Of a stretch of DNA of 46,068 bases, positions 1 to 46,068 are shown one piece after another. This stretch comes from a virus. The notes beneath the pieces are model-generated. The model was not told where the DNA came from. It ran no database searches and saw nothing but the letters and a program-made list of their open reading frames with translations. The DNA lies in the IMG/VR virus record IMGVR_UViG_3300045988_011650. The stretch is one strand, 5' to 3'. Numbering within the stretch: position 1 is the first letter of the stretch; every line of letters starts with the position of its first letter. A program made the position numbers and the translations under genes.

Positions 1-99
1 ATTTTTTTTGCATTTGTTCCATATCCGTTCCGCTTAAAATCCTTGTGGGGTGTGGCTTTGAGAGAATGGAACACTTGGAACGGATATTATATTACTTCA
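1..99 (+). repeat. Terminal direct repeat, left copy (identical to 45970-46068)
   Basis: attttttttgcatttgttccatatccgttccgc...ggatattatattacttca read identically at both window ends. Confidence 0.95.
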
Positions 100-230
100 A
101 AGAGTAGATAAAAAAATATAAAAGAAAAAGAGTATATAGAGAACCGGCGCTTTATCTGTTCCACCTGTTCCAAAGCCTTGATTTTCCTGTGTTTTCAGGG
201 ATTGGGCGGCGGAACGGATGTGGACAGATC
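12..230. promoter_or_regulatory. Iteron-rich non-coding module A (GTTCC/GGAAC-core 9-mers around an A/T-rich core), diverged copy of module B
   Basis: ATTTGTTCC 12-20, ATCCGTTCC 23-31, GGAACACTT 68-76, GGAACGGAT 77-85, ATCTGTTCC 154-162, GTTCC 167-171, GGAACGGAT 211-219, GGACAGAT 222-229; A/T-rich 100-140. Confidence 0.6.
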
Positions 231-774
231 AACCTTCGTCAAATACAGAGCCATAGGAAATCTTGGTCATGGTGATTTCGCTATCATTATATTCCAACCA
301 CAAATCATTCACACCGCAATAGAAGGCCCGATAATACGAACCGGTATCATTGATATTGGTGTTGGAATATTTCTTCAAATTAAACATTGGAAGAAAATCA
401 TCCTTGCTGGAATAGGAAAATTTATCGTACAAAGTAACCCGCTGAAGGTTGTCATTGTTGAAGCTATATTCATTATTCCCATAGTACAAAGTACGAATGG
501 GAAAGGTTTTTCCGCTGGCCGTGGTATAGTTCCAATCTTCGGTTCTATCAGGTTCACCCAACTGTTCAATAAGTTCGGTTTCACTAATGTTTTTCTTGTC
601 CTTCACTTCATATTGAAGTGCGTCAAAGACTACCGGAACAGTTTCCTTATTTGTGCTTCCGGGATTGTTTGTCATTTGGCTGACCCCAACCCCAATGCCA
701 ACGGCAAGAGCGACTACAACAATCAAGACGGGGATTAGGCAACCCTTCTTTTTCATAACAACCATTCCTTTCAT
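229..774 (-). CDS. Membrane-anchored hypothetical protein (lysogeny-module moron, possible superinfection-exclusion role)
   Basis: N-terminal MKKKGCLIPVLIVVVALAVGIGVGV anchor then a hydrophilic Asn/Tyr-rich domain; the ATG abuts the repressor stop (alternative start at 756 after AAAGGA); visibly more AT-rich than its neighbours. Confidence 0.7.
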   Translation of the reverse strand: MKGMVVMKKKGCLIPVLIVVVALAVGIGVGVSQMTNNPGSTNKETVPVVFDALQYEVKDKKNISETELIEQLGEPDRTEDWNYTTASGKTFPIRTLYYGNNEYSFNNDNLQRVTLYDKFSYSSKDDFLPMFNLKKYSNTNINDTGSYYRAFYCGVNDLWLEYNDSEITMTKISYGSVFDEG

Positions 775-1461
775 TTATCTTACATCACTTTGGAAGGCCA
801 CGGCCTTACCAAGAATGATGATATGATCCAACTGTTCCCCGGTATAAACCAAATCTTCATAGTTAGAGTTTTCAGCCTTCAGGATCAATAGATTTTTTTC
901 GGGATAGTAATTCACCCGCTTTAGGGTTGCTTCATCATCAATGATAACAGCGGCAATTTCGCCATTGTTCACCATTTCCTGTTTTCTGATGAACACAATA
1001 TCCCCGTCATAGATTCTGGCCCCGATCATGGAATCACCCTTGGCCTTCAAGCAGAAATCAGCATGAATGTTGGTACCAGCTTCCACATACAGTTCCTTTT
1101 CTTCGTTTGCCATGATGGGTTTACCGCAAGCAATGTCACCGAGCAGGGGAAAACGCTTTGTAGAGATTGGGATGATGTTATCAAACTTCATTTGTGGCTG
1201 TGAAGGTTCAACCACCACAGATTTATTGATACTTTTCAACCAATCATTCCGGTTCGGAATGTCTGATCTTCCCATGAGGTAATCCAAATCAACATTGAAA
1301 TAGTCAGCAATGGTTTCCATTGATTCAAGGCCCGGTTCCCGTTCGCCCCGTTCATACATATTTACACTACTTTTGGAAAACCCGAGCTGATCCGCCAAGT
1401 TCTGTTGAGATAGGCGGCGTTCGGTTCGTAACTGTTTGAACCGATCAGAAAACTTCGGCAT
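775..1461 (-). CDS. CI/LexA-like repressor (XRE HTH plus S24 peptidase domain)
   Basis: Start moved to MPKFSDRFKQLRTERRLSQQNLADQLGFSKSSVNMYERGEREP (RBS AAAGGGG). C-terminal GDSMIGARIYDGDIVFIRKQ...ATLKRV is typical of S24 self-cleaving repressors. Confidence 0.9.
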   Translation of the reverse strand: MPKFSDRFKQLRTERRLSQQNLADQLGFSKSSVNMYERGEREPGLESMETIADYFNVDLDYLMGRSDIPNRNDWLKSINKSVVVEPSQPQMKFDNIIPISTKRFPLLGDIACGKPIMANEEKELYVEAGTNIHADFCLKAKGDSMIGARIYDGDIVFIRKQEMVNNGEIAAVIIDDEATLKRVNYYPEKNLLILKAENSNYEDLVYTGEQLDHIIILGKAVAFQSDVR

Positions 1462-1662
1462 AAGTGCACCCCTTTCAGAAGTCTTTCTATATTCCATTAT
1501 ACACATTATGTGCACAAAGGCAATCCGTCGATGTGCACAATTAGTAACACATTTCTTTGTGCACAATTTGTGCTTGAATAGCCTTGACATTGAGCACATA
1601 TCGTGTATAATGATAATCAGACGAGCACAAAAGGTGCACAACCTGAAAGGGGTACATGAGAT
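1462..1662. promoter_or_regulatory. Divergent lysis/lysogeny switch: operators plus two facing promoters
   Basis: GTGCAC cores at 1464, 1510, 1533, 1559 and 1634; perfect 10-bp palindrome TTGTGCACAA at 1557-1566. Plus-strand TTGACA 1584-1589 and TATAAT 1606-1611 (16-nt spacer). Minus-strand TATAAT (plus coordinates 1496-1501) with TTGCCT (1518-1523). Confidence 0.75.
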
Positions 1663-1902
1663 ATGAGCAAGTATTATGAAGTTTGTTTTTATACAAAGAA
1701 GGGCGGGGAAAAAAGCTGGATAATCCATGTTGAAGCAAAAACCGCCAAAGAAGCCAAAGAAATTGCAATTCATAAATGGGCTTGTGACAGGCGCTTCAGC
1801 GGTATGCACCAATTTGGGATCAAGGTTCGCCTTCTTAAAGCTGATGAAGAATTTCGTTGGCATTACTTCGCACTGATCGGAGAAGGATGTTTCAATTCTT
1901 AA
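1663..1902 (+). CDS. Hypothetical protein, first gene of the early rightward operon
   Basis: ATG preceded by AAAGGGG; 79 aa; no recognisable motif. Confidence 0.55.
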   Translation: MSKYYEVCFYTKKGGEKSWIIHVEAKTAKEAKEIAIHKWACDRRFSGMHQFGIKVRLLKADEEFRWHYFALIGEGCFNS

Positions 1903-2101
1903 AGCCGAAACGGGCCTTCAGGCCCGTCCACCGGAACCGCCCCACCGGTGCTGATGATGGCAGGGCAACAGCGACAACATGAGCGTTCCCGTTTATGGTT
2001 TCGGGTATTGGGTATCAATCCCCATGTAAAAGATATGACCGCCCGGAAATTGCTTGTTCGGAACTTGGCTGTTTTACTTCTGAAGAAAGGATGTGCAACG
2101 A

Positions 2102-2290
2102 ATGAGTGTCGGAAAGAAACTTCGGGAACTGCGAGGGAGCAGAACCCAAGACGAAATTTCCAAGGAACTTGGAATTACCAAATCTTCTTACGCTATGTAT
2201 GAGCGTGACGAACGGGTTCCCCGTGATGAAGTGAAGGTTCGCATTTCCAATTTCTTTGGTGTTTCCGTCCAGGAACTTTTTTTTAACTAA
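2102..2290 (+). CDS. XRE-family HTH regulator (Cro-like position)
   Basis: MSVGKKLRELRGSRTQDEISKELGITKSSYAMYERDERVP; ATG at 2102 is better spaced from GAAAGGA than GTG at 2093. Confidence 0.8.
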   Translation: MSVGKKLRELRGSRTQDEISKELGITKSSYAMYERDERVPRDEVKVRISNFFGVSVQELFFN

Positions 2291-2307
2291 ATCGAGCACA
2301 TATAGTG
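2289..2307 (+). promoter_or_regulatory. Conserved 19-mer AAATCGAGCACATATAGTG, copy 1
   Basis: Identical 19-mer at 10970-10988; related GAGCACATATCGTG at 1592-1605; contains a TATAGT -10-like hexamer and a CAC-N5-GTG dyad. Confidence 0.5.
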
Positions 2308-2326
2308 TTCAATAGGAGTAAGCACT

Positions 2327-3343
2327 ATGAATGATCTTCGACACTACGCCGGGGAACTGGAACAGATGCAATCCCTTCCGCTTGAAATCAAAATCCGCAT
2401 GACGAAAATGCGGATTCAGCAATGGGTTTATGCCTTTAGTGGTGAAGCCTATATCAGTTTTTCGGGCGGTAAGGATTCCACGGTTCTGTTAAACATTGCC
2501 CGTGAGGTATTCCCCAATCTTCCCGCCGTGTTCTGTGATACTGGTTTGGAATACCCGGAAATCCGGGAGTTCGTCAAAAGGTTTGAAAATGTGGTTTGGC
2601 TGAAACCACAGATGAACTTCCGTCAGGTGATCCAGAAATACGGTTATCCTTTGATTTCCAAATCAGTTGCAAACACCTTGCGGGGTGGACACGAACCGGG
2701 TTCTTACCGGTGGAAAAAGCTACATGGGGAAGTGTTCCTGAAAAACGGAAAGCCTTCCAAATTCAACTGTGTGAAGTGGCAATTTCTATTAGATGCACCT
2801 TTCAAGGTTTCTGAACAGTGCTGTGATGTGATGAAAAAGCGCCCATTTCACAAGTACCAAAAAGAAACTGGACAAATGCCCATCGTGGCGACAATGGCTG
2901 ATGAATCCATGATGCGAAAAAATTCATGGATGAAATACGGATGCAACGCCTTTGATCGTGCTTCCGGGCCGCAATCCCGCCCAATGTCATTTTGGACGGA
3001 ACGGGATGTTCTGGAATATCTGATTAAGTACGATGTTCCTTATGCGTCTGTTTATGGCGATATTATCGGCTTGATGCCCGATGGAACAATCATTCCTATG
3101 CAGGAACTTCAGAAGATGGCAAAAGAATGTGGAATCCCGGAAGAAGCTGAATTGAAAACAAGCACTTGTGATCGTACCGGTTGTATGTTCTGCGGTTTCG
3201 GATGCCACCTTGAAAAACAGCCTAACCGATTCCAGCGTATGGCCGAAACCCACCCTAAACAGTATCAATTCTGTATGAAGCCATGGAGTGAAGGTGGTTT
3301 GGGGCTGGATGAAGTTTTGAATTATATCCATGTGGATCATTAA
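2327..3343 (+). CDS. PAPS-reductase-like PP-loop ATP pyrophosphatase family protein (DndC/DUF3440-like)
   Basis: SFSGGKDSTV PP-loop motif; C-terminal Cys cluster CDRTGCMFCGFGC. Confidence 0.75.
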   Translation: MNDLRHYAGELEQMQSLPLEIKIRMTKMRIQQWVYAFSGEAYISFSGGKDSTVLLNIAREVFPNLPAVFCDTGLEYPEIREFVKRFENVVWLKPQMNFRQVIQKYGYPLISKSVANTLRGGHEPGSYRWKKLHGEVFLKNGKPSKFNCVKWQFLLDAPFKVSEQCCDVMKKRPFHKYQKETGQMPIVATMADESMMRKNSWMKYGCNAFDRASGPQSRPMSFWTERDVLEYLIKYDVPYASVYGDIIGLMPDGTIIPMQELQKMAKECGIPEEAELKTSTCDRTGCMFCGFGCHLEKQPNRFQRMAETHPKQYQFCMKPWSEGGLGLDEVLNYIHVDH

Positions 3344-3359
3344 GAAAGGAGTATGCACA

Positions 3360-3788
3360 ATGACCACCTTTGCAGAGCGTTTGAAGAACGCTATGGAACA
3401 GGCCAACATGAGCCAATCCGCCCTGTCTGAACAGGCCGGGGCTTCCAAGGCCGCTATCAGCCAATACCTTTCCGGGAAGAACACCCCCGGCCCTGACCGT
3501 ATCAAGGCCCTTGCCGATGCCACCGGCGTTTCCTTTGATTACCTGATGGGTTATGGAGCCGCCCCGGTTGCGGAACCGCCCATCAAGAAGATCAGCGTGA
3601 AGGAAGCCGCCCGGTGCATGGGAAAATCTGATCAGTTCGTCAGAATCGGCCTTCAGCGTGGCCTTCTTCCCTTCGGGAACGCTGTTCCCGGAACCGGCGC
3701 TTGCTGGAATTACTACATCAACCCCACTAAGTTCCGTGATTATGTGGGTGCTGATCAGTTCAATTCCTTCTTCGGCCTGACTGCCTGA
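3360..3788 (+). CDS. Dual-HTH DNA-binding protein (N-terminal XRE HTH, C-terminal excisionase/MerR-like HTH)
   Basis: FAERLKNAMEQANMSQSALSEQAGASKAAISQYLSGKN, then ISVKEAARCMGKSDQFVRIGLQRGLLPFG; ATG at 3360 after AAAGGAG. Confidence 0.7.
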   Translation: MTTFAERLKNAMEQANMSQSALSEQAGASKAAISQYLSGKNTPGPDRIKALADATGVSFDYLMGYGAAPVAEPPIKKISVKEAARCMGKSDQFVRIGLQRGLLPFGNAVPGTGACWNYYINPTKFRDYVGADQFNSFFGLTA

Positions 3789-3808
3789 CGGATTGGGGGG
3801 GGGGATGT

Positions 3809-4201
3809 GTGAAACCGGAAAGAAACGAGGTGGGCGGCGGATTACGGTTGCCAAAATCCTTTTATGAACGCCCCCTTACCCCTAAAGAAGCCCAATTTGC
3901 CACGGACAACATCAACATTGTTTGGTGGTATTTAGACAAGCAGGGCCTTAACAGATCGGAATGGTTTGATGTGGTGATTTTCCGCTATTTGCTTGCTGTG
4001 AAACGCTGGTTTGCCCTTCCTGATCTGCAAAGGGTGAAATTCGTCACCGTGGCCTGTCAAGCTATGCGGTCAGCCATAGGGCATGAGCGGGAAAAACGGG
4101 CCAAAGAACCCCAAACCGTTAGCCTGTATGATGTGATCCCCGGAACGGATGATCTGTGTTACATAGACACGATCCCGGCCACCGGAACTGAAATTTTATG
4201 A
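3809..4201 (+). CDS. Hypothetical protein, weakly sigma-70 region-2-like
   Basis: NINIVWWYLDKQGL...FDVVIFRYLLAVKRW...VACQAMRSAIGHE pattern; GTG start behind a G10 run. Confidence 0.35.
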   Translation: MKPERNEVGGGLRLPKSFYERPLTPKEAQFATDNINIVWWYLDKQGLNRSEWFDVVIFRYLLAVKRWFALPDLQRVKFVTVACQAMRSAIGHEREKRAKEPQTVSLYDVIPGTDDLCYIDTIPATGTEIL

Positions 4202-4214
4202 AGAAGGTGATTTT

Positions 4215-4487
4215 TTGGAAATCAAATACAATGTTCAGGCCCCGCCCAAGAACCAGTTTCACGGTGGGAGCAAAAGCGAGGAAGTCAAAGCCATTGAAGA
4301 TTTCCTGACCAGCGGAAACGCAAAGAATATGTGTTTCCAGTATGAAAGCGCCAAGGCCGCAAAAACCAAACTTTCCACCATTTCCAGCCACCTGCGCAAG
4401 TACAACGAGAAGAACCCGAAAGGGTATGACGCATACCGGGTGGACAACTGCATTTACATTGTTCGCCTGACCGGAAAGAAAGGATGA
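4215..4487 (+). CDS. Hypothetical protein
   Basis: 90-aa ORF, TTG start after GAAGGTGA, packed in the same-strand array. Confidence 0.45.
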   Translation: MEIKYNVQAPPKNQFHGGSKSEEVKAIEDFLTSGNAKNMCFQYESAKAAKTKLSTISSHLRKYNEKNPKGYDAYRVDNCIYIVRLTGKKG

Positions 4488-4861
4488 TGAACATGAAAAC
4501 CAGATTTGATGGAACCTTGTGGATCGGAGCCGGTGGACAGGCTTTCCGCCCCGCAGAAATGGGAACCGATCACCTGTTGAACACGGTGAAGATGCTGAAG
4601 AACCGCCCCGGCGTGGTGATAGCTATGGTGGTTCGTGACATTGAAGCCACCCCTGACTGTTGCCCTTTTGATCCCTTCGGTGGCGGTCATTCCGAGTTGG
4701 TGAAACAGTCCTTGTTCAACATCACTTCCCTTTCCCCGGAACAGGTGAGTGATTACGCCTTGAACAGCCCCTTGGGAATGGCTATGAAGGCCGAACTTCT
4801 TTCCCGTGGTGTGAATGTGGAAAATTACCTTTCCATGATTGAAGGGCCTGAAACCCTATGA
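4484..4861 (+). CDS. Hypothetical protein
   Basis: 125-aa ORF with ATGA-type overlaps to both neighbours. Confidence 0.55.
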   Translation: MMNMKTRFDGTLWIGAGGQAFRPAEMGTDHLLNTVKMLKNRPGVVIAMVVRDIEATPDCCPFDPFGGGHSELVKQSLFNITSLSPEQVSDYALNSPLGMAMKAELLSRGVNVENYLSMIEGPETL

Positions 4862-6216
4862 TCACGCTGTTTCAGCACCAGCAACAGGCCCTTGATGAAA
4901 CCGAGGGGAAGAACCGGGTGGCCTATTACCTTGATATGGGCCTTGGGAAAACTTTTGTTGGTTCCGAAAAAATGATGACGCTGAACAAGCGGATCAATCT
5001 GGTGGTGTGCCAATGTTCAAAAGTTCAAGACTGGATTGAACATTTTCAAGACCACTACACCCGGAATTGTGTGTTCGACCTGACCAACCCCAAAACCTTC
5101 AAATGGTTCTTTGAACAGGTTCAGCATGAAGTCCCAACCCTGATGATTGGCGTGATCAACTACGAACTGACATTCAGGCGGAATGTGCTGAAAACCCTGA
5201 CCGGCTTCACGCTGATGTTGGATGAAAGTTCCCTGATCCAGAACGAGAACGCCAAACGGTCAAAGTTCATTCTTGGGCTGAAACCGGATAATGTGATCCT
5301 TCTGTCAGGCACCCCCACGGGCGGCAAGTATGAAAACCTGTGGAGCCAATGCCAACTGTTGGGGTGGAAGATTTCAAAGGAACTGTTCTGGAAGCAGTAC
5401 ATTCAAACGGAATGGGTTGAAACCGATGGATTTTGGCGGCAACAGATTACCGGCTATAAGAATGTTGACCGGCTGAAGATGAAGCTGGCCGAACATGGGG
5501 CCGTTTTTATGACTACCGAACAGGCCGGAATCAGCCTTCCAAAACGGAACTGGATCAAGGTCAAAACCCGCCCTTCACCCCTTTATTGGAAGTTCTGGAA
5601 TGATCGCTATATTGCGATTGACAGCGCCAACCTTGGTGAATTTGAACTGGATGCGGATTTCTACGGTTCCAATGCCCATTGTGAACGGGAATTGATCGGT
5701 GATACCAGTTTGACCCGCCGCCTTTACGCCCGTCAGCTTTGCGGCCTATATAACCCGGCCCGTTATGAAGCCTTCCGGGATTTGGTGAACAGCACAGAAG
5801 ATCGCTTGATTGTGTTCTATAACTTCACTGAAGAAATGAAACGCCTGAAGGGGATTGCCAAGGGCCTGAACCGGCCTGTGTCTGTTCTTTCCGGTGAAGA
5901 AAAGAACTTGGATGCTTACCACTACCAGCACAACAGCATTACCTTCATTCAGTATCAGGCCGGTGCAATGGGCGGCAACTTTCAGCTTGCCAACAAAATC
6001 ATTTACTTCAGCCTTCCCCAAGGTTCGGAATTGTGGGAGCAATCCCAAAAGCGTATTCACCGCCTTGGGCAAGAACGGCCCTGTTTCTATTACCTGATGA
6101 TCTGTCCGGGAACGGTTGAAGAAGATATTCTTTCCACTTTGGAAATGAGAAAGGACTATACCGATGAACTATTCAGAAAGTATGAGCAAGCGGCAACGGC
6201 GCCGCAAAGCCCTTAA
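4858..6216 (+). CDS. SNF2-family DNA helicase
   Basis: LDMGLGKT (motif I), LMLDESSLIQN (DExx), LLSGTP, C-terminal QAGAMGGNFQ...QSQKRIHRLGQ. Confidence 0.9.
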   Translation: MITLFQHQQQALDETEGKNRVAYYLDMGLGKTFVGSEKMMTLNKRINLVVCQCSKVQDWIEHFQDHYTRNCVFDLTNPKTFKWFFEQVQHEVPTLMIGVINYELTFRRNVLKTLTGFTLMLDESSLIQNENAKRSKFILGLKPDNVILLSGTPTGGKYENLWSQCQLLGWKISKELFWKQYIQTEWVETDGFWRQQITGYKNVDRLKMKLAEHGAVFMTTEQAGISLPKRNWIKVKTRPSPLYWKFWNDRYIAIDSANLGEFELDADFYGSNAHCERELIGDTSLTRRLYARQLCGLYNPARYEAFRDLVNSTEDRLIVFYNFTEEMKRLKGIAKGLNRPVSVLSGEEKNLDAYHYQHNSITFIQYQAGAMGGNFQLANKIIYFSLPQGSELWEQSQKRIHRLGQERPCFYYLMICPGTVEEDILSTLEMRKDYTDELFRKYEQAATAPQSP

Positions 6217-6745
6217 CCAGCGGTTCAGGCGGATGTTCCTTGTGGCCCTTCTGATGGGCCTTGCAATGGGGTTTATATTTGGGCGCTGTTCTGCTGTCAA
6301 CAGCAAGGCCCCGGATGCCCCCATTGAACCGGATCAGCTTACCGCCGTGACCCCGGATGTGACCTTGGAGCCGGTGGAACCCCCGCTGGTGGAAGAACCC
6401 GCCGAACCTGAACCGGTGCTGTTGGGCAGTTTCAGAATTACCGCCTATTGTTCCTGTGAAAAGTGTTGCGGCGAATGGGCCAAGAACCGGCCCAACGGCA
6501 TTGTGTATGGTGCCGCTGGTGTGGAACTGAAAGCCGGTGTTTCCTGTGCTTCCCCGCTTCCCTTGGGAACCGTGGTGGAAGTAGAAGGCTTGGGTGAATA
6601 CATCGTTCAGGATCGCCCCGCCCAATGGGTGATTGACAAATACGGTGAAAACCAGATCGACATTTATTTTGACAACCATGAAGCCGCTTCCGCCTTCGGC
6701 CTGAAGCAGTTGAATGTTTATCTGAAAGGAGAACCCGAAAAATGA
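6164..6745 (+). CDS. 3D-domain (MltA/YuiC-like) protein with N-terminal transmembrane anchor
   Basis: FLVALLMGLAMGFIFG anchor, Pro/Glu linker, then FRITAYCSCEKCCG...GTVVEVEGLGEYIVQDR...IDIYF. Confidence 0.75.
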   Translation: MNYSESMSKRQRRRKALNQRFRRMFLVALLMGLAMGFIFGRCSAVNSKAPDAPIEPDQLTAVTPDVTLEPVEPPLVEEPAEPEPVLLGSFRITAYCSCEKCCGEWAKNRPNGIVYGAAGVELKAGVSCASPLPLGTVVEVEGLGEYIVQDRPAQWVIDKYGENQIDIYFDNHEAASAFGLKQLNVYLKGEPEK

Positions 6746-7188
6746 TCAAATGTGAAAATGCTTGCCCCCGTGGAAAATTTGATGGGTGTTGCCACAAATG
6801 CCCGGATTTCCACACTTGTCCTGATTCCTGTCAGGAAAACCCGAACGCCTGTGGTTCGGCCACCTTCGATGAAGAAACGGCCCTTCAGGAGTTCAAGAAC
6901 ACCCAGCTTGCCACCTTGAACGCCATTGCTTCCCTGACCGCCCACAAGAAGGCCATTGAGGAACAGGAAAAGGAAATGAAGGCCAAGCTGTATGAAGCAA
7001 TGGTGAAGTTTGGCGTGGATAAGTTTGAATCCGATGTTCTGAACCTTACCCTTGTGAAGCCCACCAACGCCACCAGCATTGATTCCACCAAGCTGAAGAA
7101 GAAATACCCGGACATTGCTTCCGAGTGTTCCAAGACCACCGCCAAGGCCGGTTATGTGAAGATCACCCTGAAAGGGGATAAGTCATGA
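6742..7188 (+). CDS. Cys-rich N-terminus plus coiled-coil protein, tentatively Gp157-like
   Basis: 9 Cys in the first ~36 aa (CENACPRGKFDGCCHKCPDFHTCPDSCQENPNAC); C-terminal ...DSTKLKKKYPDIASECSKTTAKAGYVKITL. Confidence 0.35.
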   Translation: MIKCENACPRGKFDGCCHKCPDFHTCPDSCQENPNACGSATFDEETALQEFKNTQLATLNAIASLTAHKKAIEEQEKEMKAKLYEAMVKFGVDKFESDVLNLTLVKPTNATSIDSTKLKKKYPDIASECSKTTAKAGYVKITLKGDKS

Positions 7189-7592
7189 GTTGCCGGGGCT
7201 TTGAACCTGTTTGCACCAATAATGAACTTCGGGAGTATTTCAGCGCCAAGGGCCTGACCTATGACAGCATTGATGAAGGTGATATTTTGATCCTTTACAT
7301 GATGCTTCAGAAGGAATTGAAGAAATCCAATAAGGCTGGTGAAACTTCCGTCACCATGACTTTAAGCAAACGGGTTGACATGAAGAAGGCCACCAACGGC
7401 CACATTACCGAGTGTTACATCTACATGAACGCCCACTATTTCACCCGGCGTGAATGTATCAGCTTCAACCGGGATGGGTGGATTGGCTTTGCTGGATGGG
7501 CCGATGATGGCAACACTAACCCGTTGCGCCGTGCCTTCCTTGCATGGTGTGACTATTTGGCGGAAGGTGGTGGGGCCGATGGCAAGGGATGA
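7185..7592 (+). CDS. Hypothetical protein
   Basis: 135-aa ORF, ATGA overlap with the upstream gene. Confidence 0.55.
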   Translation: MSCRGFEPVCTNNELREYFSAKGLTYDSIDEGDILILYMMLQKELKKSNKAGETSVTMTLSKRVDMKKATNGHITECYIYMNAHYFTRRECISFNRDGWIGFAGWADDGNTNPLRRAFLAWCDYLAEGGGADGKG

Positions 7593-7854
7593 AGTGTGGG
7601 ATGCCCTGAAAAATCATGCCAAACAGGTTCATTCAGAACGGGTTGCAAAGAACCCCGACCGGATCGCCTATGCCATTCAGCAGTTTGAAGCCCACGGCAT
7701 TGAATACCAACTGAAAAATGAGCAAACAGGCCACTTCCATTGTTGGCGGAAGTCTGATGATAAACTGTTTCAATTCTACGCTGGAACGGGTAAAATTCAG
7801 GGCTTCACCCAAGTCAGAGGTATTCACAGCCTGATTCAGATGTTGGAGGGGTGA
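7579..7854 (+). CDS. Hypothetical protein
   Basis: Start set at MARDEVWDALKNH after GGAAGGTGG. Confidence 0.5.
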   Translation: MARDEVWDALKNHAKQVHSERVAKNPDRIAYAIQQFEAHGIEYQLKNEQTGHFHCWRKSDDKLFQFYAGTGKIQGFTQVRGIHSLIQMLEG

Positions 7855-7858
7855 GCCG

Positions 7859-8281
7859 ATGGCCGGTGAAAAGAACTTTGAAAACCGCCTGAAGAAGTGG
7901 TTGGAAAGTGAAGGGATTTATCCCTTGGGTGAACCAGTTGACCGCATGAGCGCCCCGCCCTGTGGCTTCTATGAAAAGCGTTGGGGTGGAAGCCGGTATG
8001 TGAAAAGCGGCCTTCCCGATATGCGGATCACCGTGAAGGGCATTGCCCTTGAAGTGGAGTTGAAAGCCACTAACGGAACCCCATCTGTGCTTCAGAAGCG
8101 GAATATTCGCCAAATCAATAATAGCGGCGGAATAGCAATGGTGCTATACCCACAAGGGTTTGACACATTCCAAGACATAATAAAGGGGGTGAAATCGTGT
8201 CCACAAGATTTTCCCATAGCCGGGTTGAAGTGTTTGATCGTTGCCCATTCAAATATCGGTTGCGATATGTTGATGGGTTAG
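7859..8281 (+). CDS. VRR-NUC-type PD-(D/E)XK nuclease
   Basis: GLPDMRITVKGIALEVELKATNGTPSVLQKRNIRQINNSGG; the 3' end overlaps the next gene by 85 nt. Confidence 0.7.
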   Translation: MAGEKNFENRLKKWLESEGIYPLGEPVDRMSAPPCGFYEKRWGGSRYVKSGLPDMRITVKGIALEVELKATNGTPSVLQKRNIRQINNSGGIAMVLYPQGFDTFQDIIKGVKSCPQDFPIAGLKCLIVAHSNIGCDMLMG

Positions 8282-10116
8282 ACACGATCCCGAACACGGA
8301 CGCAGACAACGCCCTGATTCTTGGCACCGCCCTTCACACCGGCATTGAAGAAGGGGTTGAACAAGCCCTTGACTTCTACAAGAACAGCTTCCCGGTTCTG
8401 ACGGATGATCACATTCATGAAATGATGAAGCTGGAAGCCATGATTCCCAAGGCAAAGGCCATGTTGCCACCGGGCGGAACCTTTGAACTTCCAATCGGGA
8501 ACGCTGATTTCATTGGCTTCATGGATTATCTGTGGCCCTGTGGTTGGGATTCCAGAACCAATGAAACCTTGTTTGATCTGTACGATTTCAAGTATTCCAA
8601 CAACGCCAAGAACTACGCCGTTTCCGGTCAGCTTCACGAATACAAGTATTGGTATGAACTGACCCATCCCGGCCACCGGATCAGAAATATGTATTTCCTG
8701 ATTGTTCCCAAGCCCAAGATCAGGCAGAAAAGCACCGAAACCCTTTCCCAATTCCGTGACCGCTTGCAAGCGGCCTTGAAAGATGCTGAACCAATGCTGA
8801 TGCCGGTTCAGTACAACCCCATGAAGATTGTGGACTTCCTGACCGATGTGAAGCACATGGTTGAAGCCACAGACTTTCCCAAGAACCCAAACCATTTTTG
8901 TGGATGGTGTGAGTATGAAGAATATTGTCAGAAAGGATGGGATTATATGTTACTTCCCAAGAATGAACGCCGTGATCTGAACGCCACCAAGAAGAAGGTT
9001 GTGTGGCTTTACGGCGCACCCTTCAGCGGCAAAACCTTCTTTGCCAATCAGTTCCCCGATCCCCTGATGTTGAACACGGATGGCAACATCAAGTTTGTGG
9101 ATGCCCCCTATATCGCCATTCGTGACACCGTTACGGTGGAAGGCCGTATCACCAAGCGCAAGTTGGCCTATGAAGTGTTCATGGATGCCGTGGCCGAACT
9201 GGAAAAGAAACAGAACGATTTCCGAACCATCGTGGTTGACCTTCTGGAAGATGTTTATGAATCGTGCCGGGTTTACATCTGTGACCGTCAGGGCTGGAAG
9301 CATGAATCTGATGATTCCTTCCGTGCGTGGGATATGGTCAGAAGTGAGTTCCTGAACACCCTGAAGCGGCTTGTGAATCTGGACTATGAAAACATCATCC
9401 TGATCAGCCATGAGGACAGAAGCCGTGACCTGACCCGCAAGGGCGGCGATAAGATCAGTTCCATCAAGCCGAACCTTCAGGATAAGGTGGCAAACAAGGT
9501 GGCCGGTATGGTTGATCTGGTGGCCCGTATCGTGGCGGACGATGATGAACGGGTGCTGTCATTCAAGACTTCTGAAGTGATCTTCGGCGGTGGCCGTTTG
9601 ACTGTCCGTGATAAGGAAATCCCGCTGACCTATGACGCTTTCTGTGAAGTCTACGAGGAAGCCAACCAGAAGGCCGCAGGAGCCGTAAAGCGTGGCGGCA
9701 ATACCCCGGCTACCCCCGCACCTGAAACCACCGACACGCCCACCACAGCGCCCAGCAGACGGGGCAGAAAGGCCAAGACTGAAACCCCGCCCCCGGCTGA
9801 TAACTATGATCCGGCTGAAGATGCGGCAAAGGCGGCTTGTGGTGATCCTGATGGAACTTGGACACCGGGCGGCGGTGACACCCCGCCTTGGAACGATCTT
9901 CCCAAATGCCCGGACGGTGAGCGCATTTTCAAACAGCATGACCAGAACCCGGAAATTCCCCTTTGCCCGTCCATTGACGCTGGCCACCGTTGCCACAAGG
10001 AAGGTGGCCCCGATGGTTGCCCCCTGTGGGATCGCCCCAAGGCCCCGGCAGAAGAAGGCGCACCCAAGACGGATGCCAACCCGCCCCGCCGTACCCGGAA
10101 GAAGCGTGAAGAATAA
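8197..10116 (+). CDS. Fusion protein: Cas4/RecB-like PD-(D/E)XK exonuclease plus AAA_24 (Sak4-like) P-loop ATPase plus Pro-rich Cys/His tail
   Basis: FDRCPFKYRL, LYDFKYS, QLHEYKY, CGWCEYEEYC (nuclease with Cys cluster); VVWLYGAPFSGKTFFANQFPDPLMLNTDGN (Walker A, nt 9013-9036); tail from about aa 480 is rich in P/T/G with CPDG, CPSIDAGHRCH, CPLW. Confidence 0.8.
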   Translation: MSTRFSHSRVEVFDRCPFKYRLRYVDGLDTIPNTDADNALILGTALHTGIEEGVEQALDFYKNSFPVLTDDHIHEMMKLEAMIPKAKAMLPPGGTFELPIGNADFIGFMDYLWPCGWDSRTNETLFDLYDFKYSNNAKNYAVSGQLHEYKYWYELTHPGHRIRNMYFLIVPKPKIRQKSTETLSQFRDRLQAALKDAEPMLMPVQYNPMKIVDFLTDVKHMVEATDFPKNPNHFCGWCEYEEYCQKGWDYMLLPKNERRDLNATKKKVVWLYGAPFSGKTFFANQFPDPLMLNTDGNIKFVDAPYIAIRDTVTVEGRITKRKLAYEVFMDAVAELEKKQNDFRTIVVDLLEDVYESCRVYICDRQGWKHESDDSFRAWDMVRSEFLNTLKRLVNLDYENIILISHEDRSRDLTRKGGDKISSIKPNLQDKVANKVAGMVDLVARIVADDDERVLSFKTSEVIFGGGRLTVRDKEIPLTYDAFCEVYEEANQKAAGAVKRGGNTPATPAPETTDTPTTAPSRRGRKAKTETPPPADNYDPAEDAAKAACGDPDGTWTPGGGDTPPWNDLPKCPDGERIFKQHDQNPEIPLCPSIDAGHRCHKEGGPDGCPLWDRPKAPAEEGAPKTDANPPRRTRKKREE

Positions 10117-10451
10117 TGGCTGAAGTGCTGATGATTGCCGGGAAGCCTGAAACCATCTTCAAGGCCCGTGATTTTGAATATCTGGTTGAAAAATACATGG
10201 GTTATGAAGCGGCCAAGTATTTCCGGGAATACGCTGAAAAGGCTGATGAAGAAGTCAGATCGGCCAAGGCCGGTGAGAACACAGACCTTGCTTCCTATGA
10301 AGCTGACCTTGAAAGCAATCACAGAGCCTTTCAGGACATTCAGACGGAAGCCGCAGTTATCACGGGTGTTCTTCAAGAAAAACGGATAAACCGTGAGAAG
10401 ATCGCCCATGCAGTCAGGGAAATTGGAAAAATTCTTTCCAACCAAATATAA
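10116..10451 (+). CDS. Hypothetical acidic coiled-coil protein
   Basis: 111-aa ORF; its start overlaps the upstream stop. Confidence 0.55.
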   Translation: MAEVLMIAGKPETIFKARDFEYLVEKYMGYEAAKYFREYAEKADEEVRSAKAGENTDLASYEADLESNHRAFQDIQTEAAVITGVLQEKRINREKIAHAVREIGKILSNQI

Positions 10452-10479
10452 AAAACAACATTTTTGGAGGTAAAAAACT

Positions 10480-10950
10480 ATGGCTATTGATTTTGACAAG
10501 ATTGATCGTTCTGTTGATCTGAAGGGCCTTCAGGCTGATGTGGAGGATGCCAAGAAGAACGGCGGCGGTGATTTCCCCACCATTCCCGCTGGCAAGTATG
10601 AAGTGAAGCTGGAAAGCATGGAGATCAAAGGCACCAAGGCTGATCCCAACCGCCCCATGCTGGCTGTGTCCTTCAAAATCCTGTCCGGTGAGTTCAAGAA
10701 CCAGCGCCTTTTCATGAACCGTGTCCTTTACGGCACCAAGAACGACAAGAACATGATCGCTTCCGCTATGGGCTTCCTTGAAAAGCTGGATTCCGGTGTT
10801 CCTGTCAGCTTCACCAGCTACAAGCAGTTTTCCCAGCTTGTTCTTGATGTGGCGGAAGCCATTGATGGAAACTTGGAATATGCGGTGGACTACGATGATT
10901 CCCGCTTCAATTCCATCACCGTTGAAGAAGTTTTCGAGGTTGAAAACTGA
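10480..10950 (+). CDS. DUF669-like protein (putative ssDNA-binding partner of the AAA_24 ATPase)
   Basis: FPTIPAGKYEVKLESMEIKGTKADPNRPMLAVSFKILSGEF pattern and position in the recombination module. Confidence 0.55.
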   Translation: MAIDFDKIDRSVDLKGLQADVEDAKKNGGGDFPTIPAGKYEVKLESMEIKGTKADPNRPMLAVSFKILSGEFKNQRLFMNRVLYGTKNDKNMIASAMGFLEKLDSGVPVSFTSYKQFSQLVLDVAEAIDGNLEYAVDYDDSRFNSITVEEVFEVEN

Positions 10951-10988
10951 CCCAAAATTTTTTATAATCAAATCGAGCACATATAGTG
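10940..10988 (+). promoter_or_regulatory. Candidate sigma-70 promoter followed by the conserved 19-mer, copy 2
   Basis: TTGAAA 10940-10945, 17-nt spacer, TATAAT 10963-10968, then AAATCGAGCACATATAGTG 10970-10988. Confidence 0.55.
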
Positions 10989-11133
10989 CTTGATACGGTT
11001 TTGAACCTTAACTTTCAAGCACCAAATGTGGGGCTTCGGCCCCACAATGGCCCCAAGTAAAAGCCTTCCCGTGGCGGGGCTGATAAGGCGGCAACGCTGA
11101 CCGATTTCACAAAAGCTGAAAGGATGTGAGTTG

Positions 11134-12936
11134 ATGATCTTCTATGATTTTGAGGTTTTCCGGTATGACTGGCTGGTTGTTCTGATCGACCTGAACGCCC
11201 GAAGAGAAACCGTGATTATCAACGATCCCGACAAGCTGAAACGCTTCTATGAGGAACACAAGGGTGTGATTTGGGCCGGTTACAATTCCCGGAACTATGA
11301 TCAGTACATCCTGAAGGCCATTCTGTGTGGGTTTGATCCAAAGCCTGTGAATGATTGGATCATTGCAGAGGATAAACCCGGTTACAGATATTCAAGCCTG
11401 TTCAGAGAATACCCGCTGATCAATTATGATGTGATGCCGAACCCGCCAATCAGCCTGAAAGCGCTGGAAGCGTTCATGGGCCATTCCATTAAAGAAACTT
11501 CTGTGCCCTTCGACATTGACCGGCCTTTGACTGAAGCAGAGTTGGCCGAAACGGTCAAATATTGCCGCCATGATGTGGAACAGACAGTGGAAGTGTGGCT
11601 ACGGCGGAAGGAAGATGAATTTGATGCCCAAATGTTACTTGTGAAGGCGTTCCACCTTCCCATTTCTGACATTGGCCGCACCAAAGCACAGCTTTCCGCC
11701 AAAATCCTTGGGGCCGTTCAAAGGGAACACAATGATGAATTTGAAATTGAGTTCCCGCCCAGCTTGCGGATCGAAAAATACACGGAAGTTTTGAATTGGT
11801 ACAAGAACCCCTTGAACCGTGATTATTCCAAAACCCTTGAACTGGATGTGGCCGGGGTTCCCCATGTGTTCGCTTGGGGCGGCCTTCACGGGGCTATTCC
11901 CAAATATCACGGGGAAGGTTGGTTTGTCAATGTGGATGCGGCTTCCTATTACCCGTCTTTGATGCTGGTTTATAAGTGGCTTTCCCGTAATGTTCACGAT
12001 CCTTCCAAGTATGCGGAAATCTACCACACCCGCCTGAAGCTGAAGGCGGAGAAGAACCCCATGCAACAGCCTTACAAGATTGTTCTAAACAGCACCTATG
12101 GCGCTATGAAGGATAAGCACAATGCCATGTATGATCCCCGGCAAGCCAACAATGTTTGTGTGGGCGGTCAGCTTCTTCTTCTGGATTTGATTGAACGGCT
12201 GGAAGATCATTGTGAAATCATCCAGAGCAACACGGATGGTATTTTGGTCAAACTTCGCCGGTATGAAGATTTTGAAATGCTGGACGATCTGTGTTGGGAG
12301 TGGGAGCAAAGAACCGGGATGCGCCTTGAATTTGATGAATTTCAAAAGGTGTATCAGAAAGATGTGAACAATTACATCATTATTCCTTCCGGGCCGCTTC
12401 GTGATGAAAAAGGGAAACCCCGCTGGAAGTGCAAGGGTGCCTATGTCAAAAAGCTGTCTGATCTGGATTATGACCTTCCCATTGTCAACCGGGCCATTGT
12501 GAACTATTTCCTTCATGGGATCAGCCCGGAAACAACCATCATGGAATGTTCCAATCTTCGAGATTTTCAGAAGGTTGTGAAGGTGTCCAGCAAGTACAAA
12601 TATGCCCTTTATTCCCCGGTGGTTACGGAAGCTAAGATCAGGGATGAAAAAGGCCGTTCTAAGAAAATCACCCGCTTCAGCGGCGGTGAGGTTCAGACGG
12701 ATAAAACCTTCCGGGTGTTCGCTTCCAAGGATCAGAGCAAGGGCGGAATCTTCAAGGTTTCCGGGAAAATCGTCAAGGGCCGGGAAAAGAACCCTGAAAA
12801 GTTCGGCAACACCCCGGATCATTGTTTCTTTATCAATGATGATGTGACCAACCTTCCTATCCCGGATGAACTGGACAAGCAGTATTACATTGATGTTGCT
12901 TGGGATCGGTTGAAAGATTTCGGGGTGGAACGATGA
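11134..12936 (+). CDS. DNA polymerase with 3'-5' exonuclease domain (family-B-like motifs)
   Basis: Exo motifs FYDFEVF, NSRNYDQYIL, YCRHDVEQ; polymerase motifs VDAASYYPSLM, KIVLNSTYGAMK, QSNTDGILV. ATG at 11134 after GAAAGGA (TTG at 11131 is an alternative). Confidence 0.8.
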   Translation: MIFYDFEVFRYDWLVVLIDLNARRETVIINDPDKLKRFYEEHKGVIWAGYNSRNYDQYILKAILCGFDPKPVNDWIIAEDKPGYRYSSLFREYPLINYDVMPNPPISLKALEAFMGHSIKETSVPFDIDRPLTEAELAETVKYCRHDVEQTVEVWLRRKEDEFDAQMLLVKAFHLPISDIGRTKAQLSAKILGAVQREHNDEFEIEFPPSLRIEKYTEVLNWYKNPLNRDYSKTLELDVAGVPHVFAWGGLHGAIPKYHGEGWFVNVDAASYYPSLMLVYKWLSRNVHDPSKYAEIYHTRLKLKAEKNPMQQPYKIVLNSTYGAMKDKHNAMYDPRQANNVCVGGQLLLLDLIERLEDHCEIIQSNTDGILVKLRRYEDFEMLDDLCWEWEQRTGMRLEFDEFQKVYQKDVNNYIIIPSGPLRDEKGKPRWKCKGAYVKKLSDLDYDLPIVNRAIVNYFLHGISPETTIMECSNLRDFQKVVKVSSKYKYALYSPVVTEAKIRDEKGRSKKITRFSGGEVQTDKTFRVFASKDQSKGGIFKVSGKIVKGREKNPEKFGNTPDHCFFINDDVTNLPIPDELDKQYYIDVAWDRLKDFGVER

Positions 12937-12971
12937 ACAATAAAACCTTTCGGGGGGGGGAGCGTTGAAGC

Positions 12972-14861
12972 ATGGAACTGTTTAGGGGCTATGTGCCTAC
13001 CAGAAATAAACAATGCCTTGAAAAATTCAAAGGCGTTGAAAAACTGAAAACCCGTTCAGAAGTCCAAGACCTTGATGAATACGCCGGTATTCTTGGAGAA
13101 GAAACCATTCTGATTGATGTGGACGATGCGGAAACATCTGAACTTTTGTTCAGAATTGTTCAGGATTTAGAACTGAAATGCAGAGTGTACGCCACCACAC
13201 GGGGAAAACACTTCTTGTTCAAGAACTGTGGTGTTAAAAAAAGCTGGACGAAATGCACCTTGGCCGTGGGTATCACCACGGATGGAAAGGTTGGAGCCAA
13301 TAACAGCTATGAAATCTTGAAGTCCGGTGGCGTGGAACGGCCCATTCTGTATGACTTCCCTGAAGGGGAGATTCAGGAACTCCCCAAGTGGCTGACCCCA
13401 GTGAAAAGCAACTATGATTTCCCGAACCTTGGGGAAGGTGATGGGCGGAACCAAACCCTGTTCAATTACATTCTGACCCTTCAGAGTGACGATTTCACCA
13501 AGGAAGAAGCCCGTGAATGTATCAGGCTGATTAACCGTTATGTGCTGAAGAAGCCCCTTTCCGACAAGGAACTTGATGTGATCCTTCGGGATGATGCCTT
13601 CAAGAAAACATCCTTCTTCCGGGATAAAACCTTCCTGTTTGATAAGTTCGCCACCTACCTGAAGAACAACAACCATATTGTGAAGATCAATAACCAGCTT
13701 CACATTTACAAGGATGGTATCTATGTTTCCGGTGCCGGTGAAATTGAAGGGGCCATGATCAAGCTGATCAGCAACCTGAAACGGGCGTGGCGTTCGGAAG
13801 TCCTGTCCTATCTGGAAATCATGATTGAGGAAAACACCAAGGCCACCAACCCGAATATCATTGCTTTCAGCAACGGCCTTTACAACATCCGGGATGGTTC
13901 CTTCAAAGAGTTCACCCCGGATGTGGTCATTACAAACAAAATCCCGTGGCCGTACAACCCCGCCGCCCATGATGATCTGTTGGATCATACCCTGAACCGG
14001 CTGGCCTGTGATGATCCTGAAGTCCGGGCCTTGCTGGAAGAAATTGTGGGCTATTGTATGTACCGCCGCAATGAACTTGGCAAAGCCTTCATCCTGATTG
14101 GCGATAAGAGCAACGGCAAATCCACCTTCCTTCATGTGGTGAAGAACCTTCTTGGGGATCAGAACATTGCTTCCCTTGACCTGAAGGAATTGGGCGATAG
14201 GTTCAAAACCGCTGAACTGTTCGGCAAGCTGGCGAACATCGGTGATGATATTGGTGATGAATTTATTGCCAATGCTTCCGTGTTCAAGAAGCTGGTCACG
14301 GGTGATCGGGTGAATGTGGAGCGCAAAGGCCAAGATCCATTTGAGTTCAACAATTATTCCAAGTTCCTGTTCAGCGCCAACAATATTCCCCGTATCAAGG
14401 ATAAAACCGGAGCCGTTCAGCGGCGTTTGGTGATCGTTCCCTTCGATGCCAAGTTCACCCCCAATGATGCTGACTTCCGCCCGTTCATCAAGGATGAATT
14501 GTGTGAACAGGGTTCAATGGAATATCTGGCCTTGCTTGGCCTTCAGGGGTTGAAGCGGGTTCTTGGGAACGCACAGTTCACCACTTCCAGCAGAGTTCAG
14601 GGGCAGTTGGACGAATATGAGGAAAACAACAACCCCATTATTGGGTTCATCAATGAAGTGGGCCTTGACGGGATTGAAAATGAAGCCACCGATTCTGTGT
14701 ATCGCCGGTATAAGGAATATTGCATTGCAAACAACTTCCAAGCCCTTTCCAAGATTGAGTTTTCCCGGCAGATCACAAAACGCTGTGGCTTCACAACGGT
14801 TCCCAAGTGGATCAGAAACCGGAAAACCCGTGTATTTGTGAAAGGCGGTGACACAGAATGA
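12972..14861 (+). CDS. Primase-helicase (prim-pol N-terminus, P4/D5-type P-loop C-terminus)
   Basis: ILIDVDD and TTRGKHFLF (prim-pol); ILIGDKSNGKSTF (Walker A), NIGDDIGDEF (Walker B), VTGDRVNVERKGQDPFEF. Confidence 0.9.
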   Translation: MELFRGYVPTRNKQCLEKFKGVEKLKTRSEVQDLDEYAGILGEETILIDVDDAETSELLFRIVQDLELKCRVYATTRGKHFLFKNCGVKKSWTKCTLAVGITTDGKVGANNSYEILKSGGVERPILYDFPEGEIQELPKWLTPVKSNYDFPNLGEGDGRNQTLFNYILTLQSDDFTKEEARECIRLINRYVLKKPLSDKELDVILRDDAFKKTSFFRDKTFLFDKFATYLKNNNHIVKINNQLHIYKDGIYVSGAGEIEGAMIKLISNLKRAWRSEVLSYLEIMIEENTKATNPNIIAFSNGLYNIRDGSFKEFTPDVVITNKIPWPYNPAAHDDLLDHTLNRLACDDPEVRALLEEIVGYCMYRRNELGKAFILIGDKSNGKSTFLHVVKNLLGDQNIASLDLKELGDRFKTAELFGKLANIGDDIGDEFIANASVFKKLVTGDRVNVERKGQDPFEFNNYSKFLFSANNIPRIKDKTGAVQRRLVIVPFDAKFTPNDADFRPFIKDELCEQGSMEYLALLGLQGLKRVLGNAQFTTSSRVQGQLDEYEENNNPIIGFINEVGLDGIENEATDSVYRRYKEYCIANNFQALSKIEFSRQITKRCGFTTVPKWIRNRKTRVFVKGGDTE

Positions 14862-15442
14862 GTGGTTCCAAGAAGGTGTTCACCACTTTGGGCAGTTCCA
14901 ACCATGTTCCTGAAGAACGAGAAGCATTTGATTACTACGCCACCGATCCAAGGGCCGTGAAAATGCTTCTGGAACTGGAACAGTTTTCCCCGGTCATTTG
15001 GGAACCTGCCTGTGGGGAAGGCCATATTTCCAAGGTGCTTCAGGCCCACGGTTATGAAGTCATTTCAACTGATCTGATTTACCGGGGCTTCGGTGATCCT
15101 GAACCGTTGGATTTCCTGAAGGAAACGCTGGACGATTTTGAAGGCGATATAATCACAAACCCGCCATATTCAATGGGGCTTGAATTTGTTCAAAGGGCGC
15201 TTGAAAGCGTCCGCCCCGGTGGGAAAGTGGCTATGTTCCTGAAGGTTCAGTTCTTGGAGGGGCAAAAACGGGGTGAGTTCTTCAGGCATACCCCCCCCCG
15301 AAAAGTTTATATCAGCCGTTCCCGGCTGGCCTGTTATAAAAACGGTGATATGACCGGGAAACCGGAAAGCGCCATTGCCTATGCGTGGTATGTGTGGGAA
15401 AAGGGCTTCACCGGTGATCCGGTGATCAAATGGTTCAACTGA
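14858..15442 (+). CDS. Small orphan N6-adenine DNA methyltransferase (NPPY type) carrying an internal C9 tract
   Basis: WEPACGEGH (AdoMet motif I) and DIITNPPYS (motif IV); C9 at 15291-15299 encodes ..TPPR.. Confidence 0.75.
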   Translation: MSGSKKVFTTLGSSNHVPEEREAFDYYATDPRAVKMLLELEQFSPVIWEPACGEGHISKVLQAHGYEVISTDLIYRGFGDPEPLDFLKETLDDFEGDIITNPPYSMGLEFVQRALESVRPGGKVAMFLKVQFLEGQKRGEFFRHTPPRKVYISRSRLACYKNGDMTGKPESAIAYAWYVWEKGFTGDPVIKWFN

Positions 15443-15459
15443 AAGAAAGGATGATTTCA

Positions 15460-15765
15460 ATGTTACCTAAAACCAAAACGGAACGCCATTCCGATATTTG
15501 CAAGGAAATCAATGCCTTGTACGCCATGAAAAATCATGACTATGGTGACAGCTTTCACCAGACCTTCACGGAAGAAGGAATGGCAATGCCCCGGATCAGA
15601 CTTGGGGATAAGCTGGCCCGGTTCAAGAGCCTGACCAAATCCGAGGTTCAGGAAGTCAAGGATGAATCTATCCGTGATACCCTGATTGACCTTGCCAATT
15701 ACGCCATTATGACGGTTCTTGAACTGGACGATCTGAAAGCGGAGGAACACGCCGATGAACGCTAA
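15460..15765 (+). CDS. DUF1599-like (nucleotide-modification-associated domain 1) protein
   Basis: NALYAMKNHDYGDSFHQTF...RIRLGDKLARFKSL; ATG at 15460 is spaced 9 nt from AAAGG. Confidence 0.6.
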   Translation: MLPKTKTERHSDICKEINALYAMKNHDYGDSFHQTFTEEGMAMPRIRLGDKLARFKSLTKSEVQEVKDESIRDTLIDLANYAIMTVLELDDLKAEEHADER

Positions 15766-16087
15766 CCGTTATATGCGGGATTCCTTGCGAACCGCTGATC
15801 GTTCCAACATGGATCGGCTGAAGCTGGAATGTGCCTTGGGCCTTTGCGGTGAAGCCGGTGAAGTGGCCGAACAGGTGAAGAAACATTTCTTCCACGGCCA
15901 TGAACTGGACAAGCGCCACATGATTGAAGAACTTGGTGATGTGGCTTGGTATTTGGCCGTTTTGTGTGATGCCATTGGTTCTGACCTTGATACGGTCATG
16001 GAAGAAAACTTGAAAAAGCTGGAACAGCGTTACCCTGAAGGGTTCGATCCTTACCGGTCACAGCACCGGAATGAATTGGGAGGTTGA
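15755..16087 (+). CDS. MazG-like nucleoside triphosphate pyrophosphohydrolase
   Basis: LGLCGEAGEVAEQVKK...EELGDVAWYLAVLCD...NLKKLEQRYP. Confidence 0.85.
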   Translation: MNANRYMRDSLRTADRSNMDRLKLECALGLCGEAGEVAEQVKKHFFHGHELDKRHMIEELGDVAWYLAVLCDAIGSDLDTVMEENLKKLEQRYPEGFDPYRSQHRNELGG

Positions 16088-16092
16088 AGAAA

Positions 16093-16734
16093 ATGAAAAT
16101 TATCAAGCCTGATGTGCAGTTCATCACCCCGATTGATGGGGCCACCATCCTGAAGCGGTTGGAACAATGTGGCCGTGTCTGCTACAAGTCCGAGGACAAA
16201 ATCACGGAAGGTTCCGCTGAAAAGTTCGTTGCCGGGATCATCAAGCGTGGGCATGAAGCGGTTTTGGAACATTGTTCCTTCACGGTGAAGTTCATTTGTG
16301 ATCGTGGGGTTTCTCATGAGATCGTCCGCCACCGGATGGCTTCTTACTGTCAGGAATCCACCCGCTATTGCAATTACGGCAAGGGCAAGTTTGGTGAGGA
16401 AATCACGGTGATTGAACCTTGCTTCCTTGAACCCGGTTCCAGAGCCTATGACTATTGGCGGGATGCCTGTGAAGGGGTGGAAATTCGCTATTTTGATATG
16501 CTGGCGGAAGGATGCACACCGCAAGAAGCCCGTTCGGTTCTTCCCAACAGCCTGAAAACGGAAGTGGTCATGACGGCCAACATTCGTGAATGGCGGCATT
16601 TCCTGAAGTTGCGCTGTTCACCCGCCGCACATCCGCAGATGCGGGAAGTGGCCTTGATTCTGTTGGACAAGGTTCATTGGCTGATTCCGGTATGCTTCGA
16701 TGATATTTGGAGTGAATACCATGCCGATGTTTAA
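16093..16734 (+). CDS. thyX: FAD-dependent thymidylate synthase ThyX
   Basis: ThyX signature VRHRMASYCQESTRY (RHRxxSxxxxSxRY); GHEAVLEH; ATG at 16093 after GGGAGG. Confidence 0.9.
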   Translation: MKIIKPDVQFITPIDGATILKRLEQCGRVCYKSEDKITEGSAEKFVAGIIKRGHEAVLEHCSFTVKFICDRGVSHEIVRHRMASYCQESTRYCNYGKGKFGEEITVIEPCFLEPGSRAYDYWRDACEGVEIRYFDMLAEGCTPQEARSVLPNSLKTEVVMTANIREWRHFLKLRCSPAAHPQMREVALILLDKVHWLIPVCFDDIWSEYHADV

Positions 16735-17068
16735 GAAGTCCGGTGGTAAAATCTTCGCCGTTCAGTTCAACAAAGCTGAAGAACGGGCCTTGGATCAGGA
16801 AATCAAGAAACAGATTGTGGAAAACGATCGGGCTTTTGACATGGACAAAGAATCATCCATCCTGTGGATGCTTCACACCCAATTTGGCTTTGGCCCCAAG
16901 CGTCTGAAGCTGGCGTGGAAGCTGTTCTATGCCGAAACTCGGAAGCTACGGGAACATTACCTGATGGAACAGGCCGATGATGGGTGGTTAGCCCGTAAAA
17001 AGTTGAAGGACATTGGGTGTGACATTGAAGAATGGTACAGAGAAGAAGGAGGGAAAACCGATGCCTAA
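16721..17068 (+). CDS. Hypothetical protein
   Basis: Start at MPMFKKSGG after GGAGTGA; overlaps the thyX end. Confidence 0.55.
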   Translation: MPMFKKSGGKIFAVQFNKAEERALDQEIKKQIVENDRAFDMDKESSILWMLHTQFGFGPKRLKLAWKLFYAETRKLREHYLMEQADDGWLARKKLKDIGCDIEEWYREEGGKTDA

Positions 17069-17267
17069 ACCTTGGGAAAATGCTGAAGGGTATCACGATC
17101 CGACAGCTTACCACGGCACAAAGAATATCATCCGTGACGAGGATGAACAGCAGAAGCGGGTGAACACCCTGATCTTCGTTCTGAAGTACATCACCCGTTT
17201 GGCGGGGTTTGAACTTCTGAACCGCATTGAAATCAAAGACCGTAAGACCGGGAGGGAATACAAATGA
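17061..17267 (+). CDS. Hypothetical protein
   Basis: Start at MPKPWENAEGYHDPTAY after GAAGGAGGG. Confidence 0.55.
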   Translation: MPKPWENAEGYHDPTAYHGTKNIIRDEDEQQKRVNTLIFVLKYITRLAGFELLNRIEIKDRKTGREYK

Positions 17268-17602
17268 TCAATTACTATGACCCAAATTTTCAGGGTGTCC
17301 ATGTGATCCGGGTGACTTTCATGCAATGGGATTACATAGGCCATGTTGCCTTTGAAGTTGGCGGAAACTGCAAAGGCGCTGAACTGATGGATTTCACCTT
17401 TTTGGAGTGTGACAACCAAGAAGATATTGACCGCTATTCTGAAAATGATTGTCAGTTCAGTTATGATGAAGAAAATGAAGTTTATACCGCCGTTCTGAAA
17501 AATGCTGACGGTGACACCTTGGAAGTTGAAGGTGATGAATGTGATTTCAAGGCTATGGCGGTAGCCATTGAAATTGCAGGAACAACGGTGGAACGCCGAT
17601 GA
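17264..17602 (+). CDS. Hypothetical acidic protein
   Basis: 112-aa ORF, ATGA overlap upstream. Confidence 0.5.
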   Translation: MINYYDPNFQGVHVIRVTFMQWDYIGHVAFEVGGNCKGAELMDFTFLECDNQEDIDRYSENDCQFSYDEENEVYTAVLKNADGDTLEVEGDECDFKAMAVAIEIAGTTVERR

Positions 17603-17721
17603 AGAAAATGCTGGTAGTGCTGACCCTTGTGCTGTTGCTTATGGGCGTGGCCGAGTATTTCAGCATTGATCCTGTTTGGTTCCTGATTGTCTGGTATCTT
17701 TCGGACAATATTTCCGCCTGA
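17599..17721 (+). CDS. Small (40 aa) hydrophobic protein
   Basis: Read by hand: MKKMLVVLTLVLLLMGVAEYFSIDPVWFLIVWYLSDNISA; ATGA overlap with the upstream stop; below the ORF-track size cut-off. Confidence 0.4.
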   Translation: MKKMLVVLTLVLLLMGVAEYFSIDPVWFLIVWYLSDNISA

Positions 17722-17744
17722 ACAGGTGCTTCTTCAGTAGGGGT

Positions 17745-18018
17745 TGGAACAGCGTGTGGAACAGGTATGGAATAGATGTTTTTTCTATATCTGTTCCGCA
17801 CGAAAACCCTTGATATATCAGGCTTTTTCAGTTGTTTTCAGGGAACGGAACAGATGGAACAGATGTAAATATATTTTCTTCTTATAAAGAAAAAAATATA
17901 TAAGAAATGTGTATATAAGGAACTGCCCGTTTTATCTGTTCCATGCGTTCCAAAGTCCTGAAATCACTTGATTTTTCAGCATTTATTAACGGTACAGATG
18001 CAATGAAAACGGAACAGA
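17745..18018. promoter_or_regulatory. Iteron-rich non-coding module B (GGAACAGAT/ATCTGTTCC), upstream of the late-activator gene
   Basis: GGAACAGCG 17746, GGAACAGGT 17758, GGAATAGAT 17769, ATCTGTTCC 17789-17797, GGAACGGAA 17842, perfect tandem GGAACAGAT x2 at 17847-17864, ATCTGTTCC 17934-17942, GTTCC 17947-17951, GGTACAGAT 17989, GGAACAGAC 18010; A/T-rich core 17866-17918. Confidence 0.65.
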
Positions 18019-18542
18019 CCACCGCAGAAAGGATGTGTTACATAGTGAATGACAAAGACCTTTCCCAACAGGCCAAAGAATACTTTGCCCAAATCAGGAA
18101 AACGGATCGTTTGATCCATCGGCTTGATAGTACCATTGCAACCTTGCGTTCCAGCTTGACTTCTACCGGAAGCCAACTGAAGCAGGACAAGGTTCAGACT
18201 TCAGGCCCCAAGAATACCCTTGAAGAAACCATCACCAAGATCATTGACCTTGAAGCCAAGATCAATGCCCGGATTGATGAACTTGTGAGCATGAAACAGG
18301 AAGCGTTCACCATGATCAACCGGATTCCTGACCTTGATCAGCAAAATATTCTGATCGGGCGCTATATTCAGTTGAAAAAATGGGAAGATATTTCTGAAGA
18401 ACTGAATTATTCTATGCAATGGGTTTTTGAACTTCACGGAAAGGGTTTACTTGCTTTTGCCAAGGCAAATAGCGACTTTCTAAACAACCGAGAAAACCAG
18501 AGTGCCACCGGTTCCAAACAGAGTAAAGAATCGGTAGAATAG
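18003..18542 (+). CDS. Late-gene transcriptional activator candidate (sigma-70 region-4-like / DUF1492-ArpU-RinA type)
   Basis: C-terminal QQNILIGRYIQLKKWEDISEELNYSMQWVFELHGKGLLAF; N-terminal coiled coil; lies immediately upstream of terS. Start is uncertain (17943, 18003 or 18045). Confidence 0.6.
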   Translation: MKTEQTTAERMCYIVNDKDLSQQAKEYFAQIRKTDRLIHRLDSTIATLRSSLTSTGSQLKQDKVQTSGPKNTLEETITKIIDLEAKINARIDELVSMKQEAFTMINRIPDLDQQNILIGRYIQLKKWEDISEELNYSMQWVFELHGKGLLAFAKANSDFLNNRENQSATGSKQSKESVE

Positions 18543-18555
18543 TAAATAAGAAATT

Positions 18556-18583
18556 GCGCCTACGGGAAACCGGGGCGCTTTTT
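18556..18583 (+). terminator. Hairpin plus T5 between the activator gene and terS
   Basis: GCGCC-tacgggaaaccgg-GGCGC followed by TTTTT. Confidence 0.4.
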
Positions 18584-18611
18584 CTATGCCTGATGAAAGG
18601 GGTGAATACCT

Positions 18612-19034
18612 GTGACACCAAGACAGCGGAAGTTCTGTGATGAATACCTGATCAGCGGCAATGCTACGGATGCGGCAATCAAGGCGGGGTATTCGCCCAA
18701 GACCGCAAAGCAGACGGGTTCTGAAAACCTTGCAAAACCTGACTTGAAAGCGTACATCGAAACCGAACTTGAAAAACTTCATTCGGCCAAGATCGCTGAT
18801 GCTGAAGAAGTCATGAAATACCTGACTTCGGTGATGCGGGGTGAACATACTGAAGAAATCCCGATCCTGTGCGGTGACGGTTGCCAAGAGTTGACGCAGA
18901 AAGAGGTTGGAGCCAAGGAAAGGTTGAAGGCCGCTGAACTGATCGGCAAGCGTTATGGTATGTTCACGGACAAGGTAGGTGTGGAAGGGGCCGTTCCGGT
19001 GATTATCACGGGGGATGATCAACTTGAAGATTAG
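18612..19034 (+). CDS. terS: Terminase small subunit (P27/Terminase_2 type)
   Basis: TPRQRKFCDEYLISGNATDAAIKAGYSPKTAKQTGSENL; GTG start after AAAGGGGTGA. Confidence 0.9.
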   Translation: MTPRQRKFCDEYLISGNATDAAIKAGYSPKTAKQTGSENLAKPDLKAYIETELEKLHSAKIADAEEVMKYLTSVMRGEHTEEIPILCGDGCQELTQKEVGAKERLKAAELIGKRYGMFTDKVGVEGAVPVIITGDDQLED

Positions 19035-20346
19035 CCCACAGGCCAAACGGGTTCACCTTCCTGAAGTAGTTGGTAAGGGTTACGGAACCTTCTGGAACTT
19101 CAAAGGCCGTTACCGGGTGTGTAAGGGAAGCCGTGCTTCCAAGAAATCCAAGACCACGGTCCTGAACATCATCAAACGGATGATGCAATACCCGGAAGCC
19201 AATACCCTTGTGGTTCGCAAGGTGTTCAGAACTTTGAAAGATTCCTGTTTCACAGAACTGAAATGGGCTATCAACCGCCTTGGTGTTTCGGCCTATTGGG
19301 AAATCAAGGAAAGCCCCCTTGAAATGACCTATCTTCCCACCGGTCAGAAGATTTACTTCCGGGGCCTTGATGATCCCCTGAAGGTTACTTCAATTACGGT
19401 TGAAATAGGGTTTCTGTGCTGGTGCTGGATTGAAGAAGCATACGAAATCATGAATGAAGCTGATTTTGATATGCTGGATGAATCCATCCGTGGTGCTATC
19501 CCGGAAGAAACCGGCCTGTTCAAGCAAATCACGCTGACATTCAACCCGTGGAACGAAAAACACTGGATCAGAAAGCGGTTCTTTGGAGAGATTACCGGCA
19601 AGGATGCCCAAGGGAACCCCACATACCGTTTCCATGATAGCTGGACTTCCCCGGATGGGCAGATTTACGCCACCACCACCAATTACCTGTGTAATGAATG
19701 GCTGGATGAAGCTGACCTGAAGGTTTTTCAGACCATGAAGGAAACCAACCCCCGGCGCTATAAAGTGGCTGGCCTTGGTGGTTGGGGCATTGTGGATGGC
19801 CTGATTTATGAGAACTGGCGGGAAGAACTGTTCAACCCGGCTGAAATCAGCGCCAAGGATGGCGTGAAATCTGCCTTCGGCCTTGATTTTGGCTATACCA
19901 ATGACCCCACGGCGCTTTTCTGTGGGCTGGTGAGTACAGCAGAAAAAACCATTTGGGTTTTCGATGAACTGTATAAAAAGGCCCTGACCAACCGGGCCAT
20001 TTGCGAACAAGTCACAGTGATGGGCTATGCCAAGGAACGGATTAAGGCCGATTGTGCAGAACCCAAGAGCATTGACGAATTGCGGGAAGCTGGCCTTCAG
20101 CGTATCAGAGCCGCCCGGAAGGGCAAGGACAGCGTGAACAATGGCATTCAGTACATTCAGGATTACACCATCATCATTCATCCCCGGTGTGTGAACTTCA
20201 TTACTGAAATTTCAAATTACACTTGGGCTGAAGATAAGTTTGGGGCCAAGATCAATACCCCCATTGATGATTTCAACCACCTGATGGACGCTATGCGTTA
20301 TGCGCTGGAAGATATGCTGGTTGGCCCCGCCTTCAGCTTCGACTAA
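19015..20346 (+). CDS. terL: Terminase large subunit (PBSX family)
   Basis: YRVCKGSRASKKSKT P-loop, typical PBSX-family N-terminus, 443 aa, follows terS. Confidence 0.9.
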   Translation: MINLKISPQAKRVHLPEVVGKGYGTFWNFKGRYRVCKGSRASKKSKTTVLNIIKRMMQYPEANTLVVRKVFRTLKDSCFTELKWAINRLGVSAYWEIKESPLEMTYLPTGQKIYFRGLDDPLKVTSITVEIGFLCWCWIEEAYEIMNEADFDMLDESIRGAIPEETGLFKQITLTFNPWNEKHWIRKRFFGEITGKDAQGNPTYRFHDSWTSPDGQIYATTTNYLCNEWLDEADLKVFQTMKETNPRRYKVAGLGGWGIVDGLIYENWREELFNPAEISAKDGVKSAFGLDFGYTNDPTALFCGLVSTAEKTIWVFDELYKKALTNRAICEQVTVMGYAKERIKADCAEPKSIDELREAGLQRIRAARKGKDSVNNGIQYIQDYTIIIHPRCVNFITEISNYTWAEDKFGAKINTPIDDFNHLMDAMRYALEDMLVGPAFSFD

Positions 20347-20427
20347 TAACAGGATAGTAACAAACATCCTCGGAAACACACGGTTTCTGGTGTTCGGTGT
20401 TCATTGCCCAATAGAAAGGAACCGCCC

Positions 20428-20601
20428 ATGTTTGAACAACAGCACATTTTGAAGAAAATTGAACAGTGGGCGGATCGGCTTCCCTACCAGTCTTTGAAGA
20501 TTGAAGTGGAACTTTCAAACCAAACGCTGACCTTGGAGAAAACCAGACAGCGCCCCATTGGATTTCAGCCCCCCCCCCAAGAGAGAAAGGATGGTGATTG
20601 A
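20428..20601 (+). CDS. Small hypothetical protein (contains a C10 tract)
   Basis: MFEQQHILKKIEQWADRL... after GAAAGGA; C10 at 20569-20578 encodes PPPQ. It may instead be non-coding leader. Confidence 0.35.
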   Translation: MFEQQHILKKIEQWADRLPYQSLKIEVELSNQTLTLEKTRQRPIGFQPPPQERKDGD

Positions 20602-20603
20602 AT

Positions 20604-22097
20604 ATGCCTTTGTTTACTGATACTGAAACGGCCCGGATCAATCGCCTGATCCTGATGGGCGGCAATACCGGCATGACTGAACTTCAGTTTTTCGCCGCTG
20701 AAATTGATGAATGGAAGCGGAGCCGCAAGCGGAAAGAACAGATTACCGGGGATGCCTACTATGAAGGTTTCCATGACATTCTGACCCGCAAGCGCACAAT
20801 CATTGGCGAGGATGGCAAACTTCAGGAAGTTGACAACCTTCCCAACAATCGGCTGGTGGATAACCAGTTTGCTTTGATGGTGGATCAGAAAACCAACTAT
20901 CTTGTGGGCAAGCCCTTTTCCCTGACTTGTAGAAACAAGACCTACTCCGAATTTCTGAACAAGGTTTTTGATAAGCGGTTCAAGCGGCTTCTGAAGTATG
21001 TGTGTGAAGATGCCCTGAAAGGCGGGATCGGCTGGTTGTACCCCTACTATGGGGATGATGGCAAACTTGCCTTCAAGCACTTCCCGGCCCATGAAATTCT
21101 TCCGTTTTGGGCTGACGATGATCATACCATCCTTGATTGTGCTGTCCGCCTTTACCCGCAAGAGGTTTGGAGCGGCTACACCAAGGAAATTGTGGAGCGG
21201 GTGGAAATCTTCAAATCAGATGGCCTTTACCGCTATGTGTATGATGGAACCACCCTGACCCCGGATGAACAGTTGGGGGAACATGAAAACTATTTCAGTG
21301 TTGACGATGGGGAAGAAACGGTTGAACTGAATTGGGAGCGGATTCCCCTGATCCCGTTCAAGTACAATAAGCAGGAAATCCCCCTGATTCGCCGTGTGAA
21401 AACCCTTCAGGACGGTATCAACACTATGATTTCCGACTTTGAAAACAATATGCAAGAGGACGCACGGAACACCATTCTGATCCTGAAGAACTATGATGGT
21501 GAAAACCTTGGGGAGTTCCGCCGCAACCTTGCAACCTTCGGAGCCGTGAAAGTTCGGGATGATGGCGGGGTGGAAACCCTGACCGTTGAAATTAACGCTG
21601 AAAACTTCAATTCCATTCTGAAACTGTTCAAGGATAAACTGATTGAAAACGCCCGTGGCTATAATGCCAAGGATGATCGCATGGGTAACAACCCCAATCA
21701 GATGAACATTCAATCCATGTATTCTGACATTGACCTTGACGCAAACGGGATGGAAACCGAGTTCCAAGCGGCCTTTGATGATCTTCTGTGGTTTATCAAT
21801 CAGGATTTTGCCAACACTGGCCGGGGTGACTTCGAGGAAGAAGAAACTACCATTGTTTTCAACCGGGATATGCCGGTGAATGAAAGTGAAGCCATTGAAA
21901 ACTGTGGGAAGTCCGTTGGTATTCTGTCCAATGAAACCATTGTGGCCCAGCACCCGTGGACAACGGATGTGGAATTGGAGTTGGAGCGGATCAGGAAGGA
22001 AAAGGAAGAAGCAATGGAACAGGCGCAGGATTACACCGGCGCTTTTGGGAATGTTCAGAAAGAAGATCCTGATGGTGATGAAGGCGGGGACGAATAA
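20604..22097 (+). CDS. Portal protein (SPP1 gp6-like)
   Basis: QITGDAYYEGFHDIL...LPNNRLVDNQFALMVDQKTNYLVGKPFSL; about 500 aa; follows terL. Confidence 0.9.
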   Translation: MPLFTDTETARINRLILMGGNTGMTELQFFAAEIDEWKRSRKRKEQITGDAYYEGFHDILTRKRTIIGEDGKLQEVDNLPNNRLVDNQFALMVDQKTNYLVGKPFSLTCRNKTYSEFLNKVFDKRFKRLLKYVCEDALKGGIGWLYPYYGDDGKLAFKHFPAHEILPFWADDDHTILDCAVRLYPQEVWSGYTKEIVERVEIFKSDGLYRYVYDGTTLTPDEQLGEHENYFSVDDGEETVELNWERIPLIPFKYNKQEIPLIRRVKTLQDGINTMISDFENNMQEDARNTILILKNYDGENLGEFRRNLATFGAVKVRDDGGVETLTVEINAENFNSILKLFKDKLIENARGYNAKDDRMGNNPNQMNIQSMYSDIDLDANGMETEFQAAFDDLLWFINQDFANTGRGDFEEEETTIVFNRDMPVNESEAIENCGKSVGILSNETIVAQHPWTTDVELELERIRKEKEEAMEQAQDYTGAFGNVQKEDPDGDEGGDE

Positions 22098-22196
22098 TCC
22101 CCGCCTTCCCTATATGCCGGGGCAATAATGGGGCGGGGCCGGGGTTCACCTCCTTACCCGGTCAAAGGTGCAATTCCTTTCCCCGGCACTTTCTAT

Positions 22197-22271
22197 GGCG
22201 TGTTAGTCAAGCGGTTAAGACACCGGCCCTTCAAGCCGGGAACACGGGTTCGACCCCCGTACACGCTACCA
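22197..22271 (+). tRNA. tRNA-Glu-like (anticodon UUC by position) with C33 in place of U33
   Basis: Folded by hand: acceptor GGCGTGT/ACACGCT, D arm GTCAAGCGGTTAAGAC, anticodon stem CCGGC/GCCGG with loop CCTTCAA, T arm ACGGG-TTCGACC-CCCGT, encoded ACCA end. From memory, the D arm and variable/T-stem region resemble Bacillus-type tRNA-Glu. Confidence 0.75.
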
Positions 22272-22274
22272 CTT

Positions 22275-22357
22275 GCCGGGTTGGTGGAATGGCAGACACA
22301 GCGGATTCAAAATCCGCCGCCTTTGGCGTATGGGTTCAAGTCCCATACCCGGCACCA
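22275..22357 (+). tRNA. tRNA-Leu (anticodon CAA), class II with long variable arm
   Basis: Acceptor GCCGGGT/ACCCGGC, anticodon stem GCGGA/TCCGC with loop TTCAAAA, variable arm GCC-TTT-GGC, T arm ATGGG-TTCAAGT-CCCAT, encoded ACCA. Confidence 0.9.
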
Positions 22358-22452
22358 TCTGGGAACGCTAAATAGTTGTTATGGGTTTTAGCACGGGCAT
22401 GAGTTGCGGAGTGGTTATAGTGCCTGATCATTCAAGAAGGGAGCGTGACCCC

Positions 22453-24435
22453 GTGAAAAATGCTGACTATTGGCGGGGCCGGTTCGCCATTCTTGAAAAT
22501 TCGGCCCACAAACAAGCGGATGAATACCTTCAGACACTTGAAGATATTTACCGGGAAACTGAACACACTGTTCAGCGGGATATTGAAAGCTGGTATCAGC
22601 GATTTGCAACCAATAACAATGTGACTTTGGCGGAAGCCCGGAAAATGCTGACCACCGGACAGCTTGAAGAATTCAAGTGGACGGCGGAACAGTATGTGAA
22701 AGCCGCACAGCAAGCCAACCTTTCCCCGGAATGGATTAAGAAGTTGGAAAACGCTTCAACCCGTTTCCATGTCAGCCGCCTTGAAGCAATCCAACTGCAA
22801 ATTCAACAGCAGATTGAACTTCTGTATGGCAATCAGGTTGATGGGGTGGATGATCTTCTGAAGAAGCTGGTTTCCAATGGGTACACCCACGGGGCCTTTG
22901 AAATCCAAAAGGGCATTGGCCTTGGATGGGATTTCACCGCTTTGAACCAGAAGAAACTTGAAACCTTACTTTCAAAACCGTGGACAACGGACGGACGGAC
23001 TTTTCGGGATCGCTGTTGGGTGAACAAGGCTGATTTGGTGGACACCGTAAACAAAGAACTGCTTCAAGGTATGTTGCGGGGTGATCCACCGGCCAAGACT
23101 ATCACCGCCATTCAAAAGAAGTTCGGAACAGCCCGTTATAAGGCAAGGCGGCTGGTGCATACGGAAACCACCTATTTCAACGCTGTTTCCAAAATCCAGA
23201 TGTATAAAGATTTGGGTGTGGATCAGATTGAAATTGTGGAAACGCTGGATTCCCGCACCTGTGCGGTATGTCAGCCCCTTGATGGAACGGTGATCCCGCT
23301 GGCCCAATATGAGCCGGGGGTGACTGTTCCGCCCTTCCACCCAAATTGCCGGGGAACCACTTGCCCCCATTATGACGATATGGACGGCGAAAGAGCCGCC
23401 CGCACCGCTGATGGAAAGGTGTACTATGTCCCGGCCAACATGAAATATACCGATTGGAAGAAGGCTTTTGTGGATGGTGTGAAGGATGGTTTGACGGTTG
23501 CCACCGTGGGCGCTATAATGAAGGCGAAAAGGGAATTGGAGCCGCTGAAGGCTGAAATGTTCCCTGAATACCTGACTGACAAGAAGGAACGGAAGAACAC
23601 CCAAGCCCTGATTGATTATGTGAATGCGTGTGAAAACGCTGATCCTGATGTGGTTGCCCTTTATTCCAAAATGGGGGCTATGGAAAACATCAGGGCCAAC
23701 GGTATTCCCATGAAGGTTTCCCACGGGAAAGGCTATGCGGTTAATTATCGCTATTATACCCGGAATGATCAGCTTGCGGATGTTGAATTGATTATTCCCA
23801 AGCTGGCAGGGGATGATCTTACCGGCCAAGTGGTTACGACCTTGCATGAGGAAATGCGCCTGATGGATATGTTCAACCGGTCAGACCCGGCAAAGTATTC
23901 AGGTTGGTTCAGTTCCAGCCATGCCAAGTTAAGTTCCTTTTTCCAGAAAACCAACACTGATATTGCGGATGATATTGATTCCCTTTTTGAAGCCTTCGAT
24001 AAGGAATGCAAGCGTATTACGGCGGAAATCAATGCTGAATTGAGAACCGCCACTTCCACCTTGACGGATCAATACTATGCAAGAACCATTTCTTATTCCG
24101 ACTACAAAAAAGCCTTCAATAAGCTAAAGCGTGAAGCAAGTGAACAAATTGATTATCAATGCCGAAACGCTATGGGCGGCGGTATCAGTTCCCTTGAAGA
24201 TATTTACGATGCCCTTTCCGGTGGTTCGGCCCGTGATGCTGGCCTTGTGCGATATGGTCACGGTTCCAAATATTACCGGGATATTGGGAAACGAGCGGAA
24301 GAAACCCTTGCCAATTATGGCGCTTTGTCGGTTGTCCGTCCTGACCTGATAGAAATGCTTCGTAAGGATAAACCGGAGTTGGTAGAAGCCTTGGAAGAAG
24401 TTATTCAGGATATGTTAAAGAAAGCGGGTGGTTAA
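22453..24435 (+). CDS. Head morphogenesis protein (SPP1 gp7 / Mu F-like) with a long C-terminal extension
   Basis: NADYWRGRFAILE..., ARRLVHTETTYFNAVS, SRTCAVCQPLDG...PPFHPNCRGT. GTG at 22453 after AAGAAGGGAG (ATG at 22381 would sit 24 nt after the tRNA). Confidence 0.85.
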   Translation: MKNADYWRGRFAILENSAHKQADEYLQTLEDIYRETEHTVQRDIESWYQRFATNNNVTLAEARKMLTTGQLEEFKWTAEQYVKAAQQANLSPEWIKKLENASTRFHVSRLEAIQLQIQQQIELLYGNQVDGVDDLLKKLVSNGYTHGAFEIQKGIGLGWDFTALNQKKLETLLSKPWTTDGRTFRDRCWVNKADLVDTVNKELLQGMLRGDPPAKTITAIQKKFGTARYKARRLVHTETTYFNAVSKIQMYKDLGVDQIEIVETLDSRTCAVCQPLDGTVIPLAQYEPGVTVPPFHPNCRGTTCPHYDDMDGERAARTADGKVYYVPANMKYTDWKKAFVDGVKDGLTVATVGAIMKAKRELEPLKAEMFPEYLTDKKERKNTQALIDYVNACENADPDVVALYSKMGAMENIRANGIPMKVSHGKGYAVNYRYYTRNDQLADVELIIPKLAGDDLTGQVVTTLHEEMRLMDMFNRSDPAKYSGWFSSSHAKLSSFFQKTNTDIADDIDSLFEAFDKECKRITAEINAELRTATSTLTDQYYARTISYSDYKKAFNKLKREASEQIDYQCRNAMGGGISSLEDIYDALSGGSARDAGLVRYGHGSKYYRDIGKRAEETLANYGALSVVRPDLIEMLRKDKPELVEALEEVIQDMLKKAGG

Positions 24436-24436
24436 T

Positions 24437-24649
24437 ATGACACGGGAAGAAAAGCTGATGAAGGTTCATGCGCTGTTGGCTGAAGTTTCTGATGTTCTGG
24501 TTGACCGCTTCTTTGATGCGGACAGTGAAGAACTTCTTGATGAAAAAATTGAAGTTCTTACTGCTTTGAAGGATGGGAAACCGCCTGACCAAATCCCCAA
24601 TTATTATTCTGTTCTTGAAAACTTCAGCCCGGATCAGCATTGGGACTGA
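24437..24649 (+). CDS. Hypothetical acidic protein
   Basis: 70-aa ORF, start overlaps the upstream stop region. Confidence 0.5.
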   Translation: MTREEKLMKVHALLAEVSDVLVDRFFDADSEELLDEKIEVLTALKDGKPPDQIPNYYSVLENFSPDQHWD

Positions 24650-24670
24650 TCCACAATATTGTTGATTGAA

Positions 24671-24704
24671 CCACCCCGGCCTTCGGGCCGGTGGTGGTTT
24701 TTTC
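24671..24704 (+). terminator. Rho-independent terminator
   Basis: CCACCCCGGCC-TTCG-GGCCGGTGGTGG (11 bp, one bulge) followed by T6. Confidence 0.8.
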
Positions 24705-24808
24705 ATACCTATTCGCCGTTTCCCGGTTGTGGGCGGAAAACAGAGCCGGGGGAAATCGTGGTTCCTGACCCACGGTAAAAAAGGATTTTATGATGGAGGT
24801 ATCACACT

Positions 24809-25414
24809 ATGACGAAAGAAAAGCTGATGGAGTGGGGCTTGACCGAGGAACAGGCCAACAAGGTTATGGAAGGGCTGAATGGTTCCTTTGTAACCAAGAG
24901 CCGGTTCAATGAGGTGAACGAGGAAAACAAGACCCTGAAAGCCCAAGTTTCTGAACGGGATGGGCAGATTGAAACCCTGAAGAAATCCGCTGGTGATAAC
25001 ACGGAACTTCAGAACCAGATCACCGCCCTTCAGGAAGCGAACAAGCAGAAGGACAAGGATCACGCCAATGAAATCAAGGCCCTGAAGATCAGCAATGCCG
25101 TTGATGTGGCCCTGACCAATGCCAAGGCCAAAAACAACACCGCTGTAAAGGCGCTGTTGGCCGCATTCTTGGAGAAGGCGGAACTGGCCGATGATGGCAC
25201 GGTGAAAGGGCTGGATGATGAAATTGGCAAGCTGACCAAGGGTGAGGACACGGCTTTTCTGTTCGACACCAGCGGCAAGGCCAAGTTTAAGGGAGCCAAA
25301 GCCGCTGAAAAGAGTGATCCCCACAATCAGCCCACCGGGGATGACCTTTCCAAAATGTCCTATGACGAACTGTGCAAGTACATGGAGGAAAACCCGGATG
25401 CGGTTTTGGAGTAA
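24809..25414 (+). CDS. Scaffolding protein (phage GP20-like)
   Basis: Coiled-coil Lys/Glu-rich 201 aa, FVTKSRFNEVNEENKTLKAQ, immediately upstream of the capsid gene. Confidence 0.8.
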   Translation: MTKEKLMEWGLTEEQANKVMEGLNGSFVTKSRFNEVNEENKTLKAQVSERDGQIETLKKSAGDNTELQNQITALQEANKQKDKDHANEIKALKISNAVDVALTNAKAKNNTAVKALLAAFLEKAELADDGTVKGLDDEIGKLTKGEDTAFLFDTSGKAKFKGAKAAEKSDPHNQPTGDDLSKMSYDELCKYMEENPDAVLE

Positions 25415-25452
25415 CCCACACAATTTGACTACACAGAAAGGAAGTTTGAACG

Positions 25453-26634
25453 ATGGCTAACAGCAAGTTTGATGCAAAGTCTTTCAACCCTGAAGCGTTT
25501 AAGTACATGGTTGGCCGTGTGCCTAACCTGACCCTGAACGCCCTGAAGAAGTCCCGTGCGCTGGCCGGGAACCCTGATATTCGGGCGGTGTTCACCAGTC
25601 AGAATGGCACCGGCTATGCCCGTCTTGCCATGCGTGGCCTTCTGGATGGGGATGCGGTGAACTATGACGGTGAAACCGACATTACCGCCACTTCCACCAA
25701 GACCTTTGAACAGGGCATGGTGGTTGTTGGCCGTGCCAAGGCATGGACTGAAAAGGACTTCAGCTATGACATTACGGGCGGCGTGGACTTCATGGGCAAT
25801 GTGTCCGCACAGGTTGCGGAGTACAAGGATACCTTGGATCAGAAAACCCTTCTTTCCATCCTGAAGGGTGTTTTTGCCATGCCCACCACCGATGCCAAGA
25901 ACAAGGAGTTTGTGGAGAAGCACAGCACCACGATTTATGCCCCTATGAGCGCCACCACCCTGAACAGCGCCGTGAACAAGGCTTGTGGAGCCAATAAGCA
26001 GAAGTTTTCTTTGGTGTTCATGCACAGTGATGTTGCCACCAACCTTGAAAACATGAAGCTGTTGGAGTTCATGAAACAGACGGACGGGGACGGCATTCAG
26101 AAGGATTTGACCCTTGCCACTTGGAATGGCCGCACTGTGGTTGTGGACGATGATCTTCCCGCCGTGACCGGCTATGCCGATGCTGAAGCGGACACCCCCG
26201 GCGCTTTGGTGATCAAGGCTTCCGGTGCTTCCGGTGCTTCTGAAATTGATCTTGCCAAGGCAACCCCCTACTTTGGCACCCGTACCCTTGCCGCTGATAT
26301 GTATGTGGTTCCCGCTACGCAGTACACCACCTTCATCATGGGCAACGGTGCTATCTCCTATGAAGATATTGGGGCCAAGGTTCCTTATGAAATGGCCCGT
26401 GACCCCAAGACCAACGGCGGTGTTGATACCCTGTATATGCGTCAGCGCAAGGTGTTCAGCCCCTATGGTATCAGCTATGAGAAGAAAAGTCAGACCAAGC
26501 TGTCCCCCACGGACACGGACTTGGAGAATGGGCAGAACTGGACGCTGGTTCACAGCGGGGAAAGCACTGCTTCCCAGCGCACCTATATCAACCACAAGGC
26601 CATTCCCATTGCCCGGATTCAGTCTTTGGGCTGA
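25453..26634 (+). CDS. Major capsid protein
   Basis: 393 aa, follows the scaffold gene, strong RBS, position in the head module. Confidence 0.8.
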   Translation: MANSKFDAKSFNPEAFKYMVGRVPNLTLNALKKSRALAGNPDIRAVFTSQNGTGYARLAMRGLLDGDAVNYDGETDITATSTKTFEQGMVVVGRAKAWTEKDFSYDITGGVDFMGNVSAQVAEYKDTLDQKTLLSILKGVFAMPTTDAKNKEFVEKHSTTIYAPMSATTLNSAVNKACGANKQKFSLVFMHSDVATNLENMKLLEFMKQTDGDGIQKDLTLATWNGRTVVVDDDLPAVTGYADAEADTPGALVIKASGASGASEIDLAKATPYFGTRTLAADMYVVPATQYTTFIMGNGAISYEDIGAKVPYEMARDPKTNGGVDTLYMRQRKVFSPYGISYEKKSQTKLSPTDTDLENGQNWTLVHSGESTASQRTYINHKAIPIARIQSLG

Positions 26635-26654
26635 TGGAATGGCGGTGATTCCCG

Positions 26655-27035
26655 TTGCGTGAACAGGTTATTGCAATGCTTACGGCCCTTGGCGTAACGG
26701 GGGCCGCTGAAGATCCCCTGTTGGATATTGTGATCAGCAATGTTCAATACAGGGTTCAAAACAAAACCAACCGAAAGGATATGCCTGAAGGGTTGGTGAG
26801 TGTGGCCGTCTATATGGCGGTTGGCGAATACCTGAACATGAAGAAGGTTTCCGGGCAGTTGGAAGGGTTTGACCTTGAAGCGGCAATCAAGCAAATTCAG
26901 GAAGGCGATACCAACACGGTTTTTGCCATTGGGGATGGGAATTTGACCCCTGAACAGCGGTTGAACAGTCTGATTGACTACCTGGCCAATGGGCGGAGCC
27001 GTGAACTTTACCGATTCAGGAAGTTTGTATGGTAA
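26655..27035 (+). CDS. Head-tail connector (gp6-like)
   Basis: Size and position after the capsid gene; TTG start after GGTGA. Confidence 0.55.
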   Translation: MREQVIAMLTALGVTGAAEDPLLDIVISNVQYRVQNKTNRKDMPEGLVSVAVYMAVGEYLNMKKVSGQLEGFDLEAAIKQIQEGDTNTVFAIGDGNLTPEQRLNSLIDYLANGRSRELYRFRKFVW

Positions 27036-27397
27036 ACGCCCACAGAAAAGCCCTTGAACGGTTGTGGAAGGATCGGTGTTCTATTTTCGTAAAAGAGAAA
27101 GTCACCGATCCAACCACACACCTGACTGACTTTGAAGAAAAGCCGCTTCTTCAGGATCAGCCCTGTAAATTGTCCTTTGAAACCTTAACTTCAAGTTCCG
27201 GTGATCCCGTGGCCGCTGTTGCCCAAACTGTGAAGCTGTTCTTGTCCCCTGATGTGGAAATCCCCGCTGGCTGTAAAATCGTTGTGACACGGTTCAACAA
27301 TCTTGAACGGAAGTTCACCTATTCTAAAAGCGGTGAAGCCGGGGTTTTCACCAACCATCAAGAAATCCAGTTGGAGCCGTGGAAGGGGTATGCCTAA
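27029..27397 (+). CDS. Head closure / head-tail adaptor protein
   Basis: Size and position; overlapping starts and stops. Confidence 0.5.
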   Translation: MVNAHRKALERLWKDRCSIFVKEKVTDPTTHLTDFEEKPLLQDQPCKLSFETLTSSSGDPVAAVAQTVKLFLSPDVEIPAGCKIVVTRFNNLERKFTYSKSGEAGVFTNHQEIQLEPWKGYA

Positions 27398-27879
27398 TGG
27401 CTAAATGGGGCAAATGCGATTTCAAGCAACTGGAACGGCTGAATAAGAACATGGAAAAGCTGATGGGGGCGGATTTGGACAGGTTTTGCCGCCAAGCCGC
27501 CCAAGAGTTGGCGGGGCGCTTGCTGAATAAGGTTGTGAAGCGGACACCTGTTGTATATGGCACCTTGCGGGATGCGTGGGCGGTAATGCCTGTGGGCCAC
27601 AGGGGAACCCATTACACAGTTGTTGTGCTGAATAACCTTCAGTATGCGTCCTATGTTGAATACGGCCACCGGCAACAGCCGGGGCGGTTCATCCCCGGTT
27701 ATTGGGAAAGTGACCGCTTTGTTTATGATCCCGATGCGGAAGGCGGGATGGTGCTGAAGAAAAATTGGGTAAAGGGGCGCTATATGCTGACCATTTCCAC
27801 ACAAGAACTGGAACAGCAAGCGCCTAAAATTCTGGAAAAGAAGTTGTATTTGTTCCTGAAGGGGTGTTTCGATGCTTAA
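27397..27879 (+). CDS. HK97 gp10-family neck/tail component
   Basis: VKRTPVVYGTLRDAW...LQYASYVEYGHRQ; TAATG overlap start. Confidence 0.7.
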   Translation: MAKWGKCDFKQLERLNKNMEKLMGADLDRFCRQAAQELAGRLLNKVVKRTPVVYGTLRDAWAVMPVGHRGTHYTVVVLNNLQYASYVEYGHRQQPGRFIPGYWESDRFVYDPDAEGGMVLKKNWVKGRYMLTISTQELEQQAPKILEKKLYLFLKGCFDA

Positions 27880-28303
27880 TGAGATTATCAAAGGAATTTC
27901 AATGGCACTGAACGCCGCCTTTGGGGATGGGTATGAAATCTATCAGAATGATGTGGAACAGGGTTTGAAAGAACCCTGTTTTTTGATTGCCGTTTTACAA
28001 CCGGAAATCACGCCCATGCTTGGGCGGCGCTTTATCAAGAGGAACCCATTTGACATTCAGTATTTTCCGACCAACCCCCGCAATAATGCGGAGATGTTCA
28101 CCGTTGCGGAAACGATGATGGAAGCCTTGGACTTCATCACGCTTCCCAGCGGTGATCTTCTTCATGGAACCAGCGTGAATTATGAGATTGTGGACAATGT
28201 ACTTCATTTCTTTGTGAACTATAACTTGCCCATGATCCGCCCCGCTGAAGAAACCTATATGGAAACCTTGGAAACCGAGGTTGGAACCATTGGAGGGGAT
28301 TAA
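27872..28303 (+). CDS. Tail completion / terminator-like protein (call based on position)
   Basis: 143 aa between the neck genes and the sheath gene. Confidence 0.4.
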   Translation: MLNEIIKGISMALNAAFGDGYEIYQNDVEQGLKEPCFLIAVLQPEITPMLGRRFIKRNPFDIQYFPTNPRNNAEMFTVAETMMEALDFITLPSGDLLHGTSVNYEIVDNVLHFFVNYNLPMIRPAEETYMETLETEVGTIGGD

Positions 28304-28305
28304 AA

Positions 28306-28521
28306 ATGCCTACGACCAAAACCAGAAAGCCCAAGACAGCGGAAGCGGCCCCGCCTGTTTCCAATGTCCCGGTTTTCACCAAAAGAAATATCCTGACCTT
28401 CCAGCGATACGCCAAGCGGCGTGATCTTCTGTCCGTTTTGCTGGAAGATGGAAAGGAATACACGATGGAGCAGGTGGACAGCTTGCTTCAAAACTTTTTC
28501 AAGAAAGGCAAGGTGAATTGA
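28306..28521 (+). CDS. Hypothetical basic protein
   Basis: 71-aa ORF tightly packed before the sheath gene. Confidence 0.45.
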   Translation: MPTTKTRKPKTAEAAPPVSNVPVFTKRNILTFQRYAKRRDLLSVLLEDGKEYTMEQVDSLLQNFFKKGKVN

Positions 28522-28522
28522 T

Positions 28523-29839
28523 ATGGCCCTTGGCGGCGGCACTTTTTTGACGCAGAACAAGATTCTGCCCGGTGCATATATCAACTTCATTTCGGTTGCG
28601 AATGCAAGCGCCACCCTCTCTGATCGTGGTATTGCGACCATCCCCCTTGAAATGAATTGGGGGCCTGAAGGTGAGGTTATCACCGTTGAACTTGGGGAGT
28701 TCCAGAAGAATTCCCAAAAGATTTTCGGCTATGCGTACACGGCGGACGAACTGAAGCCCATGCGTGAGATTTTCAAACACGCCCAAACGGTTCACTTCTT
28801 CCGCCTGAATTCCAGCGGCGCAAAGGCCGCTTGCACTTATGCAACGGCCAAATACCCCGGCACCCGTGGGAATGACCTTCGTATTGTCATTGAGGAAAAT
28901 GAAAACAGTCAGCCGGAAAGCAAACTGTATGATGTTTCCACTTTCCTTGGCACTGTCCAAGTGGATCAGCAGAAGGCCATTTCTAAAATGACTGACCTGA
29001 AGCCCAATGATTATGTGGACTTCAAAACAGAAGGAAGCCTTGCTGTGACTGCTTCCACCCCCCTTACCAGCGGCACCAATGGGAGTGTGGAGGATGCGGC
29101 TTATCAAACCTATCTGGATAAGATGGAAGCCTATACCTTCAACGCTATGGGTTGCCCCACCAACAAATCCACCATTGCTGAACTGTTTTCTGCCTTCTGT
29201 AAGCGGATGCGGGATGATGTGGGCAAGAAGTTTCAGGTGGTATGCTTCCGCAAGCTGGCCGACTATGAAGGCACCGTGAGTGTGAAGAACACCATTGTTG
29301 GTGAAACCGATGATCCCGCCCTGATCCCGTGGGCAACCGGCGTGATTGCGGGAACCGCCGTGAATAAGTCCGCAACCAATATGGACTATGACGGGGAATA
29401 TCAGATTGATACTGATTATACCCAAAGCGAATTGGAAGCCGGTATTCTGGAAGGTTCGTTCATGTTCCATCTGGTGGATGAAAAGGTTGTGGTTTTGGAG
29501 GATATTAACACCTTCATTTCCGTGACGGATGAAAAGTCCGGGGACTTTTCCAGCAATCAGACAATCCGGGTTCTGGATCAGATTGCCAATGATATTGCTG
29601 TTCTGTTCGGCAAGAAGTACCTTGGCAAAGTTCCCAATGACGCTTCCGGGCGGATCAGCCTGTGGAACGATATTGTGAAGCACCATCAGGAGCTTCAGAA
29701 TATCCGGGCTATTGAGAACTTCTCCAGCGATAATGTGACGGTTGCCCAAGGCGATACCAAGAAGGCCGTTGTGGTGACGGACTATGTTACCCCGGTCAAC
29801 GCTATGGCCCAGCTTTATATGACTGTCTATGTCCAGTAA
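28523..29839 (+). CDS. Tail sheath protein (XkdK-like)
   Basis: MALGGGTFLTQNKILPGAYINF N-terminus typical of PBSX-type sheaths; 438 aa. Confidence 0.9.
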   Translation: MALGGGTFLTQNKILPGAYINFISVANASATLSDRGIATIPLEMNWGPEGEVITVELGEFQKNSQKIFGYAYTADELKPMREIFKHAQTVHFFRLNSSGAKAACTYATAKYPGTRGNDLRIVIEENENSQPESKLYDVSTFLGTVQVDQQKAISKMTDLKPNDYVDFKTEGSLAVTASTPLTSGTNGSVEDAAYQTYLDKMEAYTFNAMGCPTNKSTIAELFSAFCKRMRDDVGKKFQVVCFRKLADYEGTVSVKNTIVGETDDPALIPWATGVIAGTAVNKSATNMDYDGEYQIDTDYTQSELEAGILEGSFMFHLVDEKVVVLEDINTFISVTDEKSGDFSSNQTIRVLDQIANDIAVLFGKKYLGKVPNDASGRISLWNDIVKHHQELQNIRAIENFSSDNVTVAQGDTKKAVVVTDYVTPVNAMAQLYMTVYVQ

Positions 29840-29858
29840 GAAAGGGGTGTAAGAGTAT

Positions 29859-30329
29859 ATGGCAACTGTAATGCAAGCCAAGGACGCAGTTTCCGCTTCT
29901 TTGGCCGAATGCTTTGTAACCATTGGGGATAACCGTTACAATTTCATGCAGGCTATCAACCTTGAAGCCAACTTTGAGAAGAATAAGACGGAAATCCCCA
30001 TTTTGGGCAAGACCGGCAAGGGTAACAAATCCACCGGTTGGAGTGGTACGGGTTCCGCAACCTTCCACTATAACACCAGCATTTTCCGCCAAATGATGAA
30101 GCAGTACAAGGACACCGGCGAGGATGTCTATTTTGACATTCAAGTGACCAATGAAGATCCCACTTCTTCTGTGGGCCGTCAAACCGTGATCCTGAAGGAT
30201 TGCAACATTGATGGCGGCATTCTTACCAAGTTTGACGCTGATGCGGAATACTTGGATGAAGATATGGACTTCACTTTTGAGGATTTCGAGATGCCGGAAG
30301 CCTTTACCCTGCTTGCGGGAATGGAGTAA
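29859..30329 (+). CDS. Tail tube protein (XkdM-like)
   Basis: 156 aa, follows the sheath gene; GKTGKGNKSTGWSGTGSATFHYNTS. Confidence 0.85.
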   Translation: MATVMQAKDAVSASLAECFVTIGDNRYNFMQAINLEANFEKNKTEIPILGKTGKGNKSTGWSGTGSATFHYNTSIFRQMMKQYKDTGEDVYFDIQVTNEDPTSSVGRQTVILKDCNIDGGILTKFDADAEYLDEDMDFTFEDFEMPEAFTLLAGME

Positions 30330-30337
30330 CATTGCCA

Positions 30338-30380
30338 AAACCCGCCCCATTTTGATAATGTGGGCGGGTTTTTCTTTTTT
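30338..30380 (+). terminator. Rho-independent terminator/attenuator after the tube gene
   Basis: AAACCCGCCC ... GGGCGGGTTT stem followed by a T-rich run TTTTTCTTTTTT. Confidence 0.7.
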
Positions 30381-30407
30381 CAATTTCAAAATAGGAGGAT
30401 TTTAACA

Positions 30408-30851
30408 ATGAGTTTGTCTGCTTTTCTGGCTGAAAATGCCCTGTCCGTTGAGAATGTGAAGTTTGTTGCTTCCAAGCGGTTTTTGTCTGATGAATTGGAC
30501 GATAAGGGCAAGCGGAAGCCTATGGAATGGGAGATCAAGGCCATTACCGGCACCGAGGATGAAGCCCTTCGGAAGTCCTGTGCCAAGCGGTTTCCCGTTC
30601 CCGGCAAGAAAAACCAGTATCAGAAGGAAACCGACTATGATCTGTACCTTGGCAAGCTGGCTGTGGCCTGTACGGTGTTCCCCAACCTGAATGACAAGGA
30701 ACTTCAGGACAGCTATAAGGTGATGGGCGCTGAAGCCCTTCTGAAAACCATGCTGACCCCCGGCGAGTATGCCGATTACCTGACCAAAGTTCAGGAGGTT
30801 TGCGGGTTTGAAACCACCCTTCAGGATGAGGTGGACGAGGCAAAAAACTAA
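30408..30851 (+). CDS. Tail assembly chaperone (XkdN-like), zero-frame product
   Basis: ATG after AGGAGG; lies between the tube and tape-measure genes. Confidence 0.8.
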   Translation: MSLSAFLAENALSVENVKFVASKRFLSDELDDKGKRKPMEWEIKAITGTEDEALRKSCAKRFPVPGKKNQYQKETDYDLYLGKLAVACTVFPNLNDKELQDSYKVMGAEALLKTMLTPGEYADYLTKVQEVCGFETTLQDEVDEAKN

Positions 30852-31045
30852 TTGAAGAAGGTGATGGTGAAGCAAATATCGCTTACTATTGCCTTCACGA
30901 ACTGCATTTGACACCATCTGCTTTTCTGGACTTGCCCCGGAAAGAACGGGCCTTCATTATTGCGGCCATTGATATTCGGGTGGAGCGGGAAAAGAAGAAA
31001 CAGAAAGAAATTGAACGGAAACAGCGCCGGGGCCGCAGAAAGTAA
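30408..31045 (+). CDS. Tail assembly chaperone, -1 frameshift fusion product (G/GT-type)
   Basis: Slippery heptamer A_AAA_AAC at 30842-30848, just before the stop at 30849. The -1 frame is open from 30830 to TAA at 31043-31045 and encodes ...KKLIEEGDGEANIAYYCLHELHLTPSAFLDLPRKERAFIIAAIDIRVEREKKKQ... Confidence 0.7.
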
Positions 31046-31089
31046 CTGTTGGCCCCGGCCCTCTGCTATGGAAAGAAGGTGAACCCCTA

Positions 31090-33243
31090 TTGGCAACCAT
31101 TAGAACGGCAATCGCCCTATATGACGGTGTTACTGCCCCGCTGAAGTCCATGCACAAGGCTATGAACATTGTGCTGAACAGCTTTGAAGCCATGCAACGG
31201 GCTTCTGGTAATTCTGTGGACACTTCAGCCATTCGGGAAGCCCGTGAAGAACTGGCAAGAGCCGGGGCCGCCTTCGATTCCATTGAAGAAAATATTCGGA
31301 ATGCTGGCAACCAGCAAGACCGCTTCAACAGGCGGATCAGGGACGGCAGCACCGCCGCTGATGGCCTTTGGAGCAAGCTAAAAGGCATTGCGGCCACCGT
31401 GGGTGGGTTGGCGGCTGTAAAGAAAATTCCTGGGGTTTCTGACCAGCTTACCAGCACAAATGCCCGGTTGAATAACGCCATGATCAACTTTGATGATGGC
31501 GGTTCCCTTACTGACCTTGAAAAAAAGGTAATGGCTTCGGCGCAACGATCCAGAACTTCCTATATGGATGCCGCTTCTTCCATTGCAAAATTGGGCCTAA
31601 ATGCCCGTGATGCGTTTGGAAGTATGGATGAAGTGATTGCCTTCCAAGAACTGATTAACAAACAGTTTATTATTGGCGGTGCGAGTGTTCAGGAACAGCA
31701 AGCCGCCATGATCCAGCTTACCCAAGCAATGGCTTCCGGTGTGCTTCGTGGTGAAGAACTAAACAGCGTATTTGAACAGGCCCCCGGAATTATTCAGAGT
31801 ATAGCAGATTACTTGGATGTTTCCATTGGTGAAATCCGGGCTATGGCCGCAGAAGGTCAACTGACCGCCGATGTAGTGAAAAATGCCATGTTTGCGGCGG
31901 CGGATGATATTGAAACCAAGTTTTCAAATATGCCCAAAACTTGGGGGCAAATTTGGATCGGGATGAAGAACAAGGCCCTGTCTATCTTCAATCCTATTCT
32001 GAACAAGGTAAATCAAGTTGCTAATAGCGAAAAGTTCACCCAAGTAACGAATGGAGTTATCAACGGCCTTGCCGGGATCGCTTCTGTTGCAACGGTGGTG
32101 CTTGACCTTCTGATTGGCGGTGCCGCTTTGGTGGTGGATAATTGGTCATGGCTTGCCCCTATTGTTGGCGGTGTTGCAACGGCTTTTCTTGTTTTGAATG
32201 GAGCCATGCTTGCCTATAAAACAGTGACCGGCATTGTGAATGCGCTGGAAACCGTAAAGGCCGCAAGACTGGCTATGACTACCGTTGCAACCGGAGCACA
32301 GACCACCGCCACCTTTGCCCAAACAGAGGCCCAATACGGCCTGAATGCGGCTTTGATGGCTTGCCCCCTTACATGGATTATCATTCTGATTATCGCCCTT
32401 GTAGCCCTGTTCTATGCGGCTGTGGCGGCGGTCAATCATTTTGCAGGTACAAGCGTTTCCGCAACCGGCCTGATTTGTGGCGCATTTATGACGGCGCTGG
32501 CCTTCATCGGGAATATCTTTGTGGCCCTGTGGAACTTGGTTGTAGATGTGTTCGTGATGATCTACAACCTTGTGGCTACGGTTGCAAACTTCATCGGAAA
32601 TGTATTCAATGATCCGGTTGGGGCTGTGGCCCGTCTATTTTTCGACTTGGCGGACACGGTTCTTTCCGTCCTTCAGGCTTTGGCTTCGGCCATTGATACT
32701 ATCTTCGGTTCTAACCTTGCCGGTTCCGTCCAAGGCTGGCGTGACAGCTTGGGCGGTTGGGTGGATTCCACCTTTGGCAAGGGTGAAGAAATCATGGAAA
32801 AGCTGAATGCGGAAGATCTTCATTTGGGCCGCTTCGAGTATGGAGCCGCCTTTGATATGGGGTATGAATTCGGCCAAGGCGTGGAAGATACCGTGGGCGG
32901 CTTGTTCGACTTTTCCGCAATGGACAGCTTGGGGGCCGCTGATGGGCTGGATGCCTTCAACCTTGGGAACACCCTTGATGGTATCTATGGCAACACCGGG
33001 GACACAGCGGGGAACACCGCCGCCATGAGTGATGCCCTTGACATTGCGGAAGAAGATTTGGCCTATATGCGGGATATTGCCGAGCGGGAAGCAATCAACC
33101 GGTTCACCACCGCTGAAATCAAGGTTGAACAGCACAATGAAAACCACATTTCCAAAGATACCGACCTTGACGGGATTATGGATGCGTGGGCCAATGATTT
33201 TGCTGAAAAGCTGGATGTGTCTGAAGAAGGGGTGCATGAGTAA
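31090..33243 (+). CDS. Tail tape measure protein
   Basis: 717 aa; LTQAMASGVLRGEELNSVFEQAPGIIQSIADYL...GQLTADVVKNAM tape-measure core; central hydrophobic segments; TTG start after GAAGGTGA. Confidence 0.9.
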   Translation: MATIRTAIALYDGVTAPLKSMHKAMNIVLNSFEAMQRASGNSVDTSAIREAREELARAGAAFDSIEENIRNAGNQQDRFNRRIRDGSTAADGLWSKLKGIAATVGGLAAVKKIPGVSDQLTSTNARLNNAMINFDDGGSLTDLEKKVMASAQRSRTSYMDAASSIAKLGLNARDAFGSMDEVIAFQELINKQFIIGGASVQEQQAAMIQLTQAMASGVLRGEELNSVFEQAPGIIQSIADYLDVSIGEIRAMAAEGQLTADVVKNAMFAAADDIETKFSNMPKTWGQIWIGMKNKALSIFNPILNKVNQVANSEKFTQVTNGVINGLAGIASVATVVLDLLIGGAALVVDNWSWLAPIVGGVATAFLVLNGAMLAYKTVTGIVNALETVKAARLAMTTVATGAQTTATFAQTEAQYGLNAALMACPLTWIIILIIALVALFYAAVAAVNHFAGTSVSATGLICGAFMTALAFIGNIFVALWNLVVDVFVMIYNLVATVANFIGNVFNDPVGAVARLFFDLADTVLSVLQALASAIDTIFGSNLAGSVQGWRDSLGGWVDSTFGKGEEIMEKLNAEDLHLGRFEYGAAFDMGYEFGQGVEDTVGGLFDFSAMDSLGAADGLDAFNLGNTLDGIYGNTGDTAGNTAAMSDALDIAEEDLAYMRDIAEREAINRFTTAEIKVEQHNENHISKDTDLDGIMDAWANDFAEKLDVSEEGVHE

Positions 33244-33914
33244 TGGCATACAAAATGTACTTGGATGGTGTGCTTATGCCCATCACCCCTTCCAAGGTAA
33301 CGGTGAAGATCAATAACCAGAACAAAACCATGACGCTGATCAATGGGGAAGAGATCAACATTCTGAAAGCCGCCGCTTTGTCTGATGTTTCTTTTGAACT
33401 GTTGCTTCCCCAAGTTTCCTACCCCTTTACCAATGGGGGCGCACAATCGGCAAGCTATTACATTTCCCTGTTTGAACGGTTGAAAAACAGCAAAGAACCG
33501 TTTCAATGGATTTTGAACCGGCAACGCCCAGCGGGTGGGATGTTCTTCTATACCAACCTAACGGTTGGAATGGAAAATTATGAACTGGTTGATGATGCCG
33601 GAGCCGGATTTGATGTGAAGGTGAAAGTGAGCCTGAAACAATATAGGGCTTACGGCACAAAAACCGTCAAATTGAAACCGGCCCCCACACCGGCTGAAAA
33701 GCCGAAAGCAACAGTACAACCGGCCCCCCGTCCGGCACCTTCCGCCCCGAAAAAAAGCACCTACACTGTAAAAAGTGGGGATTGCCTTTGGAATATCGCC
33801 AAGAAATATCTTGGGGACGGTTCCAGATACAACGAAATTTATAATCTGAACAAGGATAAGATCAAAAATCCCAATCTGATCTATCCCAATCAGGTTCTTA
33901 CCTTGCCTTCCTGA
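33243..33914 (+). CDS. LysM-domain tail protein (XkdP-like)
   Basis: C-terminal YTVKSGDCLWNIAKKYLGDGSRYNEIYNLNKDKIKNPNLIYPNQVLTLP. Confidence 0.85.
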   Translation: MAYKMYLDGVLMPITPSKVTVKINNQNKTMTLINGEEINILKAAALSDVSFELLLPQVSYPFTNGGAQSASYYISLFERLKNSKEPFQWILNRQRPAGGMFFYTNLTVGMENYELVDDAGAGFDVKVKVSLKQYRAYGTKTVKLKPAPTPAEKPKATVQPAPRPAPSAPKKSTYTVKSGDCLWNIAKKYLGDGSRYNEIYNLNKDKIKNPNLIYPNQVLTLPS

Positions 33915-33928
33915 AAGGGGTGATCTGA

Positions 33929-34888
33929 ATGGCAGTTGAACTTTTCATTCAACACAATAGCACAATTCAATATCCGGTTGTTGAAGAAGGGGCAAAACTG
34001 ACCTTGGAGAGAAAAGGCACCCCCGGAAAGCTGGAATTTACGGTGGTCAAAGCCCCCGGATTGAACTTCCAAGAAGGTGATCCGGTGAAGCTGACGGTGG
34101 ACGGAACCCCCATGTTCTATGGCTTTGTTTTCAAGAAAAAGCGGGACAAGGGCGGAACCATTGATGTTGTGGCCTATGATCAGTTGCGGTATCTGAAGAA
34201 TAAAGACACCCTGACAGAAGAAGGGCTGAAGGCTTCCGATTTGCTGAAGCGGCTGGCTGGTGACTTCCGCCTAAACCTTGGGACGGTGGAAGATACCGGA
34301 TACACCATTGAAACCATTGTGGAGGAAAACCAAACGCTGTTTGATATGATCCAGAATGCCCTTGATGAAACCCTGATGAACACCAAACAGCTTTTTGTTC
34401 TCTATGATGATGTGGGCAAGCTGTCCCTGAAGAACATCAATTCCATGAAGCTGAACCTTCTGATTGATGAAGAAACCGGGGAAAACTTCAGCTATGAATC
34501 CAGCATTGATGAACAGACCTATAACAAAATCAAGTTGGCCTTCAACAATGAAAAAACCGGTAAGCGGGAACTGTTTATAGCCCAAGACGGGGAGAAAATG
34601 AACCAATGGGGTGTTCTTCAATATTTTGAAGAAGTTCAGACCAAAACCGGTGCTTCCGCCAAGGCCAACGCCCTGTTGAAGCTGTATGACCAAAAAACCC
34701 GCCACCTGACCATTCAAAATGCTTTAGGAGATGTTCGGGTAAGGGCCGGAAATGCGGTTGTGGTTGCCCTGAACCTTGGGGATATTATCACCAACAACTT
34801 TATGGTTGTGAACCGTGTAACCCACACTTTCCGGGATAATGAACACCGGATGGAACTTGACCTGATCGGGGGTGAATTTATTGCCTAA
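33929..34888 (+). CDS. XkdQ/YqbQ-like (late control D-like) baseplate hub protein
   Basis: Size and synteny after the LysM protein. Confidence 0.7.
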   Translation: MAVELFIQHNSTIQYPVVEEGAKLTLERKGTPGKLEFTVVKAPGLNFQEGDPVKLTVDGTPMFYGFVFKKKRDKGGTIDVVAYDQLRYLKNKDTLTEEGLKASDLLKRLAGDFRLNLGTVEDTGYTIETIVEENQTLFDMIQNALDETLMNTKQLFVLYDDVGKLSLKNINSMKLNLLIDEETGENFSYESSIDEQTYNKIKLAFNNEKTGKRELFIAQDGEKMNQWGVLQYFEEVQTKTGASAKANALLKLYDQKTRHLTIQNALGDVRVRAGNAVVVALNLGDIITNNFMVVNRVTHTFRDNEHRMELDLIGGEFIA

Positions 34889-35312
34889 CGCTGTGGAGGT
34901 AGTAAAAAAGGCGGCTGTGGAAGCCGTGGAAGCTGGAAAACCTGTGAACCTGTTGTTTGGTGAAGTTATTTCAGCTTCCCCCTTGAAAATTCAGGTTGAC
35001 CAAAAGGCCATTTACACTGAAAAAATGTTGGTGCTTACCCGGAATGTTACGGATTTTGAAGTTGATATGACGGTAAGCCACCGGACAGTTGTTATCAGTC
35101 ACGGCCACCCGGTAGTTGACACCTATACCGGCGGTGGTTCGGCCACCCCTGTTGACCACAACCACCCCATCAAGGGCCGAAAGAAATTCAAGGTTCACAA
35201 TGCCCTTGTAGTTGGGGATTGGGTCGTTCTGGCCCGGATGCAGAAGGGGAAAAAATTTGTGGTGCTGGATCGTATCAAAGCGAACCCGGCCCTGAAGGGG
35301 GAATGGCTATGA
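34872..35312 (+). CDS. XkdR-like (DUF2577) baseplate spike-associated protein
   Basis: Synteny; GKPVNLLFGEVISASPLKIQVDQK. Confidence 0.65.
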   Translation: MNLLPNAVEVVKKAAVEAVEAGKPVNLLFGEVISASPLKIQVDQKAIYTEKMLVLTRNVTDFEVDMTVSHRTVVISHGHPVVDTYTGGGSATPVDHNHPIKGRKKFKVHNALVVGDWVVLARMQKGKKFVVLDRIKANPALKGEWL

Positions 35313-35710
35313 TCCCACAGACCGGGGATGATTTGCGGCAGGATTTTGAATTTGAAACCCTTCCCAGCAGAACCTTCCGCCTGAACCATAACACTTTGAC
35401 CATCATCGGAACCATTGATGAAATTGAAGCGGTGGAACAGGCAGTATATCTGATTTTGAATACAGAACGGTATCAATGGTTGATCCATTCTTGGGATTAT
35501 GGGGTTGAACTTCATAACCTGATCGGAAAAGATGTGGAATATTGTATTCCAGAAATTGAACGGCGAATCCGGGAAGCCTTGCTTCAGGATGATAGGATCA
35601 CCGCCGTTGAAAACTTTGAATTCACAGTGAACAAAAAACAAGTGCTGACTACCTTCACGGTGGTCAGCATTTTTGGTGAAATCAACACAGAAATGGGGGT
35701 TGAAATCTGA
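35309..35710 (+). CDS. XkdS-like (DUF2634) baseplate protein
   Basis: MIPQTGDDLRQDFEFETLPSRTFRL...; ATGA overlap start. Confidence 0.65.
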   Translation: MIPQTGDDLRQDFEFETLPSRTFRLNHNTLTIIGTIDEIEAVEQAVYLILNTERYQWLIHSWDYGVELHNLIGKDVEYCIPEIERRIREALLQDDRITAVENFEFTVNKKQVLTTFTVVSIFGEINTEMGVEI

Positions 35711-36942
35711 TGTATGAAGCGCAAACCTATGAATCTATCTTGGCACGGATGCTTCAGAAGGCCCTTTCCATTAACAGCAACCTTGATACCCGTGAAGGTT
35801 CGTTGGTGTGGTATGGGGATGCCCCCGCCGCTGTGGAATTGCAGAACCTTTATATTGCCCTTGATACCGTGCTGAATGAAACCTTTGCCGATACCGCCAC
35901 CCGCCCTTATTTGATTTTGAGAGCGGCGGAACGGGGCCTTTCCCCGCAACCGGCAAGCCCCGCCATTTTGCAAATGGCAATTACACCCACTACTTTGTTC
36001 TTGCCGCTGAACACCCGCTTTTCCATTGGGGAATTGAACTATTATGTTTCGGCGGATCGGGGAAGCGGCAACTATGAATTGACCTGTGAAACGGCTGGTG
36101 AAGCTGGCAATAACTACACCGGAACGGTGATCCCCATTGAATATGTGGATGGCCTTGAAACCTGTAAAATCACTTCGGTGTTGGTTCCCGGTGAAGATGA
36201 AGAAGATACCGAACTTTTCAGACAAAGATACCTTAACAGCTTGAATGCCCAAGCCTTCGGCGGAAACCAGATTGACTATATTGAAAAGGTCAATGCCATT
36301 CCCGGCGTTGGTGGGGTGAAGGTTTACCGGGCTTGGAATGGGGATTTGAAACCGGCCAACATGATCCCGCCCAAGGAAGCTGAAGCGTGGATTGAGGGCC
36401 TTTCCGGGGTTCCCGAACCGGTGAAACTTTGGCTTGATACCGTTTATGCCGCCGCCAAGAACAATATGTTCACTGTGGGCGGAACTGTGAAGCTGGTGGT
36501 GATCAACAGCACCTTCACGGTTCCTTCCCCCACACTGGTAGAACAGGTTCAAACCGCCGTTGACCCCCTTCAGAATGCCGGGGAAGGCGTTGGAATTGCC
36601 CCCATCGGCCATGTGGTCAGGGTGGAAGGTGTTCAGGAAGAAACCGTTGATTTGGGCTTTGCCCTGTATTATCAACGGGGATGGTCTTGGGAAGATGTTT
36701 CCGGGTATGTCACGGAAGCAATTAACGGGTACTTCTTGGAACTGGCCCAAAGTTGGGCGGATCAGGATGAAGCCCTTGTGGTTCGTATCAGCCAAATTGA
36801 AAGCCGCCTGTTGGGTATCACCGGTATTTTGGATATTGCCAACACCACGATCAATGAAAAAGCCGCCAATCATACATTGGCCCTTGACCATATCCCGGTG
36901 TTGGGTTCCCTTGCACCAACCACTATTGAAATTAAGGCATAA
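35710..36942 (+). CDS. Baseplate J-like protein (XkdT-like)
   Basis: YESILARMLQKA...DTREGSLVWYGDAPAAVELQNLY; 410 aa. Confidence 0.85.
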   Translation: MYEAQTYESILARMLQKALSINSNLDTREGSLVWYGDAPAAVELQNLYIALDTVLNETFADTATRPYLILRAAERGLSPQPASPAILQMAITPTTLFLPLNTRFSIGELNYYVSADRGSGNYELTCETAGEAGNNYTGTVIPIEYVDGLETCKITSVLVPGEDEEDTELFRQRYLNSLNAQAFGGNQIDYIEKVNAIPGVGGVKVYRAWNGDLKPANMIPPKEAEAWIEGLSGVPEPVKLWLDTVYAAAKNNMFTVGGTVKLVVINSTFTVPSPTLVEQVQTAVDPLQNAGEGVGIAPIGHVVRVEGVQEETVDLGFALYYQRGWSWEDVSGYVTEAINGYFLELAQSWADQDEALVVRISQIESRLLGITGILDIANTTINEKAANHTLALDHIPVLGSLAPTTIEIKA

Positions 36943-36955
36943 GGGGTGGTGACTG

Positions 36956-37498
36956 ATGGAACGAAAACTGATTGATTACCTACCCTATGCGATGCGAGAT
37001 TTCAAGGAATATGAAGGGATCATGGAGAGTGAACAGCCTGAATTTGATCAGGCGTGGAACAATGCTGATGATCTTTTGAACAATCAGTTCATTTCCACCG
37101 CTGGAAATGTGGGCCTTTCCCGATGGGAAAAGATTTTGGAGATCACGCCCAAGGGGACTGACAGCCTTGAAGATCGCCGGTTCCGTATTTTGACCAGAAT
37201 CAATGAAGAACTTCCTTACACCCTTCCGCAACTTCGGAATATCCTTGAAACCCTTTGTGGGCCGGGGAACTATTCAGCGGATGTGGCAGAAGGAACCTAT
37301 CACCTGATTGTGAAAATTGGGTTGGCGGCAAAAAACAATTTCACCGATGTTGAATCCTTGCTGAACAGAGTGGTTCCACAAAACCTGATTGTAACCCTTC
37401 TTCAGCTCTATAACACCCACGCTGAACTTGGACGCTTTACCCACTCCCAGCTTGCCGCCCATACCCATGACCAATTAAGAAACGAGGTGCTTAACTGA
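36956..37498 (+). CDS. XkdU-like (DUF2313) tail protein
   Basis: LIDYLPYAMRDFKEYEGIMESEQPEFDQAWN...LSRWEKILEI. Confidence 0.75.
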   Translation: MERKLIDYLPYAMRDFKEYEGIMESEQPEFDQAWNNADDLLNNQFISTAGNVGLSRWEKILEITPKGTDSLEDRRFRILTRINEELPYTLPQLRNILETLCGPGNYSADVAEGTYHLIVKIGLAAKNNFTDVESLLNRVVPQNLIVTLLQLYNTHAELGRFTHSQLAAHTHDQLRNEVLN

Positions 37499-39354
37499 TG
37501 CCCAATCAAACCACAAACTATGGGCTGACCAAACCCCTTGCTTCTGAATTTTATGATGTTGAAGTTCAGAATGGCAACATGGACAAGATTGATGCCCAAA
37601 TGAAAACCAATGCCGATGGTATCAAAGACCTTCAGGATGGGCAGAAAAACAAGGCTGATTTGGTGGGTGGGAAGGTTCCCGCTGAACAGCTTCCCACTAT
37701 GGACTATGAAGCAAAGGGCACCGCTGAACAGGTTGTAACCACCCACGATGGAAACAAGAAAGCCCACCCCTATTTGTTGGGGCAGATTGAAACCTGTGTG
37801 ACAGCGGCGCAGAATGCCCAAGATGCCGCAGATGCGGCCTTGGAAGCTGTGTCCAAGATCGCTTTCACCATCAATGCGGTTCCCACTCAAAACGGTGTTC
37901 TGACCTATAACGGACAGGCCCAAAGCCCTTCTTGGAACAGCTATGATCCTAACGCCATGACCCTTGGGGGAGTGACTACCGGCACCGATGCCGGGACTTA
38001 TACGGCCACCTTCACCCCCAAGGAAAAATATCAATGGAGTGATGGCACCAAGACCGCAAAACAGGTTACATGGAAGATTGACCGGGCTTCTATGGCGGCA
38101 CCTACCCAAAGCGGAAGCCTTACCTTCAATGGTTCCCCGCAAAGCCCTTCTTGGTCGGGGTATGACACCGGGAAAATGACCCTTGGAGGAACTACCACAG
38201 GCACCAATGCGGGAAGCTATAACGCCACCTTTACCCCCAGTGCAAACTACAAATGGAGTGATGGAAGCACCGGTACAAAAACTGTGGTTTGGAGAATTGG
38301 GAAGGCCGCTGGAAGTTTGTCTTTGAATAAAACTTCCATGAAGCTGACCGCCGCCAAGAAAACAGACACCATCACAGTTACCAGAGCCGGTGACGGTGTT
38401 ATTACGGCCACTTCTAATGCGTCTGGCGTGGCTTCTGTGAGCGTTTCGGGCAACACGGTAACAGTTACCGCCAAGGCCAAGGGAAAGGCTACAATCACGG
38501 TTTCTGTGGCCGCTGGCACCAATCACAACGCCCCGGCAAATAAAACCTGTTCGGTTGAAGTGACCATGCCCACCAAAAACCTTTCTGATAATGATTGGGC
38601 CACCATTCGGGAAGTGAGTAGCGCCGGTTTGGGTGCCAACTATTGGGCTGTGGGTGATATGAAAGAAATCACCATCAATGGTAAAGTTGGCAACCACACC
38701 TTTAGCAATTTGAAGATCAATGTTTTCATCATCGGGTTCAATCACAATGCCGCCAAGGAAGGCAACAATCTGATTCACTTCCAGATTGGAAAGATGGGAA
38801 CAACCCCTGTGGCGCTGTGTGATGCAAAGTATGGTAATAGTATAAGCGGGGCTGGCTATTTCCACATGAATGATTCCAACACCAATGCTGGTGGCTGGAA
38901 TGGCTGTTCCAAACGGAAAACCTTGTATGGAAACACTGGCACCCCCACCAGCCCAATCAGCAATAGCTTGATGGCGGCGCTTCCGGCTGACCTTCGGGCC
39001 GTGATGCAACCTGTAACCAAATATACTGATAACACGGGCAATTCTTCCAATAGTGCGGGCAATGTTACCGCCACAAGGGATTACCTGTTTGATCTGGCCG
39101 AATTTGAAGTGTTTGGAGTAAGAAACTACGCCAACCAATATGAGCAGAACAGCCAACAGCAGTATGCTTATTATAAGGCCGGTAACAGTAAGGTTGCCAA
39201 TAATCATACCGCCGTGAATACGGCGGTTTGGTGGGGCCTTCGTTCCCCTTATTACAATCACAACAACTATTTCGTTATTGTCTGGACGGATGGCATCACC
39301 ACCGATACCATTGCCAATTATTCTGGTGGGTTGCGGCCCGGCTTTGCCGCCTAA
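37498..39354 (+). CDS. Tail fibre / receptor-binding protein; DGR target with a C-terminal variable region
   Basis: N-terminus MPNQTTNYGLTKP...; two Ig-like repeats plus a Big_2-like segment; C-terminal WWGLRSP...GGLRPGF carries the VR. Confidence 0.9.
   Translation: MPNQTTNYGLTKPLASEFYDVEVQNGNMDKIDAQMKTNADGIKDLQDGQKNKADLVGGKVPAEQLPTMDYEAKGTAEQVVTTHDGNKKAHPYLLGQIETCVTAAQNAQDAADAALEAVSKIAFTINAVPTQNGVLTYNGQAQSPSWNSYDPNAMTLGGVTTGTDAGTYTATFTPKEKYQWSDGTKTAKQVTWKIDRASMAAPTQSGSLTFNGSPQSPSWSGYDTGKMTLGGTTTGTNAGSYNATFTPSANYKWSDGSTGTKTVVWRIGKAAGSLSLNKTSMKLTAAKKTDTITVTRAGDGVITATSNASGVASVSVSGNTVTVTAKAKGKATITVSVAAGTNHNAPANKTCSVEVTMPTKNLSDNDWATIREVSSAGLGANYWAVGDMKEITINGKVGNHTFSNLKINVFIIGFNHNAAKEGNNLIHFQIGKMGTTPVALCDAKYGNSISGAGYFHMNDSNTNAGGWNGCSKRKTLYGNTGTPTSPISNSLMAALPADLRAVMQPVTKYTDNTGNSSNSAGNVTATRDYLFDLAEFEVFGVRNYANQYEQNSQQQYAYYKAGNSKVANNHTAVNTAVWWGLRSPYYNHNNYFVIVWTDGITTDTIANYSGGLRPGFAA
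37879..38307 (+). repeat. Two tandem ~70-aa Ig-like repeats inside the tail-fibre gene
   Basis: PTQNGVLTYNGQAQSPSWNSYDPNAMTLGGVTTGTDAGTYTATFTPKEKYQWSDGT versus PTQSGSLTFNGSPQSPSWSGYDTGKMTLGGTTTGTNAGSYNATFTPSANYKWSDGS. Confidence 0.8.
39222..39345 (+). repeat. DGR variable repeat (VR)
   Basis: 113/124 identical to TR 40267-40390; all 11 differences lie opposite TR adenines. Confidence 0.9.
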
Positions 39355-39382
39355 TCCCCCGCAGGATGATCCCGGCCTTATC

Positions 39383-39402
39383 CCGCCCCCGGAAGGGGGC
39401 GG
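39383..39402 (+). promoter_or_regulatory. GC hairpin downstream of VR (candidate DGR target-recognition stem-loop)
   Basis: CCGCCCCC-GGAA-GGGGGCGG, perfect 8-bp stem and 4-nt loop, 38 nt after the VR end. Confidence 0.6.
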
Positions 39403-39435
39403 TTCCGGGAGGGACCCCCAAAGAAAAATAAGAAT

Positions 39436-39463
39436 GGCGGCGTAAGCCGCCCGACGATTTTTT
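39436..39463 (+). terminator. Candidate terminator after the tail-fibre gene
   Basis: GGCGGC-GTAA-GCCGCC, then cgacga and T6. Confidence 0.5.
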
Positions 39464-39573
39464 GAAAATGGGGGTTTTCCGGTAAAGTGCTATCATTTGA
39501 CTGTCTTTTGAGTGCATACACCGGACAAAATCAGCCATACAATATCCATAAGCCTGTTTGAAGGGGGTATTGT

Positions 39574-39762
39574 ATGGCAACAAACAAGCGTGTTTTCACC
39601 TTGCGCCTATCCGATGAAGTCTTTGACAAGATCGGGGCGCTTGCAACCCGTGAACACCGATCTATCACCAATTACATTGAATTTGTCCTTCTGAAGCACT
39701 TGGAAGAAGTGGAAAAGGCGGAAGGAACGATCAATGTCGATAATTCACCCAAAGGGGTATAA
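39574..39762 (+). CDS. Ribbon-helix-helix (Arc/CopG-like) DNA-binding protein
   Basis: KRVFTLRLSDEVFDKIGALATREHRSITNYIEFVLLKHLEE (beta strand, helix, helix pattern); RBS AAGGGGG. Confidence 0.7.
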   Translation: MATNKRVFTLRLSDEVFDKIGALATREHRSITNYIEFVLLKHLEEVEKAEGTINVDNSPKGV

Positions 39763-39768
39763 CTGAAA

Positions 39769-40230
39769 ATGTCTGTCCTGAAGCAAAAGAGAACCACAAG
39801 CAAGGCCGAGTTCATCAACACGGCCAATCAGATTTATGTTGAAACCCTGAACTTCCTGACCCGTCTTTCAGCCCGGTATTCACGGTTGATTGCGGAGCCG
39901 GTGGCAAAGCTGGCCGGTGAGATCATCGACCATGCAGAGAAGGCCAACAGTATTTTTCCTTCGGACAACCAGCGCATTGAAATGAGGAAGGCCCATCTTC
40001 TTGAAGCACGGGCTTCCCTGATGGCGCTGGATGTTCGCTTGACCCATGTTTACCTGATTCTGAACCAGAACCCGGAAGGGGCCTTTACCACTTCCAAGGG
40101 GAATCCGGTGAAGTCACAGGATGCAATGGAAAAGCTGGATAAGATGGCCCAAAACTTGGGTGAACTGATCGACAAAGAAAACGAACTTCTGAAAGGAGCA
40201 ATCAAAAATGTAACAGCAAAACAGAAATGA
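39769..40230 (+). CDS. avd: Avd-like helical-bundle DGR accessory protein (putative)
   Basis: 153 aa, predicted all-helical, sits directly upstream of TR as avd does in canonical DGRs; HLLEARASLMALDVRL. Confidence 0.55.
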   Translation: MSVLKQKRTTSKAEFINTANQIYVETLNFLTRLSARYSRLIAEPVAKLAGEIIDHAEKANSIFPSDNQRIEMRKAHLLEARASLMALDVRLTHVYLILNQNPEGAFTTSKGNPVKSQDAMEKLDKMAQNLGELIDKENELLKGAIKNVTAKQK

Positions 40231-40266
40231 TTTCCTATTAGGTGCGTGACTGTTAATGTGTCCTCT

Positions 40267-40390
40267 GGCGGTTTGGTGGGGCCTTCGTTCCCCTAATTAC
40301 AATAACAACAACAATTTCGTTATTGTCTGGACGGATGGCAACAACAACAATAACAATGCCAATAATTCTGGTGGGTTGCGGCCCGGATTT
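40267..40390 (+). repeat. DGR template repeat (TR)
   Basis: Adenine-rich (33 A by my count); 12 AAY codons when read in the VR frame; non-coding position between avd and the RT gene. Confidence 0.9.
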
Positions 40391-40630
40391 TGCAGATATA
40401 CACGGTCAAATGTAGTAACAGAAGGCAAACGGCTTTTCAGGTGAAAGACGACCGATGTAAAAGGAGTTGCGCTTCCTTGGGTGTAAATCCCTAAAACTGC
40501 CCTTTGATGCCCTTACACGGACGCTTCTTGCATGGTGGGCGATTGTGCCTTAACCCATTTCATGTGTAAGAGCAAAGCAATTTAGACGGCACCCTACAAG
40601 ATATTTGTACGAGGGGCGAATACTTTTATT
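40267..40630 (+). ncRNA. DGR template RNA (TR plus ~240-nt spacer before the RT gene)
   Basis: No credible ORF between the TR end and the RT start; by analogy with known DGRs the TR-spacer RNA is the RT template and primer. Confidence 0.5.
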
Positions 40631-41803
40631 ATGACAAGCCAAGAACGGCATGAAGCGAGGTTCCAGCGCCGCAAAGCAAAGCGGTTGGAACGGAAACAGG
40701 CCCGGTGTGATAGCCTTGGGTCAACGAATAAAATATTTTCCTATCGGAAGATGTTCTTCTACGGGAAAAAGTGCTGTAACGGGGTGCGGTGGAAGCAAAG
40801 TGTTCAAAACTTTGAAGGCCACCTGTTTTCTGGTACGGCAACACGGCGGCGAATGGTGTTGGAACAGACTTGGAAACCAAAATCCTGTTCCCATTTCACC
40901 CTTCGGGAACGGGGAAAAATCCGCCCGATAGATGCCCCGCACATTACGGATCGACAAATCCACAAAACCCTGTGTAATGAAGTCCTGATCCCGTTGTATT
41001 CCCCTTCTATGATCTATGACAACGGCGCAAGCCAAAAGGGAAAGGGCCTTCATTGGCAGTTCAAACGGATCAAACAACAGCTTGGATGGCATTACCGGCG
41101 CTATGGCCGGGAAGGTGCTGTGTTGCTGTTGGATTTGAAAGGGTTCTTTCCAAACGCTTCCCACGCCCTGTTATATCAGCGGCACCGGGAATTGATTTTG
41201 AATCCTGAACTTCAAAACTTGGCTGATACTGTAATCCGGTATTCCCCATGCCCGACACCGGGCCGGGGGATGCCTTTGGGCGTGGAGCCTTCCCAACAGG
41301 AAATGGTGGCGTTACCAAGTAAAATTGACCAATGGATCAAGTGTCAGGCCCGTGTTCATTGCGCCGGTCATTACATGGATGATTACTATGCGTTCTTCCC
41401 CACGGTGGATGAAGCAAAGCTGATGGGCCATGAAATTGTACGGCGTTTTGAAGCCGCTGGAATCAAAGTGAACAAGCGTAAATGTAAGGTGATCCCGCTT
41501 ACAAAGCCATTCCGGTTCTGTAAAGCACGGTTCACCCTTACCGAAACCGGCAAGATCAAGGTGAATGGAAGCCGGGATGGAGTGAAACGGGCAAGGCGAA
41601 AGCTGAAGCTGTTTCACAAAGAGTTCAAAGAGGGAAAACGATCCTTCTTTGACATAGAACAATACATGGAGTGCCAAAGCGCCTATTACCGGAACTTCAA
41701 CGATCATGGACGGTTGTTAAGGTCGCGGCGGCTTTACCATGCAATCTTTTTCGGAGGTGGACAATGTTTAGAATCATCAAAGCCGGGGCCGGTATCGGCC
41801 TGA
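40631..41803 (+). CDS. DGR reverse transcriptase
   Basis: RPIDAPHITDRQIH, LLLDLKGFFPN (motif A), GMPLGVEPSQ (DGR-type [LIV]GxxxSQ), HYMDDYYAF (YMDD). Confidence 0.9.
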   Translation: MTSQERHEARFQRRKAKRLERKQARCDSLGSTNKIFSYRKMFFYGKKCCNGVRWKQSVQNFEGHLFSGTATRRRMVLEQTWKPKSCSHFTLRERGKIRPIDAPHITDRQIHKTLCNEVLIPLYSPSMIYDNGASQKGKGLHWQFKRIKQQLGWHYRRYGREGAVLLLDLKGFFPNASHALLYQRHRELILNPELQNLADTVIRYSPCPTPGRGMPLGVEPSQQEMVALPSKIDQWIKCQARVHCAGHYMDDYYAFFPTVDEAKLMGHEIVRRFEAAGIKVNKRKCKVIPLTKPFRFCKARFTLTETGKIKVNGSRDGVKRARRKLKLFHKEFKEGKRSFFDIEQYMECQSAYYRNFNDHGRLLRSRRLYHAIFFGGGQCLESSKPGPVSA

Positions 41804-42372
41804 CCGAGAACCTGAACTACATCAAAAAAGCCGAAAATGGTTGCTACATCCTTTGCCCGGAGCATGATGCTTCGGGCATTGTTTTTGAGGGTGTGGCTTA
41901 CCATTTGTTGGGCCGTGCCGCTATGGATGAACTGGAAACGGTGAGTTTGGAACAGACGGACGCAGGAAGCGAGATCACCAAGGCCACGGAAGCCGGTGGA
42001 ATCGTCTTTGTAACCTTGGCGGAAGCCGGGAGCATTGACGCTGAAACGGCGGCGGAACACGCTGATTTGTTCGCTGAATGGGCTTTCCCTGTTGGCTACA
42101 CGGTGGGGCAGATTCGCCGGTATAACGGAACCCTTTACAAGTGCGTTCAGGCCCATACTTCCCAAGCGGATTGGACACCGGACACGGCTTCCAGTCTGTG
42201 GAGCAAAACGAGTGATCCCGCTGAAGAATGGCCCGAATGGAGCCAACCGGTGGGAGCGCATGACGCTTATTCCAAGGGGGCAAAGGTGAGCCATAAGGAA
42301 AAGCACTGGATTTCCACGGTGGATTCCAATGTGTGGGAACCCGGTGTATATGGTTGGGAGGAATCGGCTTAA
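41764..42372 (+). CDS. CBM5/12-like carbohydrate-binding repeat protein (tail accessory candidate)
   Basis: Start at MFRIIKAG after GGAGGTGG, overlapping the RT gene 3' end by 40 nt; YNGTLYKCVQAHTSQADWTPDTASSLWSK and YSKGAKVSHKEKHWISTVDSNVWEPGVYGWEE. Confidence 0.65.
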   Translation: MFRIIKAGAGIGLTENLNYIKKAENGCYILCPEHDASGIVFEGVAYHLLGRAAMDELETVSLEQTDAGSEITKATEAGGIVFVTLAEAGSIDAETAAEHADLFAEWAFPVGYTVGQIRRYNGTLYKCVQAHTSQADWTPDTASSLWSKTSDPAEEWPEWSQPVGAHDAYSKGAKVSHKEKHWISTVDSNVWEPGVYGWEESA

Positions 42373-42770
42373 TGGAGTATAAAATCTATATTTGCCGCAA
42401 ACGGGCCAAATTCAAAGCAATTTGCGGACAAGTGAACATTCGGTATGGAACCATCCTGAATTGTCAGGGTGGTTTTTTGATTCTGAATGATCTTCCGGTG
42501 TGTTCCGTAACCAGCCAAAACGCCTATGACTTCTTTACCCAAAATGATGATGGCATGGGCGAGGAAAGGGGCGAACTTCTGAACCGGATCACCGCAACGC
42601 TGATGAAGCAGACCCCCGGACACAACGCCCGGTGGGGGAAGATTTGGGAAGATGCCCTTTGTCAGAAGTACAAGCGCCCGGATCAGGAAGAACATTGGAT
42701 TTGGAACTTCGACTTCTATAACGGCCCCGTTGAAGATTTGCGCCACATTGCCGCCCTGATTGGGGCCTGA
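42372..42770 (+). CDS. Hypothetical protein
   Basis: Start at MEYKIYICRK (TAATG overlap), 132 aa. Confidence 0.55.
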   Translation: MEYKIYICRKRAKFKAICGQVNIRYGTILNCQGGFLILNDLPVCSVTSQNAYDFFTQNDDGMGEERGELLNRITATLMKQTPGHNARWGKIWEDALCQKYKRPDQEEHWIWNFDFYNGPVEDLRHIAALIGA

Positions 42771-42785
42771 CAGGAGGGGAAAGCC

Positions 42786-43097
42786 ATGACAATTTATCAG
42801 GTGTTGTGCTTGATTGGTGTTCCCACCTTGATTTTGGCGGTATTCAAATACCTGTGGAGCCAAATCAAGCATAACACCGAGGATTCCAAGGCTTTGAAGG
42901 CCGGTATTCAGGCCCTTCTTCGGGCGCAGATGATCAGCGATTTCAATAAGTATTCCGAAAAAGGCTATGCCCCGATCTATGCACGGGATAATTTTGAAAA
43001 TTGCTGGAAGCAGTATCATTCTTTGGGGGTGAATGGGGTGATGGACGATCTTCACAGAAAATTCTTGGAGTTGCCCACCGATCCCCCGGAAGAATGA
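42786..43097 (+). CDS. Single-pass membrane protein (lysis-cassette associated)
   Basis: N-terminal IYQVLCLIGVPTLILAVFKYLW transmembrane segment. Confidence 0.55.
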   Translation: MTIYQVLCLIGVPTLILAVFKYLWSQIKHNTEDSKALKAGIQALLRAQMISDFNKYSEKGYAPIYARDNFENCWKQYHSLGVNGVMDDLHRKFLELPTDPPEE

Positions 43098-43145
43098 GTA
43101 GACGAACCAAAAAGCCAAAGCGTGAGTTTTCCAAACTGATCTTGT

Positions 43146-43364
43146 ATGTGGTGGGGGGCCGTGACCGTTGGGGTTACGGCCTTCACCCTTATTATGATTT
43201 GGCGCACGGAAAACCTTGAACCGCTGGCCTATCTAATTCCCGCCGTGTTCGCAGAATTGGCAACTGCAACCGGGTTTTACTATTCCAAAGCCAAGGCCGA
43301 AAACCGGATCAAACTTCGGAAACTATACGGCCCTGAAATTTATAACGATGCAAAGGAGATTTGA
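43146..43364 (+). CDS. Two-TM holin-like protein; the longest intact frame of a gene that may start at 43094
   Basis: AVTVGVTAFTLIMIW and LAYLIPAVFAELATATGFYY transmembrane segments; no RBS before 43146; see the G6 frameshift finding. Confidence 0.5.
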   Translation: MWWGAVTVGVTAFTLIMIWRTENLEPLAYLIPAVFAELATATGFYYSKAKAENRIKLRKLYGPEIYNDAKEI

Positions 43365-43367
43365 ACC

Positions 43368-43751
43368 ATGCTGAACGCTGTTTTGAACAACCTGATCAAT
43401 ATTGGGTGGGCCATGCTGATCTTCCTGTGTGCGTACCTGTCCAATGTAGCCTTTTCCCTTTACTACAACATCAAGGTTTTGCTTCAGCCCTTCGACAGAC
43501 AGAAGATGATCAATTCCGGGCTGAAGGTTGCCACCTTCGTTGTGGGCCTGACCTTGCTTTGTGTAGCAATCACCACCCTTCCGATTTATGCGGATCAGCT
43601 TGGGTGGGCAATCCCGGAAGAATACACAGAAATTTTTGCTGATTTGGTCATTGTGGGCGCTGTGCTGATGGTGTCTTGTAAGTATATCGCAGAAGCCTTC
43701 ACCAAGTTCAGGGCTATTCTTCAGGTGAAAGGAGATACAGAAAATGAGTAA
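43368..43751 (+). CDS. Holin (multi-TM)
   Basis: Three or four hydrophobic segments, charged C-terminus, RBS AAGGAG, immediately upstream of the endolysin gene. Confidence 0.75.
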   Translation: MLNAVLNNLINIGWAMLIFLCAYLSNVAFSLYYNIKVLLQPFDRQKMINSGLKVATFVVGLTLLCVAITTLPIYADQLGWAIPEEYTEIFADLVIVGAVLMVSCKYIAEAFTKFRAILQVKGDTENE

Positions 43752-44547
43752 TTCCCCCCTTGCAACCTATACCCGGATCACGAAAAACAAAACCAGCCCC
43801 CGGAACCATGCCATTGACACCATCACGATTCATTGTATCGTTGGGCAATGGACAGCAAAACAGGGGTGTGATTATTTCGCAACCACAAACCGGCAATGTT
43901 CCGCCAACTATGTTGTTGGTAAGGATGGTTCCATTGGCCTTTCCGTGGATGAAAAGGATCGTTCTTGGTGTTCCAGCAACGGCACCAATGACAACCGGGC
44001 AATCACCATTGAAGTTGCTTCTGACACCACCCACCCTTACGCCGTCACCGCCAAGGCTTATGCGGCCCTGTTGGATTTGGTAACGGATATTTGCAAGCGG
44101 AACGGGATCAAGAAGTTGGTATGGAGTACGAACAAGAATGACCGTGTGAACCATCGGAACGGATGCAACATGACCGTTCACCGTGACTTCGCCAACAAAG
44201 CCTGTCCGGGGGAATATCTTTATTCCAGACACGGGGAGATTGCCGCAGAAGTCAACAGAAGGCTTCAGGGCGCTTCCAATGGTGGTGAGGTAGTAGTTAC
44301 ACCCCCAGCCGCAGAAAAGCCCATAGGCGGCACCACAGGGGCCACCGTGACCCCTTACCTTGTGCGGGTGAAGATCACCAACCTGAATATCCGTAAAGGC
44401 CCCGGCACAAACTACGGTGCAACCGGCTACATCCAGCCCGGTATTTATACCATCGTGGCCGAAAGCACCGGTAAAGGTGCGGCCAAGTGGGGCAAACTGA
44501 AAAGCGGTGCCGGGTGGATTTCCCTTGACTACGCCACTAAAACCTGA
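43744..44547 (+). CDS. Endolysin: N-acetylmuramoyl-L-alanine amidase (Amidase_2) plus SH3b-like cell-wall-binding domain
   Basis: IDTITIHCIVGQW...SANYVVGKDGSIGL...NDNRAITIEVASD...HRDFANKACPG; C-terminal VKITNLNIRKGPGTNYGATGYIQPGIYTI...WGKLKSGAGWISLDY. Confidence 0.9.
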   Translation: MSNSPLATYTRITKNKTSPRNHAIDTITIHCIVGQWTAKQGCDYFATTNRQCSANYVVGKDGSIGLSVDEKDRSWCSSNGTNDNRAITIEVASDTTHPYAVTAKAYAALLDLVTDICKRNGIKKLVWSTNKNDRVNHRNGCNMTVHRDFANKACPGEYLYSRHGEIAAEVNRRLQGASNGGEVVVTPPAAEKPIGGTTGATVTPYLVRVKITNLNIRKGPGTNYGATGYIQPGIYTIVAESTGKGAAKWGKLKSGAGWISLDYATKT

Positions 44548-44558
44548 CCATGAGAAAA

Positions 44559-44592
44559 GGCCCTTCCGGTTCAAGCTGGAAGGGCCTTTTTT
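44559..44592 (+). terminator. Rho-independent terminator of the late/lysis operon
   Basis: GGCCCTTCC-10 nt-GGAAGGGCC followed by T6. Confidence 0.85.
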
Positions 44593-44717
44593 GCGTGTTT
44601 CTACTATGTTACTAATAACCCCGATTTCACCGAACTTCAAAGGGCTGAAATGTTTAGTATTTGGGTGCTTCAGAGCGTTGCAGAGTAGAAATATTTATGG
44701 TACAATAAAAACAGACG

Positions 44718-44757
44718 AACCCCGAACCCTTGATTTTTCAGGGGTTCGGGGTTTTCT
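44718..44757. terminator. Strong hairpin between the convergent lysis and int genes
   Basis: AACCCCGAACCC-12 nt-GGGTTCGGGGTT, then TTCTT. Confidence 0.5.
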
Positions 44758-44817
44758 TGTTACTAATGTGTGCATAGTTCAGCGTTCAGCGGCCTAAAAT
44801 GTTCACAGGTTTGAACC

Positions 44818-45831
44818 CTATGGAATCAGTTCCACGGTGGCCTTCAGTTCGCCCAAAGTCTTGTGATTATAGACCCGGTTTCCCGTGTCCTTGGACACAT
44901 GACCCATGAGCAAATCAATACATTTCCGGTTGGCCCCGGCGCTATCCAATTTGGTTTCAAAGGTGTGGCGGCATTCGTGCGGGGTATGGTTCAGCTTCAG
45001 GGCTTTCATAATATCCGCCCAAAATATCCGGTATTGGGTTTGGTTGCAAACTTTCCCGTTGTAGCTGATCAGCCGGGGGCCACCTTCGGCAAGCCGCCGT
45101 TCAATCAAGGGCCTGATCTTTGGATGGATGGGAACAATGCGGTTCTTACCGGCTTTCGTTTTGGTGCCGCCCTTCATCGTGCCTTCCTTCAAGTCTATAT
45201 CTTCAGGTTTCAGGTTCAGAAATTCAGAGATACGCCACCCGGAATATAGCAAGATCAAAACCGTATCAACCCAAGGATCAGACTGATGTTCCCAAACCGT
45301 TTTGATTTCATCGTTGGTGAACGGAAGGCGGCTGGTGGGCGGTATTGGATCAGAAGTCAGAAGTTCGGAGAAGCACCGGTTTATTATATCCATTTCAAGG
45401 GCGAACCGGTCAAGGTGGCCCCACAGGTTCTTGATGGCCGCTTGGGTGCTATACCCTTTCCCACAACCATCAATGGTTTCTTGCATTTGGTAGGATCGCA
45501 GTTGTTTATAAGGCTTGTTCACATACGCTGAACAATGCTTGAACGCTGAACAGAGGGAAGAACGGTTGGATTCCCCCAGCTTCGGGGCCTTCTTTTCTTT
45601 CCAGAGGTCAAAAAGCTGTTGAAGGGTGATCTTGGCCCGGTCAACATCCCAAGGATCACGGTTGTATTCAGCAAGCATGATGTTCCCGGCTTCACGGGTT
45701 TCAGCATAGCCGATAATGTCATAGATGGGGTGGCCTTTGTCATTCCAACCTATGGTTTTCTTCACAATGTATGGGCGGCGGCGTTGGCCTGATAGCTTTG
45801 CAACCGTTCCATACCCGTTTGGATTTCGCAT
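44818..45831 (-). CDS. int: Tyrosine integrase with N-terminal arm-type DNA-binding domain
   Basis: Start at MRNPNGYGTVAKLSGQRRRPYIVKK after AGGTGA; catalytic GWRISEF, HECRHTF, MGHVSKDTGNRVYNH. Confidence 0.9.
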   Translation of the reverse strand: MRNPNGYGTVAKLSGQRRRPYIVKKTIGWNDKGHPIYDIIGYAETREAGNIMLAEYNRDPWDVDRAKITLQQLFDLWKEKKAPKLGESNRSSLCSAFKHCSAYVNKPYKQLRSYQMQETIDGCGKGYSTQAAIKNLWGHLDRFALEMDIINRCFSELLTSDPIPPTSRLPFTNDEIKTVWEHQSDPWVDTVLILLYSGWRISEFLNLKPEDIDLKEGTMKGGTKTKAGKNRIVPIHPKIRPLIERRLAEGGPRLISYNGKVCNQTQYRIFWADIMKALKLNHTPHECRHTFETKLDSAGANRKCIDLLMGHVSKDTGNRVYNHKTLGELKATVELIP

Positions 45832-45880
45832 TATATCACCTGAACTTTCAAAATTGGGTATGGCAAAGCTAAACCCCATG

Positions 45881-45889
45881 TGATATAAT
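45881..45889 (+). promoter_or_regulatory. Extended -10 element TGATATAAT on the plus strand (antisense to the int leader)
   Basis: TG-A-TATAAT at 45881-45889; weak -35 (TGGCAA 45861-45866). Confidence 0.35.
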
Positions 45890-45935
45890 GTTCAAAGGCG
45901 TTTGAAACATTAACTTCAAAAGGGTTTGTTTCGCC

Positions 45936-45978
45936 TGACCGCTTCCGGTGTGCAAGACCGGGGGCGGTCATTTTTTTT
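45936..45978 (+). terminator. Strong plus-strand rho-independent terminator upstream of int
   Basis: TGACCGCTTCCGG-tgtgcaaga-CCGGGGGCGGTCA (13 bp including two G-U pairs) followed by T8. Confidence 0.7.
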
Positions 45979-46068
45979 GCATTTGTTCCATATCCGTTCC
46001 GCTTAAAATCCTTGTGGGGTGTGGCTTTGAGAGAATGGAACACTTGGAACGGATATTATATTACTTCA
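45970..46068 (+). repeat. Terminal direct repeat, right copy (identical to 1-99)
   Basis: Exact 99-nt match to the window start; the window ends exactly at the repeat end. Confidence 0.95.

Follow-up and report, generated by a model that had tools for sequence, protein, structure and literature searches.

An apparently working diversity-generating retroelement at the tail-fibre tip of a gut phage

Positions 37498-41803 of IMG/VR virus record IMGVR_UViG_3300045988_011650 almost certainly form a complete diversity-generating retroelement (DGR) carried by a temperate contractile-tailed phage, a prophage of gut Oscillospiraceae. The cassette appears to be working and to rewrite the tip of the phage tail fibre. 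All features described here lie on the plus strand of the 46,068-nt stretch that was analyzed (the window). A preliminary description had proposed that a DGR targets the tail fibre, and this reading is supported because each defining feature that could be checked was found: mismatches confined to template adenines, a DGR-type reverse transcriptase (RT), the gene order, a GC hairpin and a structured spacer RNA. The canonical order of target, accessory gene, template repeat (TR) and RT also held, with the TR located between open reading frames at 39769-40230 and 40631-41803. The cassette is a further member of a DGR family that has already been described.

A repeat search recovered a 124-nt variable repeat (VR, 39222-39345) and a TR (40267-40390) with 91% identity at a spacing of 1045. 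Base-by-base comparison showed identity at 113 of 124 positions, with 11 mismatches at TR sites 40295, 40304, 40313, 40341, 40344, 40347, 40349, 40353, 40356, 40364 and 40387. The TR base is A at every one of these sites, where the VR reads T, C, T, T, C, C, G, C, T, T and C in that order, so that re-alignment reproduced the repeat, its coordinates and its adenine-only mismatches as first reported. With adenines at 33 of the 124 TR nucleotides, the chance that 11 of 11 random mismatches would fall on A is 1.1e-7. A search of both strands found no further VR-like copy of the TR in the window.

The last mismatch, TR A40387 opposite VR C39342, had been flagged as a possible IMH/IMH* difference, a caution that proved right. 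The C is fixed in 15 of 15 VRs sharing this TR, and the site reads GAT in TR and GCT in VR in 90 of the 93 TR/VR pairs of the family; it is therefore a boundary difference rather than a product of mutagenesis, and marks the 3' limit of information transfer. Without it, mutagenesis accounts for 10 differences among 32 mutable adenines. The mutable positions of the VR span 39250-39320, flanked by 5' homology without adenine (39222-39249) and a GC-rich, adenine-free 3' end (39325-39341). Read in the VR frame, the TR adenines occupy 14 AAY codons and four others. Ten Asn codons are changed in the VR, as had been noted, while the accompanying total of 12 was too low: 14 were found, and the peptide given with that count also contains 14 N. 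Since A-to-N change creates a stop in none of the adenine-bearing codons, about 7e18 sequences are possible on the C-terminal DUF6273 receptor-binding surface, through which the phage could re-tune host recognition.

The VR sits at the 3' end of the target gene (37498-39354), 9 nt short of the end of the open reading frame. This gene encodes a 618-aa protein that carries Ig-like repeats and, at its C-terminus, a DUF6273 domain (aa 460-616, Pfam E 1e-11) that ends in the VR. Genes for the tail sheath, the tape measure and the baseplate wedge lie upstream, and the target directly follows the baseplate genes. This tail-fibre slot and the DUF6273 C-terminus bear out the original assignment of the target as a tail fibre, and in a BFVD fold search a 'tail-collar fiber protein' matched best (E 5e-21). 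In fold searches with the target domain, only DUF6273 proteins were tied to it; C-type lectins matched only locally and without significance.

Two conserved elements follow the VR. A GC hairpin/cruciform at 39383-39402, CCGCCCCC-GGAA-GGGGGCGG, has an 8-bp stem and a 4-nt loop of the GRNA type, and matches the element required for BPP-1 homing, a GC hairpin with a GRNA loop downstream of the VR (PMC3240598). Of 69 distinct relatives, 62 have a 4-nt loop closed by a stem of 6 bp or more, where 1.4 would be expected; compensatory changes were seen at 8 of 8 pairs, and the GGAA loop of this genome is the consensus type. The interval between VR and hairpin (39354-39382) holds three spaced ATC words (39354-56, 39369-71 and 39380-82). 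The mean number of ATC words per interval is 2.70 in 53 distinct relatives versus 0.75 in shuffles, and these conserved words are possibly part of the target-recognition sequence.

The spacer between TR and RT is filled by a structured RNA, a full-length match to Rfam RT-2 (RF03077; 40401-40637) that scores 165.3 bits (gathering score 40). A match was found at the equivalent position in 11 of 11 distant relatives and also in Faecalibacterium phage Pioen. The RNA includes the first stem-loop past the TR (about 40404-40453) and the spacer halves of two long-range helices, both supported by covariation and both fully paired in this genome. One joins a 5' arm upstream of the TR (40240-40251, AGGUGCGUGACU) to 40465-40477 through 11 bp, with 98.9% of cells paired in 33 distinct relatives and compensatory changes at 7 pairs. 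The other joins the TR 3'-flank segment UUUUGCA (40388-40394) to UGUAAAA (40456-40462), with 91.5% of cells paired and compensatory changes at 6 of 8 pairs in 28 distinct relatives. In BPP-1, the TR 3' end and sequence upstream of the TR both pair with a structured spacer RNA (bioRxiv 10.1101/2023.10.23.563531). By analogy, the 40388-40394/40456-40462 helix is the likely counterpart of the BPP-1 TR:Sp priming duplex.

Directly upstream of the TR, the 39769-40230 gene encodes a basic protein (153 aa, pI 9.45), and a homolog holds this position in all related loci with enough upstream DNA except one (L089). Its AF2 model (pLDDT 84) consists of four long helices, and the best natural fold match is 2gsc (probability 0.99-1.0, E about 0.07), a pentameric four-helix-bundle S23p protein (PMC4990558); the match reaches generic four-helix bundles only. 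No Pfam or NCBIfam family matched, and comparison with bAvd detected no sequence similarity (hhalign probability 0.1). The earlier account of an Avd-sized helical protein thus stands for size, helices and position, without a detectable sequence link to bAvd, and the modelled fold, together with size, charge and position, suggests an Avd-like protein. Between the target and this gene lies a 62-aa ribbon-helix-helix (Arc/CopG-like) open reading frame at 39574-39762, with a PHROG match to Arc-like repressors (E 5e-6) and a Pfam RHH_7 match below cutoff (E 3e-4). It is an optional passenger or regulator outside the DGR core, present at only some 16 of the 55 related genome loci.

Comparison with relatives showed diversification directly. 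Fourteen related contigs have this TR exactly or with at most 2 nt changed, each with a VR of its own, and the 15 genomes that share it (0-2 nt different) have 15 different VRs and a constant TR. All 33 TR-adenine positions differ from the TR in at least one of these 15 VRs; 32 of them vary, and position 121 is always C. The suggested comparison of VRs among related phages thus found variation confined to A-templated positions when the TR was shared. In two isolate prophages, 10,037 of 10,060 nt are identical and 21 of the 23 differences fall within the VR, 20 of these 21 at TR adenines. Non-adenine polymorphisms of a TR recur in its own genome's VR (T7G in L036 and L061, T58C in L025), which shows that information flows from TR to VR. 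Across 93 related TR/VR pairs, with RT identities of 43 to 100%, TR adenines account for 1401 mismatches and other positions for 89 (about 6%), much of the 89 coming from four chimera-like contigs.

The same relatives bear on whether this particular copy is a DGR by descent that has become inactive, its VR the frozen product of earlier mutagenic homing. We consider this unlikely. Some relatives are out of step, with 1 mismatch in L094 and 6 in L147, and TR and VR classes are mismatched in L062 and L070. Against this, the parts of the present cassette are intact: both open reading frames are open, the RT retains YMDD and LGVEPSQ, the RT-2 RNA is full length, the GGAA hairpin is present and the helices are paired. 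Near-identical relatives, including cultured lysogens, also differ almost only in the VR. These intact parts and the diversification of relatives point to an active copy.

The RT gene (40631-41803) encodes 390 aa, and the motifs LLLDLKGFF, LGVEPSQ and YMDD listed previously are all present in the translation. Pfam RVT_1 matched with E 2e-12, and the best PDB match is the Bordetella phage bRT (8ub7_A, E 7e-7), to which LGVEPSQ aligns at IGSLTSQ and R98 at R74. An RT of another class (group II intron, retron or Abi/DRT defence) that does not act on the repeat is very improbable. The protein has weak matches to a group II intron RT (TIGR04416, 47 bits) and to Drt3a and UG-type defence RTs, but these fall far under curated cutoffs (47 versus 300, 21 versus 200), and an Rfam search returned RT-2 as the only RNA, with no intron or retron RNA. 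The motif is of the DGR type, [I/V/L]GxxxSQ, rather than QGxxxSP (PMC7826257), and the nearest named relatives, at 68% identity, are the RTs of the DGR-bearing Faecalibacterium phages Pioen, Taranis and Roos.

The repeat might instead be a plain duplicate of the tail-fibre 3' end, or a remnant of recombination there, that has diverged by chance beside an unrelated RT. In favour of this, phage tail-fibre genes frequently carry 3' cassettes that have been duplicated or exchanged, and two TR/VR scaffold classes circulate among phages with 97% identical RTs. The idea is refuted by the adenine bias of the mismatches, repeated in 93 independent pairs, and has next to no probability given a TR that is invariant while each genome sharing it has its own VR, and TR, RNA and RT that are syntenic down to 43% RT identity.

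Homology to the system of Bordetella phage BPP-1 suggests a working model for the DGR. A transcript reaching from at least 40240 to about 40637 would contain the 5' arm, TR and RT-2 spacer. Pairing of the 5' arm with the spacer would clamp the TR, and pairing of the TR 3' flank would place a cis-primer adenosine (about A40462) beside the TR 3' end. The RT, with the basic four-helix accessory protein, would then copy the TR into cDNA, faithfully except at the 32 mutable adenines, opposite which any base could be inserted. The cDNA would replace the VR in the tail-fibre gene, guided by the GC-rich VR end, the fixed IMH-type difference at 39342 and the GC hairpin.

The closest known DGR cassettes are those of Faecalibacterium phages Pioen (PP479940), Taranis (NC_047914) and Roos (PP479939), for which DUF6273 targets and A-specific variation have been published (PMC11792537). 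The Pioen cassette is homologous part by part: a DUF6273 target with a C-terminal VR (57% identical), a 152-aa accessory protein (75%), an RT-2 RNA between TR and RT (175 bits) and an RT that is 68% identical. The published description mentions neither the accessory protein nor the RNA, with 0 occurrences of 'Avd' or 'accessory'. These three phages belong to another lineage, the DGR region has no nucleotide-level match to them, and the hosts of the present phage are other Oscillospiraceae. The target N-termini are also unlike, and the ribbon-helix-helix gene is inserted between target and accessory gene here.

The cassette shares with BPP-1 (mtd-avd-TR-brt) its gene order, a VR at the 3' end of the tail-fibre gene, an AAY-rich TR, a GC-rich adenine-free 3' end with an IMH/IMH*-type difference, the 8-bp GC hairpin past the VR, the pairing of spacer RNA on both sides of the TR and the RT signature. 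However, the RTs are only 24% identical, the accessory protein is 25 aa longer than bAvd, besides lacking detectable similarity to it, and the target domain is DUF6273 rather than the Mtd fold. The hairpin begins 38 nt past the end of VR homology, slightly outside the published range of 4-34 bp, and the spacer RNA is RT-2 rather than RT-10 (PMC5737381). The original paper on the RT-2 motif (Weinberg et al. 2017) tied RT-10 alone to DGRs and left the other RT motifs to speculation. The present match is likewise immediately upstream of an RT gene, but here RT-2 lies between a TR and a DGR RT, and two stretches unpaired in the Rfam model covary with the TR 3' flank and 5' arm outside it.

A repeat search of the window returned a 124-nt pair, 39222-39345 (the variable repeat, VR) and 40267-40390 (the template repeat, TR), 91% identical and spaced 1045 nt apart, in agreement with the preliminary description. 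When TR and VR were compared base by base, all 11 mismatches proved to be adenines in TR, and the positions and VR bases first reported for them were confirmed. Chance duplication was rejected on this pattern, as TR holds 33 A in 124 nt and the probability that all 11 mismatches fall on A is 1.1e-7. Ten of the 11 mismatches alter base 1 or 2 of an AAY codon, and the remaining one, at 40387, alters the third base of a Gly codon. Translated in the VR frame, TR encodes 14 Asn codons rather than the 12 first counted; ten of them are changed in VR, as originally stated.

Mismatches confined to template adenines are the pattern expected of a diversity-generating retroelement (DGR), and the placement of the repeats is that of a DGR as well. 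VR lies inside a coding target gene (ORF 37498-39354) and ends 9 nt before its stop codon, while TR lies outside that gene in a 400-nt gap just upstream of the reverse transcriptase (RT) gene, where a 62-aa ORF (40256-40444) is simply TR read in the VR frame. No second VR was found in the window when both strands were searched with the whole TR and with parts of it. The 32 mutable TR adenines are spread over 14 AAY codons and 4 others. A-to-N changes in TR cannot produce a stop codon, and about 7e18 protein variants are possible as computed from the TR codons.

Among relatives of the RT in IMG/VR (344 matches), VR is diversified. The window's TR, with 0-2 nt different, is present in 14 related contigs, and together with the window these 15 genomes carry 15 different VRs. 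Each of the 33 TR adenine positions departs from TR in at least one of the 15 VRs while TR stays constant; 32 of these positions vary among the VRs, and position 121 is C in all 15. Non-adenine polymorphisms of TR are also carried by the VR in the genome concerned (T7G in contigs L036 and L061, T58C in L025). Across 93 related TR/VR pairs of at least 100 nt each, 1401 mismatches are opposite TR adenines and 89 are opposite other bases, and 63 of the 93 pairs have adenine-only mismatches. Many of the non-adenine mismatches come from four chimera-like contigs (L005, L023, L062 and L070).

Two isolate prophages, L084 and L086, gave the closest comparison. Over positions 1-10060 of each, corresponding to window positions of about 34650-44710, they are identical at 10,037 of 10,060 nt (99.77%), and 21 of their 23 differences are inside the 124-nt VR, 20 of those at TR adenines. 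The preliminary description had made its reading depend on VR heterogeneity at A-templated sites; since VR differs in all 15 genomes with the same TR and L084 and L086 differ mainly in VR, this expectation was borne out in relatives, where VR differences are mostly at A-templated sites. Ongoing adenine-specific diversification, as in other DGRs, was thus observed among relatives of the window.

The same comparisons gave several further observations on the repeats. Two TR/VR scaffold classes, differing at 18 of 124 nt, occur among phages that still share about 97% RT identity, with the frameworks WWGLRSP..FVIVWTDG..SGGLRPG and WWWLRSP..F.xVxTDG..SAGVRPG (L012, L033, L044 and others versus the window TR). 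In L062 and L070, the TR of one class is combined with the VR of the other, giving 35-36 mismatches of which about half are non-A, and the TRs of L005 and L023 have only 27 and 19 adenines compared to 33. These four contigs may be assembly chimeras, recent recombinants, or cases of TRs overwritten by VR-like sequence. Many public contigs start or end in or beside VR or TR (L001, L002, L004, L006, L015, L041, L042, L046, L054, L059 and L063) because the hypervariable repeat breaks short-read assembly, and for this reason few full-length close homologs of the target are on record.

The RT (ORF 40631-41803) matches RVT_1, and its best solved relative is the Bordetella phage enzyme bRT (8ub7_A, E 7e-7), with 24% identity over 235 aa. 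Its LGVEPSQ motif aligns opposite IGSLTSQ of bRT, R98 is opposite R74, and the catalytic YMDD is present, consistent with the DGR-class RT first proposed. The DGR signature is [I/V/L]GxxxSQ, whereas other RTs have QGxxxSP (PMC7826257), so the sequence motifs of the enzyme, including YxDD, are those of a DGR RT. Among named sequences, those closest to it are the RTs of three Faecalibacterium phages that carry DGRs, Pioen, Taranis and Roos (68% identity). A retron was considered as a rival identity for the RT and rejected. A group II intron RT or maturase was also rejected, as the enzyme reaches only 47 bits on TIGR04416, whose cutoff is 300, and an Rfam search of 39000-42000 found no group II intron RNA. 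A defence RT was rejected at 21 bits on Drt3a against a cutoff of 200, and PADLOC returned generic RT matches only.

The TR-RT spacer is filled by an RT-2 RNA (RF03077) at 40401-40637, which scored 165.3 bits against a gathering threshold of 40 and covers model positions 1-222 of 222 in Rfam. RT-2 is in the same place in 11 of 11 distant relatives and in phage Pioen. Weinberg et al. tied only the RT-10 motif to DGRs and speculated on other RT motifs (PMC5737381). Covariation supports two long-range helices between this RNA and the sequence around TR. The first, an 11-bp clamp helix, joins 40240-40251 with 40465-40477; 98.9% of cells scored as paired in 33 distinct sequences, 7 pairs have compensatory changes, and slid controls reached at most 70% paired. 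The second is a 7-bp helix of 40388-40394, the segment immediately 3' of the last transferred TR base, with spacer positions 40456-40462; here 91.5% of cells are paired, compensatory changes occur in 6/8 pairs, and slid controls reached at most 50%. For both helices, the frames were fixed with sequence anchors that exclude the tested pairs. These anchors replaced an unconstrained RNAduplex comparison of TR-upstream sequence with the spacer, which was too noisy. The 3' partners of both helices fall in stretches that the Rfam model draws as unpaired. The window thus has a structured RNA around TR that pairs with the TR 3' end and with TR-upstream sequence, as found in DGRs. A promoter and terminator scan of 39300-42000 gave nothing above chance, and therefore no transcription start is proposed.

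The target site is marked downstream of VR by a GC hairpin at 39383-39402 (CCGCCCCC-GGAA-GGGGGCGG). Of 69 distinct relatives, 62 have a hairpin 31-48 nt after VR with a 4-nt loop and a stem of 6 bp or more, compared to 1.4 expected by shuffling and 3 of 54 after TR. Loops across relatives are mostly GAAA, GCAA, GGAA and GACA, and all 8 stem pairs have compensatory changes; since frames were chosen with the hairpin finder, the percentage of paired bases is inflated. Homing in the Bordetella phage BPP-1 requires a GC stem of 7-10 bp capped by a GRNA loop (PMC3240598), and the window likewise has a GC inverted repeat with a GRNA loop after VR. The mismatch at 40387, suspected early on to be a boundary difference, is fixed as A in TR and C in VR (15/15 VRs with this TR, 90/93 family pairs), and this A/C difference at 40387/39342 is a boundary mark of the IMH/IMH* type. 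Between VR and the hairpin, 39354-39382 contains three ATC words: CTAATC, which includes the stop codon, GATC and TATC. This interval has 2-4 ATC words in 52 of 53 distinct relatives, with a mean of 2.70 versus 0.75 after shuffling, and the words are absent downstream of TR in the window.

The accessory ORF (39769-40230) encodes a basic protein of 153 aa with a pI of 9.45. The preliminary description had placed an Avd-sized helical protein upstream of TR; its size, helices and position held, but searches for sequence homology to the Avd family were all negative. The protein has no sequence match in Pfam, NCBIfam, PADLOC or the PDB (by phmmer), its family profile matched nothing in the PDB, and ten distant homologs from a 1.8-billion-protein search had no Avd-type Pfam match. 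Using hhalign, the family profile was negative against bAvd, the BPP-1 accessory protein, and gave a probability of 0.1 against the bAvd family profile. On PF22296, bAvd itself scores 123 bits; the accessory protein has no sequence-profile match to the Avd family (PF22296/S23p). An AF2 model has four long helices (pLDDT 84), and its best natural fold match is to chains A-E of 2gsc (prob 0.99-1.0, E about 0.07), an S23p protein that forms a homopentamer of four-helix bundles (PMC4990558). Wu et al. gave a mean pI of 9.5 +/- 0.7 for Avd proteins and described them as "very poorly conserved" (PMC5758913). A homolog is located directly upstream of TR in all related loci with enough upstream DNA save one (L089), and it is often more conserved than the RT (58-65% versus 43-50%). 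The window therefore has a small basic four-helix bundle directly upstream of TR, and we call this protein Avd-like by position, charge and modeled fold, with homology unproven. A 62-aa ribbon-helix-helix ORF (39574-39762; Arc/CopG/RelB-like) separates the target and accessory genes; of 55 related genome loci, only about 16 have it. It could be a regulator of the DGR operon or an unrelated insertion.

Upstream of the cassette are genes for a tail sheath, tape measure, baseplate wedge and tail protein, and downstream are an endolysin and an integrase; the window is the genome of a temperate, contractile-tailed phage. The target ORF comes after the baseplate genes, in the tail-fibre slot, and has a DUF6273 domain at its C-terminal end (Pfam E 1e-11). 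The AF2 model of its last 199 aa (pLDDT 81) matches the fold of a phage "tail-collar fiber protein" (E 5e-21) and of many DUF6273 phage proteins. In the PDB, the sole convincing match is to the IgA peptidase of T. ramosa, in its N-terminal DUF6273 domain (PMC12402451), and C-type lectin matches were too weak to use; DUF6273 has been described as C-lectin-like (PMC10743442). Alignment of 31 homologs showed conservation of the domain outside two patches, SPxYxxxxxF and DGxxxxxxAxxS, which are the A-templated codons.

In its repeat, VR/TR placement, RT motif, hairpin and RNA, the cassette qualifies as a DGR, with diversification seen via relatives, and it probably works like the DGR of BPP-1. The preliminary finding as a whole was correct and well described, with small corrections to the Asn count and to the nature of 40387. 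The element is a solid example of a kind expected in gut phages, and its biology is known in principle. The cassette of phage Pioen is homologous part by part (target 57%, accessory 75%, RT-2 RNA 175 bits, RT 68%), and published work on Pioen, Roos, Lelie and CP11 describes DUF6273 targets that carry VR at the C-terminus, along with A-specific variation (PMC11792537). A megablast search of GenBank phages with the cassette returned only two unannotated fragments, neither with a VR. Slightly beyond the literature examined are RT-2 as the DGR RNA of this phage family, with its two long-range helices, the Avd-like protein that sequence methods fail to recognize, and the conserved ATC-word array that separates VR from the hairpin.

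We lean toward a model in which RT-2 is only the 3' part of the DGR RNA. One of its unpaired stretches would dock the TR 3' flank as a priming duplex, bringing the spacer adenosine at about 40462 beside TR A40387, where by analogy with the TR-spacer priming duplex of BPP-1 (bioRxiv 10.1101/2023.10.23.563531) it would prime cDNA synthesis. The other stretch would dock the 5' arm upstream of TR, forming a duplex that would serve as a clamp or stop. The RNA would act with an accessory protein that diverged from Avd beyond sequence recognition, on a target site marked by the fixed A/C IMH difference and the array of three ATC words. If the model is correct, this abundant family of gut phages would be a second, independently evolved, sequence-defined model of RNA-guided cis-priming and target recognition by DGRs. 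Cultured lysogens exist, so these predictions are testable, and near-identical prophages differing almost only at A-templated sites of VR serve as natural experiments. The element shows a very common human-gut phage lineage, with prophages in several genera of Oscillospiraceae, continually re-tuning its receptor-binding tip. The Rfam RT-2 motif gains a function and long-range partners, and an Avd-like accessory protein is flagged that sequence-based DGR annotation would miss.

Other features near the cassette were recorded. A second GC hairpin at 39436-39463 (GGCGGC-GTAA-GCCGCC, followed by 7 nt and a T6 run) may act as the tail-fibre gene terminator; the terminator scan gave it in the minus-strand reading only. 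ORF 41764-42372, which starts within the 3' end of the RT gene, has a carbohydrate-binding CBM_5_12 module (E 1e-14) and may be a second host-surface-binding or lysis-associated protein. Within the tail module, 33243-33914 encodes a 223-aa protein with a match to an endolysin PHROG (E 1e-74), probably a tail-associated lysin, and an endolysin/amidase is also encoded at 43744-44547.

Prophages with 97-98% identical RTs occur in Faecousia intestinalis, Pseudoflavonifractor sp. MSJ-37, Faecalibacterium tardum and Oscillospiraceae CM74B_53B. The isolates carrying L084 and L086 have different genus names (Faecousia intestinalis CLA-AA-H192 and Faecalibacterium tardum CLA-AA-H175, respectively), and such near-identical prophages across genera could reflect a DGR-linked broad host range or carry-over inside a single strain collection. 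All four isolate prophages cease to match the window at positions 44707-44713, and L084 and L086 diverge completely from the same point; the phage attachment site is therefore probably at about 44707-44817, beside the integrase gene (44818-45879, minus strand). A type II hammerhead ribozyme match (40.9 bits against a gathering threshold of 37) is located near a related Acutalibacter prophage (L109 10564-10652, minus strand). In other relatives, a tmRNA gene (L144 8679-9045, minus strand) and tRNA genes (L087 11371-11443 and L128 9357-9429, both minus strand) follow the RT at a distance of a few kb and probably serve as integration sites.
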